The position numbers and the translations under genes were made by a program. The notes beneath the pieces were generated by a model. It saw only the letters and a list, made by a program, of their open reading frames with translations, was not told the DNA's origin and did not search any database. A stretch of 64,000 bases of DNA. Origin: Bacteriovoracia bacterium (GTDB lineage Bacteria > Bdellovibrionota > UBA1018 > JBFWNL01). Location: contig JBFWNL010000012.1 of assembly GCA_050251055.1 (NCBI GenBank), forward strand, positions 1 through 64,000. The letters are read 5' to 3'. This document shows, piece by piece, positions 1-64,000 of the stretch (position 1 is the first letter of the stretch; the number at the start of each line of letters is the position of its first letter).

Positions 1-121
1 TCCCACCCTCATGCTAGAGCAAGGGCCGGGCCGTCGGGCCAACCCCCCGAAAGCACGCGGAAAGAGCGCAAAAATCCGCACGTCTGGGTGTCTAAACTCT
101 GAACAGGAGAATAGCTAAAAA

Positions 122-1060
122 CTAGGCAGTTCGCGGACGCGGACGGACTCGATCGGTGACGAGCCGCCATCCACGCTTGAGCTGGGATGGATCCAGGAAA
201 TGCAGGTAAGTAATGATCATGAAATAGGAAAAGAACCCGAGGCCCACCGACACGCCAATCCCCAGGTGCAGGAGCACGCCGAAACCCAGCACGTACTTAC
301 GCAAGGGGCGTATCCAAACCAAGCAGACGAAGTACACTTCCCACAACAAAGTCGCGAACGTCAGGACCGCCAATACCGCCGGTATATGGTGGATGAAGCT
401 GTAGTCCGCCGTCGTGAGTTGAGTGTTGGCGAACGTGATCCAGAGCGCATCGCCCTGCCACCACGGCACGCCTTTGGCTTTCTCAAGGCCGCTATACGCA
501 TAGATGATGCAAAGCTGGAGCTGGAAAAACCGAAGGGACATGCGGGTGCCGACGTCCTGGATCGGGTGGTTGACCAATGAAGCCGGGCGCGCGCCGCGCC
601 GGCTGTAAGGGCGCCAAACGAGGTGCTCGGTGGTGCGCGCGAAGCAAAGGTAGAAAAACCAGAAAGTGACGACGAGATCCGGCCCGTAGACAACCGCCCA
701 ATTCCGATTTTGAAAACAAAGATGCAAGATAAAAACGAGCCAAGTCCCTCTTCGTCCGATCCAACCCACGGTGATTCCGGCTAAACCCAGCAAGAGCAGC
801 GCGGCGAGGGCCCCGGTGACGCCGTCGTTTTGGAGCACCCAGTGCCACGGGATAACCGGTCGGTACATTTCAGGCATGAGCTTCACGGACTGGGCGTAAG
901 ATAGAATACCCTTCTCCGAGAACATGAAACCAAAATCAAGCAAACGCACGAAATAAACCGCGAACATCCCCGCGCCGAATACGACACGAAACAGGGCCAG
1001 ACCGAACGGATCAACCGGAGCGAACCAAAAGCGATTCCACGCCAGGACGAGCTTCCTCAC
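122..1060 (-). CDS. HTTM domain membrane protein (vitamin K-dependent gamma-carboxylase-like / SdpB-like)
   Basis: Multi-TM protein with HTTM-type motifs: LALFRVVFG, 'NRNWAVVYGPD', 'LQLCIIYAYSGLEKAKGVPWWQGDAL', 'GVLLHLGI...LGFFS'. Confidence 0.85.
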   Translation of the reverse strand: MRKLVLAWNRFWFAPVDPFGLALFRVVFGAGMFAVYFVRLLDFGFMFSEKGILSYAQSVKLMPEMYRPVIPWHWVLQNDGVTGALAALLLLGLAGITVGWIGRRGTWLVFILHLCFQNRNWAVVYGPDLVVTFWFFYLCFARTTEHLVWRPYSRRGARPASLVNHPIQDVGTRMSLRFFQLQLCIIYAYSGLEKAKGVPWWQGDALWITFANTQLTTADYSFIHHIPAVLAVLTFATLLWEVYFVCLVWIRPLRKYVLGFGVLLHLGIGVSVGLGFFSYFMIITYLHFLDPSQLKRGWRLVTDRVRPRPRTA

Positions 1061-1590
1061 GGCGCCCCCTTGACCGGATTCTTAGCGGGATCGCAGAAGA
1101 CCACGTCGGTCTTGAGCATCTCGCGGCGCGAGTGATCCCGCAGCGAGCCGCCTTTTTCGACCTCTTCGAGTGAGGGCGGTCCTCCGATCCAAAGCGAGAC
1201 GTTCATGAGCGTGGCCGCGGGATACTGCCGGCAAAGGTAAGGCACCACCACGGTTTGCACGTAGTCAGGCACCTTGAAGGTCATGCGTAACGCGGCCGTT
1301 CGGCGATTGTAAGGATCACGTAGCCAAAACGGGTTTTGCAGCGGTGGGAAAAACCCCGCGTCGAGCTTCGTGCCGTCTTTCATGGCGATGTACTCGAGAT
1401 ATACGGAGGGCCCCGGATCCGGCGAAAAAAACTGCCAGGCCCGGGCGAGCCCCAGGGTAGTGGCGTACGGCGCGATCAGCGGACGGAAATACTGCGTGAG
1501 ATAAGAGCTCTCATTAGGAATGAGGAGTACGACGGCAAGATGGAAAACAATAAAGACGGATAACCAGGTACGGGTACGGGTGCGCGTCAT
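1057..1590 (-). CDS. HTTM-associated membrane protein (DUF5819/SdpA-like)
   Basis: One N-terminal TM followed by a 'WQFFSPDP' motif. Start placed at ATG 1590, which overlaps the upstream stop (ATGA). Its stop overlaps the HTTM start. Confidence 0.65.
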   Translation of the reverse strand: MTRTRTRTWLSVFIVFHLAVVLLIPNESSYLTQYFRPLIAPYATTLGLARAWQFFSPDPGPSVYLEYIAMKDGTKLDAGFFPPLQNPFWLRDPYNRRTAALRMTFKVPDYVQTVVVPYLCRQYPAATLMNVSLWIGGPPSLEEVEKGGSLRDHSRREMLKTDVVFCDPAKNPVKGAP

Positions 1591-3467
1591 CGGCCTCCCC
1601 CTCCCCGGCCGTCCACGCTCACCGCGTACACGCCGACGGAGTTTCCGCCCTCGCCGGAACGCCCCTGCGAGGTCACCCACACACGATCTCCCCGCGGGCT
1701 TACGGCTAGACCTACCGGATAGGAATCCACCGGGACGCGGCTGACGACTTTCATCGTCGCCGTTTCGACGACCGCAAGTTCGCTCTTGAGGTTCACGGCC
1801 GCGTACACATACTTCTCGTCTGGCGAAAGATGAATGGTGCGGGCGCCCGGGCCCACGTAAATCTCCTGCATGTCGGCTGCCGTCACCTGGTAGTCGCGGA
1901 CGGCGCCGCGGGCACCGCGGATCTCGGCTAAGAGCCGTGCCAGCGAGACTTTCGTGACGACGCCCGAAAGATTAGAGCTCGTATAAAGGTGGTCGCCATC
2001 CCGCGAGACGTGAATATCGCGCGGGGTCGGTTTGAACCCGTGAATCGTCCCCACGTACGCGGCTTCGACTTCGGATGCGGGCAGGCCCGCCGTCGAGTTT
2101 CGCTCTGGCTTCAAGTCGATCACGGCGATTCCTCCTCCGCCCATGCGTGCGACGAAGAGATATCGGCTGTCGGGTGAAAAAGTCATGCCGCGTAGGCAGA
2201 ATCCGCAGGACTTATCGCGGTCGCCCTTCACCTTGTCTAAATCCAGTTCTCTCTCCACCACGACGTGGGCGGCGTAGAAAAAAGCCTTGGGATTGTCGGA
2301 GCGGATATCGATCAGCGCAACTGTGTTATCACCCCAGTGGGAAATGGCCATGTACTTCCCGTCGGGCGAGCCCAGTACGTACTTGGCGATCGGACCGGTG
2401 GCCATCACGCGGCGGATCTGGCGCGTCCGCGTGTCGATGATCGCCGCCGCCGACGGCGATACGGCTTTCTCGTCGAACTCGCGCCGGTAATAGGGCACCC
2501 AAAGATAACGGCCCCGATGGCTGAGCTCGCTTTCCACGGGCTTGCCGGAAAAAACGTTCGGCTGCATATCCGGCACCTCGCCGCGGTAGAGGTAACCAAA
2601 CGGGGCGGACTCCGAAAAGAGCGCGCGGTCCGCGGCGGTGAACACGTGGCTAACCGATCCCAGTTTCCGCAACGAGGCCGCCTCGTAGATTACGGTCTTC
2701 ATCCCTTCGAGCGAGTTAATGAAGACTTCGCTCCCATCTAGGCTAAAGCGCGCCGATTTGGGCGAAAAGATTTCGGGATCAAAATGATCGTCCGGATGGG
2801 TGGGCTTGGGCTCGTAGTTCTGGAAGCGAGCGACCAGGGTAAGCTCCACGGCCGCGTGCGGCGGCGTCGAGTGCGTCCCGATCGGAACGCCCTGAAAAGC
2901 GTCGGTCTTCTTCGGCTTTCCGTATTTGTCTTTGGGTGGATTCTTACGGACAAGCTTCGCCCGGGCCGCCCGCTGGGCCGGAGTCAGCAGGGAATCGCGG
3001 GCCCGTTCGAGATAGAGCGGCAGGTCCGGAAAATTCGGATCGAGCTTCAAAACGCCTTCCCAGGCCTCCACCACCTTGGACCACTTCGAAAGCGTCCAAT
3101 ATGACCAACCCAGCTCATAGCGACAAACTGCGCAGCCAGGCTCGACGCCCAAGCATTTCTGATACTGGGCGATCGCCTTCGCAGCGTTGGACTCGCGCTG
3201 AAACTCGATGCCGGCTTCCAGCGCTGACTGCGCGGAACCGGCGTCGCACGTTAACTTGGGCGGAGTGGGAGCGGCCTCCACGGAAGGGGATTCCCCACTC
3301 GGCGCGGGAGACGACGACTTCGCCACCGAGGTCGGTGGCGAAATTGACGGCGCGGGTTTGACGGCGGGCCGGGACGCGCAGCCGGAAACACTAGCCCAAA
3401 CGATTAGGCCGGCGGCGGCAAACGTCCCCCCACGGAAACGGGCTGGGTTCGTCAGAGTTCCATCCAT
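1587..3467 (-). CDS. Lipoprotein with TPR domain and YVTN/YncE-type beta-propeller
   Basis: Lipobox VSG-C, Pro/Ser linker, TPR pair (YELGWSYW...WEGVLKLDP), repeated propeller blades (FSPDSRYLFV, LSPDEKYVY, YPVGLAVSPRGDRVWV). Start uncertain. Confidence 0.75.
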   Translation of the reverse strand: MDGTLTNPARFRGGTFAAAGLIVWASVSGCASRPAVKPAPSISPPTSVAKSSSPAPSGESPSVEAAPTPPKLTCDAGSAQSALEAGIEFQRESNAAKAIAQYQKCLGVEPGCAVCRYELGWSYWTLSKWSKVVEAWEGVLKLDPNFPDLPLYLERARDSLLTPAQRAARAKLVRKNPPKDKYGKPKKTDAFQGVPIGTHSTPPHAAVELTLVARFQNYEPKPTHPDDHFDPEIFSPKSARFSLDGSEVFINSLEGMKTVIYEAASLRKLGSVSHVFTAADRALFSESAPFGYLYRGEVPDMQPNVFSGKPVESELSHRGRYLWVPYYRREFDEKAVSPSAAAIIDTRTRQIRRVMATGPIAKYVLGSPDGKYMAISHWGDNTVALIDIRSDNPKAFFYAAHVVVERELDLDKVKGDRDKSCGFCLRGMTFSPDSRYLFVARMGGGGIAVIDLKPERNSTAGLPASEVEAAYVGTIHGFKPTPRDIHVSRDGDHLYTSSNLSGVVTKVSLARLLAEIRGARGAVRDYQVTAADMQEIYVGPGARTIHLSPDEKYVYAAVNLKSELAVVETATMKVVSRVPVDSYPVGLAVSPRGDRVWVTSQGRSGEGGNSVGVYAVSVDGRGGGGR

Positions 3468-3536
3468 GAGATCCGTCAAAGAGCATACCCCCGCCAAGAA
3501 CGTTGAACAATAGCCGAATCCGGTTACAATTTTTGG

Positions 3537-4475
3537 ATGCTCCCCTTTCTTAAAAAAGCGGGTTGGCTCTTCCCGATCGTCTCCCTGGTAACGCCCAACC
3601 TCCCACCCTCCATCGCCTTAGCCGACGACTGTCCCGATACCTTTTTTCTCTCCCTGCGGGTCAAATCCAAGGGTAACTGCGAAGCGCAGCACCAGATCAC
3701 GGTCGGCGCCGGGGTCTCCTCCCCGTCCGTCGGCGCGATTTTCGCCGAAAACCCCACCGGCCTGATCTACAACCGAGAGCTGAAATTCCACATCTCGGCG
3801 GCCAAGACCGACGGGAGCGCTTACACTCCTTGGCGCTACAATTTCCAGATCGTCACCGGCAACGGCGATGTCGGTGGCGGGATCGGTACCTTCCGCTATA
3901 CCTCGACCACCGCGGCCTCGGCCGTCGACCTCATCGCCTACGGCGCCGGCGTGAAGCTCAAGTTCGCGAACCTAGGCATCGGCGTCTCGGGATTCTCCAC
4001 CATTCAAGACGCGTTGAACCTGATCGGCGCGAACGACTTCCAGAACGTGAACGCTAACCTCGGGATGATTTACAATCCCGAGGGAAATATCCGCATCGCG
4101 GGGACGATCTTCGACTTTCTAGATCAATACCCGGTTTACGCGGCCGGCATCGCCGCCTTCCCCGGCGGCAACACCGCGCTGAACCTCGACTTCGGCTACC
4201 AAACCGTAAGCGACTCCACCGGCGACGCCTCCGCCTACCGCAAAAGCCTTGTCATTAAACCCGCCATCGGGGTCGCCACCGCCGGCTTCCAATTCACGGC
4301 CAGCTACGGATACTCTTCGAACTACACGACCCCGCTCAACGCCTCGGTCGAAAACTGGTCCCGCTACGGCCTCTCTCTCGGTACCGCCTTCTCGTTAGGC
4401 GACTATGTGCGGGCGGTCATCTACCTCAACCGCCTGGAACAGTATTACTTCGGGGCCACGATCACGCTCAAATAG
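3537..4475 (+). CDS. Putative outer-membrane beta-barrel protein (FadL/PorV-like)
   Basis: Signal peptide, 'ENPTGL' resembling the NPAGL motif, alternating aromatic/Gly strands, C-terminal strand YYFGATITLK. Confidence 0.5.
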   Translation: MLPFLKKAGWLFPIVSLVTPNLPPSIALADDCPDTFFLSLRVKSKGNCEAQHQITVGAGVSSPSVGAIFAENPTGLIYNRELKFHISAAKTDGSAYTPWRYNFQIVTGNGDVGGGIGTFRYTSTTAASAVDLIAYGAGVKLKFANLGIGVSGFSTIQDALNLIGANDFQNVNANLGMIYNPEGNIRIAGTIFDFLDQYPVYAAGIAAFPGGNTALNLDFGYQTVSDSTGDASAYRKSLVIKPAIGVATAGFQFTASYGYSSNYTTPLNASVENWSRYGLSLGTAFSLGDYVRAVIYLNRLEQYYFGATITLK

Positions 4476-4601
4476 ACCCGAAATCAATGCTTGATCCCTT
4501 TGCTCAATATTGATACTTCTCGGGCGTTGAAGAACTCCTCCTCCACCTTACCTTGCGGGCGCCCTATACCACCGGAATCCCACGGGCGACCAAAGAACCA
4601 A

Positions 4602-5027
4602 ATGGAGCTTTGGCTGAACCAGCTCAAAGCCTACCTGGCCGAGCACGGGTTGAAGTACAGCGAGCAGCGCTGGAAGATCGCCCAGCTCATCCTGGCGGCC
4701 GATCGGCACCTGTCCTCGCACGAAATTGTCGCGATCGTGAAGCGTAAGCATCCAGCCATCGGCGCCGCGACCGTCTACCGGAATATTAAGTTACTGATCG
4801 AAGCGAAAATCCTGAAGGAAACCCTGGTCAACGAGCAAGGGCGATCGGTACTAGAGCCCTTCGATGAGGAGCACCACGATCACATTGTTTGCATGGATTG
4901 CCAGCACGTCTTCGAATTCCATAGCGAAAAAATCGAAACCCTGCAGAACGACCTCACGCAGGGAATGCGCTTCAAGCCGCAGTGGCACCGTCACGTCATC
5001 TACGGACGTTGCCAATTCAAGAATTAA
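4602..5027 (+). CDS. fur: Fur family transcriptional regulator
   Basis: 'IGAATVYRNIKLL' helix and 'HHDHIVCMDC' metal site, ending HVIYGRC. Start moved to ATG 4602. Confidence 0.9.
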   Translation: MELWLNQLKAYLAEHGLKYSEQRWKIAQLILAADRHLSSHEIVAIVKRKHPAIGAATVYRNIKLLIEAKILKETLVNEQGRSVLEPFDEEHHDHIVCMDCQHVFEFHSEKIETLQNDLTQGMRFKPQWHRHVIYGRCQFKN

Positions 5028-7474
5028 AAACTGACGACCTTTAACTGATCCGCGCGCTGCTCCCAGTTGAACGGGAACTCGACCGTGTCGTACTGGCAGG
5101 TGGCCCACTTCATCCACGGGGTGCCGGGCTGATCGATTTCTTTTACCTCGACGTCGTCGTTGGAGCCGCCCAGGATGCCGCGCACCTTCGGCGGATCGCT
5201 CATCTCGATAATCAAGCGTTGGGAAGCCCCGTTATCCATTTCGAAGCGTCCGTTCGTCCACCGCGCGTCGCCCATGGCGATCGTGTGCGTGTCACCCGGC
5301 GAAAAAATCCGTCGCTCGTCAGAGAAGTAGGTCGGCGACACCAGGTGCTCGAAGCCTTGCAGGTGGAGCTTTTGCCAGGTCGGCCACTCCGCCGCGCCAG
5401 GGCCCGAGCCCACCAGCTCGATCACCGTTTCCTTCAGCGTCGTCGCGAAAGCTTGCTCGAAGCTCGCGGCCCGGGTACCCACCTCGGGCAGCCGTGGAGG
5501 AGCGACACCGGTCTTTAGCACGCGGTACAGCGCCATGTCGTTGAGCACCGCGGCCTCCTTCAAACGCGAAGTCCAGCGGCGAAAAATCGCGCAGGCTTTA
5601 CAAGTCGGGCCCGTCCGGTAATCCCAGTCGGCCAAGAGCTGCACGGCCTCGAGCATGTGCTTGGCGAGCGAAGCTTCGATCGTGGTCTCGGCGATGGCCT
5701 GACGGAAAGCGGATTTAGCGGCGGCGGCCACTAGCAGCGGCGCCAGAAACTTCCCGTCGGTCGCTTGAATATCGCACTGCACTTCGCGCAGGCTTGCGAA
5801 ATCGTGGCGCGGGTTCCGTCTCAGCAGGGTCTCGATCTGATAGGCGCGGTAGCTCTTGCTTTGACTACGCCCATCTTTGAAGCGAGCGTCCGCCGGCCAG
5901 TGCCGGTTGTTCGCGGTGGCGATATATCCGCGCGATGGAGCCACCACGTGCGGCATTTCATCGGCGGTAAGATACTCCCAGGCCGGGAAGACTAACCCAT
6001 CGGCTTTGCCCTCGAGCTTGATCGTCCCGAACGTGGGGCCAGAGGTCCGGCGCGGAACGCGGCCCATCACGCGGTGGCCGATCTTCCCTTCGACATCGGC
6101 AAAAACGAAATTCCAAGCGGGAAGCCCCACCTTGCCGATGGCGACGTCCATCTCGGAAACGGACTTCACCCGCATGATATCCCGCAACCGCATCATGTCC
6201 TGCGTGGTCACGTCATATCCGCTCCAACGCAACACCCAGGCCTTGCCCTTCGGCGCGCTGATGGGCAGCACCGGCAGCGCCGTACCCTCGCCCGTCACGA
6301 CGGATTGATAGGTTTTGAAGAAAAAAGGAACCCAGAACTTCCACACCCGAACCCAAAGCCAAGGTCTAGTCACGGTCGCCGACGCCAGCGAAGTCTCGGG
6401 CACTTCGTAAACATCCGCCACGTCGATGTACGCGTTGGTCAGCCCCCAGCTTACGTGGCGGTTGGTCCCGCTCGCCACGGAAGGCACGCCCGGCACGGAA
6501 GCGCCGAATACTTCCAGCGCGTCCGGGCCGCTACCCGCGGCCGAGGCAACGTGGATCCATTGCCAGAACGGCGGGTGCCGAATGTCCAGATGGGGATCGT
6601 TCGCGAACCAGGCCTTTTGTCCTTTGCTCTGGCGGGAGGAAACCACCCAGTTGTTGCTGCCCATCTCGATGCCGTCTCCAAGCGGGAAGAATTCGCGCCA
6701 GGCTTGAAGGGGCGCAAGCACTTCGTTCATAGGCACGGCACTCATGTCGCCGGCCGGCCGAGTGCGCGAAATCGGCAGGGCACCGGCGGGATACTCCCCT
6801 TTCTTCAGTACGCTGGTGTCCCAAGGCACGCCCTCCGGCGAGAAAAACGATTCGGCGGCATCGCCGTAGACCTGCCGCCAATGTTCCTCGTCCAAGTCCT
6901 GCTCGAAGGTCTTGCGGGTCTGACTAAAGCTCTGCAACATCAAGAGGCCTAGGGAATCGATCGGATGCCAAGGCTCGGGCGTGTAACCCATCTCGCGGAA
7001 TTCGTAGCCAGGGGAGTCTTTCTGCATTTCAAACGCGCGGTTCACGCCCAGGGTGTAGGCCCAGAGGGTCGTTCGTTCTTCGGCCGACATCTGCTCGAAG
7101 AGCGCGCGGGCCTTGTCGTAAAGACCCAGCAACCGCATGGCGAAATCCACGCGTAGCTCACCGAACCCGATGATCTCGGAGCGACGCCCTTGGACGATCC
7201 GGCGGAGGTAATCCATCTGCCAGGCTCGCACCATCCCGTGCAAATATCCCATGCAAGCAAAGGTCGCGGCATCATCCACGACCGAGGAAGTAGCGGCGGG
7301 TCGGATGTGGTAGACCGCGCCGGCGTCGCGCGCCCATTCGCACTTCAATCCGGCCATCGTGGCCGCAAGCGGGTTCTCCGTGTCGACCTTCCGTACGGGT
7401 CGGCGCGCGGCCAACGCCGCCCCGAGCACGCAAAACGCCAAGATCGCCCAGAGAATTCCCCGTTTTTTTGTCAT
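5024..7474 (-). CDS. Penicillin acylase family Ntn hydrolase (possible AHL acylase)
   Basis: Signal peptide, 'GYLHGMVRAWQMDYLRR', beta-subunit nucleophile 'GSNNWVV', 'ANDPHL', 'WGLTN', 'ATANNR'. Confidence 0.9.
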   Translation of the reverse strand: MTKKRGILWAILAFCVLGAALAARRPVRKVDTENPLAATMAGLKCEWARDAGAVYHIRPAATSSVVDDAATFACMGYLHGMVRAWQMDYLRRIVQGRRSEIIGFGELRVDFAMRLLGLYDKARALFEQMSAEERTTLWAYTLGVNRAFEMQKDSPGYEFREMGYTPEPWHPIDSLGLLMLQSFSQTRKTFEQDLDEEHWRQVYGDAAESFFSPEGVPWDTSVLKKGEYPAGALPISRTRPAGDMSAVPMNEVLAPLQAWREFFPLGDGIEMGSNNWVVSSRQSKGQKAWFANDPHLDIRHPPFWQWIHVASAAGSGPDALEVFGASVPGVPSVASGTNRHVSWGLTNAYIDVADVYEVPETSLASATVTRPWLWVRVWKFWVPFFFKTYQSVVTGEGTALPVLPISAPKGKAWVLRWSGYDVTTQDMMRLRDIMRVKSVSEMDVAIGKVGLPAWNFVFADVEGKIGHRVMGRVPRRTSGPTFGTIKLEGKADGLVFPAWEYLTADEMPHVVAPSRGYIATANNRHWPADARFKDGRSQSKSYRAYQIETLLRRNPRHDFASLREVQCDIQATDGKFLAPLLVAAAAKSAFRQAIAETTIEASLAKHMLEAVQLLADWDYRTGPTCKACAIFRRWTSRLKEAAVLNDMALYRVLKTGVAPPRLPEVGTRAASFEQAFATTLKETVIELVGSGPGAAEWPTWQKLHLQGFEHLVSPTYFSDERRIFSPGDTHTIAMGDARWTNGRFEMDNGASQRLIIEMSDPPKVRGILGGSNDDVEVKEIDQPGTPWMKWATCQYDTVEFPFNWEQRADQLKVVSF

Positions 7475-7514
7475 GCCCATACCCCTAGCACACTTGAAAT
7501 CCCGCGTCAGGCGC

Positions 7515-8873
7515 CTATTTCTTGGGCTCCTCGGGGCTTCCGAACTTCTCCATGGCATGGCCACGGAGGTATAAATAGAGGCGCGTGAACCCGTACTTTT
7601 CCCCCGCCATGACCGCGATCGAAGTGCCCTGCGCGATCATCTTCGTGCGGACGGACCCGCGGCTCCAGAGACAAAGCGCCCCTTCGATCAGATCGAAGAA
7701 AAGCGGCCCCTTCCAAAACGTCCCGGCGGTCCACGTCGCGCCCACGGCCTCGCGGACCCCGACGTCACGCAAGGTGGCCTCGGGCGCTCCCGGGCTCAGT
7801 TTTGAGAACGGGTCGAAATAAAACAAAACCGCGTCGACCGGCAGAAATCCGGCGTCGAAAGCGAGCGTCCGCATGTAACGCACCTTCAGCGTGTCGTCCG
7901 GACGCTGTTTGCGGGCAATCCCCAACACGATGGGCTTGATGAAATTCATGGCCATATCCTGTCCCAAGGCGTTCAACGGAATCTCCGCGAAACCATGTTC
8001 GGAGACATAGCTACTCACCAGGAACGCCTCATTGATCCCGATCTGCTTCAGGATCGTCGTGGCCGTGCTTCGGCGGGATTCAGCGGCCGACTGGGATTTC
8101 ATACATTCCTTCATGCGGCCGAACGTTTCCTCCAGCTCATCCACCGCTTTACGCAAACGGCTCGCCTGGGGCGGAACAATCCCGCTTTCCGCCATCGTCG
8201 CCTCCGCCCGCCGCAAGGCAATCGCGGTTTCCTCGCTGCAAGCTTGAACCGTGCGTTCATTTAGGGCCAAAAGCTCCGGGCGCTGCTTTAAGATCGCATC
8301 CGCCGCTTCCCGCAGCGCGACTTCGGAGGTGAGCGGCGGGGACTTGAAGTAAGCTGTCGTACGCCCGATGTAAGTCCCGGCCCGCGCCGCCTGGGCAGCC
8401 TCGGTGATCACCGGTGCCTCGGCGCCTTGGATCAAGCGCTCGATGGCCACCTCGGGGTGAAAGCTTAAATACCGCGGGGAAAGGAACTTCAGAACGGCGC
8501 GTTCTTCGGCCACCAGCGCTTCTCCGAGCGTCACCTGTTCGCGACCGGGTATCTGCGCGCGATACTGCAGGAGCTGGTCTTCGACCTTGGCGATCTGGGC
8601 GGCTAAGTCCCGGCCCAGCGCGGGGTTGCGGGCGGCGATGCGTGCCGCCAACGCCTCCAACCCCGAATGAGACGCATTCGTGGCTTCCGCGAGCTCGAAC
8701 GCCCGAAAAATCGCACGACCTTCATCCGTATTTTTTAAGAGGTAGCGTCCCACCGGGCCGCTCAATTTCGAGAGAACGATTTCGGGGCCAGCAAAACTCA
8801 AACACGGGAGATAGAAGATCCCCACCCCAATGGCGATTCGCCCTAGCTCGAGAAATCTCTTCCGAAACTCCAT
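7515..8873 (-). CDS. Hypothetical exported/membrane protein
   Basis: 452-aa ORF with an N-terminal hydrophobic segment, helical middle and hydrophobic C-terminal helices. No family recognised. Confidence 0.6.
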   Translation of the reverse strand: MEFRKRFLELGRIAIGVGIFYLPCLSFAGPEIVLSKLSGPVGRYLLKNTDEGRAIFRAFELAEATNASHSGLEALAARIAARNPALGRDLAAQIAKVEDQLLQYRAQIPGREQVTLGEALVAEERAVLKFLSPRYLSFHPEVAIERLIQGAEAPVITEAAQAARAGTYIGRTTAYFKSPPLTSEVALREAADAILKQRPELLALNERTVQACSEETAIALRRAEATMAESGIVPPQASRLRKAVDELEETFGRMKECMKSQSAAESRRSTATTILKQIGINEAFLVSSYVSEHGFAEIPLNALGQDMAMNFIKPIVLGIARKQRPDDTLKVRYMRTLAFDAGFLPVDAVLFYFDPFSKLSPGAPEATLRDVGVREAVGATWTAGTFWKGPLFFDLIEGALCLWSRGSVRTKMIAQGTSIAVMAGEKYGFTRLYLYLRGHAMEKFGSPEEPKK

Positions 8874-8975
8874 GCTGCCCTCTCGCTAATGCAGTGTGTT
8901 ACCAGCCCGTAACGGGACCGTCAACTATAGCGGGGACCCTAAGCAAAACTAAATATTTGATATAAATACTTGTTA

Positions 8976-11900
8976 TTATGGAACAAAAATCCAGTTCGTA
9001 TCACCCTGGTCTTCCGAGTCGTCGGAGGAAACGGGCGTGGATTGGAGGGCATCCGATAGATCGTCCAGGTAGGGGCGTTGCCACTTCAACAAACGATCGG
9101 ATTGGATCTTCGAAAATCGTTGCGAAGCCACGTCCCGGTACCCGTTCTTCAATGCCGCATAAGCCAGGAAAAGCTCGGACTGGGAGGCAAGCTTCGGGTC
9201 CTTCGCCGCTTCTTGAAATAAGGGCAGCGCGTTCCACATGTCCCCTACCGCAAGCCGAATATAACCCAAGAGCAGGGAGCGTTCATGCACCGACGGAGCC
9301 GAAAAGGCCAAGATCTCCGCCGGCGCCCAGGCCCCGATGCGGATATACGCTTCGACCTTATCCAGGCGCGCAATCGCCGGATCATTCCACTCATTTTCGA
9401 GATCGTTCACCTGGTTCACGTTAGCCGGGCGGTTCGGGAAACACTCTTGAGCCTTGCGGCAAAGAGTAGAAGGCGCGGTCGGATTCGACGCCATATACGC
9501 GGTCACGACCTTCTGCTTATCGCAGTTAGCCTGTTCTTTTTCGGAAACCTTCTCGAGCTCGGTGACTTTCGCCTGGAGCTTCCTCACGAAGTCGGGCCAC
9601 TGCGTGCTCTCCACGGCCGGCGAAAGCAAGCGTTTGAGGTGGGACGCCGCGCGCTTGCTCAGGCGCGGAGTGATGCAAACCGCGGCGACGCTGACCTGCG
9701 GAGCGCCGCTCGCCAGATACTTCCGCACGCCGGTACGGCGCTCTTCTAGGCTGGCCAAGATCGCGGTGACGTCCGCGAGGCGCGCCTTCAGATGATCAAC
9801 CGCGCTGGGTTTACGTCCGCCGGAACCCGTAGCCTGAGTACGTTCGCGATCCCACTCCACGAGCTTGCGTCCATCGAAATTCGGATAAAGCAGCTCCGCC
9901 CACAGCGGCTGCAACATGCCGTGGACTTTCAGCGCTGGATAATTCGTCTCGAGAAACGCGCGAAGATCTTTGTAGAGCGGATGCTTTTCACGGCGGGCGG
10001 CCGCATAAAGATCCCGCAAGAGCATCAGGCTCGTCGGCAGCGGGGACTTCCCGCTGACGACCGGCCGGACGATCTTCCACGCGGCGTCGAAGTCGCCCCC
10101 CCAGAAATATAACCGGGCCAGGTCGATCTGATTATTCGCGTCCAAAACGATGGGGGAACGGCGCTCGACGAGCGCGGTAATTTCCTTCCGCATCGCGTTC
10201 ACTTGGTAGTAAGCCCCGAAAATGAGCGCCGCGTCCCAGCGGATCGCGTCCGACTCCTGCCCAGTCTTGTAACGGGAAGCCGTCAGCAAGGTCTCGGCTT
10301 TCTTCAGCGGCTTGAAGTCCGCCTGATACGCCTTCGCCAGACGTACGTAATTCTCGAACTGCAGATCGCTCTGCTCGCGGTCCAGTTTCGCGCGGATCCA
10401 ACCCGCCTGCATCTGCTTTTCAAGCTTCTCGAACTGATCAATAATTTTGCCGGGCTCTCGGTTCACATCATAGGTGACGAGCAAGTTATGCCAAGCCTTG
10501 AGCAGCACGGTGGTGTCCCCCGCCACTTCGGTCGCCTTCTCGTACCACTCGCGAATGGCGCCCTTATCCTGATTCGCTTTCTCCAACGTGAACGCGACCT
10601 GAAAGGCGGCTTCCTGCTGGAACTTTCGGAGCTTGTCGAGAAACTCCGTGGCCTTGCCGTTTTTCGCCAGCGCTTCACCGCCGCGCACGGCTAGGCGGTA
10701 CGCCGCTTCCCAGCGTTTGTCCGCATACAAGTGATGATTGTAACTCAGATACTGGCTTTGGTGCTCAACGGTGGCGCCTTCCTTCTCCAGAGCGCCCACG
10801 AGGTAGTTTTCCGCCCGTGAACTGTCCTTCGTGCGCGAGAGCGCCTCGATAAACAGGAACTCGGCCAAACCGCGCTCCTTGGTCGCGTTGAAACGCTCGA
10901 TGTACCATTGGCTACCGTCGGCGATCGCCTCGTGGATTTTCAGCGCCGCCTTGGCGTCCGCGGACGGACGGTTCTTTTCGCCATCGGCCGCTTCGCGCAA
11001 GATGCGCAACACGCTCAACGCGGCTTCCTGGGCGCCGGTGTAGCCCGCGGTGTCTCCGGCCTGACGGTACCACTTCACGGCTTCCCAGCGCTTCTCAAGC
11101 TTTTCTTTCCGCTGGGCCCCGAAGAACCAGAACTCCCCGTCGCTTAAATCCGGAAACTGCTTGCTCACGGTGGCGTAAATCACGTCGGTAGAAGCCCAGA
11201 TATCCGCGTCGTCCGACTTCTTGGCTTCGCGGTGCACGCTGAGGGTGATCTTTACGAGCTCCTTCACCAGCTTCTGGTAACCCTCGGTGGCCTCGCTGGA
11301 ATCGCGTGCAGGCAGACGGGAAATGTAATAATCGAGCATTTTCGCGAGCATGGCCCGATTGCCCGAGGCCAACGCCACGTCTACAAGCTCGCTTAGCCAT
11401 CCGTATTGGCGCTGGGAGTTGCCCCCGCTCGCCAAAAGATTCTGCCAAAGACCGATGGCATCATTATACTTGCCGATGCTCTTATAGGCCCCGGCCAGCT
11501 GCTCATACAATTGCTCGCGCCGAGCCTTCGAAAACGGGAACATCTGCAGCTCCTGAATGGCGCCGTTCACCGGCATCATTTCGGCCATCACCAAGAGCAT
11601 GTCTTTTTGGGATTCGAGCACCAGGCTACCCGGCGTCGGCTCCCGGTCGGCGGCCTCTCCCCCGCCCGCGGCTTCGGCGTAATGGAGGGTCAGCCGTTCG
11701 AGGTGGCGAAGCGCCGTCCACTTTTCCTGCTTGTTGTAGAACGCCCAGGCCGCCTTATAAACGCCGTAAGCCGATTTTTCGGGCGACCCGATTTGCACGA
11801 GCTTCGTATAATTCCGGATGGCGGCATCGAACTCGCCCACGTCATAATAGTGGTCGCCTAATAGCTGGTATGTGTCTTCGCGATATTCGCCCAAGGGAAA

Positions 11901-12983
11901 GAAGCGGGCGATGGCGTTGAGGCGCGGTATGGCGTCATCCATCTGCTCGCGCTCCCAAAGGATCGCCACCGAAAAAAACATCGCGTCTTCCGAAAGGAGC
12001 GGCTTGCCCTGCTGGATGGAGGCGTCCACCCACGGCTTCAGCCATTTGTCCGCCTGCACGAGCGCGCCTTCCCACTCCCGGCGGTATTTATTCGGATCCT
12101 CGATGCGTAAGGCGCTCGCGTAATGCCAGTAGGTTTCACCCGTCATGTAGGCAAACTTCGCGTCGCGCGCCCGCGCGGGTAACTTCTCGCAGACTTGGAT
12201 AATGCGCTCTAAAAATCGTTTCTTTTGCGCGAAAGCGAGCCCTTTATTTTCGTTTAAATACTGCTTATGCAGGGCCTGCGCGCTCACCTTGAGGCGCAGG
12301 GACTCCAAGCGATCGACCTTAACCGCGTCCGCGAGCTGAGCGGCCTCCTCGGCCTTGCCTTCTTTCAAAAGAACAAACGCGCGCTGTAGACGGGCTTCCT
12401 CGCGTTGCGCTGCCGGCAGGGCTTCCACGCGCGAGTCGATTTCTTCGATTCCCTTCCGGGCGTCTCCGTATTTCTCCAGGCGCAAATTCACCCAGTTGCG
12501 CTCGAGTACGGCCAACGTGCGCAGTCCCGAATGGGCGGGAACCGCATTGTAGTAAAACAATGCCTCTTTGTCCCGATCCGTCGCGTAGTAGCCGCGGCCC
12601 AGCAGCACGTAAATCAAGTCCCGCCAAAGATCGTAGCTGCCCACCGTCCCGACGAAGAGTTTTCCGCTCGACGCTTCGTTCTGCACCAGGGCCTGGTATC
12701 GTACCTGGGGCAACACGGCCTCCAGTCGCGTGATCACTTCGCGAGGTTGGCGTTCAAAATCATCCTTCAAGGCCCGGATCGCCGAAAGCGCCGGATAATC
12801 GGGATGGGACTCGGGAAGCTCGGGAAAAGCTTTCGTCTCCGGTAGCGCCGAAAGCCACTTACGGACCTCCGTTACCGGCAACCCCTGCGTTACGCTACCG
12901 CCTCGGCCGTCCGCTTGGGCCGCGGCTAAGCCAAGCCAGAAGACGATCCCCATGCTAAAGCAGCGCACCGAGCGAGCCATCAT
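8976..12983 (-). CDS. Large exported TPR protein, GltD/AgmU-like (gliding machinery)
   Basis: Signal peptide and many TPRs, including 'LLGDHYYDVGEFDAAIRNY' and 'YGVYKAAWAFYN'. Divergent from cglF-gltG-aglRQS. Confidence 0.7.
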   Translation of the reverse strand: MMARSVRCFSMGIVFWLGLAAAQADGRGGSVTQGLPVTEVRKWLSALPETKAFPELPESHPDYPALSAIRALKDDFERQPREVITRLEAVLPQVRYQALVQNEASSGKLFVGTVGSYDLWRDLIYVLLGRGYYATDRDKEALFYYNAVPAHSGLRTLAVLERNWVNLRLEKYGDARKGIEEIDSRVEALPAAQREEARLQRAFVLLKEGKAEEAAQLADAVKVDRLESLRLKVSAQALHKQYLNENKGLAFAQKKRFLERIIQVCEKLPARARDAKFAYMTGETYWHYASALRIEDPNKYRREWEGALVQADKWLKPWVDASIQQGKPLLSEDAMFFSVAILWEREQMDDAIPRLNAIARFFPLGEYREDTYQLLGDHYYDVGEFDAAIRNYTKLVQIGSPEKSAYGVYKAAWAFYNKQEKWTALRHLERLTLHYAEAAGGGEAADREPTPGSLVLESQKDMLLVMAEMMPVNGAIQELQMFPFSKARREQLYEQLAGAYKSIGKYNDAIGLWQNLLASGGNSQRQYGWLSELVDVALASGNRAMLAKMLDYYISRLPARDSSEATEGYQKLVKELVKITLSVHREAKKSDDADIWASTDVIYATVSKQFPDLSDGEFWFFGAQRKEKLEKRWEAVKWYRQAGDTAGYTGAQEAALSVLRILREAADGEKNRPSADAKAALKIHEAIADGSQWYIERFNATKERGLAEFLFIEALSRTKDSSRAENYLVGALEKEGATVEHQSQYLSYNHHLYADKRWEAAYRLAVRGGEALAKNGKATEFLDKLRKFQQEAAFQVAFTLEKANQDKGAIREWYEKATEVAGDTTVLLKAWHNLLVTYDVNREPGKIIDQFEKLEKQMQAGWIRAKLDREQSDLQFENYVRLAKAYQADFKPLKKAETLLTASRYKTGQESDAIRWDAALIFGAYYQVNAMRKEITALVERRSPIVLDANNQIDLARLYFWGGDFDAAWKIVRPVVSGKSPLPTSLMLLRDLYAAARREKHPLYKDLRAFLETNYPALKVHGMLQPLWAELLYPNFDGRKLVEWDRERTQATGSGGRKPSAVDHLKARLADVTAILASLEERRTGVRKYLASGAPQVSVAAVCITPRLSKRAASHLKRLLSPAVESTQWPDFVRKLQAKVTELEKVSEKEQANCDKQKVVTAYMASNPTAPSTLCRKAQECFPNRPANVNQVNDLENEWNDPAIARLDKVEAYIRIGAWAPAEILAFSAPSVHERSLLLGYIRLAVGDMWNALPLFQEAAKDPKLASQSELFLAYAALKNGYRDVASQRFSKIQSDRLLKWQRPYLDDLSDALQSTPVSSDDSEDQGDTNWIFVP

Positions 12984-13660
12984 GCGGCCGTCGCCTCCGT
13001 GCCAGCGAATTCACGCTTCAGGAGTTTCTGCAGGATATAAATGGCAATCCGACGCCGCACCTGGGGATTCACCCGCAGGAAGTACACGCCCACGCCCGTT
13101 TCCTCGTCTTCGCCCTTGCCGGAGGACAGGGCGGGGTTAATCCGCATCACGACGGAGGCCGCCGAAAAAGTACCGATGATCGGCGCGTTGCGAACCACGA
13201 TCTTAATCTCGTCGCCCTTGTTAAACTTGAAGCGGCGATCCGCCCGCACGTAAACGCCTTTCTCGCTGATGTCCACGGCGGCAGCCCGGCAAATTTTCTG
13301 GTCGTTATGAATAATGACTTCGGCCTCGAGCCTCACCCGCGGATACCGGCGGTAGTGATTCTCGCGCCCGTACTCGCCGGTGTCTTCGAAAGTTAGCTTG
13401 ATCTTCTGCCGCAGCCCCGTGCTGCCGGAGCTCTTCTTCTTAGGCAGTTTGGATTTCGGGTAACGCGTCATCGTCACCTGGAATTCCTTGAGGTCAGAGA
13501 TTCGGCGCCACTCTTGATCGGGGAAGTGCGTGCCCCAGATGAAACTGTCGACGCGCAGCTCTCCCTCGCGTAATTTCTTCGCGATCGCGTCTTGGCTGAA
13601 GGGCCCCAGGGCCTCTCCACCGTCCGGATCTGGCAGGAACCATTCCTGGTTCTCTTGCAT
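12980..13660 (-). CDS. GYF_2 domain + PilZ domain protein
   Basis: N-terminal 'WFL...LGPFS...LREGEL...FIW...EWRRISDL' (GYF_2). PilZ motifs RRYPR and DISEKG. RBS GGGAGGAG upstream of ATG 13660. Confidence 0.85.
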   Translation of the reverse strand: MQENQEWFLPDPDGGEALGPFSQDAIAKKLREGELRVDSFIWGTHFPDQEWRRISDLKEFQVTMTRYPKSKLPKKKSSGSTGLRQKIKLTFEDTGEYGRENHYRRYPRVRLEAEVIIHNDQKICRAAAVDISEKGVYVRADRRFKFNKGDEIKIVVRNAPIIGTFSAASVVMRINPALSSGKGEDEETGVGVYFLRVNPQVRRRIAIYILQKLLKREFAGTEATAA

Positions 13661-13682
13661 GCTCTCGTTTCTCCTCCCTATT

Positions 13683-13709
13683 TTTTCGGTAGTTCGACCC
13701 TGAAATTGA
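13683..13709 (-). promoter_or_regulatory. Putative sigma28 (FliA)-type promoter for the GYF-PilZ/TPR operon
   Basis: Minus strand reads TCAA-N15-ACCGAAAA, against the consensus TAAA-N15-GCCGATAA. Confidence 0.45.
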
Positions 13710-13768
13710 AAACAATTTTCCGCCGCTCGCGTCGGCGCCGTCAAATAAGTGACTCTTTCCCTAGCGAT

Positions 13769-13795
13769 TAAGAACTTTTTGCCGGGAACCGAAAC
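13769..13795 (+). promoter_or_regulatory. Putative sigma28 (FliA)-type promoter for the Ig-repeat/cglF/gltG/agl operon
   Basis: TAAG-N15-ACCGAAAC just upstream of RBS GGAGGAGG. Confidence 0.45.
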
Positions 13796-13813
13796 GGTTG
13801 GAGGAGGATTGGA

Positions 13814-15541
13814 ATGCAGCGCTTGCTCCTGGTATTGCTACTGGCGATTTCTCCCGGAATCCACCGGGTTTTGGCCGATGAAAACCCGTCCGCGGAGGCC
13901 GCATCGCGTGCCGCGCTTTTTTACGACGGCCGGAACGACCGCTATTTCACCAATCGGGAGACGCGCTTTTCGATTCGGGCCCTGGAAAGCCCCAAGAACG
14001 TCGAGCGCATCGATGTCAGCATTAATCAAGATTCCTTCCGGCCCTACGAAGGTAAACTCCAATTCGATAAGGAAGGCATTCATCACCTGCGCTTCCGCGC
14101 CAGCGACCCGGTACTGAACTGGAGCCCGGTGCAACATTTCCGGGTGTACGTCGATCTCACCGCCCCCGTTACCTTCCCCCAGTGGGAAGGCACGACTTTC
14201 CGCGCGGGCCAGGATCTTTTCGTAAGCCCCCAGGCGACCCTTAGCCTAGTCGCCCAAGACGGCCATTCGGGCGTCGCCAAGACCCGGCTTCGCCAAGGCG
14301 AGACCGGCATGGTCACGGCTCCCGCCAAAATATCGGCCGACAAGGCCGGTCCTCACGCCATCACCTTTTCCTCCATCGACCACGTAGGAAACGCGGAGGA
14401 CTGGAAAACCATCCAGTTCACTACCGACGCGGCGGCTCCCGAAACCCAGGCCGAAGTCCGTGGTTATTCTTACAAGACGAAGAGCCAGATTTTCGTGAAC
14501 AGCGGCGGATCGATCGCGCTTGCGGCGACCGACTCCGGATCGGGCGTGGCCAAGACGGAGTACCGGATCGGCGACGGCCCGGTGAGCACCTATCAGGAGC
14601 CCATCACGATCTCGATGAATAAAGTGGAGCTGAAGTTCCGCAGCGTAGATCAGGTCGGCAATGCCGAACCCTGGAAAACGATGACTGTCTATCAAGACTC
14701 GCTGGCCCCGACCGTAAGCGTAGAGAAAACCGGCAAACACGTGCTTCTCGGCGGAAAGCTCTATGCCCGGCCCGGCTTTACCGTGAAAGCCAGCGCACAA
14801 GATCAAGGCAGCGGCATCGATCAGTTCCTGGCCTCGACCGACGGCGTAAACTTCAAGCCGGTCTCCGAAGCCGCGACCCAGTTCCAGAATCCGGGCGAGT
14901 ATTTCCTGGTGTTTCGCGCGATCGACCACGTGGGCAACCTCGATGAATCCAACCCCATCCAAATCGTGATCGACGCCACGCCGCCCATCTCGCGTTTCAA
15001 GACGACGAACGCCCTAGTGGAGCGCGACGGCGTGCTCGTCTCGGGAATTCCGAACCAGCTCGAGATCCAAGCCGACGATGACGGCGTGGGGATCGAGCGC
15101 ATCGAAGTCGGCACCGACGGAAAATCTTTCTCCCCTTTCCGCGGCGAGCTGGACCTCGCCGAGTGGAAAGATTCGAGCCGTACCCTTTACTTTCGGGCGA
15201 TCGACCGTTTAGGCAACGTGGAGGCCGTGCAGAAAAGCCGTATCGAAGTGCGGGCCCAGGGTCCGCGCGTCGATCTCTTCGTCGAGTCCAAAGACCTTCC
15301 GGACGTGCCGCTCTCTACCCTGAAAAACAAGGGTGCGAGCGCCGTCGCTCATGAGGCGGCTGAAACCCCCGCTCCGGAGGGCGCGCCCGCCGCGGCTGCG
15401 GTCAGCCGGACGAACTCGGCTACTCCCCAGAAAAAGAAAGCTAACGATACTCCTCGGGCTCCCGCCTCCGGCGGAAAAGCCAAACCGGGCAAGGCCGAAA
15501 AGCATAAGGGCAAGAACAAATCCGGAGGCAAGAAGAAGTGA
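13814..15541 (+). CDS. Exported OmpL47-type / Ig-like repeat protein with basic C-terminal tail
   Basis: Signal peptide and five repeats ending F-R-(A/S)-x-D-x-(V/L)-G-N...D-x-x-(A/P)-P. Ala/Pro- then Lys-rich disordered tail. Confidence 0.75.
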   Translation: MQRLLLVLLLAISPGIHRVLADENPSAEAASRAALFYDGRNDRYFTNRETRFSIRALESPKNVERIDVSINQDSFRPYEGKLQFDKEGIHHLRFRASDPVLNWSPVQHFRVYVDLTAPVTFPQWEGTTFRAGQDLFVSPQATLSLVAQDGHSGVAKTRLRQGETGMVTAPAKISADKAGPHAITFSSIDHVGNAEDWKTIQFTTDAAAPETQAEVRGYSYKTKSQIFVNSGGSIALAATDSGSGVAKTEYRIGDGPVSTYQEPITISMNKVELKFRSVDQVGNAEPWKTMTVYQDSLAPTVSVEKTGKHVLLGGKLYARPGFTVKASAQDQGSGIDQFLASTDGVNFKPVSEAATQFQNPGEYFLVFRAIDHVGNLDESNPIQIVIDATPPISRFKTTNALVERDGVLVSGIPNQLEIQADDDGVGIERIEVGTDGKSFSPFRGELDLAEWKDSSRTLYFRAIDRLGNVEAVQKSRIEVRAQGPRVDLFVESKDLPDVPLSTLKNKGASAVAHEAAETPAPEGAPAAAAVSRTNSATPQKKKANDTPRAPASGGKAKPGKAEKHKGKNKSGGKKK

Positions 15542-15852
15542 TGCGCGTCTGGATTCTCGCACTTTCGATCTGCCTCGGCGGCGTCGCCGAAGCGAAGCCG
15601 ACCCGATCCAAGGCCCCGGCGAGGACCGTCGCGGCCGCCCATAGCGATCCCGGCAAGAAAGTGCGCTACCGGACGCACACGCAACTCGACTTTAGCGGCC
15701 AGGCCATCCAGGGGAAGATCCGCGCGCCCGAAGTATTCTATATCTTTCAACGGCGCCGCTCCGAAGGTCACCAGGTAGTGACCCCGCCTTCCGACTTTCA
15801 CTACCATAGCCCGGACATTCAAAAAGTCGTGCAGGAGGCCCTCGGCAAATGA
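15541..15852 (+). CDS. cglF: Adventurous gliding motility protein CglF/GltF-like
   Basis: Small exported protein with 'YRTHTQLDFSGQAIQGKIRAPEVFYI', matching the CglF pattern (T-x-IDF...I-x-G...P). Sits directly upstream of gltG. Confidence 0.7.
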   Translation: MRVWILALSICLGGVAEAKPTRSKAPARTVAAAHSDPGKKVRYRTHTQLDFSGQAIQGKIRAPEVFYIFQRRRSEGHQVVTPPSDFHYHSPDIQKVVQEALGK

Positions 15853-17585
15853 GATACGCCGGCGTCTTTCTCCGACATCCCGTGACGAAGCAGGAAAAGC
15901 TGCTGGGGGCGTTCACCGACGATGTCACCATCGGTAAGGGCGCGGCGGCCGACCTGGCCCTGAGGGATTTGCGCTGCAACGCCATCCACGCCATGATCGA
16001 GCGTGATCCCAAGACCGATCACTTTACCCTCGTGGACCTGGGCAGCCAGTTTGGGACATTTTTCAACGGCAAACGCGTCGAAGAAGCGGTGCTACCAGTG
16101 GGCAAGCCTTTCCAGATCGGCACGCACCAGCTGGTCCTGCGGGAAATATCGAACGACGTGGCCGAAACCGTCGTCGACCACAAAATCAAGACCGGACGGA
16201 CCACCGTCGAAACCCGCAGCGATTCGGCCGCGGAAAAAGACCTCCTGCAGGTGTCTCTTTACTGGGGCGAGCAGCTGCTGGACGTAAGAACCTTCACGCC
16301 CGGGTCGAACATCACCATCGGGCCGCACCAAGATGCGACCTTCAGCGTGACGCTGGCGAACCCGCGATTACTGGGGCGCGCCTACCCCCTGGCTAAGTAT
16401 CGCCGCGACAAACTCGCGCTGAACTTACCCGTGGAAGCCACCGGCGTGCTCTGGCAAGGCAACGAGCTCGTCGCCGTCGACACCCTTCGCCACCATGATC
16501 GCGCCAAAGAGTTCGGGGCGATCGCCGCCACGCTTAAACCGGGCGACCGCGCCGAAATCAACTTGGGCGAGCTCACCCTTTCCTTTCGTTTCGTCGCGCC
16601 CGCCGAGCTCCCGAAAGCAACTTTCGTCCCCGAGGTGGAAAAGAACGTCGCCATACTACTCGGGATTTTGGCGGGGCTATACACCGCATTCTTCTTTTGG
16701 ATGGGCACGACCGAAGTCAAGCCCGTGGTCGAGAGCGTGCAAGAGCTCCCAAAACACATGAAGCGCACCTTGTTTGACGCCGGCATAGAATCCGCGCTCA
16801 AAAAACAGCAAGCCGCCATCGGAGAGATGATCTCCAAGCTCGAAGGCGGCCGGGCCGGAGGCGAAGAGGGTCGCGCGCGCGCGGACCGTCGGCAAACCAA
16901 GAAACCGGAAACGAAGCGCGCCGCTAAGAATGCCAAAACGAAGAACAAAGCTTCCACGATGGTCAAAAATCTAGGCCGCGCGGATGAGGGCGCGGTCCTG
17001 GACCTCGACTCGGCTTTTTCCGCCAAAAAACAGCGGCGGGCCAACGACACCACCGCGTTTAGCGGCGCGCCGCAGGTTGGAAACACCGCCGCGGCCTTGG
17101 CGGGCGGTGACTTCGCGCGCGGGACCAAGGGTTTCGGATCCGGCGGGGGCGGCAAAAGCGTGGGCATCGGCGCCCTTAAGGGCTCAGGTACGGGTGGCGC
17201 CATGGGCGCTGGCGACTACGGTCTTTCCCCTTCGAAGGGCCACGAGATCAAAACGAGCGACACCGACGAGATCGTCATCCTCGGAGGCCTGGACCCAGAC
17301 ATCATCGCTAATCGCGTCCGCCAGTATCTGCCCCAAATCCAGCATTGTTACGAACAGCAGCTCGCCGTGAACCCAAAACTCAAAGGCAAGGTGACGGTCT
17401 CTTTCATCATCAAGGGCGATGGCGGAGTCATGAAGGCATCGGTCGCCGAGACCAGCTTGCACAGCCCCGCCACCGAGAGCTGCATGACGGCAAAAATTTT
17501 AGGTTGGAAGTTTCCGAAACCCCGCGGAGGCGGGACCGTAGGAGTGAAATACCCATTCTTGCTCATGTCCAATACGGGACAGTGA
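15849..17585 (+). CDS. gltG: GltG/PglI-like protein: FHA domain, TM, Gly-rich linker, TonB/AgmX C-terminal domain
   Basis: FHA-like 'LVDLGSQFGTFFNGKRV', a single TM, and C-terminus 'IQHCYEQQL...LKGKVTVSFII...WKFPKPRGGGTVGVKYPF'. Confidence 0.85.
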   Translation: MRYAGVFLRHPVTKQEKLLGAFTDDVTIGKGAAADLALRDLRCNAIHAMIERDPKTDHFTLVDLGSQFGTFFNGKRVEEAVLPVGKPFQIGTHQLVLREISNDVAETVVDHKIKTGRTTVETRSDSAAEKDLLQVSLYWGEQLLDVRTFTPGSNITIGPHQDATFSVTLANPRLLGRAYPLAKYRRDKLALNLPVEATGVLWQGNELVAVDTLRHHDRAKEFGAIAATLKPGDRAEINLGELTLSFRFVAPAELPKATFVPEVEKNVAILLGILAGLYTAFFFWMGTTEVKPVVESVQELPKHMKRTLFDAGIESALKKQQAAIGEMISKLEGGRAGGEEGRARADRRQTKKPETKRAAKNAKTKNKASTMVKNLGRADEGAVLDLDSAFSAKKQRRANDTTAFSGAPQVGNTAAALAGGDFARGTKGFGSGGGGKSVGIGALKGSGTGGAMGAGDYGLSPSKGHEIKTSDTDEIVILGGLDPDIIANRVRQYLPQIQHCYEQQLAVNPKLKGKVTVSFIIKGDGGVMKASVAETSLHSPATESCMTAKILGWKFPKPRGGGTVGVKYPFLLMSNTGQ

Positions 17586-17605
17586 GCGGGATTAAGGAGA
17601 GAGAG

Positions 17606-18607
17606 ATGGAAGGCGCAAACAAAGTCATCAGCAAGCCGATTCTGCCGACGGGATCCACCGGGGCTCCCCCACTCGGAGAAACGATCGCGACCACCCAGCA
17701 CGCCGAGGAGTTCAACTTCGCGGAGGTCCTAGGGGGAGCGTTCCAAGCGGGCGGGATTTTCATGTACCCCCTCGCCGCGCTCATGGTGATCGGGTCGATC
17801 GTGATCATCGAACGCCTATACATGATTCTCTTCGTCTACAAGGCCAATGCGGCGAGCCTCATGCAACGCGTGCAGCGCCTGGTGCTCGACAACAATATCG
17901 AAGAGGCCGTCAAGCTGTGCAACCGCAAGAAGAAGGCGGCCGTCTATCAGGTCTTCAAGGCCGCGCTCGTGAACGCGGATCGCCCGTTCGAGGAGATTCG
18001 CGAGCACGTGGAGGTCGCCAATATGGCGGTCATCCCCAAACTCCAGTCGCGCGTGCCGTACCTATTCACCATCGGCAACGTCGCCACCCTGCTAGGACTG
18101 CTCGGTACCGTCGTGGGCCTCGTCATGACTTTCAAGTTCGTCAACCACGACGTCGTGGAAGCCTCCGACAAGCAGAAGCTGCTCACGATCGGGATCTCGA
18201 CCGCCCTGAACTGTACCGCGTTCGGCCTCATCGTCGCCATCCCCTGTATGTTGGTATACGGCTTCTTGTTCAACAAGATCAACACGATCGTTGACGAGCT
18301 GGACCACTATTCTGGCAAACTACTCCTGCTCCTGCGCACGGGCGGCCAGTATTTCGACCACTTCAACTCCGAAAGCGCGGTGAGCACGCAGCAAACCCCG
18401 CAAAAAAAGGCGGCGAATGCCGAGAATCCGTTCCCGAACACGTCGGCCGCCACCACACCGACCGCGGCGACGACCCCGTCGGCTAACGGCGTAGTGCCTA
18501 GCCGGCCCGCCGAAGAAGCCCAGCCCGACGAGCGCACGCGTTTCATGGAACGCCCCACCGGAAACGGTGACGGCGAAAATGGCGACGGGAGCGAAGATGC
18601 AGCCTAA
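17606..18607 (+). CDS. aglR: MotA/TolQ/ExbB proton channel, AglR-like
   Basis: 'GGIFMYPL', 'ATLLGLLGTVVGL', 'GISTALNCTAFGLIVAIP'. Start at ATG 17606 after AAGGAG. Confidence 0.8.
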   Translation: MEGANKVISKPILPTGSTGAPPLGETIATTQHAEEFNFAEVLGGAFQAGGIFMYPLAALMVIGSIVIIERLYMILFVYKANAASLMQRVQRLVLDNNIEEAVKLCNRKKKAAVYQVFKAALVNADRPFEEIREHVEVANMAVIPKLQSRVPYLFTIGNVATLLGLLGTVVGLVMTFKFVNHDVVEASDKQKLLTIGISTALNCTAFGLIVAIPCMLVYGFLFNKINTIVDELDHYSGKLLLLLRTGGQYFDHFNSESAVSTQQTPQKKAANAENPFPNTSAATTPTAATTPSANGVVPSRPAEEAQPDERTRFMERPTGNGDGENGDGSEDAA

Positions 18608-19202
18608 GCGCAAACGCCGGCGACACGAGCTGCCGGCCGCCGAAATCAGCGTCGTCTCGCTCATGGACGTGCTGACCACGCTCTTGTTCTTCCTGCTGAT
18701 GATGAGCGGCAAGGACAATTTCTTCGTGGTGCCCGCGGCCTCGAATCCGCCCGGAAAGACGGTCGAGGACACGAAGCCGAAGTTCGCGTTGCAGGTGATC
18801 TTAAAGGATTCCCGTACCGCTTACGTTTGGCTGGGCCCCTACGGTGGCCTGCGCGTTCACGAAGAAGGCACGTTCACGGCCTGGGTATCTCAGCATTTCA
18901 AGGGAAATCCTGAAGACGGCTTCTATCGGAAAATCGAAGCGACGGGTGCCGAAGAGCTGAGATCCTCCATACAGGATACTCTCATTACGATTAAGCAAAG
19001 CTTTCCGGAGGAGAAAAACGCGGTAGCCGCCTTTTCGGACAAAGTCCCCTACCAAGAGGTCGTTGACATCGTAAACGCGGTACGGGAGCTCCCCAACGCC
19101 AGGGCGCTCGCCGTGAAACGGCCCGTAGGTGGCAAGACCGTGTCTACCGTACTCTTCCCACAGGTCGTGGTCTCGGAATGGAATGAGGGGGGAGCCTCGT
19201 GA
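18597..19202 (+). CDS. aglQ: ExbD/TolR family protein, AglQ-like
   Basis: TM with the conserved Asp (SLMDVLTTLLFFL), 'VPYQEVVDIVNAVR', terminal 'LFPQVV'. Confidence 0.7.
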   Translation: MQPKRKRRRHELPAAEISVVSLMDVLTTLLFFLLMMSGKDNFFVVPAASNPPGKTVEDTKPKFALQVILKDSRTAYVWLGPYGGLRVHEEGTFTAWVSQHFKGNPEDGFYRKIEATGAEELRSSIQDTLITIKQSFPEEKNAVAAFSDKVPYQEVVDIVNAVRELPNARALAVKRPVGGKTVSTVLFPQVVVSEWNEGGAS

Positions 19203-19699
19203 AGCACCGCCGCAAACGTCACATCGAAGGGGATCTGAACATCAACGCCCTCATGGACGTCTTGACCGTGCTTTTGTTTTTCTTGATCCAAAGCTACACC
19301 GTCAGCACGACGGCGATCACACCGCCGAAAGGCATGCGGCTTCCCGCGTCCACGAGTATGACCAAGATCGAGGAAAGCGTATCGGTTTCGCTCAGCGCAA
19401 CCGAGCTGCGAGCGAACAATCAGCTGCTGCTCAAGCTCCACCGCGGCCAGCTCTCTCCGATTGATTTAGGCGAGGATCAGCGCACGATCACCGTCTTAAA
19501 GAGCTTCCTAGAAAAAGAGTACCGAAAGAAGAACCAGATTTACGAAGGCGCCGGCGATCTTTCCTTCCTTCCGGCCGCGAGCGTGCTCGTGCAGGCCGAT
19601 AAGGACCTTCCTTTCGCGCTCGTTAAGCACGTACTCAACACGGTCGCCACCGTCGGCTACAAGGACTACCAATTCGTGGTCCAAAACGACAAAAAGTAA
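19199..19699 (+). CDS. aglS: ExbD/TolR family protein, AglS-like
   Basis: 'LNINALMDVLTVLLFFLI', 'LPAS', 'VQADKDLPFALVKHVLNT...GY'. Confidence 0.75.
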   Translation: MKHRRKRHIEGDLNINALMDVLTVLLFFLIQSYTVSTTAITPPKGMRLPASTSMTKIEESVSVSLSATELRANNQLLLKLHRGQLSPIDLGEDQRTITVLKSFLEKEYRKKNQIYEGAGDLSFLPAASVLVQADKDLPFALVKHVLNTVATVGYKDYQFVVQNDKK

Positions 19700-19816
19700 T
19701 TCCTCCCAATCTGTTTAAAAGCGCGACAAAACCGCCAAAAAACGTCACTCAAGCGAGGTGTGTCTAGCGGTACACCCCGGAAGCTTTGGTTTTATTGTCC
19801 GCCTCGATTCCTCTGT

Positions 19817-19843
19817 CATTATTTTAACTGACTTCGCCGATAA
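19817..19843 (+). promoter_or_regulatory. Possible sigma28-type promoter for the lipoprotein cluster
   Basis: Perfect -10 GCCGATAA at 19836-19843. The -35 match is poor (CATT). Confidence 0.35.
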
Positions 19844-20025
19844 GACTTCTGAATGAGAGGGTTTTGTCCGTGAAGCTGACTTCAAAAATCACGCACGCGT
19901 TAGACAACGCACGAACGCGCGGCGACCAGCATCTAGCCACCCCGATTCTTCAGAATCGGCGTATGGAAGTTGCAACTCGCTATGATGTTGGTCCGCGGTA
20001 CGTACGTTTCGGGAGTAAGGCATTC

Positions 20026-21078
20026 ATGCAAAAGAGTTTGTTCCGTTCTCGGGGAAAAAAGATCCGATCTACTCACGCGTATGCGCACGCGTGCGCGCTG
20101 GCCGTGCTGGGACTGCTGGGCAGCGGGTGCTTGACGCCAGGACAAGACGCCATCAAGCGCGCGGCGAGCAATCCCCAGAGCGCGACCGTAGCGCCGGCGA
20201 TTCCCGAAGGCGCGAAGGCCGTCAAGATCATCTTCCGGCAGGCCTCGCCCACCGGAAGCTTCAACGCGCCGATCACGGGCGGCACGGTCAACGCGGTGGG
20301 ATCCGGCCTACCGGCGGTGCGTGTGTTCAACGCGAATGGTACCCTTCTCTCCGACGACTCCAACGCCACGACGTGGCCGAAGTGGTTAGGTCGCGTCGAG
20401 ATCGGCATCAGCGGCAACAACAACCTTGCCGCGACGAATCCCGACTGCGTGCGCTTCGCTTCCACGCTCGATGAAATCGCAGTTTGTGACTTCGACCAAA
20501 ACGCCGGCACGGCCGGCAAGCTCTGTGGCGCTTCCGCCGGTCTCCTGCGTGTCAGCGAAGTGAACTGCGTGGCGCCCGGCAGCAGCATTACCAACGGCAT
20601 CGGCGGCCCTTCCGATGGCGTTTACATTCGCGCCGAATTCAACCGCAACGCGAAGTATCTGGGCGAGCAGGAAAACATCTTGGCCGTGTTGGAATACTCC
20701 TCGTCGGTGCTCCATCCCGCGCCGTCCGATCCCACGAAGTGCTTCACGAACGGTGTATTCGACCCTACCAACCCGCTTTGCTCGGACATGAGCTGGCAAA
20801 TATTCATGAAACACACCGCCGCCGAAATCGTGCAGCCCTTCCTGCTGCTCGTGCCGCCGGCCTTCCATTCGGTCGACACCGCGAACAATCGCGCGGGCGC
20901 CGGGGTGGGCACCAAGCAATTTATCATTCCGCTCGCGTCCGACGCCGGACTGCAAGTCATGCAGATCAGCCGTATCCGGGCCATGGCTTCGACGGCCGAG
21001 CTGACCACGGTTTGTTCCGATAATTCCGCATTTTGCATGGGGATGGTTTTTCATTCGCTGACTTTTTTTAGAATATGA
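20026..21078 (+). CDS. Cys-rich lipoprotein of unknown function (LpA)
   Basis: Lipobox LLGSG-C and multiple Cys. Start chosen at ATG 20026. The stop overlaps the next start (ATGA). Confidence 0.7.
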   Translation: MQKSLFRSRGKKIRSTHAYAHACALAVLGLLGSGCLTPGQDAIKRAASNPQSATVAPAIPEGAKAVKIIFRQASPTGSFNAPITGGTVNAVGSGLPAVRVFNANGTLLSDDSNATTWPKWLGRVEIGISGNNNLAATNPDCVRFASTLDEIAVCDFDQNAGTAGKLCGASAGLLRVSEVNCVAPGSSITNGIGGPSDGVYIRAEFNRNAKYLGEQENILAVLEYSSSVLHPAPSDPTKCFTNGVFDPTNPLCSDMSWQIFMKHTAAEIVQPFLLLVPPAFHSVDTANNRAGAGVGTKQFIIPLASDAGLQVMQISRIRAMASTAELTTVCSDNSAFCMGMVFHSLTFFRI

Positions 21079-24000
21079 GATTTACGGTTAGGGCGGCCGC
21101 CGGGGCGGCCATTTTTTTCCTATCTGCTTGCGCCGGGGACGTGATGAACCGGGGCTCGCAGGCGAAGTCCAAGCAAGGCCTCCAGGCCGAGCTCGCCGAC
21201 TCGCTTACCGCGGTGCGCATCCGCCTGCACCAGTCCGACTTTTATTCCCTGACCGATCCGAATATCTACAGCTGCGCCGGCGACGCCAAAACCTTTTACG
21301 ATCCGTTGCGCCTAAACGACCGGCAGATGCCGCTGCCCTTCGAGGAAAGTCTTTCGCTCGCGGGCGAAACCCTTCGTCCATCTTTCATCAAGAACGTCAG
21401 CGTTGATCTCACCGACGCCAATGCGCCTATCTCCACTAACCGCGCCTACGCGTGCTCCTTTGGCAATGCCCAAGGGGTTCCGCCCAACAGCAACTGCGCG
21501 GGCTTTGACTACGGCGCGGTAACGGGGGCAAGCGCGAACCTGGGCGGCAGCATCGTGCTCCTAGGGGGGCTCCAAAGCCCCAACTACGGGAATCTTCCCG
21601 ACGGACCGGCGCCCACCCTCAGCTGCGGAGCCATGATCCCGCCCAACCAGATCAACGGCAACCCCAACCAGCCCGGCGTAAACACCTGCTCGATGGAAAT
21701 GTACGCGCTTGGCGTAGAAACGATGCCCGCCTCGATCGCCACCGATCCGCCCAACGGCCTAGCGCCGGGGTTGACCAGCGCAAACGAGCCCATCTCCACC
21801 TGGGTACGGCTCTCGGCGCCCGAAGAATACATGGGACCCGCTGGCGCACTGGGGTCCGCGGCGAGCTTCAACGCCGGCACCAAGCAGCTTCTACTCTATG
21901 GGGGCTCAGCCCCGCTTACCTACGCGGGCGCGGCCGGCGCGGGCGCCGACCACGGCGATACCTGGATTTATGATCTAGCCAACTTACGTTGGGAAAAGCA
22001 GTCCGGCCCGGTGACGATTCCGGCGGACATCCAAAACGCGCGCGACTGCTCGGCGGGTTCGTGCGTGGACGTCGACAAAGGGCTAACCGCGCGTTCCCTC
22101 TTCGGCTACGCCGCCGTCGCGGGTATCGCGCTGAGCAAGCTTGATCCCACCGGCCCGATCGAAGCGCCCGGATTCCCCTTGCCCGCCGCCAATTTCGACA
22201 CCACCGACCGCGTCGTGGTGGCCGGCGGTTTCCTGGGGGTGGATGGAAACGGACAGAGCATTTTTATTCGCTCGACTCGAAGGTGGAACCCCACGTTCGG
22301 TCCCGAATATATTGATTTCGGCGGTGATCCCGCGCGCGTGAACGACGACATCACCCAGGGAATCGACAGCCACTTCTCCCAAGTGATCTCGACGGTGCAT
22401 CCCACGCTCGGCGGCCTGCTTCCCCAGACGGTTGGCCAAGGCGGACAGCTTGCCAATTTCGCCACGGCATTCGTGCGCAATTACAACGCAAACGCGGGTT
22501 ACCCGCTTCTCTTCGGCGGATACGACGGGTCCGTGCCCTACACGGCGACGAAGCTGGCGACCGACCCCACCTGTGCGAACGGCGGAGCCGGCTGTATAAA
22601 TGATGGCAAAGCGATCTTCATGCGGCGGAATGGCGTGCTGGAGACGATGCTACACAACGTGGCCACGCTGGCGCTCTATCCGTTCCGGAATGATTTACGC
22701 ACCGGCACTCCACCGCAAGGCTGGAACTACGGGGACCGCGTGAAGCCGATCGCGTGGCGCGCGGAACCCCTTGATCCGATCCCGGTCACCGTGCCTCCGC
22801 TTCCCGATCGTGGCGGGCTGGATCGCGTCGCGGCGGTCGTGGGTGGGGTGGCTACCCCGGGCCTAAGCTTGGCGCAAAACGATGTCGTTTACTTCGGCGG
22901 CGTGAACTGCGCCTCTTACTTGATCCAAAGCACGAACTGCCCAGGAAGCGCCGTGGCGCCGATTTGGAATAACGCTAACTTCTACTGGCGCTTGGGCGGA
23001 GGCACCTATTTTGAAACCTATCCAAACCCGCCCGCCCTGTCGGGCGCGAACGTTCAGGGAATGGCGCCGCAGAACCATGCCGGGATGGCCGCCGCGCGCG
23101 GGCTGGATGCGGCCGGAAACCCCATCGTCGTTGCCTGGGGCGGTATCAACGGCGCCCTAGGATCGGCCACCGATCCGGCCGTCTACCTCCTTTATAATGC
23201 CGGACCGGATCTGAATGCCGGCATCATTCCGACTTGGACCGCGAAAACGCCGGCGAATCCGCGCCCCACTCCCGCCATTAATGCGCAGATCGTATTCAGC
23301 CACGTCACCAAGAAATTCTATCTCTTCGGCGGTTACGAAACTACGCCCGTGCAACGCAACAGTGCGGACACCTGGGAGCTCAGCGTGAACGGAAGCTGCG
23401 CCACGGGCGCCTGTACCTTCAGCTGGCGTAAGCTAAACGTACCGGGCGGTCTCACCTGCGGCGCCGGCTGCGTGATGGCGGGTCCCGGTCCGCTGGCCCG
23501 CCGCTCCCACCGCATGGTGGAAGTGAACTACAATAACTACGACTCTCGCCTGGAATATCGCGGTGGGACCGAAAATACCTGCACCGCCACGGGCGGGGCC
23601 TCGCCGCGTGGGCCGTGCTCTTTCGGCATCTTCATGGAAGGCGGTTCGGTCGATGGATTCTCGTCCATCGGCGATCGCTGGATGTTCGATCCTACCGCCA
23701 ACGGCGGGCGCGGACACTGGCAGCTCATGAACAGCATGCCGCCCCGGCACGCTTCGGCCACCGCGTCGATCGACTACTACCTGCCCGACCAAGACGAGGT
23801 GGCTCACCGTACCGTCATGTTCGGGGGAGAAACCGGACTGCATAGCCCCGGCCAGGTGGCGATGGGAAGCACCTTCGTGCCGCCTACGCTAGGCGACACT
23901 TTGATGTACAACCACACCACGGAATCCTGGACGCGCGTGCGCCTACTGGGGGAAGGCATCCAAGGTTACAACCAGCCCCGTGCGCTCAGCGACAATCGCA

Positions 24001-25574
24001 CTGAAGATCGCCGACGAGTCTCGTTCCGGGCCGACGCCGCGGACACCAACATGGTTTTGCTGGGTGAGCTCACGCCTCCCCCCTTGGCCGGACATACCAT
24101 GGTGACGCGTACCTTTCCGGGCCCGACCTCCGGCGGCGCCACGGCCGTGGCGCCTTTGCGCATTCCCGAAGTTTATCTCTTTGGTGGACGCAAGAAAGAC
24201 GGGACTTATCTGGGACTCGATCACGTCTATAAATTTTGCGCCGGGTCCACCGGCGAGGACTACGCCACCTCCTATACTACGCCAGAGATCACCTATGGCG
24301 ACGGTAGCTGCGACGCGTACGACGAAACCAAGAACCCAGGTTCGTTTAGCCCGGTTCCGGAAGCCGTCGGACGCTGGCTGCGTCGGCGGCCCTCTTCCAT
24401 TGCGGGCGTCCCGAGCTATCGCGCTTACTACTTCGATAGTATTTCCCAAAGCTATCAGGTAACCGGCGACCTTCCGCTGGCGGGCTTAGCGAGCTATCTG
24501 GGAGCGTCGACCTACGACTCCTCGCACGACCGAACGCTTCTCTTCGGGGGGCTGATGCCCGCGCCGGGACGCACCCACGTGACCGAAGCACGCTCGATCC
24601 TGAGCGCCGACGGAATCAACACGTATATTTTCGAGTACGTCGCGCCCACGCGCTCACTCACTGCGATCTCGGCCCGTATGGCCGACGCGAGCGTGACCGA
24701 TCCGAACGGCTACATCCGCCGGCTGCACGGACACTGGGAAGCGCTGGGACAATGCGCGGGCAGTCCCCAGCCCACCCCCCGTTACGGCCACCAAATGGGC
24801 TACGATCAGTTGCACAAACAAGTCGTCGTGATCGGCGGATACAACCTCGTGGGCAGCTCGCTTACGCAAGATTGGATCGACGACGGCGTACCCACGTCCA
24901 CCCAAGTTCCGGAGATCTGGACCGCTAAACGCGACGACTTGAACAAGTGCTACACATGGAAAAAGCTGCAGACTTTCGGCAATGTGCTCGGTGGCCAGGC
25001 CGCGCCGGTGCCCGTGGGCGGGCTCGCGCACCCGGCTTCGTTCTTTATTCAGGGCACGAGCTATACCACCGGATTTTATACGATGAACGATCAGGCCTGC
25101 ATCGGCGCCGGCCCGCAGGCTTCGGGTGATCCCGATGTGAACCGCCTGCTTGCAGGCGGGGTTTACATAGATATCGACCGGCAAAAGCTCGGCAAGGCGG
25201 AAAACCTCCTGCTGAACCTCACGTTTTACCCTTTCTCGGATCGCAACCAAGCGCCCAGCGGACGGCTCTACGACCCGGGCGAGTCGGCTTACTTCCGCGT
25301 TCATCTGCAGAGCACGGGGCTCGCTTCGGCATTCATTCAGCAGGTTTTCCAACCGCGCTATTTGAGCTTCACCGACGACGAGGTCTACCCCCGTACCGTG
25401 CAAACGCTCTCGGTGGTGGCGCCGCCGACGGGATCCATCCGCCAAGAACAGATCGTGCTGCCAATCTCGGCCGATGCATCTATCGACCGCATCCGCATCG
25501 AGCGCTACTCCGGTTCGGCGATCTTGATCGACGCTTCGGTCTACCGACTGGGACAAAAGGGAGGTGAAAAGTGA
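21075..25574 (+). CDS. Giant Kelch-repeat lipoprotein (LpB)
   Basis: Lipobox FLSA-C and repeated Kelch signatures (LLLYGG...DTWIYDLANLRW; FYLFGGY...DTWEL; MFGGE...DTLMYN...W; PRYGHQMGYD...VVIGG). Confidence 0.8.
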   Translation: MRFTVRAAAGAAIFFLSACAGDVMNRGSQAKSKQGLQAELADSLTAVRIRLHQSDFYSLTDPNIYSCAGDAKTFYDPLRLNDRQMPLPFEESLSLAGETLRPSFIKNVSVDLTDANAPISTNRAYACSFGNAQGVPPNSNCAGFDYGAVTGASANLGGSIVLLGGLQSPNYGNLPDGPAPTLSCGAMIPPNQINGNPNQPGVNTCSMEMYALGVETMPASIATDPPNGLAPGLTSANEPISTWVRLSAPEEYMGPAGALGSAASFNAGTKQLLLYGGSAPLTYAGAAGAGADHGDTWIYDLANLRWEKQSGPVTIPADIQNARDCSAGSCVDVDKGLTARSLFGYAAVAGIALSKLDPTGPIEAPGFPLPAANFDTTDRVVVAGGFLGVDGNGQSIFIRSTRRWNPTFGPEYIDFGGDPARVNDDITQGIDSHFSQVISTVHPTLGGLLPQTVGQGGQLANFATAFVRNYNANAGYPLLFGGYDGSVPYTATKLATDPTCANGGAGCINDGKAIFMRRNGVLETMLHNVATLALYPFRNDLRTGTPPQGWNYGDRVKPIAWRAEPLDPIPVTVPPLPDRGGLDRVAAVVGGVATPGLSLAQNDVVYFGGVNCASYLIQSTNCPGSAVAPIWNNANFYWRLGGGTYFETYPNPPALSGANVQGMAPQNHAGMAAARGLDAAGNPIVVAWGGINGALGSATDPAVYLLYNAGPDLNAGIIPTWTAKTPANPRPTPAINAQIVFSHVTKKFYLFGGYETTPVQRNSADTWELSVNGSCATGACTFSWRKLNVPGGLTCGAGCVMAGPGPLARRSHRMVEVNYNNYDSRLEYRGGTENTCTATGGASPRGPCSFGIFMEGGSVDGFSSIGDRWMFDPTANGGRGHWQLMNSMPPRHASATASIDYYLPDQDEVAHRTVMFGGETGLHSPGQVAMGSTFVPPTLGDTLMYNHTTESWTRVRLLGEGIQGYNQPRALSDNRTEDRRRVSFRADAADTNMVLLGELTPPPLAGHTMVTRTFPGPTSGGATAVAPLRIPEVYLFGGRKKDGTYLGLDHVYKFCAGSTGEDYATSYTTPEITYGDGSCDAYDETKNPGSFSPVPEAVGRWLRRRPSSIAGVPSYRAYYFDSISQSYQVTGDLPLAGLASYLGASTYDSSHDRTLLFGGLMPAPGRTHVTEARSILSADGINTYIFEYVAPTRSLTAISARMADASVTDPNGYIRRLHGHWEALGQCAGSPQPTPRYGHQMGYDQLHKQVVVIGGYNLVGSSLTQDWIDDGVPTSTQVPEIWTAKRDDLNKCYTWKKLQTFGNVLGGQAAPVPVGGLAHPASFFIQGTSYTTGFYTMNDQACIGAGPQASGDPDVNRLLAGGVYIDIDRQKLGKAENLLLNLTFYPFSDRNQAPSGRLYDPGESAYFRVHLQSTGLASAFIQQVFQPRYLSFTDDEVYPRTVQTLSVVAPPTGSIRQEQIVLPISADASIDRIRIERYSGSAILIDASVYRLGQKGGEK

Positions 25575-25585
25575 CACACCTCCGG

Positions 25586-25620
25586 CGTCCAAGCTCTAAA
25601 CAGCGCCTAAACGCTAGACG
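25586..25620. promoter_or_regulatory. Tandem 17-bp imperfect palindromes (YGTCY-N7-RRACR)
   Basis: CGTCC-AAGCTCT-AAACA and CGCCT-AAACGCT-AGACG, 1 bp apart, in the gap before LpC. Confidence 0.35.
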
Positions 25621-25753
25621 GATTTCGACGGGTGCGGAGCCCCCCCGAATTTCGCTACCGCCGCGGATTCATGGGCTATTAACCGGAGCTGCGCGGATAT
25701 TGCATCCCTTAGGGTTATCGTTAGCATTTCACGGGGATATTAAATCGAACGTT

Positions 25754-27718
25754 ATGCCGAACTCTCGTTTCGCGCCGAAAACCACGCTCTCGTCCGCGAT
25801 TTTCTTCGCGTGCATCGCTGCGCTCGGCGTGGGCGCCCCCGGCTGCACCAATAACCGCATCATCGGCAAGGTGAAGCTCAACGGTAACTACTCCAACAAT
25901 TTCTCGGATCCGGGAAATGAAGCCACGGGCCCCGTTTCCATCTCGCGCGTGCTGAAGTCCAACTTCAGCCCCAGCACGGAGCTGGATGTCGTAGGCATCG
26001 GTGACGGCGCCATGGGCATGCATTGCCTGGGCGGCAGCGGCGCTTTTCAGGGCGCCGGCGAAGGCGCGAGTTCCTGTGCTTGCCACTACGAATATCAAAA
26101 TCCTGCTACGGGCTTGACCGAAAGCGTGGACGTCCCCACGTCTTACTACGAAGCCAATCTCATTCGCTGCCCATACGACGTACTCACCACTGGCGTAAAT
26201 AACATTAAAGTACGCGTGCACCTCGCGAGCGGATCTTACTCAAACCCCATCACCTTCGCGTTCGAAGGCGTCGGTACGTCTCTTGATCTTAGTCTCGCTT
26301 CGAGCTACGGCGAAGTGAAGCGCTTCCAATGCCGTGATCATGTAACCATCGATTTCATGTGGCCGCAAAGCACGACCGGGGGGACCCCTTCGGCGGCTAG
26401 TGATGCCACCGGCGATAACGCGCTATACGACCCGTTTCAATCCGATACCACGCGTGTGAGCTACGCGCGTAACTACTACGCTATCGATAAAGGCTCGGCC
26501 ATCAAGGCGTTCGGACTTGCCGGCGCCACGCGCGATTATATCGGGGCGCACGACTGTTCCTACGATAGCGGCCAAAACCCGCAAGCGTGGGAAAGTCTCA
26601 ATATTTACTCGCGCGAGCCGGACTCGACGGGCAGCCGGCTCATCTTCCCGGCTTCCGGCGGTGCCTTCGATCGCTCTACTTTCCACCTCGCGCGCAAGAA
26701 GAGCGGTATCTTTAACGTGCCGGTCAATGGCTTCATCGCCCCGGGCACCGTCACGGCCTCGCCCGATGCCTTCGGCAACCAACCCGCTGGCTTTGAACCG
26801 CCGATCGGTTGGGGCGTGCGCCCGGGCGCCAATCAGTCTTGCCCCGCCGCCAACGTCGCCATCCCGGAAGGTTACCACTGGGTGAAAGTCTGGGCGTTTC
26901 GCGCGGGCCTTTACTCGCGCACGTACGTTCGCGGCTCACAATCGGTCAGCTCGACCTTCGGCATCTTTTGCAACCCGGGACTGTTTGATACGCCGCCGGC
27001 GCAACCGAACGGAGTGTTTCAGCCGTTTCCCGATTGCGCCAATCCGAACGGCCCTAACCCACAAACTCAAACCACCCAATTTCCGCTGACGGATACCTTC
27101 GGCGCGGGCAACCTGGCCGCCCGCGCGTTTTTGAACGGCGGCAAGCAAGCGTGCTTCCGTACCGTGGCGTATGACAATCAAGCGAGCGTGCGCGGCGGCG
27201 GCAACCTTGATTTCGCAAGCCTGCCAAACCCGCCAGTGCCCAATCCAAATCCGAACGGGATCACGGGGGGCGACTCGCTCTACCGTCTGGGATCGAACGT
27301 CAACTCAAACTTTGTCGACATGGCCTCGCTTCCGTGGAACTTCACCCAAAGCTTCCTCCAAACGGTTCCCGCCGCCGGCCCCGAGGCTATCCAGGCTCCC
27401 ATCGACGACATCAATAAGTTCATCTACGGAAACCTCGACGGCGGCGGCGCCGGCGTTTCCCGCTATGACTTCCTCTTCGTGACCACGCCCACCAACATCA
27501 CCGTCGAGATGATGGGGAACGGCGTAAACGGCGATCCGGACGCGCTCCCGTACGTCCCCTTCACCTTCAAGCGGCGGGAAGACTGCAGCGATCCGAATCC
27601 AACGAACTGCTATAATTTTGACGCCCGCAACATCGACTATGAGCTTTACCGCGGGGAAATCCCCAACGACGGAGGCCTGCAGAACACCTTCCCGCTCTGC
27701 GCGCTGCAGCCGGATTAA
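25754..27718 (+). CDS. Cys-rich lipoprotein of unknown function (LpC)
   Basis: Signal ending GAPG-C, CxC motif, many Cys, Asn/Pro-rich loops. Start at ATG 25754. Confidence 0.7.
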   Translation: MPNSRFAPKTTLSSAIFFACIAALGVGAPGCTNNRIIGKVKLNGNYSNNFSDPGNEATGPVSISRVLKSNFSPSTELDVVGIGDGAMGMHCLGGSGAFQGAGEGASSCACHYEYQNPATGLTESVDVPTSYYEANLIRCPYDVLTTGVNNIKVRVHLASGSYSNPITFAFEGVGTSLDLSLASSYGEVKRFQCRDHVTIDFMWPQSTTGGTPSAASDATGDNALYDPFQSDTTRVSYARNYYAIDKGSAIKAFGLAGATRDYIGAHDCSYDSGQNPQAWESLNIYSREPDSTGSRLIFPASGGAFDRSTFHLARKKSGIFNVPVNGFIAPGTVTASPDAFGNQPAGFEPPIGWGVRPGANQSCPAANVAIPEGYHWVKVWAFRAGLYSRTYVRGSQSVSSTFGIFCNPGLFDTPPAQPNGVFQPFPDCANPNGPNPQTQTTQFPLTDTFGAGNLAARAFLNGGKQACFRTVAYDNQASVRGGGNLDFASLPNPPVPNPNPNGITGGDSLYRLGSNVNSNFVDMASLPWNFTQSFLQTVPAAGPEAIQAPIDDINKFIYGNLDGGGAGVSRYDFLFVTTPTNITVEMMGNGVNGDPDALPYVPFTFKRREDCSDPNPTNCYNFDARNIDYELYRGEIPNDGGLQNTFPLCALQPD

Positions 27719-27739
27719 TAGGAGACCGATAAGAATCTT

Positions 27740-30196
27740 ATGTTCGCTTTGAGAACCATCACCGCTCGCATTTCCAGGACCGCCACCCCGGCCGTCGTCG
27801 CGGTATGCCTCGCCGTCGGCTTGGCGGGATGCTCAAACGCGGGCTTCAAGTACGGCAACAAGGCGAAGAGCACGAATGGCCAGAATCTCAACACCACGAA
27901 CGAAGTGAAGCTCACGATTTCGAACGTGACCGTCACGGCGCCCCAAGGCGCGCAAAACTACCAAGTTTCCATCTTCATGAGCTCGCAGAGCTCCGCGCCG
28001 CCCCTCACTGACTTTTGTAATCTTGCGGGAGGCGCCAATGCGTGCGTCTGCCGGGCGGCTTGGGTGGAGACCAACACGCAAGGAGGGGCCGTGGCGGCGA
28101 TCAACCGCGTGGTCGATATGCCGCTGACGCAAGTGCAGGGATTCTTCGCCTCCTGTAACGCGTTTCCTGCTTATGCCAACGAAGTCGCCGACGGTACGAC
28201 GATCCAATTCTCCGTCGTCCCGTACGTGGGCAATCTTTCTGGCATCAAGATGACTCCGTTTGCCTACCTCAAAGGCGAGGCCTCGCAGGTACCCAGCGGC
28301 GGCGGGTTCTTCGACGACCAGGGCCGCCCCTTCAACAATATCCACCGCTATTCTTGTTACGATTCTTTCTACCGCGGGCGCAAGATCACGAGCAAAGTGC
28401 GCCGCCTCACCCATCCGAACGACGAAGGCACTTATAAAGACGGCGCCTCTTCCACTATGTTCTGTAAGGATGGCGACAACCAATCCGGCGAGCAGGAGTG
28501 CCTAGGCCATTGGAGCCCGAAGGTCCCCTCTTCCCAAAGCTACTATTACAATCTTTATATCAAGAGCGCGCAGTTGGGCGGCGTCAACCCGGAAAACGAA
28601 TCGTTCGTTTGCCCGCGCGTGCAGGAACCGCTCGTTTCGGGCGGTGGCACCGTGGGCTGGCCGCTCGATTCCACCTTCGCGCTCTCCCAGGTGAAGAGTT
28701 CGGACTTCTCGGTGCCAGTGGAAGCCGCCTCCGTGCTCGGTAACTCCGATCCCGGATCCAACAGCTCGACGCATGAGAGCTGCAACACCGATCCCAACGC
28801 CCAACCGCCCGCGGGCGGCGACATGAATAATTCCATCGCTTTCAAGTGCCTGGGCTGGGCGAAGAAGCCCAATCCCAATGGGACCTGCCCCACCTTCAAG
28901 GACAGCACCGGCGTCACGCGCCAAACCTATCGCTTGCGGCGTTATTTCGCCGTCTATCCGTTCCGCTTCAAGACCGGCGGCCACTTCAAGCGTCGCCAGG
29001 CTCCGTCGGTGGACACGATTTATGTGCTCGATCGCCCGGTCAACTCGGGCGACCCGCTCAATCCCTATACGATGGCCGGACCGAAGCCCTGCCCGTTTGC
29101 CTACTTTGATCAGACCGGTCTCTTCGGCAACAACGGCAGCACCATGGCGCAGGCCGGTGTATACGGTTTCAGCCAAAACAACCGCCCCTCGTATCGGGGT
29201 ACGAACTTCTCGGGTTGGGATGGCAAAAACGTCGACGGCACGAAGTTTCCGAACCTGGACCGTAAGCGCCCGGCGCCCGAAAGCGTCTTTTCCTGCGCGG
29301 CTACGCTGCCGATCATCGCCTACGACGTAAACGGAAACCCGCTTGCGCTCACCTTCGGCACGAGCCACAGCACGAACGATCAGGTGATCGAAACCGGTGG
29401 TAGCGACATCGCCATGAGCGATGTATTCATCCGCGGCGTAAAGCCCTGGTCACCGCACTACGAGGAAGACCTTAGCTTCGAGGGCTGCGCGGCCGAATCC
29501 AACCCTTTCCGCGACGCCCCTTTGCACTTCGCCAAGGATTCAAGCGGCAACGTTTCGTGGTGCGCGGAAGCCTATCCGACGCAGAACTCATCGCCCAAGA
29601 TCATCGATCGCCGCATGGGAGCGCTCACCGGCGACGTTTCACCCAGCCAGGTGAAGAACTTCACCTCGCACGTGGTGAAAAATTCCGATAGCCCGGCGTG
29701 TTCGGCGACAATTCCGCCCGACCTGGAATTTCCTCCGGCTTACCCTGCATCTTCGTCTCCACCGAACGGAACCACCCTCGGCTCTATCCCGGGTTACCCC
29801 GTCGGCAACGTAACGAATCCTTGTGGAGCGGCTAACCCGAACACCTGCGGCGTGGCCCGGCACCCCTCATGGGTGCGTGCGGACGAAGGCTTAGGCTTCC
29901 CCGCCACCGGCGCCAACCGCACCTGCGACCGCACGGTGCTCGATCCGGGCGCGAACCGCACGAAATTCTATCCGCTCCTGGCGGAACCGCACGACGTCGA
30001 GCAGGCGCTCGTCACCGACAAGAGTTACAACTGCGTGGTCACCTACGATAATAACCACGGTAAACAAGGCACGACTACGCCTTCCACCGGTTGCTGCTCG
30101 CCCACGCGAGTTTTCCTCAACACCGGCGGCGTCGTTCAGCCAACCGATCGCGCGCACCTCGAGCCCAATCGGGCTTGCCTAGTGCCGAACTATTAA
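27740..30196 (+). CDS. Cys-rich lipoprotein of unknown function (LpD), paralog of LpC
   Basis: Lipobox LAG-C, dense Cys, and ordered motifs shared with LpC. Confidence 0.75.
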   Translation: MFALRTITARISRTATPAVVAVCLAVGLAGCSNAGFKYGNKAKSTNGQNLNTTNEVKLTISNVTVTAPQGAQNYQVSIFMSSQSSAPPLTDFCNLAGGANACVCRAAWVETNTQGGAVAAINRVVDMPLTQVQGFFASCNAFPAYANEVADGTTIQFSVVPYVGNLSGIKMTPFAYLKGEASQVPSGGGFFDDQGRPFNNIHRYSCYDSFYRGRKITSKVRRLTHPNDEGTYKDGASSTMFCKDGDNQSGEQECLGHWSPKVPSSQSYYYNLYIKSAQLGGVNPENESFVCPRVQEPLVSGGGTVGWPLDSTFALSQVKSSDFSVPVEAASVLGNSDPGSNSSTHESCNTDPNAQPPAGGDMNNSIAFKCLGWAKKPNPNGTCPTFKDSTGVTRQTYRLRRYFAVYPFRFKTGGHFKRRQAPSVDTIYVLDRPVNSGDPLNPYTMAGPKPCPFAYFDQTGLFGNNGSTMAQAGVYGFSQNNRPSYRGTNFSGWDGKNVDGTKFPNLDRKRPAPESVFSCAATLPIIAYDVNGNPLALTFGTSHSTNDQVIETGGSDIAMSDVFIRGVKPWSPHYEEDLSFEGCAAESNPFRDAPLHFAKDSSGNVSWCAEAYPTQNSSPKIIDRRMGALTGDVSPSQVKNFTSHVVKNSDSPACSATIPPDLEFPPAYPASSSPPNGTTLGSIPGYPVGNVTNPCGAANPNTCGVARHPSWVRADEGLGFPATGANRTCDRTVLDPGANRTKFYPLLAEPHDVEQALVTDKSYNCVVTYDNNHGKQGTTTPSTGCCSPTRVFLNTGGVVQPTDRAHLEPNRACLVPNY

Positions 30197-30217
30197 CCAG
30201 AATCAACCCGGCGCTTT

Positions 30218-31444
30218 TTAGATTTTCTTGAGTCGGTCGCGAAATTCGCGAAACACGGCATGTAACCGTGGGTCGGGCGCCAGATAAGCCATCGCCACGC
30301 GCGCCCCGCTTTGCGCCATGCGTGCTTCCGCCACCGACTTGAAAAATCCCGCATCGAGCGTCTTGCGGATCGCCGCCGCATCCCACCCCGCGCCCCCTTT
30401 GCCGTAAGCCGCAAAGCGCGGATCGTCGGGATAGATTTCGTAGGCGTTCATGAGGCTTTTATAAAATTCCTGCAGTTTGCGGATCGCCTCTACTTTTTTG
30501 GGGTGGCGCTTGAGCGCCTGGAAAGCCTCGTTCTCCACCAGCAGGTGATACGTCTGCACGCGCTTTTTCTTGCTCTCGGCCGTGTCGGCCTGCGTCTGCA
30601 GGGTTTCCCAATCGAGCTTGGGCTCATCGCGCGTAGGATAAAAGTAACCTAGCGGTACCCCATCTTTGCCGATCACTTGAATGGACTGGACCTCGTTCGT
30701 CACCGGGTTCGCGAGCCGCCGATAGGTGCGCCCTCCCGCCTGGGCCGTCACCACCTCGAAGGGCTCGATCCATCCGCCGATCCACCACTGCCCCTGTACC
30801 TTGCCCAGCCGATGATCCACGTCATTGAGCTCGAGCACGGCGACGGCGCTAGCTCCCGCCGCCGCGAGCTTCTCCAGCTGCACGGGCAGAAGCAGCTCCG
30901 GTTTATCTTTGATGAGCGACGCGAGCTTTCCGGGCGTCACGAGCGCCGTGCAAACCTCAAGCGACACCCGCTTCTTCAGCTCCGTCAGGCTCACTTCCGA
31001 CTTCAAGGCGGTCGTGCGCTCCACAAGCCTCGGATCGGCGACCAGAGTTTCGGCGTCGTCCATGAGAAACGCGATCAAACGGCTTTCGGGTAGAGCGAGA
31101 CGAACGCTCGGGTGACCAGGCCGGGCGGCGCCCGCTTTCTCTTCGACCATCGTACTCAACAGGGGCGCGCGCGAAATCACGGTCGCGTCGCAGATAGCCT
31201 TGGGCAGCTGTTCGTTGAGTCGAAAAAACTCCTTCAACCCTTCCCCGCTTTGGGGCGTGGCCTCCGGCTTCGCCGGAAGCTCATCGCCCAACGCCGGACC
31301 CACCATGCCCACGAAAGTCGCGAAGAGCCCCAGGCTCACCGCACCGACGAAAATACGCGCAAAACCAACGCCCGAGTGGCCCCAGAAGCGGCCCCAGAAT
31401 TGGCCATGGACATGACGCGTGTTGACATTTAGGGGGAGAGCCAT
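30218..31444 (-). CDS. Hypothetical exported protein
   Basis: Long ORF with an N-terminal hydrophobic segment. Start uncertain, trimmed so it does not overlap rluA. Confidence 0.55.
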   Translation of the reverse strand: MALPLNVNTRHVHGQFWGRFWGHSGVGFARIFVGAVSLGLFATFVGMVGPALGDELPAKPEATPQSGEGLKEFFRLNEQLPKAICDATVISRAPLLSTMVEEKAGAARPGHPSVRLALPESRLIAFLMDDAETLVADPRLVERTTALKSEVSLTELKKRVSLEVCTALVTPGKLASLIKDKPELLLPVQLEKLAAAGASAVAVLELNDVDHRLGKVQGQWWIGGWIEPFEVVTAQAGGRTYRRLANPVTNEVQSIQVIGKDGVPLGYFYPTRDEPKLDWETLQTQADTAESKKKRVQTYHLLVENEAFQALKRHPKKVEAIRKLQEFYKSLMNAYEIYPDDPRFAAYGKGGAGWDAAAIRKTLDAGFFKSVAEARMAQSGARVAMAYLAPDPRLHAVFREFRDRLKKI

Positions 31445-31460
31445 TACGCCAGATCGTAGC

Positions 31461-32219
31461 ATGAAACAGTTTTCGATCCTATTCGAGGACGAATGCCTAT
31501 TGGCAATCCATAAGCCCTCCGGGGTGCCGTCCATTCGCCAGACCGCGAACGATCAGGGTACCGTCGCCAACTTTGTCTTGGCCTACCGGCCCGAGCAAGC
31601 TCGACTCGCGGTCGAAAGCCATCCGGCGGAGCTGGAAGCAGGCGCGCTCCATCGGCTGGACAACGGCACGAGCGGCGTACTTCTCTTCGCGAAAACTCCC
31701 GAAGCCTTCTTGGCGCTCAAGGCTGCCTGGAAAAAATCCGTGCGCAAACTTTACCGCGCCCGGTGCTCGGCGCATCCCAGCCCGATTGCCGCCCCACTGC
31801 CGCTGCCCCTGACCATCGACGTGCCGCTCGCGCGACCGCGCAAATCCAGCCGCCGGGTCATGCCCGCCGTCGGCACGTTCTCCAAGCGGGCCATCAGCGG
31901 CAAACCCTTGCCCGCGCACACCATCGTCCACGCGGCGAAGCGCCACGGGGAAGTTTGGGATTTGGAAGTCGAGATCCGCACGGGCGTCATGCATCAGATC
32001 CGCTGCCACCTCGCCCACATCGGGCTGCCGATTCTGGGCGACGAGATCTACGGTGAAAAAAAAACGGCGCCCTCGTCGTCCACCGCTTCGGATAGTCGAC
32101 TCTGGCTACATGCCTGGCGGTTGTGTTTCCTCCATCCGATAACCGGCAAGGAAACCGAGATCGAAGCGCCGCTGCCCGCCAATTGGAACACGGGCGCGGG
32201 CGACCCGCCAAAAAACTAG
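31461..32219 (+). CDS. RluA family RNA pseudouridine synthase
   Basis: 'IHKPSG', catalytic 'HRLDNGTSGVLLFAK', 'TGVMHQIRCHLAHIGLPILGDEIYG', 'LWLHAWRL'. Confidence 0.92.
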   Translation: MKQFSILFEDECLLAIHKPSGVPSIRQTANDQGTVANFVLAYRPEQARLAVESHPAELEAGALHRLDNGTSGVLLFAKTPEAFLALKAAWKKSVRKLYRARCSAHPSPIAAPLPLPLTIDVPLARPRKSSRRVMPAVGTFSKRAISGKPLPAHTIVHAAKRHGEVWDLEVEIRTGVMHQIRCHLAHIGLPILGDEIYGEKKTAPSSSTASDSRLWLHAWRLCFLHPITGKETEIEAPLPANWNTGAGDPPKN

Positions 32220-33109
32220 CGGCGGATCTCGCTATCCGCCGAATTCATCGGCGACTGAAAGCGATGAAAGTTCCCGCGCACAAAGCCGCTGAAGTTAGCG
32301 GACTGGACGGGACCCCGCGCGCGCGAATAGGACGACTTCACGCGATTGATTGAACCCGATAGATCATCCCCCTGGCGGTAGCGGGCCACGTCCTGGCTGA
32401 AACGCGAGGCATCCGACTCCAAATCGCGCAGATCACGAAGCGCGATGGGCTTCCAAGGGTCGCGAGGATCTTGCTGAGTTTCCCGTTGAGCATCCAAGAC
32501 CAAGCTCCGGGAAAGACCGATCATTTCCTGGGCGTAGCCACGTAGACGCGCCAGATCCGGTCCCTTGGGCGGCTCTACCGGCTTACGGGGCGGTTGAACC
32601 GGTGGCGCGGGAGAAGGCACCGGTGCCGGGGTCACGGGCCGATCATAGGGGTCTTCGTATTGGCCACGATAGAAATAATTCAATATGGAGTAATACTCGC
32701 TTAGGAGCTGCGCATTATAAAACCAAGGGCGATTCTCATTCGTCTTCTCCACGGGAAGCTCGTCCGCCAGCGCCCGCGTCACGTTCCAGGTCTTAGCCAG
32801 TAACTCGTACCCGGCGACCGTCTGGTCGGGCTCATTCATCGCCGCTTCCACCCGCATCCGAAAGGCGCGCGCGACCGCCGCGTACTTCTCGAGCCCGGCA
32901 ATCACCTCAGCATCGGTAGCCTCCCCATCGCGGACGTACTTACGGCCCTCGTCCAGCCACTTTTGCGAAAGGATTTCCATGCGTGAAGATACTTGAAGGA
33001 CCGAGCCCATCTGATGGATTTGAGGCGCATTCACGCTTGCCTCGGCACTCAAGGCCCCGAATCCCGTGGATACAACCCATGCGATCAATGCGATGTATTT
33101 CGTTCTCAT
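32216..33109 (-). CDS. Secreted hypothetical protein: two helical domains joined by a Pro-rich linker
   Basis: Signal peptide (AEA), linker PVTPAPVPSPAPPVQPP, RBS GGAGATAGGGG. Confidence 0.65.
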   Translation of the reverse strand: MRTKYIALIAWVVSTGFGALSAEASVNAPQIHQMGSVLQVSSRMEILSQKWLDEGRKYVRDGEATDAEVIAGLEKYAAVARAFRMRVEAAMNEPDQTVAGYELLAKTWNVTRALADELPVEKTNENRPWFYNAQLLSEYYSILNYFYRGQYEDPYDRPVTPAPVPSPAPPVQPPRKPVEPPKGPDLARLRGYAQEMIGLSRSLVLDAQRETQQDPRDPWKPIALRDLRDLESDASRFSQDVARYRQGDDLSGSINRVKSSYSRARGPVQSANFSGFVRGNFHRFQSPMNSADSEIRR

Positions 33110-33248
33110 CCCCTATCTCCCTCTGTGATGCCCCTTGCTGTAACAAACAATCCCCCGACCAGCAACCCGACTCCGGGTTCGGAAACCACCCTGCTTTGAC
33201 TCATTGCGTGATAACTGTTATAAATCCCATGGGCTTTCGCCCGAAACT

Positions 33249-34475
33249 ATGCGCGTGGCAGTTTTTCTTTTACTTCAAATACTTCTGGCGCTTCCCGCAA
33301 GCGCAGCATTCACTCCACCGATTCCAGTGAGCTGTCCCCAGCTTCACGAGGGTATTGCCTATCGAATCATTCCCGGAAAACGGCCTGACCTCCCGACCCT
33401 GGTTTTCTTCAATGGCGGCCCCGGGGAAGGGTCGACCCTCGTCTCTAATGCGCAAGTTCAAAGGGGGATCGGAACCACTGGGAATATCTTGGTATTTGAC
33501 CCTCGCGGAACGGGCTGCACTCCACACTCCCCTCGTGACGATACCTCTGCGCTCGTGAACGACGTGGTCGCGCTGATCACTCGCCTTCACCGCGAACGAC
33601 GCCTGCACGACTTCATTCTCTTTGGTCACTCGTACGGCAGCGTGCCGGCCACGCGGGTCGCGCATGCACTGGAAACCCTCCATCGTTCAAATCCTCGATC
33701 CCCGCTCCCCACCCATCTTGTGCTGCAAGGCGCTATCGGGCGCGCGTTCACTCAACCCAGCGAGCGCACGGACGTCTTGAATCAGCTTTTGACGCGCGTG
33801 CAATCACAAGGTCCGTTCGCACTCGGTAGCGGAGACGCGTGGGGACACTTCGTTGGCTTGAGCCTGATCGACGACAACCCCGGCGCCTCGGCCCTCACCA
33901 CTGCTGGCCAAACGCCTACCTCGCCCGTCGGCACCCTGCGCGATTCTCCCAGCGCCCGTTTGGTGTCGTGGCTCAAGCGCATGGGGACGCCCGAATTCGA
34001 GCGGCAGTTCTCTCGCCTCGGCCACGCCGGCAACCGCGCTCAACCCGTCACGGACTCGGTTAGGCACCGCCTCGCTTGCCGCGAACTGGGGTTAGAACCC
34101 ACGCGCATCACCCTCGAGGGCGGTCGACTGCGGGAAATCAGCTTAGGCGCTTGCGGCAATACGCTGCGCCAAGAACCTTACGACGCCCGCCGCTATCCGC
34201 TAAAGACCCCGATTGTTTACTTTCTGGGCGGAGAGGACGCCCGCACCCCACGCTCGCAGGCGGAATATCATTTCGGCGCCCAGACCGGGGCGCGACGCCT
34301 CCTCATCGAGATCCCGCACGCCGGGCACCAACCCCTGACCCTAGGCTTGTGGGATTGTCGGGCAAAGGTCTGGGAAGCCGTCAGCCAATCGCGGCTAGCG
34401 CGCGTGGAAGCCCTCGCCGCGCGTTGCGCGCCCACGCTGCGAAGCTGGTACGCGAACGCAAGCCGAGATCGTTAA
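33249..34475 (+). CDS. Secreted alpha/beta hydrolase (prolyl aminopeptidase S33-like)
   Basis: Signal peptide, NGGPG oxyanion loop, DPRGTG, nucleophile GHSYG, Asp (GGEDARTP) and His (AGHQP). Confidence 0.85.
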   Translation: MRVAVFLLLQILLALPASAAFTPPIPVSCPQLHEGIAYRIIPGKRPDLPTLVFFNGGPGEGSTLVSNAQVQRGIGTTGNILVFDPRGTGCTPHSPRDDTSALVNDVVALITRLHRERRLHDFILFGHSYGSVPATRVAHALETLHRSNPRSPLPTHLVLQGAIGRAFTQPSERTDVLNQLLTRVQSQGPFALGSGDAWGHFVGLSLIDDNPGASALTTAGQTPTSPVGTLRDSPSARLVSWLKRMGTPEFERQFSRLGHAGNRAQPVTDSVRHRLACRELGLEPTRITLEGGRLREISLGACGNTLRQEPYDARRYPLKTPIVYFLGGEDARTPRSQAEYHFGAQTGARRLLIEIPHAGHQPLTLGLWDCRAKVWEAVSQSRLARVEALAARCAPTLRSWYANASRDR

Positions 34476-34496
34476 GCCCGGGAGCGCGGCTCTCGC

Positions 34497-35408
34497 TTAC
34501 TTATGAGCCGCAGAAGGAGCGGCCGCGGCCGTGGATCGGCGCCGAGCCCGGAGCGCATCAACTCGCTCACGTAGATTCCAGAACGCGACATCAAGCCCCC
34601 GCACCAAGGCGTTGCCGAACGCTCCGCGATTCACCTTTTGGTAAACCTTGAATTCGCCGATGGATGCGATTTTACGGAGTCCGAACCCGCGAATGTTCTT
34701 GCGGATCGGGTTCGGGTCCATGAGGATGTGCGGCGTATCCGGTTCCTGGTGATAAAGTAAATTGAAGATAAAGTATCCGCCCGGCTTCAATCGCTCGGAA
34801 ATCCCCCGCATGGTCGAGAGCGGATTCGCCACGTGCTCGAGTACGTCAAACGCAGTGACGAAATCATACTGTGCGCGCGGAAGCTCCTCACGCTCGAGAT
34901 GTATCAGGCGCGCATCCTTGATTTCCCGGCGGCGCAACCGCTGGGCCACGAAATCAAGATTCGCCTGCGAGACATCGGCAAAGTCACAGCGCACGCCTTG
35001 GCGGTTGAGATAAATCCCCAGGGTGCCGATTCCTGAGCCATAATCACAGCCTTTGAGCTTGCCGCCTTCACGCAGCAAGCGAGCGATACCTTCGAGCTGC
35101 GCCTGGCGCTCGAGGGTGGCATCAATGTCAATCGCGACGAGCTCGTAGCAGTAAAGGTTGAAATCGACGTAGAACGCCTTGACGTCCGCCTCATTCGTCG
35201 GATCGATCTTACGACGTTTCCATTCGGCGAAAATTCGATCCGGGGCCTGCTTGCACAAGCCGTAAAGCCCTTCGTCATCCAGCGCCGCCGATTGCGGATC
35301 GACGGTACGCAAGTACTCACGTAGCTCCGCGAGCAAAGCCGCGGGCAGTGCTCCGGCTCCGGCATAGGTCAGGGCGCGCTCATAATGCGGCTGATAGGCA
35401 GCGTGCAT
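34497..35408 (-). CDS. Class I SAM-dependent methyltransferase
   Basis: Motif I DYGSGIG, 'YDFVTAFDVLEHV', 'LKPGGYFIF'. Start at ATG 35408. Confidence 0.88.
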   Translation of the reverse strand: MHAAYQPHYERALTYAGAGALPAALLAELREYLRTVDPQSAALDDEGLYGLCKQAPDRIFAEWKRRKIDPTNEADVKAFYVDFNLYCYELVAIDIDATLERQAQLEGIARLLREGGKLKGCDYGSGIGTLGIYLNRQGVRCDFADVSQANLDFVAQRLRRREIKDARLIHLEREELPRAQYDFVTAFDVLEHVANPLSTMRGISERLKPGGYFIFNLLYHQEPDTPHILMDPNPIRKNIRGFGLRKIASIGEFKVYQKVNRGAFGNALVRGLDVAFWNLRERVDALRARRRSTAAAAPSAAHK

Positions 35409-35463
35409 GCCCCCAAGGTCTACCGAAGGGGTGTGGAAAACTAAAGCGAAAAGACCGGCCGGA

Positions 35464-36048
35464 CTAATGTAAAATCTGTGCGCCTTCGACGCTGCGAGCG
35501 GCGTCGGCCAGCCTTCCCCGCATGGTCTGCAAAGTCTGGCCCAGGGACTCCGCATTGCGGGCGTAGGCTTTCAAGTGGCTTGCCTGCGCGTCTTGTTGCA
35601 GCTTCTGGGCTTCCTCGACCAGCCCTCCCAAACGGGCGTCGAGTTCGGGCAAGTGGCTAACCGCCTCCGGCCCCTGAAGTTTACCCACGGCATCGCTCAC
35701 TTCGCGGGCCTGATCACCCAAGTTTTGAAAACGTGCGAGCATCTGTTCGGCCACCTCTTGGCGGGCCTGGACGGAGGCGGCGCGGTTGGCGACGATCTGC
35801 GAAGCTCGCTCGGCCTGCATCCGCGCTTCTTCCAGCCGCTGGGCAAGGTTCTGAACGCCCGTGGCGATTCCCTGAGCGACGGCGCTGAACTTGCTCAACA
35901 GCTCGCGTGCACGCTCCAGCCCACCTTCTCCATCGAGCGAATGGCGATCGATATGGCCACTTAGACGATCGAGCTGACTGAACTGTTCGTCCAAATCAAC
36001 GGCGGCTTGTAAGAAGGGGGACAATTCCGAGGATTTAGTTTGGCTCAT
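35464..36048 (-). CDS. Coiled-coil hypothetical protein
   Basis: 194-aa helical protein rich in Ala/Gln/Glu/Leu with a heptad pattern. Confidence 0.65.
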   Translation of the reverse strand: MSQTKSSELSPFLQAAVDLDEQFSQLDRLSGHIDRHSLDGEGGLERARELLSKFSAVAQGIATGVQNLAQRLEEARMQAERASQIVANRAASVQARQEVAEQMLARFQNLGDQAREVSDAVGKLQGPEAVSHLPELDARLGGLVEEAQKLQQDAQASHLKAYARNAESLGQTLQTMRGRLADAARSVEGAQILH

Positions 36049-36128
36049 ACCCGAGCGTTACAATGAAAAATCCCGTCTGGCGAGTGCTGTAGGTTCAGTT
36101 TTTCTAAACACCGGACGCGCGGCCCAGG

Positions 36129-36163
36129 AAAAAAAACGCCTGCCTACGAAATCGCAGGCAGGC
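36129..36163 (-). terminator. Rho-independent terminator of nrdJ
   Basis: Stem GCCTGCCT/AGGCAGGC followed on the minus strand by a run of 8 T. Confidence 0.8.
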
Positions 36164-36191
36164 AATTACTTAAGTAAAATAAGCGCTTATA

Positions 36192-39100
36192 TCAGCTGCA
36201 ACCCATGCTGTTGCCGCAATTCAGGCACTTGTAGCACGCGCCGTTGCGGACGGTGGTGTGGCCACAGCCGTCGCAAGGAGGCGCATCGCCCATCATTTCC
36301 GCCAGCTGCGAACCCAAACCGAGCTCCATCTGCGAAACGTTTCCCGGTAGGTCAATGCCGCTGGCGATTTGCGCCGCCGGATCGGCCGGGATCATCTGCG
36401 AAGCGGGCTTATCCGCCGACAGGTCCACCGGAGATACTTCCGGCTTCACTTGCAGGAAGTCCGTACGTCCCAGATATTCCATACCGAGCACGCGGAAGAG
36501 ATAGTCGACGACCGAAGTCGCCATCTTCACGTTCGGATGGCCCTTCACCATGCCGGAGGGTTCGAAACGCGTGAACGTGAACTTATTCACGAACTCACGC
36601 AGCGGAACCCCGTACTGGAGGCCCAAGCTCACGGCGATGGCAAAGCAATTCATCATCGAACGATAAGCGGCGCCTTCCTTGTGCATGTCGATGAAGATTT
36701 CGCCCAAGGATCCGTTTTCGTACTCGCCCGTACGCAGGTAAAGCTTGTGGCCGCCCACTTCGGCTTCCTGCGTGAATCCGGCGCGCTTATTTGGCAAGCG
36801 GCGGCGAATCGGCGCGTACGTCATCTGCGCGGGCTGGGCGGCCGCAGCGGCGGCCGGCTTAGCTTCCGCTTTATCTTCGGATTTAGCCGTATCGGACTTC
36901 GTCGAAAGAGGCTGCGAGAGCTTGCAACCGTCGCGATAAAGCGCGATGGCCTTCAAGCCCAGCTTCCACGACTGGTAGTAGATGTCCTTGACATCTTCGA
37001 CCGTCGACTCGTTCGGGATGTTCACGGTCTTGGAGATGGCGCCGGACAAGAAAGGCTGGGTAGCCGCCATCATCTTCACGTGGCCCATCGGCGCAATATA
37101 GCGCTGGCCCTTGGCGCCGCACTTGTTCGCGCAATCAAAGACCGCGAGGTGCTGATCCTTCACGTGCGGGGCGCCCTCGACCGTCATCGTACCGCAGATG
37201 ACCTCGTTGGCTTCCCGAATCTGCGCTTCCGTCAGTCCCATCCAACGCAAGAAGTTGAACGTCGGCTTCTGGAAGATTTCGGCGGCGATGCCGATGCGTT
37301 TCAGCGTCTCGTCGCCAATGGCGAAACGGTGGAAGGCGCTCGACAGCTCGAAGGTGGAGGGCAGGGATTTTTCGATCTTGTCGATTTCACGATCGGTGAG
37401 GCCTTTCGACTTCAAGGTCTCGCGCGTGAGGAACGGCACGCCTTCCAAACTCATGGTTCCTAGAACGTAACGGATGATGTCTTCGATCTGCGGACGGCTG
37501 TAGCCCAAGTTCTTGAGCGCGAGCGGCACCGACTGGTTGACGATCTTGAAGTACCCGCCGCCGGCGAGCTTCTTGAACTTCACCAGCGCGAAGTCAGGCT
37601 CCACGCCCGTCGTATCGCAATCCATCAGTAGACCGATCGTGCCCGTGGGGGCAAGCACCGTCACCTGCGAGTTCCGGTAGCCGTGCTTTTCACCCAGCGC
37701 GAGCGCCTGGTCCCAATCTTCGCGCGCGGCCAGGACCATGTCCTTCGGCGCCTTCGTTTCATCAATTTGGTAAGACGCCTGGCGATGCTGAGAAATCACC
37801 TTCAGCATGCTACGGCGGTTCTTCTCATACCCCGGAAACGCGCCCATCTGCGCGGCCTCTTCCGAGCTCACGGCGTAAGCGTGCCCACACATGATGGCGG
37901 TCAGGGCGCCGGCCCAGGCGCGGCCTTCTTCGCTGTCGTACGGAATCCCCTTCAACATGAGCAGCGTGCCCAGGTTCGCGTAGCCCAAACCCAACGGGCG
38001 ATAATCATGGGAGTTCTTCGCGATCTGCGCCGTCGGATAGCTCGAGAGATCGACCAGGATTTCCTGGGCGACGATGAACACGCGGCAGGCATGACGGTAA
38101 GCTTCGACGTCGAAACTGCCGTCTTCGCGCAAGAACTTCACGAGGTTCAACGACGCGAGGTTGCAAGCCGTGTCGTTCAAGAACATGTATTCCGAGCAGG
38201 GATTGGACGCGAAAATGCGGTCCGTATCCAAGCAGGTGTGCCAGTTGTTGATCGTGGTGTCGAATTGCAGCCCCGGATCGGCGCAGGCCCAAGCGGCCTC
38301 CCCTACCTTGTTCCAGAGGTCGCGCGCCTTATAGGTGTTCGCGATCTCGCCGGTCGTGCGCATCTTCGTGGACCAGTCCTTATCCTGGTCGACGGCGCGC
38401 ATGAACTCATCGGTCACGCGCACGGAGTTATTCGAATTCTGCCCGGCGACGGTGCGGTACGCATCGCCGTTGAAATCGGAGCTATAGCCCGCGGCAATCA
38501 GGGCCGCGACCTTGCGCTCTTCACGGCTCTTCCACGTGATGAAATCTTCGATTTCGGGGTGGTCCATGTCGAGGCAGACCATCTTGGCCGCGCGGCGCGT
38601 GGTCCCGCCGGACTTCGTGGCGCCCGCGCCGCGATCAAACACTTCCAAGAAGCTCATCAGACCCGACGAGGTGCCGCCGCCCGAAAGCAACTCTTGCTTG
38701 CCGCGAATTTTCGAAAAGTTCGTACCCGTGCCCGAGCCGTACTTGAACAGGCGGGCTTCGTTCTTGAGCAAGTCGAACATCGACATGAGATCGTCATCGA
38801 CCGACTGAATGAAGCAAGCCGAGCACTGCGGATGCTCGTAAGCGTTCTTGGTTTGCTCGACCTTCTGGGTGTCGAAGCTCCAGGCGTGGTTACCGCCCGA
38901 GCCCTGAATCCCGTACTTGTGCCAAAGGCCCAAGTTGAACCACACGGGGGAGTTAAACGCCCCCAGCTGGTGGATCAGCATGTAGGAAAGTTCGTCTTCG
39001 AACGCTTGGGCCGCCGAAGCGTCGAAATAGCCGCGGCGCTCGCCTTCGTGGCGGATGGTATGCGCGAGGCGTTCCACGACCTGGCGCACGGAAGTTTCAT

Positions 39101-39467
39101 GGGACAGCTCGCCCTTAGCGTTGGGCACGCCCGCCTTACGGAAATACTTGGAAACGAGGATGTCGATCGCGAGCTGGCTCCAGCCGGCCGGGACCTCCAC
39201 GTCCTTCATCTCAAATACAACTTTGGAATCGGTGTCTTTGATCGCGGAGGAAGCTTTACGGTATTCCACCTGATCGAGTGGGTTCTTACCGGCCTGGGTA
39301 AACTGGCGGGCGAACTTCAAACCGTGCGCGAGTTTGCTCGACTGCTTCGCGCCGGCCATACGCGCGCCCACGGGCTGCGTGTTCAAAATGGCTTTCTTCT
39401 TCGCTTCAGTGTGCTTCACGTTTTCTTTGGTACCGTCTTTTTCAGTGCTCTTCATGTTCACTTCCAT
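36192..39467 (-). CDS. nrdJ: Class II vitamin B12-dependent ribonucleotide reductase
   Basis: 'QCSACFI', '[10 protein letters not shown]', thiyl-radical 'ASNPCSEY', 'TACNLAS', 'APTGTIG', TSCPD domain and terminal Zn-ribbon CxxC...[11 protein letters not shown]. Confidence 0.96.
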
Positions 39468-39698
39468 TCTCTCATCCCCCCGGATCGCGAATCACGTGGT
39501 CGCGATCCAAAACTCCCCACAAAAAAATAAACAACCCTAGCTTCGGGACCGCCAACCATAAGCCTAAAGGCGAGCCGTTTGCCAGCTTTACGTCGTACTA
39601 GTTCTGTCTTGTGTCGGGTTACATCGAACCACTTGAAATCAAGACCGTCGTTTACTTGAAAATAGATTGAAGCGATTTTCCCGAATTGTCAAAACTGT

Positions 39699-39745
39699 GA
39701 CCTACATTTTGGGTGGCTCATTTTGAGCCCCACTACGGATAGTGT
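39699..39745. promoter_or_regulatory. Tandem NrdR-box-like sites upstream of nrdJ
   Basis: gacCTACATTTTGggt (39699-39714) and ccaCTACGGATAGtgt (39730-39745), with starts 31 bp apart as in canonical NrdR box pairs. TTGACA lies on the minus strand at 39687-39692. Confidence 0.6.
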
Positions 39746-39872
39746 TTCAGCCCCCGCGTTAGGCGCCCGAAGAGACAGGGTTTTCTAAGACCATATAAGA
39801 CAGACAAAGGTCCTTATATTTTTAGAAGCTGGGTGTAAGCTCACCCCATCATTTGATCAATTACTCAATGCG

Positions 39873-41114
39873 TTATTGCACTGACAACTTGCGCAATCGC
39901 TCAAGAATAGGCGGGTGACTGTACTCAAGAAACACTTTCAGCGAGTGCGGATGCAAATTGGATAGATTCTCCACGCTTAGCTTCTTGAGCGCGAGCGCCA
40001 AATCCGCGGGTTTTTGCGTGGTTTTCGCGGCGTAGGCGTCGGCTTCGAATTCATGTTGGCGCGAAAGACCGGAAAAAAAGGCGGAAATCCACCGGGAAAG
40101 CGGGCCGTACAAAATCGTGAGCGCGACCAAGCTTCCGTACACGGACACGCGCTCGATCCCGAACGCGGCAAATAGCCGCGCGTCGTGCATGAGCAGCCCC
40201 ACCACGTAAAAGCTTAGTGCGCTGAAGCCTAACGAAATCAAAATCATCTTGAAGATATGTTTCAGCTGATAATGGCCGATTTCATGCGCGAGCACGCCGA
40301 CGAGCTCGTCGACCGTGTGTTTTTGAATCAGCGTATCGAAGAGCACGATGCGTTTGGCGGCGCCAAAGCCCGTGAAAAACGCGTTCGCTTTCGACGAGCG
40401 CTTGGATCCGTCCATCGTAAAAATCCCGCTCATGCGGAAACCATGCTTCGCCGCGAACGCGTGCACCTTCTCCTTGAGTTCCCCCTCTGGAAGCGGGGTA
40501 AACCGATTGAAGAGCGGCATGATCCACGTGGGCGCGATAAAAACTAGGAGAAGCTGGAAAACCGCCAAGGCGGCCCAAGCGTAAAGCCACGCCCACTCTC
40601 CCGTCCGCTCGAAAAACCACAGTACTCCCGCGACGGCCACGCCGCCGATCAGAGCCGCCAAGATCGAACCCTTCACCAAATCCTGTGCGAAAGTAAGGGG
40701 GGTGGTGCGATTAAATCCGTAACGCTGTTCGATGACGAAGGTGGAATAAATCGCGAACGGCAACCTCAGGACGCGCGAAGCAACGGCAAGCGCGCCGATG
40801 TAAAACAAGCCTACGGTGACCTCTCCCCCGCCCCAGGCGGCTCCCCACTCCCGCGCCCATACGTCCAACCGCTCAAAGCCACCCCAGCCCCAGAACGCGA
40901 TGAAAATGGCGAGAAGGATTGCTCGATGGACGAGTCCAAAACGGGTCGTGTCGCGCAAATACGCTTGCGCCCGGGCATATTTATCGGCGGGATAGAGATC
41001 CCTGAATTCCGCCGGTACCTCGGCGCGCACATTGCTTAAATTCAATGCTTCGACGACAAGCTCGAAGAGAAAATCAACGATCAACCAGGCGATCAGGACA
41101 TAGCCAAGCGTCAT
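39873..41114 (-). CDS. M48 family zinc metallopeptidase (Ste24/CAAX protease-like)
   Basis: Multi-TM, 'MDGSKRSSKANAFFTG', HEIGH zinc motif, 'EFEADAYA', 'YSHPP'. Confidence 0.93.
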   Translation of the reverse strand: MTLGYVLIAWLIVDFLFELVVEALNLSNVRAEVPAEFRDLYPADKYARAQAYLRDTTRFGLVHRAILLAIFIAFWGWGGFERLDVWAREWGAAWGGGEVTVGLFYIGALAVASRVLRLPFAIYSTFVIEQRYGFNRTTPLTFAQDLVKGSILAALIGGVAVAGVLWFFERTGEWAWLYAWAALAVFQLLLVFIAPTWIMPLFNRFTPLPEGELKEKVHAFAAKHGFRMSGIFTMDGSKRSSKANAFFTGFGAAKRIVLFDTLIQKHTVDELVGVLAHEIGHYQLKHIFKMILISLGFSALSFYVVGLLMHDARLFAAFGIERVSVYGSLVALTILYGPLSRWISAFFSGLSRQHEFEADAYAAKTTQKPADLALALKKLSVENLSNLHPHSLKVFLEYSHPPILERLRKLSVQ

Positions 41115-41151
41115 GGTCCAGCAGTATAGGCGAGATCGACGCGCGTAGCCA

Positions 41152-42684
41152 CTAGTAACGGATCGCGTTCAGATAGAGCCGCCGGATATTGGCATCGGCT
41201 AGGAAAGGGCTGTTACCGCCAGCATTGAAGTAAAAGCCGATGACTTCGCCCTTTTCGAACTTGCGCATCGCCACGGCGGGCATGCCCTTGTCGTCCTTCA
41301 GGATCGGTAAGACCGGATTTTCCGCGAAGTTGCGCACCGGCCCTAGATTTCCGCCAATGCTAAAGCGAATAGGCGCGGTAAGACCAGCGGCTAAAGGGTG
41401 CTTATCCTGGCCATCGAACGCAGTGAGGGTAACTTGCCGCGTGCCCGACGTGCTATCGCTCGAAAAAAGCGTGACGTCGGTCATCTTTGCCATGCGTCCG
41501 TTCTTCAGCTCGAAAGCGTTCCACTCCCCGTGGATAAAACGTCCGCCTGCCTTCACGAAATTCACGATCGCTTCTTGGCCGGCGACCGGCATATCGGTCC
41601 CGGAGGTCCCGCCGTTAAAATGGATCACCACGTCGGCGTCGGCGATCCCCACGCCGACAAACTGGGTTTCCTGCACCGCCGTGAGGGTGAGCTCGATATC
41701 GTCGTTGCCCTGGGTGAGGTATTGCGCGAAGGCCGCGGTCTGGGTGCCGTTTAGCACATCAAGGACGAGCAAAACGGCCTGCACGCGCTTGAGTACCATG
41801 CCAGCGGCCTGGGCCTCCTCCGTGGTCAGCGGCAAGAGCGAACGCTTAGTAAAGATTGCCGCCGCAAGCTTGGCCTTGGCCAGCGTACTGTCGCGAAAAT
41901 CCGCCGCGTGCAGATCCGCGCCATCCATCATGGCATTATCGAGCGCGGCACCGCCGGCGCGCACCCGACGCAGCTTCGCCCCCTTGAAAGAAACGCCCCG
42001 CAGATCCGCGCGCTCCAACACCGCCCCCGTCAAATCGGCCCGCTCTAGCGTCGAACGGGAGAAAACGCCCTGGCGAAACATCGCGCCCGTAAAGCTAGCT
42101 TGCGTCAACCCGGAATCAATGAACTTGGCCTGGGCCCCGGTGGCGGAGCTGAGGTTCGCCTCCTCGAGCTTACAACCGGTGAAACTCGCCCCATCGAGCT
42201 TCGCACCCGAGAAGTTGGTTTTATTGAAGATTGAGTCCGTCGCCACGACGTCGGTGAGATCCGTGCCGCGGAAATCGGCGCCGGTGAAGTCGTTATTGAC
42301 GAAGTGCATGTCGATGAGCTTCACGTTCTTTAGCACCGCGCCCTTAAAGCTCGCGCGGTCAAGTTTTGTCCCGTCGAGTTCGATGCCCGACAGAATGGCG
42401 GTTTCAAAGTTGGTCGCCGTGAGATTCGCTTGGGCGAACGTCGACTTCTGTAGGTCGGCCCCGATGAACTGCGATCCACTGAAGTCGATCCCGTTGAGGT
42501 TCAAGCGGCCGAGCACCACCCCGCGTAGGTCGCTGCATTGGCCCAGATAAGAAGGGTTCAGGCCCGGCTGTCCATTCGCATTCTGGCATTTCCCGTCGCG
42601 GTACCGGTAACCCAAGTCTCCCGCCATCGCGTAACCCACCACCCATGCGTAGATCAGACCCACCACCGCCGCGCTTTTGATCAC
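41152..42684 (-). CDS. Secreted pentapeptide-repeat protein with C-terminal ThuA/GATase-I-like domain
   Basis: Signal peptide, Cys-pair cap, long A(D/N)(L/F)xx repeats, C-terminal 'DVVIHFNG...AIVNFVKAGGRFIHGEW'. Confidence 0.8.
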   Translation of the reverse strand: MIKSAAVVGLIYAWVVGYAMAGDLGYRYRDGKCQNANGQPGLNPSYLGQCSDLRGVVLGRLNLNGIDFSGSQFIGADLQKSTFAQANLTATNFETAILSGIELDGTKLDRASFKGAVLKNVKLIDMHFVNNDFTGADFRGTDLTDVVATDSIFNKTNFSGAKLDGASFTGCKLEEANLSSATGAQAKFIDSGLTQASFTGAMFRQGVFSRSTLERADLTGAVLERADLRGVSFKGAKLRRVRAGGAALDNAMMDGADLHAADFRDSTLAKAKLAAAIFTKRSLLPLTTEEAQAAGMVLKRVQAVLLVLDVLNGTQTAAFAQYLTQGNDDIELTLTAVQETQFVGVGIADADVVIHFNGGTSGTDMPVAGQEAIVNFVKAGGRFIHGEWNAFELKNGRMAKMTDVTLFSSDSTSGTRQVTLTAFDGQDKHPLAAGLTAPIRFSIGGNLGPVRNFAENPVLPILKDDKGMPAVAMRKFEKGEVIGFYFNAGGNSPFLADANIRRLYLNAIRY

Positions 42685-42708
42685 GTCTTCCTCCGTATCC
42701 TTCCGCCG

Positions 42709-44250
42709 CTAGAGATTCGCCGCATTCAAGTACAAGCGACGAATCGGCGCCAAATTCAAGCAAGTCCCACCGTTGAGGGTACAAGTAAAATAAAACCCTA
42801 CCACCTTACCCGCGCCAAACTTCCGTGTCACCACCGCAGGAATCCCCGCCGCATCCTTCATCAACACGGTTACGGGATCTTGGGCAAACGTACGGACGGT
42901 ACCTGTCCTCATCCCCGCCACGCCATTCAGCGCCAGGGGCGCGCCGACGCCTTCGAGAAGCGGGTGCTTCTCTTGACCCGCTTCCGGGGTCAGCACGACT
43001 TTGCGGTCACCCGTCGTATCGGTGAGATCAAAAAGGCTCAAATCCCGCATCTGTTTCAAGGCGTTATTGAAACGAATCTCGTATCCGTTCCACTCGCCAT
43101 GAATGAAAATCCCCCCCGCCTGCACGAACGCCACCAACGCGAGCTGGCCCGCCTCCGGAATGTCGTTCGAAAACGTCGTGCCGTTGAAGTGAATCACGAC
43201 GTCGTAGGGGGCCAGCGAGAGCTTGCCATCGAAGAGATATTCGGAATTCGGGGAGAAGGTCGCGTCGACTCCCTGCTCATTCAGGTGCTTGCCGAAATCC
43301 TTCACCAGGTCCGACAACGTATCCCACAGGATCAGCGCCGCGACTGCCTTGCGGAAGACCATTCCCAGCTTCTCCGCTTCGGCTTGAGTTACGGGGAGCT
43401 GGGTGCGCTTGCTGAATATCGCTTGCTTGAAGTTCGCCTGCTCAAGCACGCAATCCATCAGATTGGCGCCGTGCAGGTCGGCTGCTTCGAAGCGAGCACC
43501 GGTTAACTTCGCCCCATTTAAGGCGACATGGCGCAGGCGGGCGCCGGCGAAAGCCGCGTTGGTGGCATTTGCCCGGGCCAGGTCGGCCCCATCCACGAGG
43601 CTGCGGGTAAAGCTCGCGCGCGAAAGGTCAGCGCCCGCGAGCTTCGCACCCCCGAGCTTGGCATCGGTGAAATCCGTTCCCGGAAAAGCAGTATCCTTGC
43701 CTACCACGCCGCTCAAGTCGGCGCCGACGAACTTACAGTCGGTGAAACGGGCGGCATCGAGCTTCGCTCCCGAAAAAACCGCCTTATTGAAGTTGGAGGC
43801 GCTCGCCACGACGTCGGTCAAATCGGTGCCGCGAAAATCGGTTTCCGAAAAGTCGTTCCGCACGAATGGGGTTTCAATTACCTTAAGGTTCTTGAGTCCC
43901 GCCTTGCGGAAACTCGCGCCGTCTAAGGTCGTATTATCGAACTCAACCCCCGAGAGGACCGCGTTGTCGAAGTTCGCGCCCGTGAGATTCGACTGGGCGA
44001 AGGTGGATTTTTGGAGATCCGCACCGGTGAACTGGGCGCCGCTGAAGTCAATCCCGTTGAGATTCAGTCGTCCCAGCACCGTGCCACGTAGATCCCCGCA
44101 TTGCCCCAGATACGAGGGATTCAGCCCGGCCTGTCCGTTCGCGTTCTGACACTTCCCTTCGCGATAGCGAAAGCCTTGGTCGGCCGCCTGGGCGCCCGGC
44201 GCCCACAGCACCGCCGCCCCGAGTGCAATCCCTAGCGCTCGCTGAAACAT
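42709..44250 (-). CDS. Secreted pentapeptide-repeat protein with C-terminal ThuA/GATase-I-like domain (tandem paralog)
   Basis: Same architecture, with a near-identical N-terminal 'RYREGKCQNANGQAGLNPSYLGQCGDLRG'. Confidence 0.8.
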   Translation of the reverse strand: MFQRALGIALGAAVLWAPGAQAADQGFRYREGKCQNANGQAGLNPSYLGQCGDLRGTVLGRLNLNGIDFSGAQFTGADLQKSTFAQSNLTGANFDNAVLSGVEFDNTTLDGASFRKAGLKNLKVIETPFVRNDFSETDFRGTDLTDVVASASNFNKAVFSGAKLDAARFTDCKFVGADLSGVVGKDTAFPGTDFTDAKLGGAKLAGADLSRASFTRSLVDGADLARANATNAAFAGARLRHVALNGAKLTGARFEAADLHGANLMDCVLEQANFKQAIFSKRTQLPVTQAEAEKLGMVFRKAVAALILWDTLSDLVKDFGKHLNEQGVDATFSPNSEYLFDGKLSLAPYDVVIHFNGTTFSNDIPEAGQLALVAFVQAGGIFIHGEWNGYEIRFNNALKQMRDLSLFDLTDTTGDRKVVLTPEAGQEKHPLLEGVGAPLALNGVAGMRTGTVRTFAQDPVTVLMKDAAGIPAVVTRKFGAGKVVGFYFTCTLNGGTCLNLAPIRRLYLNAANL

Positions 44251-44279
44251 GGTTTCGCCCTTTCCCTAGGCAAAGTTTT

Positions 44280-45416
44280 TTACTTCGACTTCCAAGCTTT
44301 GACCGCTTCGATATAGCTGAGAGATTCCGCTTCCGTGAGCTTGGGGTGCCCAAACAACCCGCGCGTGGGGTAAGCCACCCAGGCGGAAGACATCGGCAAG
44401 TTGTCGGTGAAGAGTTGCGTCGCCACCCGGCACAGATCTTCGGTGCCTTTGTTCAGGCTGAACACCTGGGTGCCCTTGGCGGCGCTGCCGTCCTTGTGGC
44501 AGTTCACGCACTTGGCCGAGTTGAGCACCGGCTGCATCTTCGCCGTGAACTTATCTAGGTTCATGCAAGCCATGGCGGCACCGGCTTCGGCGCGCACGAA
44601 AGAAACGGTGAGCTTAGGATTAGCCAAGCCGTCCTTCATCAGGATTAGGGTCGCGCCGGAGAGAACCGGCGACGCGGTAGTGATGCTTCGATCACCGGCG
44701 ACGGGCCAAAAATTGATGTTCTTGGCCACTCCCGCGTAGGCGTTCTCGATGCTGTCGTACTTGCCGTTGAGCAGGATCTTGATGTTCTCGACATAAATCG
44801 GCGCCACCCCGTTCACGATCCGAGGCGCCCGCAGACGGTAAGCACCCTTCACGCCGGTCGCCGCATCCACGAAATCCTGGATGTCGACCTGAAAGAGGGC
44901 GCCTCCAAAGCTGGCGTCGACGTCCTTGAGCGGGAACGAAAGCGTCGCGAAACCCGCGTCGGGCTTCGGCAGATTGACCGGCACGGCGAGCGGCGCCGTG
45001 AACATCCGTCCGTTGCGCATGCAAGATTTCTCTCCACCATCCCACCACGCGGCCGAGGCCGCTTCGGCTTCCTTACCGGATTCGCCTTCGCAAGTTTCCA
45101 GGTTGCAGTGGCCATTACCCGCGCGGATTACGAGCAGCGACTCGGGAATCTGCGAGAAGTTCATGTAGTTCACGACGGTGTCGTAGCTCGCTTCCACGTC
45201 GCTCACGGCGAACGCCGGCGCGTTCGGACGGCTGCCGTCGTGGCACTTCGCGCAGTCCTTGCGGATCTTCTTATATAGGGTGGACTGGAAAGACCGAAAG
45301 CCCTCTTCGCACGTCGCCCCAAACGCGGGCGCCGAAAGCACGCCCAACACGATCAGCAGACTCAAAACCCAAACCGGCAGACCCCGGCGGCAAATCGCCC
45401 TTGCCCCGACTTTCAT
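44280..45416 (-). CDS. Exported diheme c-type cytochrome of unknown function
   Basis: Signal peptide, two heme motifs (CAKCH and CVNCH), and an additional 'GHCNLETC'. Confidence 0.75.
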   Translation of the reverse strand: MKVGARAICRRGLPVWVLSLLIVLGVLSAPAFGATCEEGFRSFQSTLYKKIRKDCAKCHDGSRPNAPAFAVSDVEASYDTVVNYMNFSQIPESLLVIRAGNGHCNLETCEGESGKEAEAASAAWWDGGEKSCMRNGRMFTAPLAVPVNLPKPDAGFATLSFPLKDVDASFGGALFQVDIQDFVDAATGVKGAYRLRAPRIVNGVAPIYVENIKILLNGKYDSIENAYAGVAKNINFWPVAGDRSITTASPVLSGATLILMKDGLANPKLTVSFVRAEAGAAMACMNLDKFTAKMQPVLNSAKCVNCHKDGSAAKGTQVFSLNKGTEDLCRVATQLFTDNLPMSSAWVAYPTRGLFGHPKLTEAESLSYIEAVKAWKSK

Positions 45417-45420
45417 GCCC

Positions 45421-46854
45421 TCACGCCCCGCCTTCGAAAATCAGGACGCTGTCAAGCTGACCCGCCCCCGTGAACACGCCCGGAGCCAGCGCCGCAAACT
45501 CGTTTAGCCGCCCTTGGACGTTGAGATAGTTCGCGAGCACGGCGTAACCCACCAGCGAGGGTTCTCCCCCGATGAGGGTGTTGCGCTCGGCGCCCTGACC
45601 ATTGGTGTAATACCCCACCTGCTTGCGGATCATCTTGGGCGCGCCCTTCGGATTATAGTAACCGATAACGGTCATGCACTTGTCGCCGCTGTCGCCACGC
45701 CATTTGCGAGTGCCGACCTGAGCGTCCGTGCCGCCGTCCGTAAGAAGCTGGAAGAAGAAAGGCTTCTTCAAACGGTGCGCGAGCTCCACCGCGCGGCCGA
45801 TCTGAATGCCCATCTCGCGGTCCTTGCCGTCCCCCGTCGTCTGCGTGCCGTCGTGGTAGTCGCAACCGCCCAGCGTCCATACGCTGGGGCCGGCCTGCGC
45901 CTTGAGGGTATTCATCGTCAACGAGGCGATCACCGCCGGGAGCGTACCCGGGTCCGTGTTGGCGTTGATGCCGTAAACCGCCTGCGCCTCCGTATCCAAG
46001 CGCGGATCGAGGCCCGCCACGTTATTCAGGAAGACCAGGCTCTTTTCGTAACCGCACTTGGAGAGCTCCTTGAGCACGTCGCCGTCGGTCTGGTCCAGGA
46101 AGTCCTCGGCCTGCTCGCGACTTAAGGTGATCCCGCTGTCGGCCATGGCTTTCATCTTGGGGACCTTGAAACCCTTGAAAGGCTGGCCGCCGAAATTCGT
46201 GGCGCCTAGCACGTCGTTCACGCTGCGAACGAAGGTAGGCTTGTAGGCGGCGCTAGCCACCACGGGGGCGCTGTTGCCGCCCGAAAGCGAATCGATCATC
46301 GAGATCCCGTTGGACACGTACGCGCCGCGGAAACCCGCGCGCAGCGCAAGCGTGGCCGCGTTCATGCGATTGCCGCTCGTGTCGTCCTGCGCGAAGTGGC
46401 AGAAGCTCCCCATGCGCAGGTTGGCCCGCGCCTCGGGGCTCGCGTTCGTGAGAATGCCCTCGAGCAGCTTGCTGTACTTCGCCGACATCGGGATGCCGAA
46501 GTCGGTATTGAGCGCGCCCCCTTCCTTCGGGTTCCAACCCAGGAGATCGTACTTGGTAAGTAGATCTTCCGGGCCGCCCTTGAGGCCCACCAGGAAGTTC
46601 GCCGGAAGCGCGGCGCCGCCCGCCATGTCGAAAGCCATGAAGGGCACCATGCTGGAGCCGACATCGCCGCCGCAATCCGCGGCGCGGGCCTGCTTCAAGC
46701 CCCAGAGCAGCACGCTCGGCATGGCCGTGGCCGCGCTGAACGCGATCAAGCCGTGCGACAGGAAGTCCCGGCGCGTGACTAGCTTATGGTTGCCTTCGGA
46801 GAGGTGCTTCTTTAGCTGCGCGCTGATCTCGAATTTGGTCGATTTAAAGTTCAT
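45421..46854 (-). CDS. Tat-exported DUF1501-like protein
   Basis: Twin-arginine TRRDFL plus h-region. 'DMAGGA' and 'GGCDYHD' parallel the GG and GGxDxH motifs of DUF1501. Confidence 0.65.
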   Translation of the reverse strand: MNFKSTKFEISAQLKKHLSEGNHKLVTRRDFLSHGLIAFSAATAMPSVLLWGLKQARAADCGGDVGSSMVPFMAFDMAGGAALPANFLVGLKGGPEDLLTKYDLLGWNPKEGGALNTDFGIPMSAKYSKLLEGILTNASPEARANLRMGSFCHFAQDDTSGNRMNAATLALRAGFRGAYVSNGISMIDSLSGGNSAPVVASAAYKPTFVRSVNDVLGATNFGGQPFKGFKVPKMKAMADSGITLSREQAEDFLDQTDGDVLKELSKCGYEKSLVFLNNVAGLDPRLDTEAQAVYGINANTDPGTLPAVIASLTMNTLKAQAGPSVWTLGGCDYHDGTQTTGDGKDREMGIQIGRAVELAHRLKKPFFFQLLTDGGTDAQVGTRKWRGDSGDKCMTVIGYYNPKGAPKMIRKQVGYYTNGQGAERNTLIGGEPSLVGYAVLANYLNVQGRLNEFAALAPGVFTGAGQLDSVLIFEGGA

Positions 46855-46866
46855 GGTCGCCTCCCC

Positions 46867-47418
46867 TTATTTCACCAAGAAAGCCAAACTGGTTCCGAAC
46901 GTCGTGCAGACGACCTGCAGGAGCTCTTCCGTTTCCACCACCGCCATCGGGTCGCCCGTGGACAGGTCGGAAATCATCTTGGACAAGGCCATCTTTTCCG
47001 AGACCTTCGCCTCGCGCTGCCAAAACGAGATTGCTAGCTGGTCAGCGAGCTTACCCACCAAGAAATCGGAGAACTGATTGGTGCCGCGGGCGAAATCGAT
47101 ATCGGAAAACAGCAGGCGCTCGCCGTAGGACTGCGCCTTCTCGCGAGCGATCGCTTTCTTGCAGAAGCCGCCCGCGAGCTCCGTCATACCCAACACGACC
47201 GGCGAGCCGAATTCCTGCGGCACGCCCGCGCGCGGCAGACGGTCCTTCGTGAGCTTGAATAGCTCGAGCAGCTCGGTGTCGCCCTCATCCGCGCCCGTGA
47301 TCGCTTCGTAAGAAGCGAAAATCTCGCGGAAGTTCTTGATCCGAAGCGGGGTGGCGGCTTCCGTGCCTGCCGTCGCCAGCAACATCCCCAATGCCAATGC
47401 CACTAATCCTTGTTTCAT
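46867..47418 (-). CDS. Exported helical hypothetical protein of the heme-c cluster
   Basis: Signal peptide (TEA), 'IKNFREIFASYEAITG', two Cys. Confidence 0.65.
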   Translation of the reverse strand: MKQGLVALALGMLLATAGTEAATPLRIKNFREIFASYEAITGADEGDTELLELFKLTKDRLPRAGVPQEFGSPVVLGMTELAGGFCKKAIAREKAQSYGERLLFSDIDFARGTNQFSDFLVGKLADQLAISFWQREAKVSEKMALSKMISDLSTGDPMAVVETEELLQVVCTTFGTSLAFLVK

Positions 47419-47434
47419 CCCGTCATTTCCTCGC

Positions 47435-48748
47435 TTACTCGCTTAAGGCCGCCGGGTGTGCGATGCACTCGGGCGCGGCCGCGGTTTTCGTGAACAAACG
47501 CTTCAAGTTGTAACCATTCGCCTCGAGATCCTTCACCATCGGATCCAGGAGGCCCGGCGCGTGCTCGGCGATCGTGCCGCCGCACACCTCGGTATAAACC
47601 TTTTTCACCATGCAACGGCTGAACGCCGAAGAGTTGGCGAGCATATTGGCGAACTCGGGCAAGCTCTCGCCGATCTTTTCCGTGCGCCACCCGAAATCAA
47701 CCGCCGTGTTGTAGTCTAGGAGGTTCATCCAGCTGGAATCGGAGGTCACGTAACCAGGCGGATAGACCTCGCCGTTTTGGTTGTACTTCGCCGCCACCCC
47801 CGAATTGATGTAGGCCAACGCATTATCGACATAGTCAAAATGCGCGAAGGCGCCGGCCATGGAATCCATGAGCGCGTGGCAGTTGCGACAGGTGTTTTGG
47901 TAATTGGCGGGGTTGCCGCTCGGCGCCCGGTCGACGTCCCGGCGAACGAAGGAGTCGGGCACCCCCCGCATCTTCCAGCTTTCGATCGGAGCGCAAAGGA
48001 AGAGGTTGAACGATTCGCGCAAAGCCCGGCGATTCGTGCCCGCTTCGTATTGCAGCTTTGCCCAAGCGCGCGTCGTCAGCGCGCCGATGCCGACATTGAG
48101 ATCTTCCCATTGCTTGTCGACCCGCTCGAGGTCCGTGAGCAGACTTAGGCTTTTCTCGTCGAACTTCAGGTAATGGTCGTTATTGGCTCGGGACACCGCC
48201 GGCAGGCCAAAGCTGGCGTAGGCGCTGTATCGAAGATTGCCTGTAAGGAGCAAGCGGGCGTCCAGACCGTCGCGCACCAATCCGATCATCAACGCCTGCA
48301 TGTCGTTAAATGGCTCAAGCGGCGAGCCATCTTTACTCGTGAAGGGAGCGGCGAAGTTGCGCGTGCGTACATTCAGGAAATTTTCCGTTTCAACCACCTG
48401 CGCGGCGGCCTCGAAATATTTCTGTTCGGTGACGAGCTTCAACACCCGGCGGAAACGCGGCTGGGACGGATTGGCGGGACCTCCCGTAAGGCGGATATAA
48501 AGACGATGGGCATAGGCTTCCGCGGGAGTCTGCGCAAGATTGCCGATGAGCGCGGCATCGAGTTCCGAGTAATCAACATTGGGAAGACCAAACGCATCCA
48601 TCGATGCGCGGGACGAGTTCGCGTGCGCACTCCAAGCCAAATTGGCCGAACACTGCGAAGCAAAGCTATGGCCGGGCGCTAACAAAAAACCGCATAGCGA
48701 CAGCGGGCCAAGCCAGGAGAAAAATACGAACCGGAGCGATTTTCTCAT
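47435..48748 (-). CDS. Exported monoheme (CxxCH) protein, DUF1588/DUF1585-like
   Basis: Signal peptide, 'GALTTRAW', 'AGTNRR', CRNCH followed by 'MD..A.AF', and C-terminal 'FSRCMVKKVY...NGYNLKRLF'. Start at ATG 48748 after GGAGGGA. Confidence 0.7.
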   Translation of the reverse strand: MRKSLRFVFFSWLGPLSLCGFLLAPGHSFASQCSANLAWSAHANSSRASMDAFGLPNVDYSELDAALIGNLAQTPAEAYAHRLYIRLTGGPANPSQPRFRRVLKLVTEQKYFEAAAQVVETENFLNVRTRNFAAPFTSKDGSPLEPFNDMQALMIGLVRDGLDARLLLTGNLRYSAYASFGLPAVSRANNDHYLKFDEKSLSLLTDLERVDKQWEDLNVGIGALTTRAWAKLQYEAGTNRRALRESFNLFLCAPIESWKMRGVPDSFVRRDVDRAPSGNPANYQNTCRNCHALMDSMAGAFAHFDYVDNALAYINSGVAAKYNQNGEVYPPGYVTSDSSWMNLLDYNTAVDFGWRTEKIGESLPEFANMLANSSAFSRCMVKKVYTEVCGGTIAEHAPGLLDPMVKDLEANGYNLKRLFTKTAAAPECIAHPAALSE

Positions 48749-49138
48749 CGTTCCCTCCATGGATGATGAAGAAATAGTCAGATTTCTTTCCATACTAAAT
48801 CCGGATCCCCCGAAAGCAAGATCTAAGTGGCCACGGACGTTCCGCGCACGCGCGAAATCATTAACAAGCCGACGCCTGCCCCTGGGCGTGAACGGATCCG
48901 CCGAAAATATCTGCTCTCAAAAAATGCAATTTTTTAGCCAGTTTTTAGGCATTTTTAGACAAGTTACGGATTCCGGCGGGACAAGATGGTTGCCCTTCCG
49001 GGCGATCCGACAGGAACATTTCACGCGCCTCGCAAAACCAAGCATGGCCCCCGCGAAAAATTCGCGCGTGCGGAGTTCTTGACGCCGAACTGGTGCTGAA
49101 ATGGCCCCGTTTTTTTTCGTGAGCGATGCGCGGAAGGA

Positions 49139-50617
49139 TTACTCGCCGCGCTCGGTGAACTCGCCGTTCTGGTAGGCGAGAATTTTCTTCTGACCGTCGA
49201 CCATAGTCTCGACACACACGGGACGGCGCCAGATCTCGGTTAGGCCCCGCATCGTCTCCTGCGCCCAGCGCATGTCGAGATCGATGCCTTGGTGCTTGTG
49301 CCAAAGCAAAAGCTCCCCGCGGTTCTCGTAGTTACCATCCTTCACGTAAATGAACGGCTGGCCCATGTTCGTGAGCATGAAGAGCAGCTTTTCTTTTACT
49401 TTTTTGTAATCGCGGTCGGTGATCTCGTACTGGTTGGTGCGACGATTGAACTCGTAGGTGTAGAGTTTCAGCCGATCGCAGAACTCCTGCGTCAAGTAAC
49501 TGTCGATAAAGGTGATGTCGTTGCACACCCGGCGGACTTCAAACACCTTCTGGCGCCCCTGATTGAGCTTCGTGTCCCAGTTGGCTTTTTTCACCAGGTC
49601 TTCGCACTCGTCGTATTCCTTACCGAACTTGCCCTTGTTCCAGCGATCTTCGATGTCGCGGAAGAGCTCGATGCCGATCTTATAAGGGTTGATCTGGCCC
49701 GGCTGCATGGCCATCGTGCCCGCGTGGTGATCAGCGAACTCGATGATCTCGGAGTCGCGCAGCGCCTTCTCAGTCATGATGCGGGAATGCCAGTATGAGG
49801 CCCAGCCCTCGTTCATGATCTTAGTCTGCATCTGGGGCACGAAATAGTAGGCTTCCTCGCGAATGATGCTCAACACGTCGCTTTCCCAGTGCTCGAGCGG
49901 GGCGTGCTCCACCAAGAACTGCAGAACATCCTTCTGCGGTTCGGCGGGATTGCGGCGCGACTGCTGCTGGCTTTGCTGGAGGCGCTGGCGTTGCTCGTCC
50001 AGGAACTCCTTGGGGTTAATGAAAGACTCCATATACGGGCGATCGGTCTTTAGGCGTCCCGGCTCTTGCGGGGCCGCGTCTTCGTCCGAATCCTTCTTCA
50101 TCTCGGGCGCCTTCTGGAACGGCAGGAACGGATCGATGAGGTTTTCGATGCTCAGGCAGCGGTCAATGAAATTTTCCACGCGGTCCTGCCCGTAGCGGTC
50201 CATGTAGTTACGGATGCGCACGGCGTGGTTAGCCATGGCGTCGAGCATCTTGCGGTTGGTTTTGGAGAACCAGTAGTTGTTCTTGAAGAAATCCACGTGG
50301 CCGTAGACGTGCGCCATGACGAGCTTTTGATCAACGTAGCTATTGGAACTCATCAGGTAGGCGTAGGAGGGATCCGTATTGATCACCATTTCGTAAATCT
50401 TCTGCAGGCCCCAGCTGTAGCCCTTGGACATCTGGTCGTAGTCCATGCCGAAGCGCCAGTGCGGGTAGCGAACGGGGAAACCGCCGAAGGACGCGAGCGA
50501 ATTGATCTGGTCGTAGTCGACCATCTCGAAGATGACCTCGAAGAAATCCAGGCCAAAGTCCGTAGCGTAGCCTTTGATCTCGTCGCGCAGCTCGGAGAGC
50601 TCCTTGGTCAACGACAT
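49139..50617 (-). CDS. spoVR: SpoVR family protein
   Basis: '[12 protein letters not shown]', 'KIYEMVIN', '[14 protein letters not shown]', '[13 protein letters not shown]', 'NPYKIG'. Confidence 0.95.
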
Positions 50618-50618
50618 G

Positions 50619-51728
50619 CTATTTGCCCTTCCCCAGGAATTCCTTGATCGACTGCAGGATACCTTCTTTATTCTCGATCTTGGAGAGGATGACGGAGGCG
50701 TGTTCCTTGCCGAATTGTTCGATTAAATCCTTGTAGAACTGTCCGGATCCGTAACGAGACTCGACCTGGCCGTAACAGAACACGTTGCACACGGGCAGGA
50801 GAGAGTTTTGTAAGATCTCCATGCACAGGCGCGTGTCTTCTCCCGACCAGTTATCGCCGTCGGAGAAATGGAACGGATAGATGTTCCACTCGGACGGAGC
50901 GTAGTCGGTTTGGATGATCTTTTCGCAGAGCTTGTAGGCCGAGCTAATGAGCGTACCGCCGCTCTCGCGCGTGCGGAAAAACGTGTGCTCGTCCACCTCG
51001 CGCGCGGTGGCGTCGTGGATGATGTAGCGGGTTTCGATCCCCTTGTACTGCGAACGTAGCCACGTATCGATCCAGAAGGCTTCCGTACGCACGATCTCTT
51101 TCTGCTCGTCGCCCATGGAGCCGGACACGTCCATCATGTAAATGATGACCGCGCTGTTCTCGTGGCGCACGTCGCTCTTCCAAGACCGGAAGCGCTTGTC
51201 CCGCCGGATGGGAACAATGATGGGGTCTTTGGCGTTGTAGGTGCCGGTCGCGATCTGCCGCTTGAGCGCTTCGCGAAAAGTACGCTTGAAGTGCCGCAGC
51301 GACTCGGGACCTTGGCTCGCGATCCCCGTGTAGCGGTCGGTCGCCGAACGCACGGTTTTTTTCCCGCGCGGCTCGATCCTAGGCAGCTCGAGCTCCTCGC
51401 CCAGGATCTCGGCCAGCTCTTGCAGGGTGAGATCCACTTCGATCGTGTGATTTCCCGCCTCGCTGCCCGCCTGGCCCTCGCCCGGCTGTTCTTGATCGCC
51501 CTTGCCGACGGGATCGCCGGGTTTGCCCTCGCCCTGCCCCACCCCGCCCTGCTGCTTCTCGCCGAAGCGAAAGCGCGGGATCTCGATCTGGGGGATCGGG
51601 ATCGTGACCAAGTCTTTCCCCTTGCGGCCGATCATCTCGCCGTTGGTCACGTACTTCTTGAGGTCCTGCTTGATCTTGCCCTTTACGATGTTCCGAAAAC
51701 GGGCATGATCGCGTTTGATGTTATACAT
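50619..51728 (-). CDS. yeaH: YeaH/YhbH (DUF444) vWA-like protein
   Basis: 'MMDVSGSM', '[11 protein letters not shown]', '[14 protein letters not shown]'. ATG 51728 overlaps the prkA stop. Confidence 0.93.
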
Positions 51729-53800
51729 CAGGATTTTTTCTTCACGTCCCCGCGGGCGAAGATGCTGGCCACGTAGTTGAGCACGTCCGTGGAGCAAATC
51801 TCGCAATAATCGTAGTTCTTGATCAAGCGCGCCTTCACGACGTCGATCTTCTCCTGCGTGGTCTTGTCGATCACGTTGGAAACGAGCGAAGTGAGCTTGA
51901 TGGAGTCCTTCTGGTCTTCGAACAGCTTTAACTCCAAGGCCTTGTGCAGGCGCTCGTTCGTTTTATAGTCGAACGTGCGGCCTTCGATGGCCAACGCTCC
52001 GATGTAGTTCATGATCTCGCGCCGGAAATCGTCCTTGCGGCTTTCCGGGATGTCGATCTTCTCTTCGATCGCGCGCATCAGGCGCTCATCGGGTTCCTCG
52101 GCCTGGCCCGTGTAACGGTTCTTCACCTTCTCGCGTTGGGTGTAGGCCTTGACGTTATCGATGTAGTTCGAGCAGAGCTTCGAGATGGCGTCTTCATCGG
52201 CCGAAATCGCGCGCTGGACCTCGTTTTTCACGATGTCCTCGTACTCTTGCTTCACGACCGCCAAAAGCTCGCGGTATTCACGCCGACGTTCGTCGCTAGC
52301 GATCAACGCGTGATGCTTCAGGCCCCCGTCGAGCTCGTTCATCACCATGAACGGGTTCACACAGCCGACTTCGCCGCTCTTCTCGCTCACCAAGGCGTTC
52401 GAGATCTTGTCCTGGATGTAGCGCGGGCTGATGCCGTCCATGCCTTCGCGGATGGCTTCCTTGCGCAGCTCCTTCACGTTTTCCTCGGTGTAGCCGGTGA
52501 GGGTTTTGCCGTCATACAGCTTCAGCTTCTGCAGCAGCGAAAGATTGGCCTTCTTCGGCTGCTCCAGGCGCGTGAGGATCGCCCACATCGCGGCCACTTC
52601 GACCGTGTGCGGGGCGATGTGCTTGCCGCGGATCTTGTTGGCGTTGAAGTCCTTCTCGTAGATCTTCACTTCCTGCTTGAGCTTCGTGATGTACGGGATG
52701 TCGATCTTCACCGTACGGTCGCGCAAGGCCTCCATGAATTCGTTGCTTTGGAGCTTCTTGAACTCGGGCTCGTTCGTGTGCCCGATGATCACCTCGTCGA
52801 TATCCGTCTGCGGGAATTTCTTCGGCTTGATCTTGTGCTCTTGCGAGGCGCCGAGCAGGTCGTACAAGAACGCCACGTCAAGCTTCAACACTTCGATGAA
52901 CTCCACCACGCCGCGGTTGGCGATATTGAATTCCCCGTCGAAGTTGAACGCGCGCGGATCGGAATCCGAGCCGTACTCGGCGATCTTGCGGTAGTTGATG
53001 TCCCCCGTCAGTTCGGTCGAATCTTGGTTCTTCTCGTCCTTCGGCTGGAACGTGCCGATCCCCACGCGGTCGCGCTCGGAGAGCACCATGCGGTACACGC
53101 GCACGTGATCCATCACCTTGGACCAGTCTCCGTCGTAACGCTTCATGAACTCGCGCTGGACGTGGCGGCAGGACGGGCACATGTCGCCCGTGATGTTCAC
53201 GCGGTACTCGGACTTCTTGCCTTTATTGAACTCGTCCGCCAGCTCCTGGCGGGCATTTTCGGGCACGAGCCGCAGCGGTTCTTCATGCATCGGGCAGAGC
53301 ATTTCGGTGGCGTTGCCCAAAATCGGGTCTTTGTCCTTGGTCTTTTCCGGCTTATCGATCCACTTGAAGGTGTAAAGCACGCCTTCGGGGGTCTTCGTGT
53401 ATTGCTCGATGCCTTTCTTGAGCATGCGCGCGATCGTGGACTTCGACGAACCGACCGGGCCATGGAGGAGCAATACGCGTTTTTCGGTGCCGTAACCGAG
53501 CGCGGCGGACTTGAGGAAGCTCACCAACTTCATGAGCGAAATATCGAGGCCGAAAACGGCGTCTTTCCCGTTGTTAATCGGGTCATCAAAGAACTTGTAG
53601 CGCGTGATGTTCTTCTTGTACTCGACGTAGGATTCCGTTCCGTACGAAAGGATCATGTCGTACATGCGTTGAAAGGCGTTCCGGCAGACGCGCGGATCCT
53701 TCTTCACGATGTCGAGGTATTCCCAGAACGTGCCTTCCCAATTCAGGTCGCGAAACTCTTCGATGGCTTCGTTCTTGTTAAGTAGTCCGATCCAATCCAT
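51728..53800 (-). CDS. prkA: PrkA/YeaG family AAA+ serine protein kinase
   Basis: Walker A '[10 protein letters not shown]', 'CPMHEEPL', '[13 protein letters not shown]', 'HTNEPE', 'GMDGISPR'. Confidence 0.95.
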
Positions 53801-53972
53801 GGTTGACTCCTACCGCGTGAAAAATTCGTTTTTTATTAGAACCGCTTTGCAGTGTGCGCTTTAATCGGCTGCGTTATCAAGGGCGTTATGAAATCCGACA
53901 CTACGACTCGCCTATAGACATTATACCTTTACACTCGGTTCACTGTAAAGTTACTCTACCGAATGAGTTGAT

Positions 53973-55295
53973 ATGGACGAACTGGAAGTCGCCCGACACA
54001 CCCTTGGGGAACTGAATCCCTACCATTATGAGGTCTATCTCGAGGACCGGTGGCTGAGTCTTTTCCATAAGTCCGAAACAGTTTCCCCCAAACATCCCGA
54101 GCGTCAAAATAGCCACGCCACTCTCTGCGCGGTTCGCCTGAGCCACGAGGGGCGCACCGGCGAAGCAGTGGTGCATTCCCATTCGCCCGACGCGATCGAG
54201 GCGTGCATCCGGCAGGCGATGCGCGCCGCCGAAACCCAACCCAGCCCCTCGCCCGGACACGACAGTTTTTTTTCCTTTGGTTCCACCCTCTACCAGGAAA
54301 CCGACAGCTACGATGCCGCTGGCCGCGCCCTGCCCGCGGCCGTGAAGCGAGAGGTGCTGGACGAAATGGAAAACCATTGCCTCGCCACCGACTCAAGCAT
54401 CACGCGCGTCACCCACGCCGAGGTGAAGGAAACGCACACGCGCGTGCGCATGCTCAGCTCCGAAGGCGAAAAAATCTCCGAACAAGGGAGCCTGTACGAA
54501 GCTTCGGTGACGTGCGAAGCGCGGGGCTCCATTGAACGAGGCCGTGCGCAGGCTTTTTCGCGTTTCTTTGACACGTTCCGAGCCGAGAAGGCGCCGCTAG
54601 CGGGCCGCCTCGCCGCTTTCCGCGCGATGGAGATGATCGACGCCCGACCCGGCCAGGACTTTCGCGGTCCCGCGATCTTGCGCAACGACGCGATGGCGCA
54701 GCTTCTGGAGCACTTCGCCCCACACTTCCAGGCCGGTCGCATCGGCCGCGGACGTAAGCTCGCCTCCGAAAACGTCACGATTATTCATGACGGGCTATTG
54801 CCCGGTGGCTACGGGACCCGTTCCTTCGACGCCGAAGGCTGTCCCACGACGCGCACGCCTTTAGTCGAAGGCGGTATCCTGGTGGACGAGCTGCACACGA
54901 CCGCCAGCGCGCGTCGAGGCCAGCGGCTCTCTAACGGCTGCGCCGTGCGGGATGCTTTCGGTACCTTAAAGGCCGGCGTCCAGAACCTCTATCTCGCCCA
55001 CGGCAGGCAGGACTTCGCCCAACTGCTGCGGGGAATTTCTCGCGGCTTTCTCGTGACCCGGCTCTGGGATTTTCAGCCGGTGGCGGGAGGGGCCTCCGAC
55101 CAGTTCACCGCCCGTGCCCAAGGGATGTGGATTTCCGATGGCTGCCTGCTGCGGCCGACCGGCCAGCTGCGGTTAGAGACGAGCTTCCGCGAGCTGGCCA
55201 GTCAAATCACCGAAGTGGGCAGCGATCTGCAGTTTCACGGCGCTTACGGCGCGCCGTCCGTGCAACTGATCGAACTCTCACTGACCGGAGCCTGA
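53973..55295 (+). CDS. pmbA: TldD/PmbA family protein (PmbA-type, no HExxxH)
   Basis: 'SFDAEGCPT...LVEGGIL', 'SNGCA', 'NLYL', terminal 'APSV'. Confidence 0.75.
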   Translation: MDELEVARHTLGELNPYHYEVYLEDRWLSLFHKSETVSPKHPERQNSHATLCAVRLSHEGRTGEAVVHSHSPDAIEACIRQAMRAAETQPSPSPGHDSFFSFGSTLYQETDSYDAAGRALPAAVKREVLDEMENHCLATDSSITRVTHAEVKETHTRVRMLSSEGEKISEQGSLYEASVTCEARGSIERGRAQAFSRFFDTFRAEKAPLAGRLAAFRAMEMIDARPGQDFRGPAILRNDAMAQLLEHFAPHFQAGRIGRGRKLASENVTIIHDGLLPGGYGTRSFDAEGCPTTRTPLVEGGILVDELHTTASARRGQRLSNGCAVRDAFGTLKAGVQNLYLAHGRQDFAQLLRGISRGFLVTRLWDFQPVAGGASDQFTARAQGMWISDGCLLRPTGQLRLETSFRELASQITEVGSDLQFHGAYGAPSVQLIELSLTGA

Positions 55296-57521
55296 AGCCG
55301 GCGGTTGCGGCATCCCGAACTGCGTACGGAACCAGGTATTCGTGGCGGGCGCCGTGTAGCGCTCGTCCCAGTTCCCTTTGCGCATCTCCCGCACGCGCGC
55401 CATGAACGCGTCGTAAGTGGCCGCCGACGGCTGGAGCGTGCCTTGGTACTGCGCCACGGTAGCGTTCCCGTTGGGGAAACTCGGTTGCTGCGCGACCGTG
55501 GTCGTATCGCCGATCATGCTCTTCCATTGGGCGAGCGAGCGGCCCGCATCTTCCACGATCGCCCACGAGGACGACCCCGCGCTACTCCACACACGGTTGT
55601 TCGACGAGCTCACCTGGCCGGACATCTGGAGCATTTCTTCCGCCTCGAACAATGGACCTCCCAACATGTCATTCAAGATATTATCTCGAAACGTCACGTT
55701 TTGAAGGCTGTCGCCGTGGCCATCGAAACGGACCGGGCCCCGCCAGTTGTGCAGAACGTTGCCCGAGATCATGAGGTTGCGGTTGAACTTCGTGTTGCTG
55801 CCCTTGTCATCCAGGTGGATGCCGAAGCGGTATCCACCCTGGTTGCCGGTGAACAGATTGTTCTTGAACTCGCCGCCGGAGAGCCATTGCGAAACAATGC
55901 CCCACCCGCGCGGGTTGTTGGCATCGATGTCGCGGCCTTCGGCGAAGACGTTGTTCCGGACGTAACCGTACACCGCCATTGTCGGGTCCTCATCCGCACC
56001 GCCCTCGAGCCCGCCGAAGCCGATCTGGAGCGCGATGGGGTTGCGCAGGAAGAGGTTATCTTCCGCCGTCCCGCCCGTACGCATCTGGATCCCGTGGCTC
56101 GAGCCATCGGCCACGATGTTGCGCGAGAACGTCACCGTCCCGCCTAACGTCGGGTAGTCGAGGTAAACGTTGTGGTTGAAGATCGTAGCGCCGGCTTGCC
56201 CGCTCTTCCAGCCGTTCTTATCGAACACGTTCTCCACGATCGTGACGTTGTAATACTTGCTCGCGTAAATACCCGCGCTGTGGGAGCTCGTGGAGTGCGA
56301 GTCGACGATCACGTTTCGCCGGATTACGACGTTCCGGGCGACGGAGTCGTATCCTTGAAGCGTGATGCCGAAAGCATAATTCTCGATCTTGCAGTCTTCG
56401 AGCAAGAACCCGTCCCCCGCGCCCAGCCACCAGAGCCCGACGTCTCCGTTGCTAGCCACGCGGCTATGCGCCCAGAAGTGCAGATTCAAGATGGCCAAGT
56501 GATCGATGCTCGCGGGCGATCCGCCGCCCCCCTGGCGCATGAAGAAACGTGAGGCGCCCGTCTTCAACAGGGGACGCGGCAAGGCTTCGTTGCCATAGGC
56601 TTCGATCACCATCTTAGCGTTGGCGCTCTGACCGCTCTTCTTCCAATGCCCTAGCCCTTCCAGCCACTCGTCGCCGCGTTTGAGGCGCAGGCGATCCGGA
56701 TAGCCGTGGCGAAGCTGCGCGACGCCAGCCGCGATCGAGCGCAGGGGGCTCGCTTGGGTGCCGCTGTTGCCGTCGTTACCGGTGCTGCTGCTAACATAAA
56801 TGATACGCGCGCCGGAAATCTCCGGCAAATCAGTCCAACCTGTACCAACCGTGGCCGTAGGCGTCGGGGTAGGCGTGGGGGTCGGCGTCGGTGTAGGTGT
56901 CGCGCTCGTTGTCGGCGACGGCGTAGACGTCGGCGTTGGTGTCGCGGTCGGCGTAGGCGTAGGTAAGTGCCGGACGCGGACCGAGCTCACCTGGTGGGAT
57001 CCGCTCGAGGCGACCAGTCCCATGTGGGTGAGTTGCGCCACCTCCGCCTGCTCCGTACGGAAAGCAAAACCACTCGCCAGCACCTGGGAGGCTCCCCCAT
57101 TTTTGGAAACGCTGACGTCATACCGATGGGCTTCCATATCTACCGTGACCACGAACGCGAAATTGTCCCGGGCCGCGTACGGAAGCGCGATATCGGCCGC
57201 GTAACCGCCGCCATCGCGGGCATCCACGAATCCTTCGTTATTGAAGCGGATCTGCACCGCATAGTCGGAATAGGTGCCACCGGGCGCAGCCGCGAACATC
57301 GTCAAAGCATCGCTTCGGTTCATCTGCGGCGTCGCGCGGAAGCTGATCTCGGAAAGCCTCCGGATGGGGCTCGGAAGCGCGGAATTCTGGAAAGCGGTGC
57401 CGCTCACGCGCGCCGCGAGCGCTTCGAACGTCCGTGCGCCGGCATTTCCTTGAAGGCCGAACTGGCAGCCGGAAACACTTAAACCAAGAGCCAACCAAAC
57501 CATCGATTGCTTGAAATTCAT
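55278..57521 (-). CDS. Lipoprotein: beta-sandwich domain, Pro/Thr linker, right-handed beta-helix (pectate lyase-like)
   Basis: Lipobox VSG-C, 'IYVSSSTGNDGNSGTQASPLRSI', repeated I-x-x-N-V/L-F coils, 'HNVY'. Confidence 0.75.
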   Translation of the reverse strand: MNFKQSMVWLALGLSVSGCQFGLQGNAGARTFEALAARVSGTAFQNSALPSPIRRLSEISFRATPQMNRSDALTMFAAAPGGTYSDYAVQIRFNNEGFVDARDGGGYAADIALPYAARDNFAFVVTVDMEAHRYDVSVSKNGGASQVLASGFAFRTEQAEVAQLTHMGLVASSGSHQVSSVRVRHLPTPTPTATPTPTSTPSPTTSATPTPTPTPTPTPTPTATVGTGWTDLPEISGARIIYVSSSTGNDGNSGTQASPLRSIAAGVAQLRHGYPDRLRLKRGDEWLEGLGHWKKSGQSANAKMVIEAYGNEALPRPLLKTGASRFFMRQGGGGSPASIDHLAILNLHFWAHSRVASNGDVGLWWLGAGDGFLLEDCKIENYAFGITLQGYDSVARNVVIRRNVIVDSHSTSSHSAGIYASKYYNVTIVENVFDKNGWKSGQAGATIFNHNVYLDYPTLGGTVTFSRNIVADGSSHGIQMRTGGTAEDNLFLRNPIALQIGFGGLEGGADEDPTMAVYGYVRNNVFAEGRDIDANNPRGWGIVSQWLSGGEFKNNLFTGNQGGYRFGIHLDDKGSNTKFNRNLMISGNVLHNWRGPVRFDGHGDSLQNVTFRDNILNDMLGGPLFEAEEMLQMSGQVSSSNNRVWSSAGSSSWAIVEDAGRSLAQWKSMIGDTTTVAQQPSFPNGNATVAQYQGTLQPSAATYDAFMARVREMRKGNWDERYTAPATNTWFRTQFGMPQPPASGSGQ
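56849..56965 (-). repeat. Pro-Thr dipeptide low-complexity linker
   Basis: Degenerate 6-bp repeat (ggcgtc/ggcgta/ggtgtc) encoding PTPTPTATPTPTSTPSPTT... Confidence 0.85.
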
Positions 57522-57821
57522 TTTGTACCATCCCTTGCTGAAAGCAGACCTATCCCGTCTTAGATTTTCTCAGACCCCAGGCGAAGTCTCGAGTCGGACC
57601 GGACGAGGCGGAAGATTGGTGTTTACGGTCGTTAGCTGGAACTGGGTCGAAACTGGCCTGGATTGTTAAGAGGGCGGGCCCGGAGTTCGCTTTAAATACC
57701 AGGGGCTATTTCTGGGTCATTACAAACCGCGATTCCCCGGGCCCTTAACCCAAGTCTGCCCACGAGGCGACGAAATCACTAGCGCCCCGAGCCGATCCCC
57801 CGCGTTTACGTTGACTCGCGT

Positions 57822-58691
57822 TTACGGTTTCGGCTGTTTGTTGAACTTTAAGGTTAAGGGGTAAATCTGGAAATTCACTTGATAAACCCGCTCCGCCGCC
57901 CGGGTGTCGTTCACCACCTGTTTAACGATCTCCTCGCGGCAACGGCGAAGGATTTCCTTCACCTCTTGATAGCACTCTTCGGAGATCGCCAATGTCAGTC
58001 CGCTTACGTCGCGCTCCGATTTAGGCAACCGATCGATGGCTTCGATGGCCTTCTGGATCATCTGCTTGTGGAATCGGGACACCGCGACCGAGGTCACCTC
58101 GTCGGGCGTGGTCACCACCTGGGAGGTCTGCTCCAGTTCTCCGCCCGCGGCACGCTCGATCATGCCCAAGGCTTTCAGCTCTTCGATCGCCTTCTTGGCC
58201 TGCTGGACCGGGATCACGGGAATGAGGAGCGAAGCGAGCTCCGCCACGTTCTCCACCGCCCCCGTCTTGCCGACCATCTCGCGGATAGGGATCGTGAACC
58301 AGTCGGCGAAGCAGTTGAACTCGGCCTCCCGCAGGGGATGCACCTTCTTGTAATAAGGGTCGGAAACGAGGTCCTTGGCGGCCCGCTCGCGCTCGGCCAC
58401 CGTCTTAGCCTGGTTGAACTTCACCAACGCCCGGAAAAAAGTGGCTTCCCGAGCCTGCAGCTTCACGGCCTGGATCGTCTTTTCCGTGGAGGATGGAGTG
58501 AGATTTCGCTGTCCGGTGATGATGAAAACGAAGAAGTTCGACGAGGTAAAGCCCGCGGCCTTGGCAAACGAACGGTAGGAAAACCCGGGATCGGTGGCCT
58601 TCTTGAAATTATAGTAGTCTTCCAGGTACTTCCGGTAATCGGTGTACTCGAAGAGATTCGGCTTCGGCAAGGTTCCGGGACGAGTGGCCAT
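57822..58691 (-). CDS. TIGR02147 / DUF4423 family protein
   Basis: 'FEYTDYRKYLEDYY...FSYRSFAKAAGFTS...GQRNL', 'WFTIPIRE', 'FHKQMI', 'RDVSGLT', 'VYQVNFQIYPL'. Confidence 0.9.
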   Translation of the reverse strand: MATRPGTLPKPNLFEYTDYRKYLEDYYNFKKATDPGFSYRSFAKAAGFTSSNFFVFIITGQRNLTPSSTEKTIQAVKLQAREATFFRALVKFNQAKTVAERERAAKDLVSDPYYKKVHPLREAEFNCFADWFTIPIREMVGKTGAVENVAELASLLIPVIPVQQAKKAIEELKALGMIERAAGGELEQTSQVVTTPDEVTSVAVSRFHKQMIQKAIEAIDRLPKSERDVSGLTLAISEECYQEVKEILRRCREEIVKQVVNDTRAAERVYQVNFQIYPLTLKFNKQPKP

Positions 58692-58723
58692 GAATCAAAA
58701 GCTATCAGAGGGCAACGGGAGTT

Positions 58724-59719
58724 TCAATTGCTGGCCAGCAAAGGATCATTCGGGCCCTTCGCATGCCGCTCGCCGCAGGAAAGTTTAAGTTTGTAACCCT
58801 CGGGATCGGATTCTTCCACCTTCACGACCACACCGGCCGACTTCACTTCCTTGTCCCGAGGCTCCTCGTCCGGCTTCGCCCCCTCGTCCTTACCGTCGAC
58901 GCCGATCTTATCATCCCACTTCTCGGCGGCGGCCACGCATTGGGTATACTTCGCTTGGATCCGCGCGGCGGTCCGCAACGACTGATAGCATTCACTCGCC
59001 TTGTCCGTGAGGTTGAAATAGCAAACCGACTGCAGGGAGTCCGTGGTCACGCGCTCGGCGTCCACGCCGGCGATGCACTTACCGACGGCCCAAGCCGATT
59101 CGTGAGAAACCTCCTGCGGCGGCTGAACCCGGAAGTTCTGGGCCTGTCCATAGGAAATACTACCCGCCGAGTAGTCGGCGTAACTGTAGGTGACCTGATA
59201 GTTCAGAGTGCGCACCGGGTTCGGCGTGGGGTCGCCTGCGGCCAAACGTAGCTGGGCTTTGATCTCGAGGTCCGCGACATAGTGGTAAGAGGCCGCGATC
59301 CGGCGCGAGCGCAAGATCTTGGCCGAAACGATGGTGTAGCCATCCAACACGAAAGTCCTAGGAGTTTGAATTCGATGTCCGTCTGCATACCCGTTGTTGC
59401 CGCCCATGAAGGCGTTGGCGGCCGAGGCCTCGATGTTTCGAAAATCAAAGAAAGAAAGGTTATAGAACGGGTCTCCTGACCCTTGTTCGAATAAGTTGAC
59501 ACTGTCAAAGGTCCAAACCTGGGCCCGAAGCATCGCCTTACAGGAAGCCGGATCGGATAGGAAACTCTTGATCTTCAAATCCAGCACGTCGATCGCGGAC
59601 AACGCCTGCCGCGCGGAAAACGAGCGTTGATTCGCCTTCAGTACCATCATCTGCGCCGTATTCTGTTGCAGTACAAACGCCGTCCCCAGCGCGATCACCA
59701 TCGCTAAAATGGAATACAT
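58724..59719 (-). CDS. Pilin-like protein without a prepilin leader
   Basis: Hydrophobic N-terminal helix starting at Met, Cys pattern shared with the two upstream pilins, RBS AGGGAGG. Confidence 0.55.
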   Translation of the reverse strand: MYSILAMVIALGTAFVLQQNTAQMMVLKANQRSFSARQALSAIDVLDLKIKSFLSDPASCKAMLRAQVWTFDSVNLFEQGSGDPFYNLSFFDFRNIEASAANAFMGGNNGYADGHRIQTPRTFVLDGYTIVSAKILRSRRIAASYHYVADLEIKAQLRLAAGDPTPNPVRTLNYQVTYSYADYSAGSISYGQAQNFRVQPPQEVSHESAWAVGKCIAGVDAERVTTDSLQSVCYFNLTDKASECYQSLRTAARIQAKYTQCVAAAEKWDDKIGVDGKDEGAKPDEEPRDKEVKSAGVVVKVEESDPEGYKLKLSCGERHAKGPNDPLLASN

Positions 59720-59758
59720 CGAAACGTCCTCCCTTATTCCATCACCCTAGCTAACCCG

Positions 59759-60544
59759 TTAAATAGATCCGCAACCCAATGATGCGTAGACCGTGGGATC
59801 ACTGCCCGTGACCACGGTTTTCTTCTCTCCTTCCCCCTGCTGCGCTTCGCATTCCTCCCACTTGGCCGCGACCACCACGCTGTTCTTCAGGTTTCCACAA
59901 AGCGCGACGTTGGAATCCGTGTAGCTCGTGAGGCAGAGCTCGCGAAAATAGGCCTCCACGAAAGTATCGGCTTTCACCTGGGTCCGGCACTCCCGGACCG
60001 AGAACGGCACGCTGCCCGCCACGGCTCCGTAAGTCACCTTCACCGGCACCGTAAAACTCAACGTGCGGTCGGATGCGCCCAGGCCCCGCTTGGCGTCGGT
60101 GTGCAGCTGAACCGCGAGCGTCAGGATCCAATCGTCCACCGATCCCGGTATCTGGGTCACCGCGCGCACGTCCACGGCACGGACTTCATAACGGCCGTGT
60201 CGTTGGCCCGCCTCCGCCACCACGATCGGCTCCGGAAGATTCACGCGGCGCTGCCGAATCCGAGCCGGGTCAAACACCGTAGTACCCGATGTCGGCACGC
60301 GCGTGACGTTCAAGCCTCCGATCGCGTCCGTGCAAAGGATGTCATTCTGGAAAAGCCGGGTTAGCTTGGACTTCAAAGCGAGCTCGTCGATCTGGGCGAA
60401 GCTCGTGAAATTTCGCCGAGCGGAGTTCGTGATGTACTGGGCCATCGCGTAGGCGCTCAACGCAACCACCGCCGCCGTCATCATGACCTCGAGCAAGCCC
60501 AGGCCGGCCCGTTGCTCGGAGGGGTTACCCGCAAAGTAAAGCAT
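59759..60544 (-). CDS. Type IV pilin/pseudopilin-like protein
   Basis: Class III signal 'QRAG|LGLLEVMM' with Glu5. Confidence 0.75.
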   Translation of the reverse strand: MLYFAGNPSEQRAGLGLLEVMMTAAVVALSAYAMAQYITNSARRNFTSFAQIDELALKSKLTRLFQNDILCTDAIGGLNVTRVPTSGTTVFDPARIRQRRVNLPEPIVVAEAGQRHGRYEVRAVDVRAVTQIPGSVDDWILTLAVQLHTDAKRGLGASDRTLSFTVPVKVTYGAVAGSVPFSVRECRTQVKADTFVEAYFRELCLTSYTDSNVALCGNLKNSVVVAAKWEECEAQQGEGEKKTVVTGSDPTVYASLGCGSI

Positions 60545-61265
60545 TGCCCTTCCCCCTCTTTACCTTGACGTCTACGTTACCGGTCTTGCGCAAGCACTGC
60601 GAATAGGCGGCCATCACGCGGGTGGCACGAGGAAAAGTCGCGCAGATCTCTTTATCCCCCGCATCCATGCGCATCACCCGCTGGCACATCTCCAAGTACA
60701 TGCCGCCGGCGAGCTGGGACGCATCGGTGTCCTGCTCGCGGCAGTCCACGACCCGACGATTGGCATCGAGCACGAGCGTGAGCGTGTAATCCAGTGCCAG
60801 TGGCTGCGGAGCTCCCCGGGGCGTGACGACCAAGCGAAGCGTCGTCAGATGATCGCTCAGCGAAAACGGCACGGGATCGCGCTCCAACACCGTCCACGAG
60901 TTGATTTGATAGTCCGAGTCGCGCAGCCCATCGCGCGCGATGACCCCGGGTGCAGCCCCCTGGGGCGAGCTCAGCGTAATCGCCAGGCCTTCGCGGATGT
61001 CCGAATCTCCGAACGCCGTCCGGCAGGCGGCGCGATTGTTCAGGGTCGCACGGATCAAATAATCCAGGCCCACGACGGCGGCGTGCCCGCGTGAGGAAAG
61101 TTCGGCTTGATGCATGGCGGAAGTAAAGGGTACCACCCCGAAAAGAAGCAGGACCGACCCAATGGCCGCGCCCAGCATCATCTCCACCAATGAAAACCCC
61201 TGCGACCCCACCACGCGACGTCCCTCCCGTAAACCAGGATACCGAGTCGGCGAAACGCCGGCCAC
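60525..61265 (-). CDS. Type IV pilin/pseudopilin-like protein
   Basis: Class III signal 'SQG|FSLVEMML' with Glu5. Start uncertain. Confidence 0.8.
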   Translation of the reverse strand: MAGVSPTRYPGLREGRRVVGSQGFSLVEMMLGAAIGSVLLLFGVVPFTSAMHQAELSSRGHAAVVGLDYLIRATLNNRAACRTAFGDSDIREGLAITLSSPQGAAPGVIARDGLRDSDYQINSWTVLERDPVPFSLSDHLTTLRLVVTPRGAPQPLALDYTLTLVLDANRRVVDCREQDTDASQLAGGMYLEMCQRVMRMDAGDKEICATFPRATRVMAAYSQCLRKTGNVDVKVKRGKGNALLCG

Positions 61266-61359
61266 GGGCGGGGCGTCTCCGGGTCAGTTTCCGTTATCGT
61301 GCGTTTACGCAAAACGGGTCATCCGAGACACAGGCGGGGTACCGACGCCGAAAAGACGA

Positions 61360-64000
61360 TTAAAAACAGGCGCCGACCCGTTTTCCCAGGGCGTGGCAGA
61401 AGTCGGTATAACGCGTATAAAGCGCGGTCCAGCCGTCGATGGCGGAGAGCTCGGCATTGGACTGTCGACGTTGGTCGATGATGAGATCGTTGGCGGAGAT
61501 GCGGCCGGCTTGAAACCGTTTTAAGTTGTCGCTCGAAATCCGTCTCGCCATGGCTTGGGCCTGGTCGCGCTCAAACGCCGATTCCAGCGCCTGCTCGAAG
61601 GCGTGCCGGGCCGAGGCAAACCCGCTCGCGGCATCGCGTTCCACCTGCTGGACCTTGTAATCAGCCACCACCGCCTCCACGCTCGCCGTCTGGTACGCGG
61701 AATACTGCACCAGCTGATCGAAGAGAGGCACGCTCAAGGTAAGCCCGGCGCTCCAGCCGTAGTAGTCGGCGTTGCTCAGATCATAGCGCCCGTAGGCGCC
61801 GACCGCGTTGAGCGTCGGTAAGAAGCCGCGAAACTGCCGCGTTTTGCGGGCGTCGGCGGCTTCCCGAGCCAGGCTAGCCGCCTGCCAATCCGGGCGGGCC
61901 GCCAGTACCAGGCTCGAGGAGAGCCACGGCTTTTTTTTTCTCCAGGTGCCCAGGCGGTCTTCCCATGGAAAGGCGACTTCCACCTGGGTCGTGCCGAGCT
62001 TCTCGCGCAAATCCGCCTCCGCTTCCACGAAGAGCACTTCACGGTCGCGCAAGCTCGCGCGGGATTCAGCCAGATCGATGGCGACCTTATCTGCCTCTTG
62101 TCCCGAGAGGAGCCCTCGTCGATAGCGCTCCCGTGCGATCTCGAGCAGCTTTTGTTGGCTCTCGACCTCGCGTTTTAGAATCTGCCGCGACTTCTCGTTC
62201 TGAATGCGTTTGAGTAACGCCGCCACTCCCGCGCGCTCGGCGGTGAACTCGGCTTGCTCGACCAGGTGGGTCTGCGCGTTTTCATCCGCGCGCGCGGCCT
62301 TGATCGCTTCCCAGTCGGCTCCGAAGCGAAAGAGATTCATCGTCCCGCTGAGTTCCAAATCGGTCGTCTCTACCGTGGCGCCGGTGGCATGAGTGGCCTT
62401 GCGCGCTCCGGAAGCGCTCACGCTAGGCAGAAACGCCATCTGCGCCGCCCGGCGCTTGGCCGCGAACTCATCCATCCGTTGGGCCTCCACCTGCCGCCCC
62501 AGGTCGCGCTCCACGATGCGTGCGAGCGCGGCCTCGAACTTCAGCGGTGACTCGGCGGGCGCCGCCACCGAAGTCGCGTATGCATCCAGCGGGACTCCCA
62601 AAGCCAAACATCCGAACAACAGGCTGAGTAAGTCCGTTCGCGAGGCGCTCTCCGGCTTCGTCTTCGCCCGAAACGGAGGCGGCGTGGCTAAACCCGGCCG
62701 TCCGGTGGCCTCCGCGAACACGGTCCCGGGCGTTTCGCGCTTGCCGAGACCGCCGCGGGAACCCCGCCAGTTCAGATACGCCACTTGCAGCGAAGGCACC
62801 ACGAATAGCGTAAGCGCCATGGAGAACCAGAGCCCACCGGCCACCGCGATTCCCAGCGGCTGCAGGATACGCCCGCCCTCTCCCATCCCGAAGGCGATCG
62901 GGCACATCGCCAAGATCGTGGTGAAGGAGGTAATCAGGATGGGGCGCAGGCGCTTGCGCCCGGCCTCGAGCGCGGCTTCGAGCGGCGAAAGGCCGAGCGC
63001 GAGTTGGCGCTTGAGAAAATCCACGAGCAGAATGCTATTGGCGACGGCCAACCCGTTGAGCAGGATCACGCCCAGGACCGAATTGAGCGAAAGCGTGCTA
63101 CCGGTCAGCCAGAGCGAAAGCATTACCCCAATCACGCCCAGCGGGACCGAGACCATCACGATCAACGTGCTCACGAAGTCATTGAACTGCAGGTAGATCG
63201 TCACGAAGATGAGCAAGACCGAAATGGCGAGCGCCCACACCAACTCCTCGAGCGCGACGGTGAGCTCTTTTTCCGGGTCGTCGAAAGTCAGCGTCACCCC
63301 GGCCGGAAGCGGGCGCGTTTTCCGCCACTCCTCGACCGTTTGCTTGGCGAGCGCGACGCGCGCGTCTTTCTCGTGCTCCTGCCCCTTGTTTAGATCCCCT
63401 AGCACGAGGAAAACCTCGGCGCCGTTCTCGCGATAAACCGTCGGCATGACGGCCTCCTTGCGGACGTCGGCCAAGGCCTTGAGCGGTATAATCTTTTGGC
63501 CCACGGAAATCGGCAGAGCCCCGACGTCCTCCGCGGTCGAGACTCGATCGGGCGGATAGCTCATCTGAATACTCACGTTGCGGCCATCGACGGGAAAGTA
63601 ACCCACCCAGCGACCGTTCGTCGCCACCCGCGTAAGATCCGCGAGGCTGCTGACGTCGACCGTGCTTCCGCCGGCTTTCAGGTTCGCGAACTGATTGGCG
63701 TAAGGCACGAGCGAAATAATTTCTTTACGGCGCACGTTCGGTCGCGTCCACATGTCCGGGAACACACGCTTCCCATCAAGCAGCTCGCGCAATTCTTGCG
63801 TCACCTCGGCGCGATCCTCGACCTTTCCGCCCTGCAGGACTAGGCGCAGCTTCGGCGGGTCGGGAATCGGCAGCTCCGCCGGGTTCCACGGCCCCACCCA
63901 GTAAGAAACGTCCGGCGTGTTAGTGAACTGCTTTTGCATCCCCTTCCACACGTTCAGCATATCGGCGCGATTTCTCATGCGCGCCAAAATCGTCGCGTGT
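61360..64000 (-). CDS. RND efflux permease (C-terminal half, 5' end outside window) fused in frame to a TolC-family outer-membrane protein
   Basis: RND TM motifs 'ANSILLVDF', 'RLRPILITSFTTILAMCP', 'QPLGIAVAGGL'. TolC motifs follow: 'FLPSVS', 'RERYRRGLLS', 'RPDW', 'WSAGLTLSVPLFD', 'RFQAGRIS'. Confidence 0.88.
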   Translation of the reverse strand, partial: HATILARMRNRADMLNVWKGMQKQFTNTPDVSYWVGPWNPAELPIPDPPKLRLVLQGGKVEDRAEVTQELRELLDGKRVFPDMWTRPNVRRKEIISLVPYANQFANLKAGGSTVDVSSLADLTRVATNGRWVGYFPVDGRNVSIQMSYPPDRVSTAEDVGALPISVGQKIIPLKALADVRKEAVMPTVYRENGAEVFLVLGDLNKGQEHEKDARVALAKQTVEEWRKTRPLPAGVTLTFDDPEKELTVALEELVWALAISVLLIFVTIYLQFNDFVSTLIVMVSVPLGVIGVMLSLWLTGSTLSLNSVLGVILLNGLAVANSILLVDFLKRQLALGLSPLEAALEAGRKRLRPILITSFTTILAMCPIAFGMGEGGRILQPLGIAVAGGLWFSMALTLFVVPSLQVAYLNWRGSRGGLGKRETPGTVFAEATGRPGLATPPPFRAKTKPESASRTDLLSLLFGCLALGVPLDAYATSVAAPAESPLKFEAALARIVERDLGRQVEAQRMDEFAAKRRAAQMAFLPSVSASGARKATHATGATVETTDLELSGTMNLFRFGADWEAIKAARADENAQTHLVEQAEFTAERAGVAALLKRIQNEKSRQILKREVESQQKLLEIARERYRRGLLSGQEADKVAIDLAESRASLRDREVLFVEAEADLREKLGTTQVEVAFPWEDRLGTWRKKKPWLSSSLVLAARPDWQAASLAREAADARKTRQFRGFLPTLNAVGAYGRYDLSNADYYGWSAGLTLSVPLFDQLVQYSAYQTASVEAVVADYKVQQVERDAASGFASARHAFEQALESAFERDQAQAMARRISSDNLKRFQAGRISANDLIIDQRRQSNAELSAIDGWTALYTRYTDFCHALGKRVGACF

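Follow-up and report, generated by a model that had tools for sequence, protein, structure and literature searches.

The putative envelope lipoprotein LpB is probably a paralogue of its neighbour LpA, with a jelly-roll domain interrupted by a Kelch block

Two adjacent genes in a 64,000-nucleotide stretch of contig JBFWNL010000012.1 from a Bacteriovoracia bacterium (hereafter the window) encode putative lipoproteins of 350 and 1499 residues. An initial annotation had proposed that the longer protein, LpB, carries the domain of the shorter one, LpA, split in two by a Kelch insertion, which raises the question of whether the two ends of LpB indeed make up one LpA-like domain and what such an arrangement would be for. 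Both open reading frames were located where that annotation had placed them, and the following features were delimited:

20026..21078, + strand: LpA, putative lipoprotein of 350 aa, signal peptide followed by Cys35.
20209-21075, + strand: LpA residues 62-350, jelly-roll beta-sandwich, one unbroken domain in the predicted model.
20458..20541, + strand: LpA residues 145-172, loop between strand 5 and strand 6, equivalent of the LpB insertion site according to strand lists and hhalign.
21075..25574, + strand: LpB, a 1499-aa lipoprotein with lipobox FLSAC and Cys19.
21198..21509, + strand: LpB residues 42-145, putative N half of the interrupted jelly roll, comprising strands 1-5, from hhalign and the co-fold interface 42-147.
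21510..25049, + strand: LpB residues 146-1325, Kelch-repeat insert of 1,180 aa, from the gap in insert-less forms and Pfam Kelch matches.
25050..25571, + strand: LpB residues 1326-1499, putative C half of the interrupted jelly roll, comprising strands 6-13, from BLASTP, hhalign and the co-fold interface 1331-1493.

The LpA reading frame opens at 19864 and ends at 21078, and its start was set at Met55 on the basis of homologues (n=75) and of database entry P0003, an identical 350-aa sequence. The stop of LpA and the start of LpB overlap by 4 nt. For LpB, 86 full-family homologues were collected. Pfam and NCBIfam yielded 0 families each for LpA, and its profile gave 0 matches to PDB sequences at E up to 1.

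Pfam identifies Kelch repeats in the central block. PF24681 matched LpB residues 720-960 with 52.6 bits (cut-off 50) and Kelch_4 matched with 31 bits (cut-off 21.6), which assigns LpB to the Kelch families by Pfam gathering score and bears out the proposal that Kelch blades lie between the two ends. Matches to PF24681, PF13415, PF24981, PF07646 and PF01344 were found among the homologues, and the conserved columns of the insert contain at least 12 GG blade motifs. The N-terminal part of the insert showed weak Pfam matches of its own (E 0.015); in a profile alignment it matched the blades of the C-terminal part with 88% probability and E 2.8e-6. The sole match of the LpB profile to PDB sequences was the Kelch region of muskelin (E 4.8e-6). 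The insert is multi-blade and probably made up of more than one propeller, and its measured size of 1,180 aa agrees with the roughly 1,200 aa estimated before.

The bounds of the insert were set by relatives that do not have it. In 5 of 24 related loci (L009, L011, L013, L024 and L025) the gene between LpA and LpC lacks the Kelch block and encodes a protein of 296-350 aa in which the C half directly continues the reading frame of the N half. In these five genomes the LpB profile matches that gene only, with positions up to ~160 and then from ~1240 aligning to contiguous DNA. In the alignment, the insert-less forms show a single gap of 2,201 columns between LpB residues 145 and 1326. Compared with the form of L024, the N half of LpB is identical at 53/103 positions and the C half at 83/170. 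Further insert-less forms are P0203, P0207 and P0336. Among 31 shorter proteins bearing the C half, 28 have no N half, which leaves P0203, P0207 and P0212 as the true short forms. Many of these 28 proteins come from short contigs and resemble fragments. Five LpB homologues of at most 1200 aa (P0144, P0148, P0156, P0158 and P0161) were considered as two-half forms and rejected, as they are N-terminally cut.

Direct comparison of LpA with LpB leaves room for a narrower explanation, according to which only a C-terminal region of ~170 aa is common to both proteins, the N-terminal likeness reflects chance and the signal peptide, and the two ends of LpB are separate flanking domains. BLASTP reproduced the C-half pairing quoted in the initial annotation (27.7 bits, E 0.002, 35/137 identities, LpB 1362-1482). 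The proposed N-half pairing, AVKIIFRQ with AVRIRLHQ and WPKWLGRVEIGISG with RPSFIKNVSVDLTD, was recovered neither by BLASTP nor by an LpA-family HMM searched against the LpB sequence, which picked up the C half alone at 5.4 bits. Searched against 554 six-frame ORFs of the window, the same HMM gave E 0.063, next to 0.059 for a spurious ORF. The link between LpA and LpB is insignificant at the level of sequence against sequence and of HMM against sequence, and it is seen, as a sequence relationship, when profile is compared with profile.

In profile-profile alignments the C halves (LpA 166-321, LpB 1327-1482) matched with 93-95% probability and E 2.5e-7 to 6.5e-8. The N halves (LpA 20-147, LpB 4-147) matched with 79% and E 1.7e-5, a figure that includes the signal peptide and is inflated, since signal peptides alone reach E 2e-4 to 9e-4 between unrelated lipoproteins, as the narrower explanation would have it; without the signal peptide, the values were 28% and E 6.3e-4. 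Both matches are collinear and are the sole ones above noise in the 1499-column LpB profile, the third having E 0.46. When the LpA family was aligned with eight natural insert-less forms, hhalign returned 98.4% and E 6.5e-15 over 268 columns, and 97.7% and E 1.6e-12 over the whole length after removal of signal peptides. With the LpB profile or the insert-less forms and no signal peptide, the N halves alone were weak in probability (25-28%, E 6e-4 to 8e-4), which again suits the narrower explanation, whereas their score of 25.4 with the insert-less forms exceeded all 40 column shuffles (mean 11.1, max 15.7). The C halves alone scored 70.4 against a shuffle maximum of 19.8, and the cross pairings of N with C halves scored 17.6 and 13.2, below both true pairings. 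Among 1.84 billion representatives, the LpA profile matched P0336, an insert-less LpB-type protein, in three collinear stretches (E 1.5e-6) that include its N part, positions 9-104, as well as a third, intermediate family (E 1.2e-9 to 1.0e-5). As judged from these profiles, the two LpA halves have remote homologues, in collinear order, in LpB 42-145 and 1326-1499, the C half solidly so and the N half weakly when taken alone. The N-half pairing suggested earlier thus held up in the profile-profile and shuffle comparisons and not in BLASTP or the LpA HMM.

Structure prediction was consistent with a single shared domain. The LpA model (pLDDT 90.8, pTM 0.82) gave as its best-quoted fold match 8wc1_A (Z 9.7, rmsd 3.0, 137/151 residues, model range 62-350). 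The model of one insert-less form (pLDDT 89.7, pTM 0.82) is likewise a single jelly roll, with matches to 4l0p_A (Z 8.3) and 8wc1_A (Z 8.3, 136/151 residues) over the range 64-350; fold-match Z values of 8-10 lie in the range that the tool rates as common. Both models contain 13 strands in identical order, and 34 PDB entries are in common between the 50 listed for each. In each model, alignments to single-domain PDB chains begin in strand 1 and run through to the final strand, which points to one domain rather than two. The unit shared by LpA and LpB is accordingly predicted to be one jelly-roll beta-sandwich of the type seen in carbohydrate-binding modules (CBMs), MAM domains and Eph ligand-binding domains, in line with the beta-sandwich assumed at the outset. 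In these models, relatives without the insert retain an intact host domain.

To the insert-less model we can add a co-fold of the LpB ends themselves. Residues 20-200 and 1300-1499 were co-folded with a score of 0.85, the best of three controls reaching 0.00; this score is attained by 116/157 solved complexes and 2/215 mismatched pairs, a calibration that is approximate because the co-fold was built on a custom alignment. Runs had 52% or more of their contacts in common, and partner pLDDT did not fall below 68. The nearest contacts join 104-111 with 1363-1368 and 45-47 with 1488-1491, and the contact strands map to strands in the short-form model. No related solved complex was found in the PDB. 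The ends of LpB are thereby predicted to pack strand to strand as one domain, strand 1 with the last strand and strand 4 with strand 7, as had been supposed for the discontinuous halves. Since the N halves outscore every shuffle and both cross pairings, the LpA profile reaches the N part of P0336, the co-fold sets the N-half strands within the C-half sheets and the insert-less model is a single domain throughout its 13 strands, we regard a relationship confined to the C-terminal region as scarcely credible.

In the LpA model strand 5 comprises residues 142-144 and strand 6 residues 173-177; within the intervening loop 145-172 the residue pairing is not identical between two hhalign alignments. 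Loop length at this 5/6 hairpin varies freely, LpA having 28 aa, the short forms 9 aa and LpB 1,180 aa. The idea of a scaffold showing propellers from an internal loop is matched by the Kelch block in this hairpin. We consider it quite probable that LpB is a paralogue of LpA whose jelly roll is interrupted at the strand 5/6 hairpin by a Kelch block of ~1,180 residues.

The trees speak to gain or loss of the insert in different ways. An exploratory FastTree placed short forms at three positions, and a quick IQ-TREE required three insert changes, two of them forced by starred branches. In an AU test, a tree uniting seven short forms was better by 34.7 log-likelihood units (p-AU 0.895), so that the trees do not establish several independent losses. 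A quick LpA-rooted tree with 30 of 61 Kelch-bearing rows, which has a weak backbone and carries a long-branch warning, nested the seven short forms among Kelch-bearing LpBs and left P0336 outside.

Known proteins offer parts of this architecture. CBMs (8wc1, 8x8h, 4bj0) share the fold class of both models from first to last strand with most of the target covered, and MAM domains (2c9a, 2v5y), the Eph ligand-binding domain (4l0p) and gingipain cleaved-adhesin domains (4itc, 3m1h) belong to the same class. No sequence relation to the CBM, MAM or Eph modules was seen in Pfam, NCBIfam or PDB sequences at E up to 1, and the LpA/LpB core spans ~290 aa with long cysteine-rich loops, whereas domains of the CBM, MAM and Eph type have 130-180 aa. 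Judging by the listings, none of the listed jelly-roll matches has a domain inserted in the 5/6 hairpin. A jelly-roll/discoidin-type domain and a Kelch propeller stand in tandem in muskelin and in galactose oxidase. Muskelin (PDB 8ttq) is thus built from the same two blocks as LpB; its domains are sequential, whereas the Kelch block of LpB sits inside the jelly roll. According to a 2026 survey, insertions occur in 20% of multidomain proteins (PMC13114784); its main text contains 0 occurrences each of propeller, Kelch and jelly roll. Like nested domains generally, the host in LpB is broken at a surface hairpin and the ends of the insert lie near each other. LpB differs from them in that its insert is multi-blade and ~4x the size of the host, and in that orthologues with and without the insert share one gene slot. 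Searches for papers on Bdellovibrio Kelch proteins and gliding and on nested jelly-roll/propeller insertions gave none on the LpA/LpB family.

Two further lipoprotein genes complete the cassette:

25754..27718, + strand: LpC, third cassette lipoprotein, with Met at 25754 in an ORF that opens at 25571; no known family.
27740..30196, + strand: LpD, fourth cassette lipoprotein, lipobox LAGC; no known family.

Of the 16 loci in which 2 kb or more of downstream sequence is available, 14 have LpC and LpD after LpB. The two proteins have in common an N-terminal stretch of ~190 aa (hhalign 96.4%, E 1.1e-9, signal peptides included). A search by hhalign for jelly rolls or Kelch repeats in LpC and LpD returned matches at signal-peptide level only, and the ESM Atlas yielded poor models (pLDDT 0.25 and 0.31) with no usable neighbour. 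By eye, the lipoboxes of LpB (FLSAC) and LpD (LAGC) are canonical and those of LpA (LLGSGC) and LpC (GAPGC) atypical; the consensus in the LpA family is L-x-G-C. LpA and LpB have no Asp at +2, which by the E. coli rule points to anchoring in the outer membrane. No promoter or terminator signal exceeding that of shuffles was seen in the 327-nt gap 5' of LpA or in the region 3' of LpD. The family is distributed in one order of Bdellovibrionota, and the surroundings of the cassette vary among genomes. The nearest genomes that carry LpA are those of L004, L005, L008, L012 and L019.

As to function, we tentatively favour a jelly-roll core for binding or packing with an optional Kelch platform, in an envelope module formed by LpA, LpB, LpC and LpD. 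The jelly roll would form the invariant core of LpA and LpB, as cysteine-rich lipoproteins of the envelope, and, by analogy with CBM, MAM and Eph ligand-binding domains, most likely a binding or packing module. Projecting from this core, the Kelch block would provide an optional additional interaction platform, and the four lipoproteins would work jointly as a single module.

The gene neighbourhood suggests another role, in which the cassette, usually with the membrane protein U450 encoded upstream, serves a proton-driven stator-type motor as its partner in the envelope and the LpB propellers belong to a motility structure instead of forming a free binding module. Among 20 loci with 2 kb or more of upstream sequence, U450 precedes the cassette in 15, and divergent motA-motB genes adjoin U450-LpA in 12. 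The window differs, its cassette lying after genes for ExbB, two ExbD proteins and a GltG-like FHA protein. According to Luciano et al. (2011, PMC3169522), GltH, GltI, GltJ and GltK are absent from Bdellovibrio, which must use components of its own. MotAB would be the motor in most genomes, the AglRQS/GltG-like set would take this role in the window, and the structure would be periplasmic or outer-membrane. Against this, the cassettes of the 24 other loci have no adjoining ExbB, ExbD or FHA/GltG-like gene, the window's own genome has U450-motAB on a different contig without the cassette, the genes past motAB are housekeeping genes, and gene order common to kin is weak functional evidence. LpA-D moreover match no NCBIfam, Glt/Agl or flagellar family. 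The outer-membrane lipoproteins of the Myxococcus Agl-Glt machinery (CglB, GltK, GltC) are likewise envelope lipoproteins, yet the AglRQS-like and GltG-like neighbours occur in this window only, their adjacency being absent from 24/24 related loci. We consider a motor partnership unlikely.

A shaft built by polymerisation of the shared domain, with the propellers as its tip, was the part of the initial interpretation that found no support: two paralogous core domains are encoded adjacently and beta-sandwiches are able to stack, but fold comparison leads first to globular binding modules (CBMs, MAM, Eph ligand-binding and gingipain adhesin domains) and not to fibre shafts, LpA and LpB both carry putative lipoprotein anchors, and repeat or coiled-coil shaft sequence was not seen, which makes this arrangement very improbable. 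Of that interpretation, the beta-sandwich and the display from a loop thus stand, and polymerisation and the shaft-and-tip arrangement do not.

The jelly roll with its Kelch insert bears on both the family and its fold. LpA, LpB and the third family constitute a newly defined, order-restricted superfamily of cysteine-rich putative envelope lipoproteins, for which searches of Pfam, NCBIfam and the PDB gave no relative and whose genes are part of a conserved four-gene cassette, often adjoining motAB. Domain insertion as such is common; LpB stands out by an insert some four times as large as the host domain, a continuous paralogue next door and the occurrence of both forms in one slot, which together imply that the hairpin tolerates 9, 28 or 1,180 residues. 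Such tolerance would be useful for the study of how nested domains fold and for the choice of insertion sites in beta-sandwich scaffolds. A wider reading, which we hold to be distinctly unlikely, is that LpA-D and U450 make up an envelope module, so far undescribed and belonging to one Bdellovibrionota order, which cooperates with stator-type proton motors. Such a module may stand beside motAB in most genomes and may have been relocated next to an Agl/Glt-like gliding set in the window, with the jelly-roll pair as anchored core and the optional LpB Kelch block as outward contact surface. If this were true, lineages with and without the insert would constitute a natural experiment on what the propellers contribute.

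LpA and LpB, the first two genes of the putative lipoprotein cassette, overlap:

19864-21078 (+): LpA open reading frame; start at Met55 (20026), as in its homologues and in an identical 350-aa database entry
21075-25574 (+): LpB, 1499 aa, overlapping LpA

Both signal peptides end in a cysteine (LLGSGC in LpA, FLSAC in LpB). LpA and the next two cassette genes, LpC and LpD, gave no Pfam or NCBIfam match, and the only matches of LpB in these libraries were Kelch models (PF24681, 52.6 bits at a cut-off of 50).

The initial annotation had read LpB as an LpA-like domain split in two by a Kelch insertion. Between the bare sequences the resemblance is faint. By BLASTP, only the C half of LpB (residues 1326-1499) was paired with LpA (35/137 identities, 27.7 bits, E 0.002). 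An LpA HMM built from 74 of 75 homologues, one 248-aa fragment being excluded, scored LpB at 5.4 bits, and among 554 six-frame ORFs of the window LpB reached E 0.063, on a par with a spurious ORF. Profile-profile alignment was performed with an LpB profile of 1499 columns, comprising 82 of 87 family rows after exclusion of five N-terminally cut ones. Above-noise matches were confined to the two ends of LpB, with the order of LpA kept; the next match had an E of 0.46. The C half (LpB 1327-1482 with LpA 166-321) was matched at 93-95%, E 2.5e-7 to 6.5e-8. The N half (LpB 4-147 with LpA 20-147) was matched at 79%, E 1.7e-5, a figure inflated because the signal peptides contribute to it; upon their removal the match was 28%, E 6.3e-4, and the signal peptides alone of LpA and the unrelated LpC or LpD gave E 2e-4 to 9e-4. 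The segments paired in this way are the same as those quoted in the initial annotation.

Genes resembling LpB without its insert occur naturally. Window proteins were compared by tblastn with 24 related genome loci, and five of these (L009, L011, L013, L024 and L025) carry, between LpA and LpC, an LpB-type gene lacking the Kelch block. In each, LpB 43-149 is followed by LpB 1321-1495 in one frame and in adjacent DNA, within an open frame of 296-350 aa that begins with a signal peptide. The remaining loci comprise 17 with a Kelch-bearing LpB and two (L010 and L016) that were not judgeable. In the five genomes (completeness unstated), the LpB profile matched the short gene only, at profile positions up to ~160 and then from ~1240. 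Protein collections added three further short forms, P0203, P0207 and the divergent P0336. When short forms were aligned with 61 full-length LpBs, those of L024 and L025 showed a single 2,201-column gap between LpB residues 145 and 1326 (CATFD | TEATYDTGFY) and P0207 a single gap at 146|1328; around the junction the alignment of the remaining four was ragged. LpB residues 146-1325 (window 21510-25049) therefore make up the insert. Between LpB and the L024 form, 53/103 positions are identical over the N half and 83/170 over the C half.

Aligned as one continuous profile, the eight natural short forms matched the LpA family at 98.4%, E 6.5e-15, over 268 columns, and at 97.7%, E 1.6e-12, with signal peptides removed. 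Taken separately by hhalign, the N halves scored 25.4 (E 7.7e-4; 40 column shuffles, mean 11.1, maximum 15.7) and the C halves 70.4 (E 1.2e-10; 40 column shuffles, maximum 19.8). The cross pairings scored 17.6 (N with C) and 13.2 (C with N).

The LpA model (pLDDT 90.8, pTM 0.82) matched over residues 62-350 the single-domain jelly-roll 8wc1_A (Z 9.7, rmsd 3.0, 137/151 residues), followed by MAM, Eph LBD, reelin and gingipain adhesin domains. The L024 short form, modelled with LpB homologues as alignment (pLDDT 89.7, pTM 0.82), matched 4l0p_A and 8wc1_A at Z 8.3, and 34 of the 50 entries listed per model are common to both. Each model has 13 strands in identical order, and they would place the insertion in the loop between strand 5 (C-A-x-F; LpA 142-144, short form 167-169) and strand 6 (LpA 173-177, short form 179-182), a loop of 28 aa in LpA and 9 aa in the short form. 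Co-folding of LpB 20-200 with LpB 1300-1499 scored 0.85, the best of three controls 0.00; 116 of 157 solved complexes attain that mark, against 2 of 215 mismatched pairs. Contact agreement between runs was at least 52% and partner pLDDT at least 68. The tightest contacts were antiparallel (104-111 with 1363-1368; 45-47 with 1488-1491), and on the short-form model the contacts fall on strands 4 and 7, and 1 and 13. Because no solved structure of any relative was found in the PDB, the result is not recall of a known complex. All of these structures are predicted. Together with the collinear LpA halves at the ends of LpB and the natural insert-less forms, the predicted packing confirms the split domain.

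An independent LpA profile search of 1.84 billion representatives yielded 146 proteins, all of at most 430 aa except one 2874-aa repeat protein. P0336 was among them (E 1.5e-6, three collinear stretches) and is LpB-type by the HMMs of the LpB ends (E 1.4e-14 and 9.3e-39). A third family of jelly-roll lipoproteins (P0330, P0331, P0335 and P0337; 260-325 aa; motifs TPCAYFD and IDR-KGG) matched the LpA profile at E 1.2e-9 to 1.0e-5 and was also matched by the LpB C-half HMM, which makes it a bridge between LpA and LpB; the three therefore form one superfamily. In the long protein, P0339, there are nine repeats with a weak match apiece to LpA profile positions 40-103 (whole-protein E 1.7e-5); they may be built from the first strands or be compositional noise.

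Pfam Kelch signals in LpB are clear from about residue 600 on and weak earlier; the early part of the insert matched the later blades at 88%, E 2.8e-6. The family conserves twelve GG motifs. The blades would suffice for two putative propellers. The sole match of LpB among PDB sequences was the Kelch region of muskelin.

The conserved unit is LpA-LpB-LpC-LpD. Sixteen loci extend at least 2 kb downstream, and in 14 of them LpB is followed by LpC and LpD, L008 and L022 being the exceptions:

25754 (Met) to 27718: LpC, lipoprotein-like
27740-30196: LpD, lipoprotein-like

Over ~190 aa at their N termini the two proteins align with each other (96.4%, E 1.1e-9 by hhalign, with signal peptides retained); neither belongs to a known family, and both gave poor ESM Atlas models. 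At L016:12071-17605, LpA is read from one strand and LpD, LpC and the LpB C half from the other, pointing to an inversion or an assembly join. Twenty loci extend 2 kb or more upstream; in 15 of them LpA is preceded by U450, a conserved membrane protein of ~280-520 aa with no Pfam family apart from one weak RDD match, and in 12 motA-motB is transcribed divergently. In the window's genome, U450-motAB lies on another contig (C1), without the cassette:

8410-9870, 7365-8141, 6582-7361: U450 and motA-motB trio, locus L012
8403-9848, 10121-10891, 10901-11698: U450 and motA-motB trio, L028 (the window's own genome)

The window's cassette has different upstream neighbours, namely ExbB, two ExbD genes and a GltG-like protein, an adjacency seen in none of the 24 other loci. 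The Agl/Glt-type set upstream spans 8976-19699:

8976-12983 (-): TPR protein, 1335 aa
12980-13744 (-): PilZ+GYF protein
13814-15541: protein with five OmpL47-type beta-barrel domains
15849-17585: GltG-like FHA protein with AgmX/PglI C-terminal domain
17345-18607: ExbB/MotA-family protein
18567-19202, 19199-19699: two ExbD genes

The ExbB, ExbD and GltG-like genes seem to be an instance of the Agl/Glt "core complex" described in Bdellovibrio by Luciano et al. (PMC3169522). Elsewhere in the window (41152-44250, - strand) lie two neighbouring pentapeptide-repeat proteins of ~510 aa each, one with a weak ThuA-like C-terminal match.

By the source names of its homologues, the window belongs to Bdellovibrionota. 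Members of the LpA family were found in 36 of 301 sampled Bdellovibrionota genomes, all 36 from the window's order. Some genomes (G065, G251, G260) and locus L003 hold two copies, in tandem at L003 (3544-4401 and 4864-5898). The neighbouring paralogues LpA and LpB suggest tandem duplication followed by insertion into one copy. In a quick tree the short forms were scattered, requiring three changes; the AU test favours a tree grouping them (+34.7 lnL, p-AU 0.895). An LpA-rooted quick tree with 30 of 61 Kelch-bearing rows, whose backbone is weak and which carries a long-branch warning, nested the seven close short forms among Kelch-bearing LpBs and left P0336 outside.

The initial annotation had also proposed a beta-sandwich scaffold or polymerisation domain in a shaft-and-tip arrangement; the LpA and short-form models support the beta-sandwich scaffold, and the polymer or shaft found no support. 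A bolder reading, linking the cassette to stator-type motors, seems improbable. Nothing on the LpA/LpB family was found in the paper library searched; nested domains are already known, and LpB is a case of them in an undescribed family. In view of the neighbourhood evidence we therefore commit only to LpA and LpB as a putative core of cysteine-rich envelope lipoproteins, of the binding-module type, to which a Kelch platform is an optional addition.
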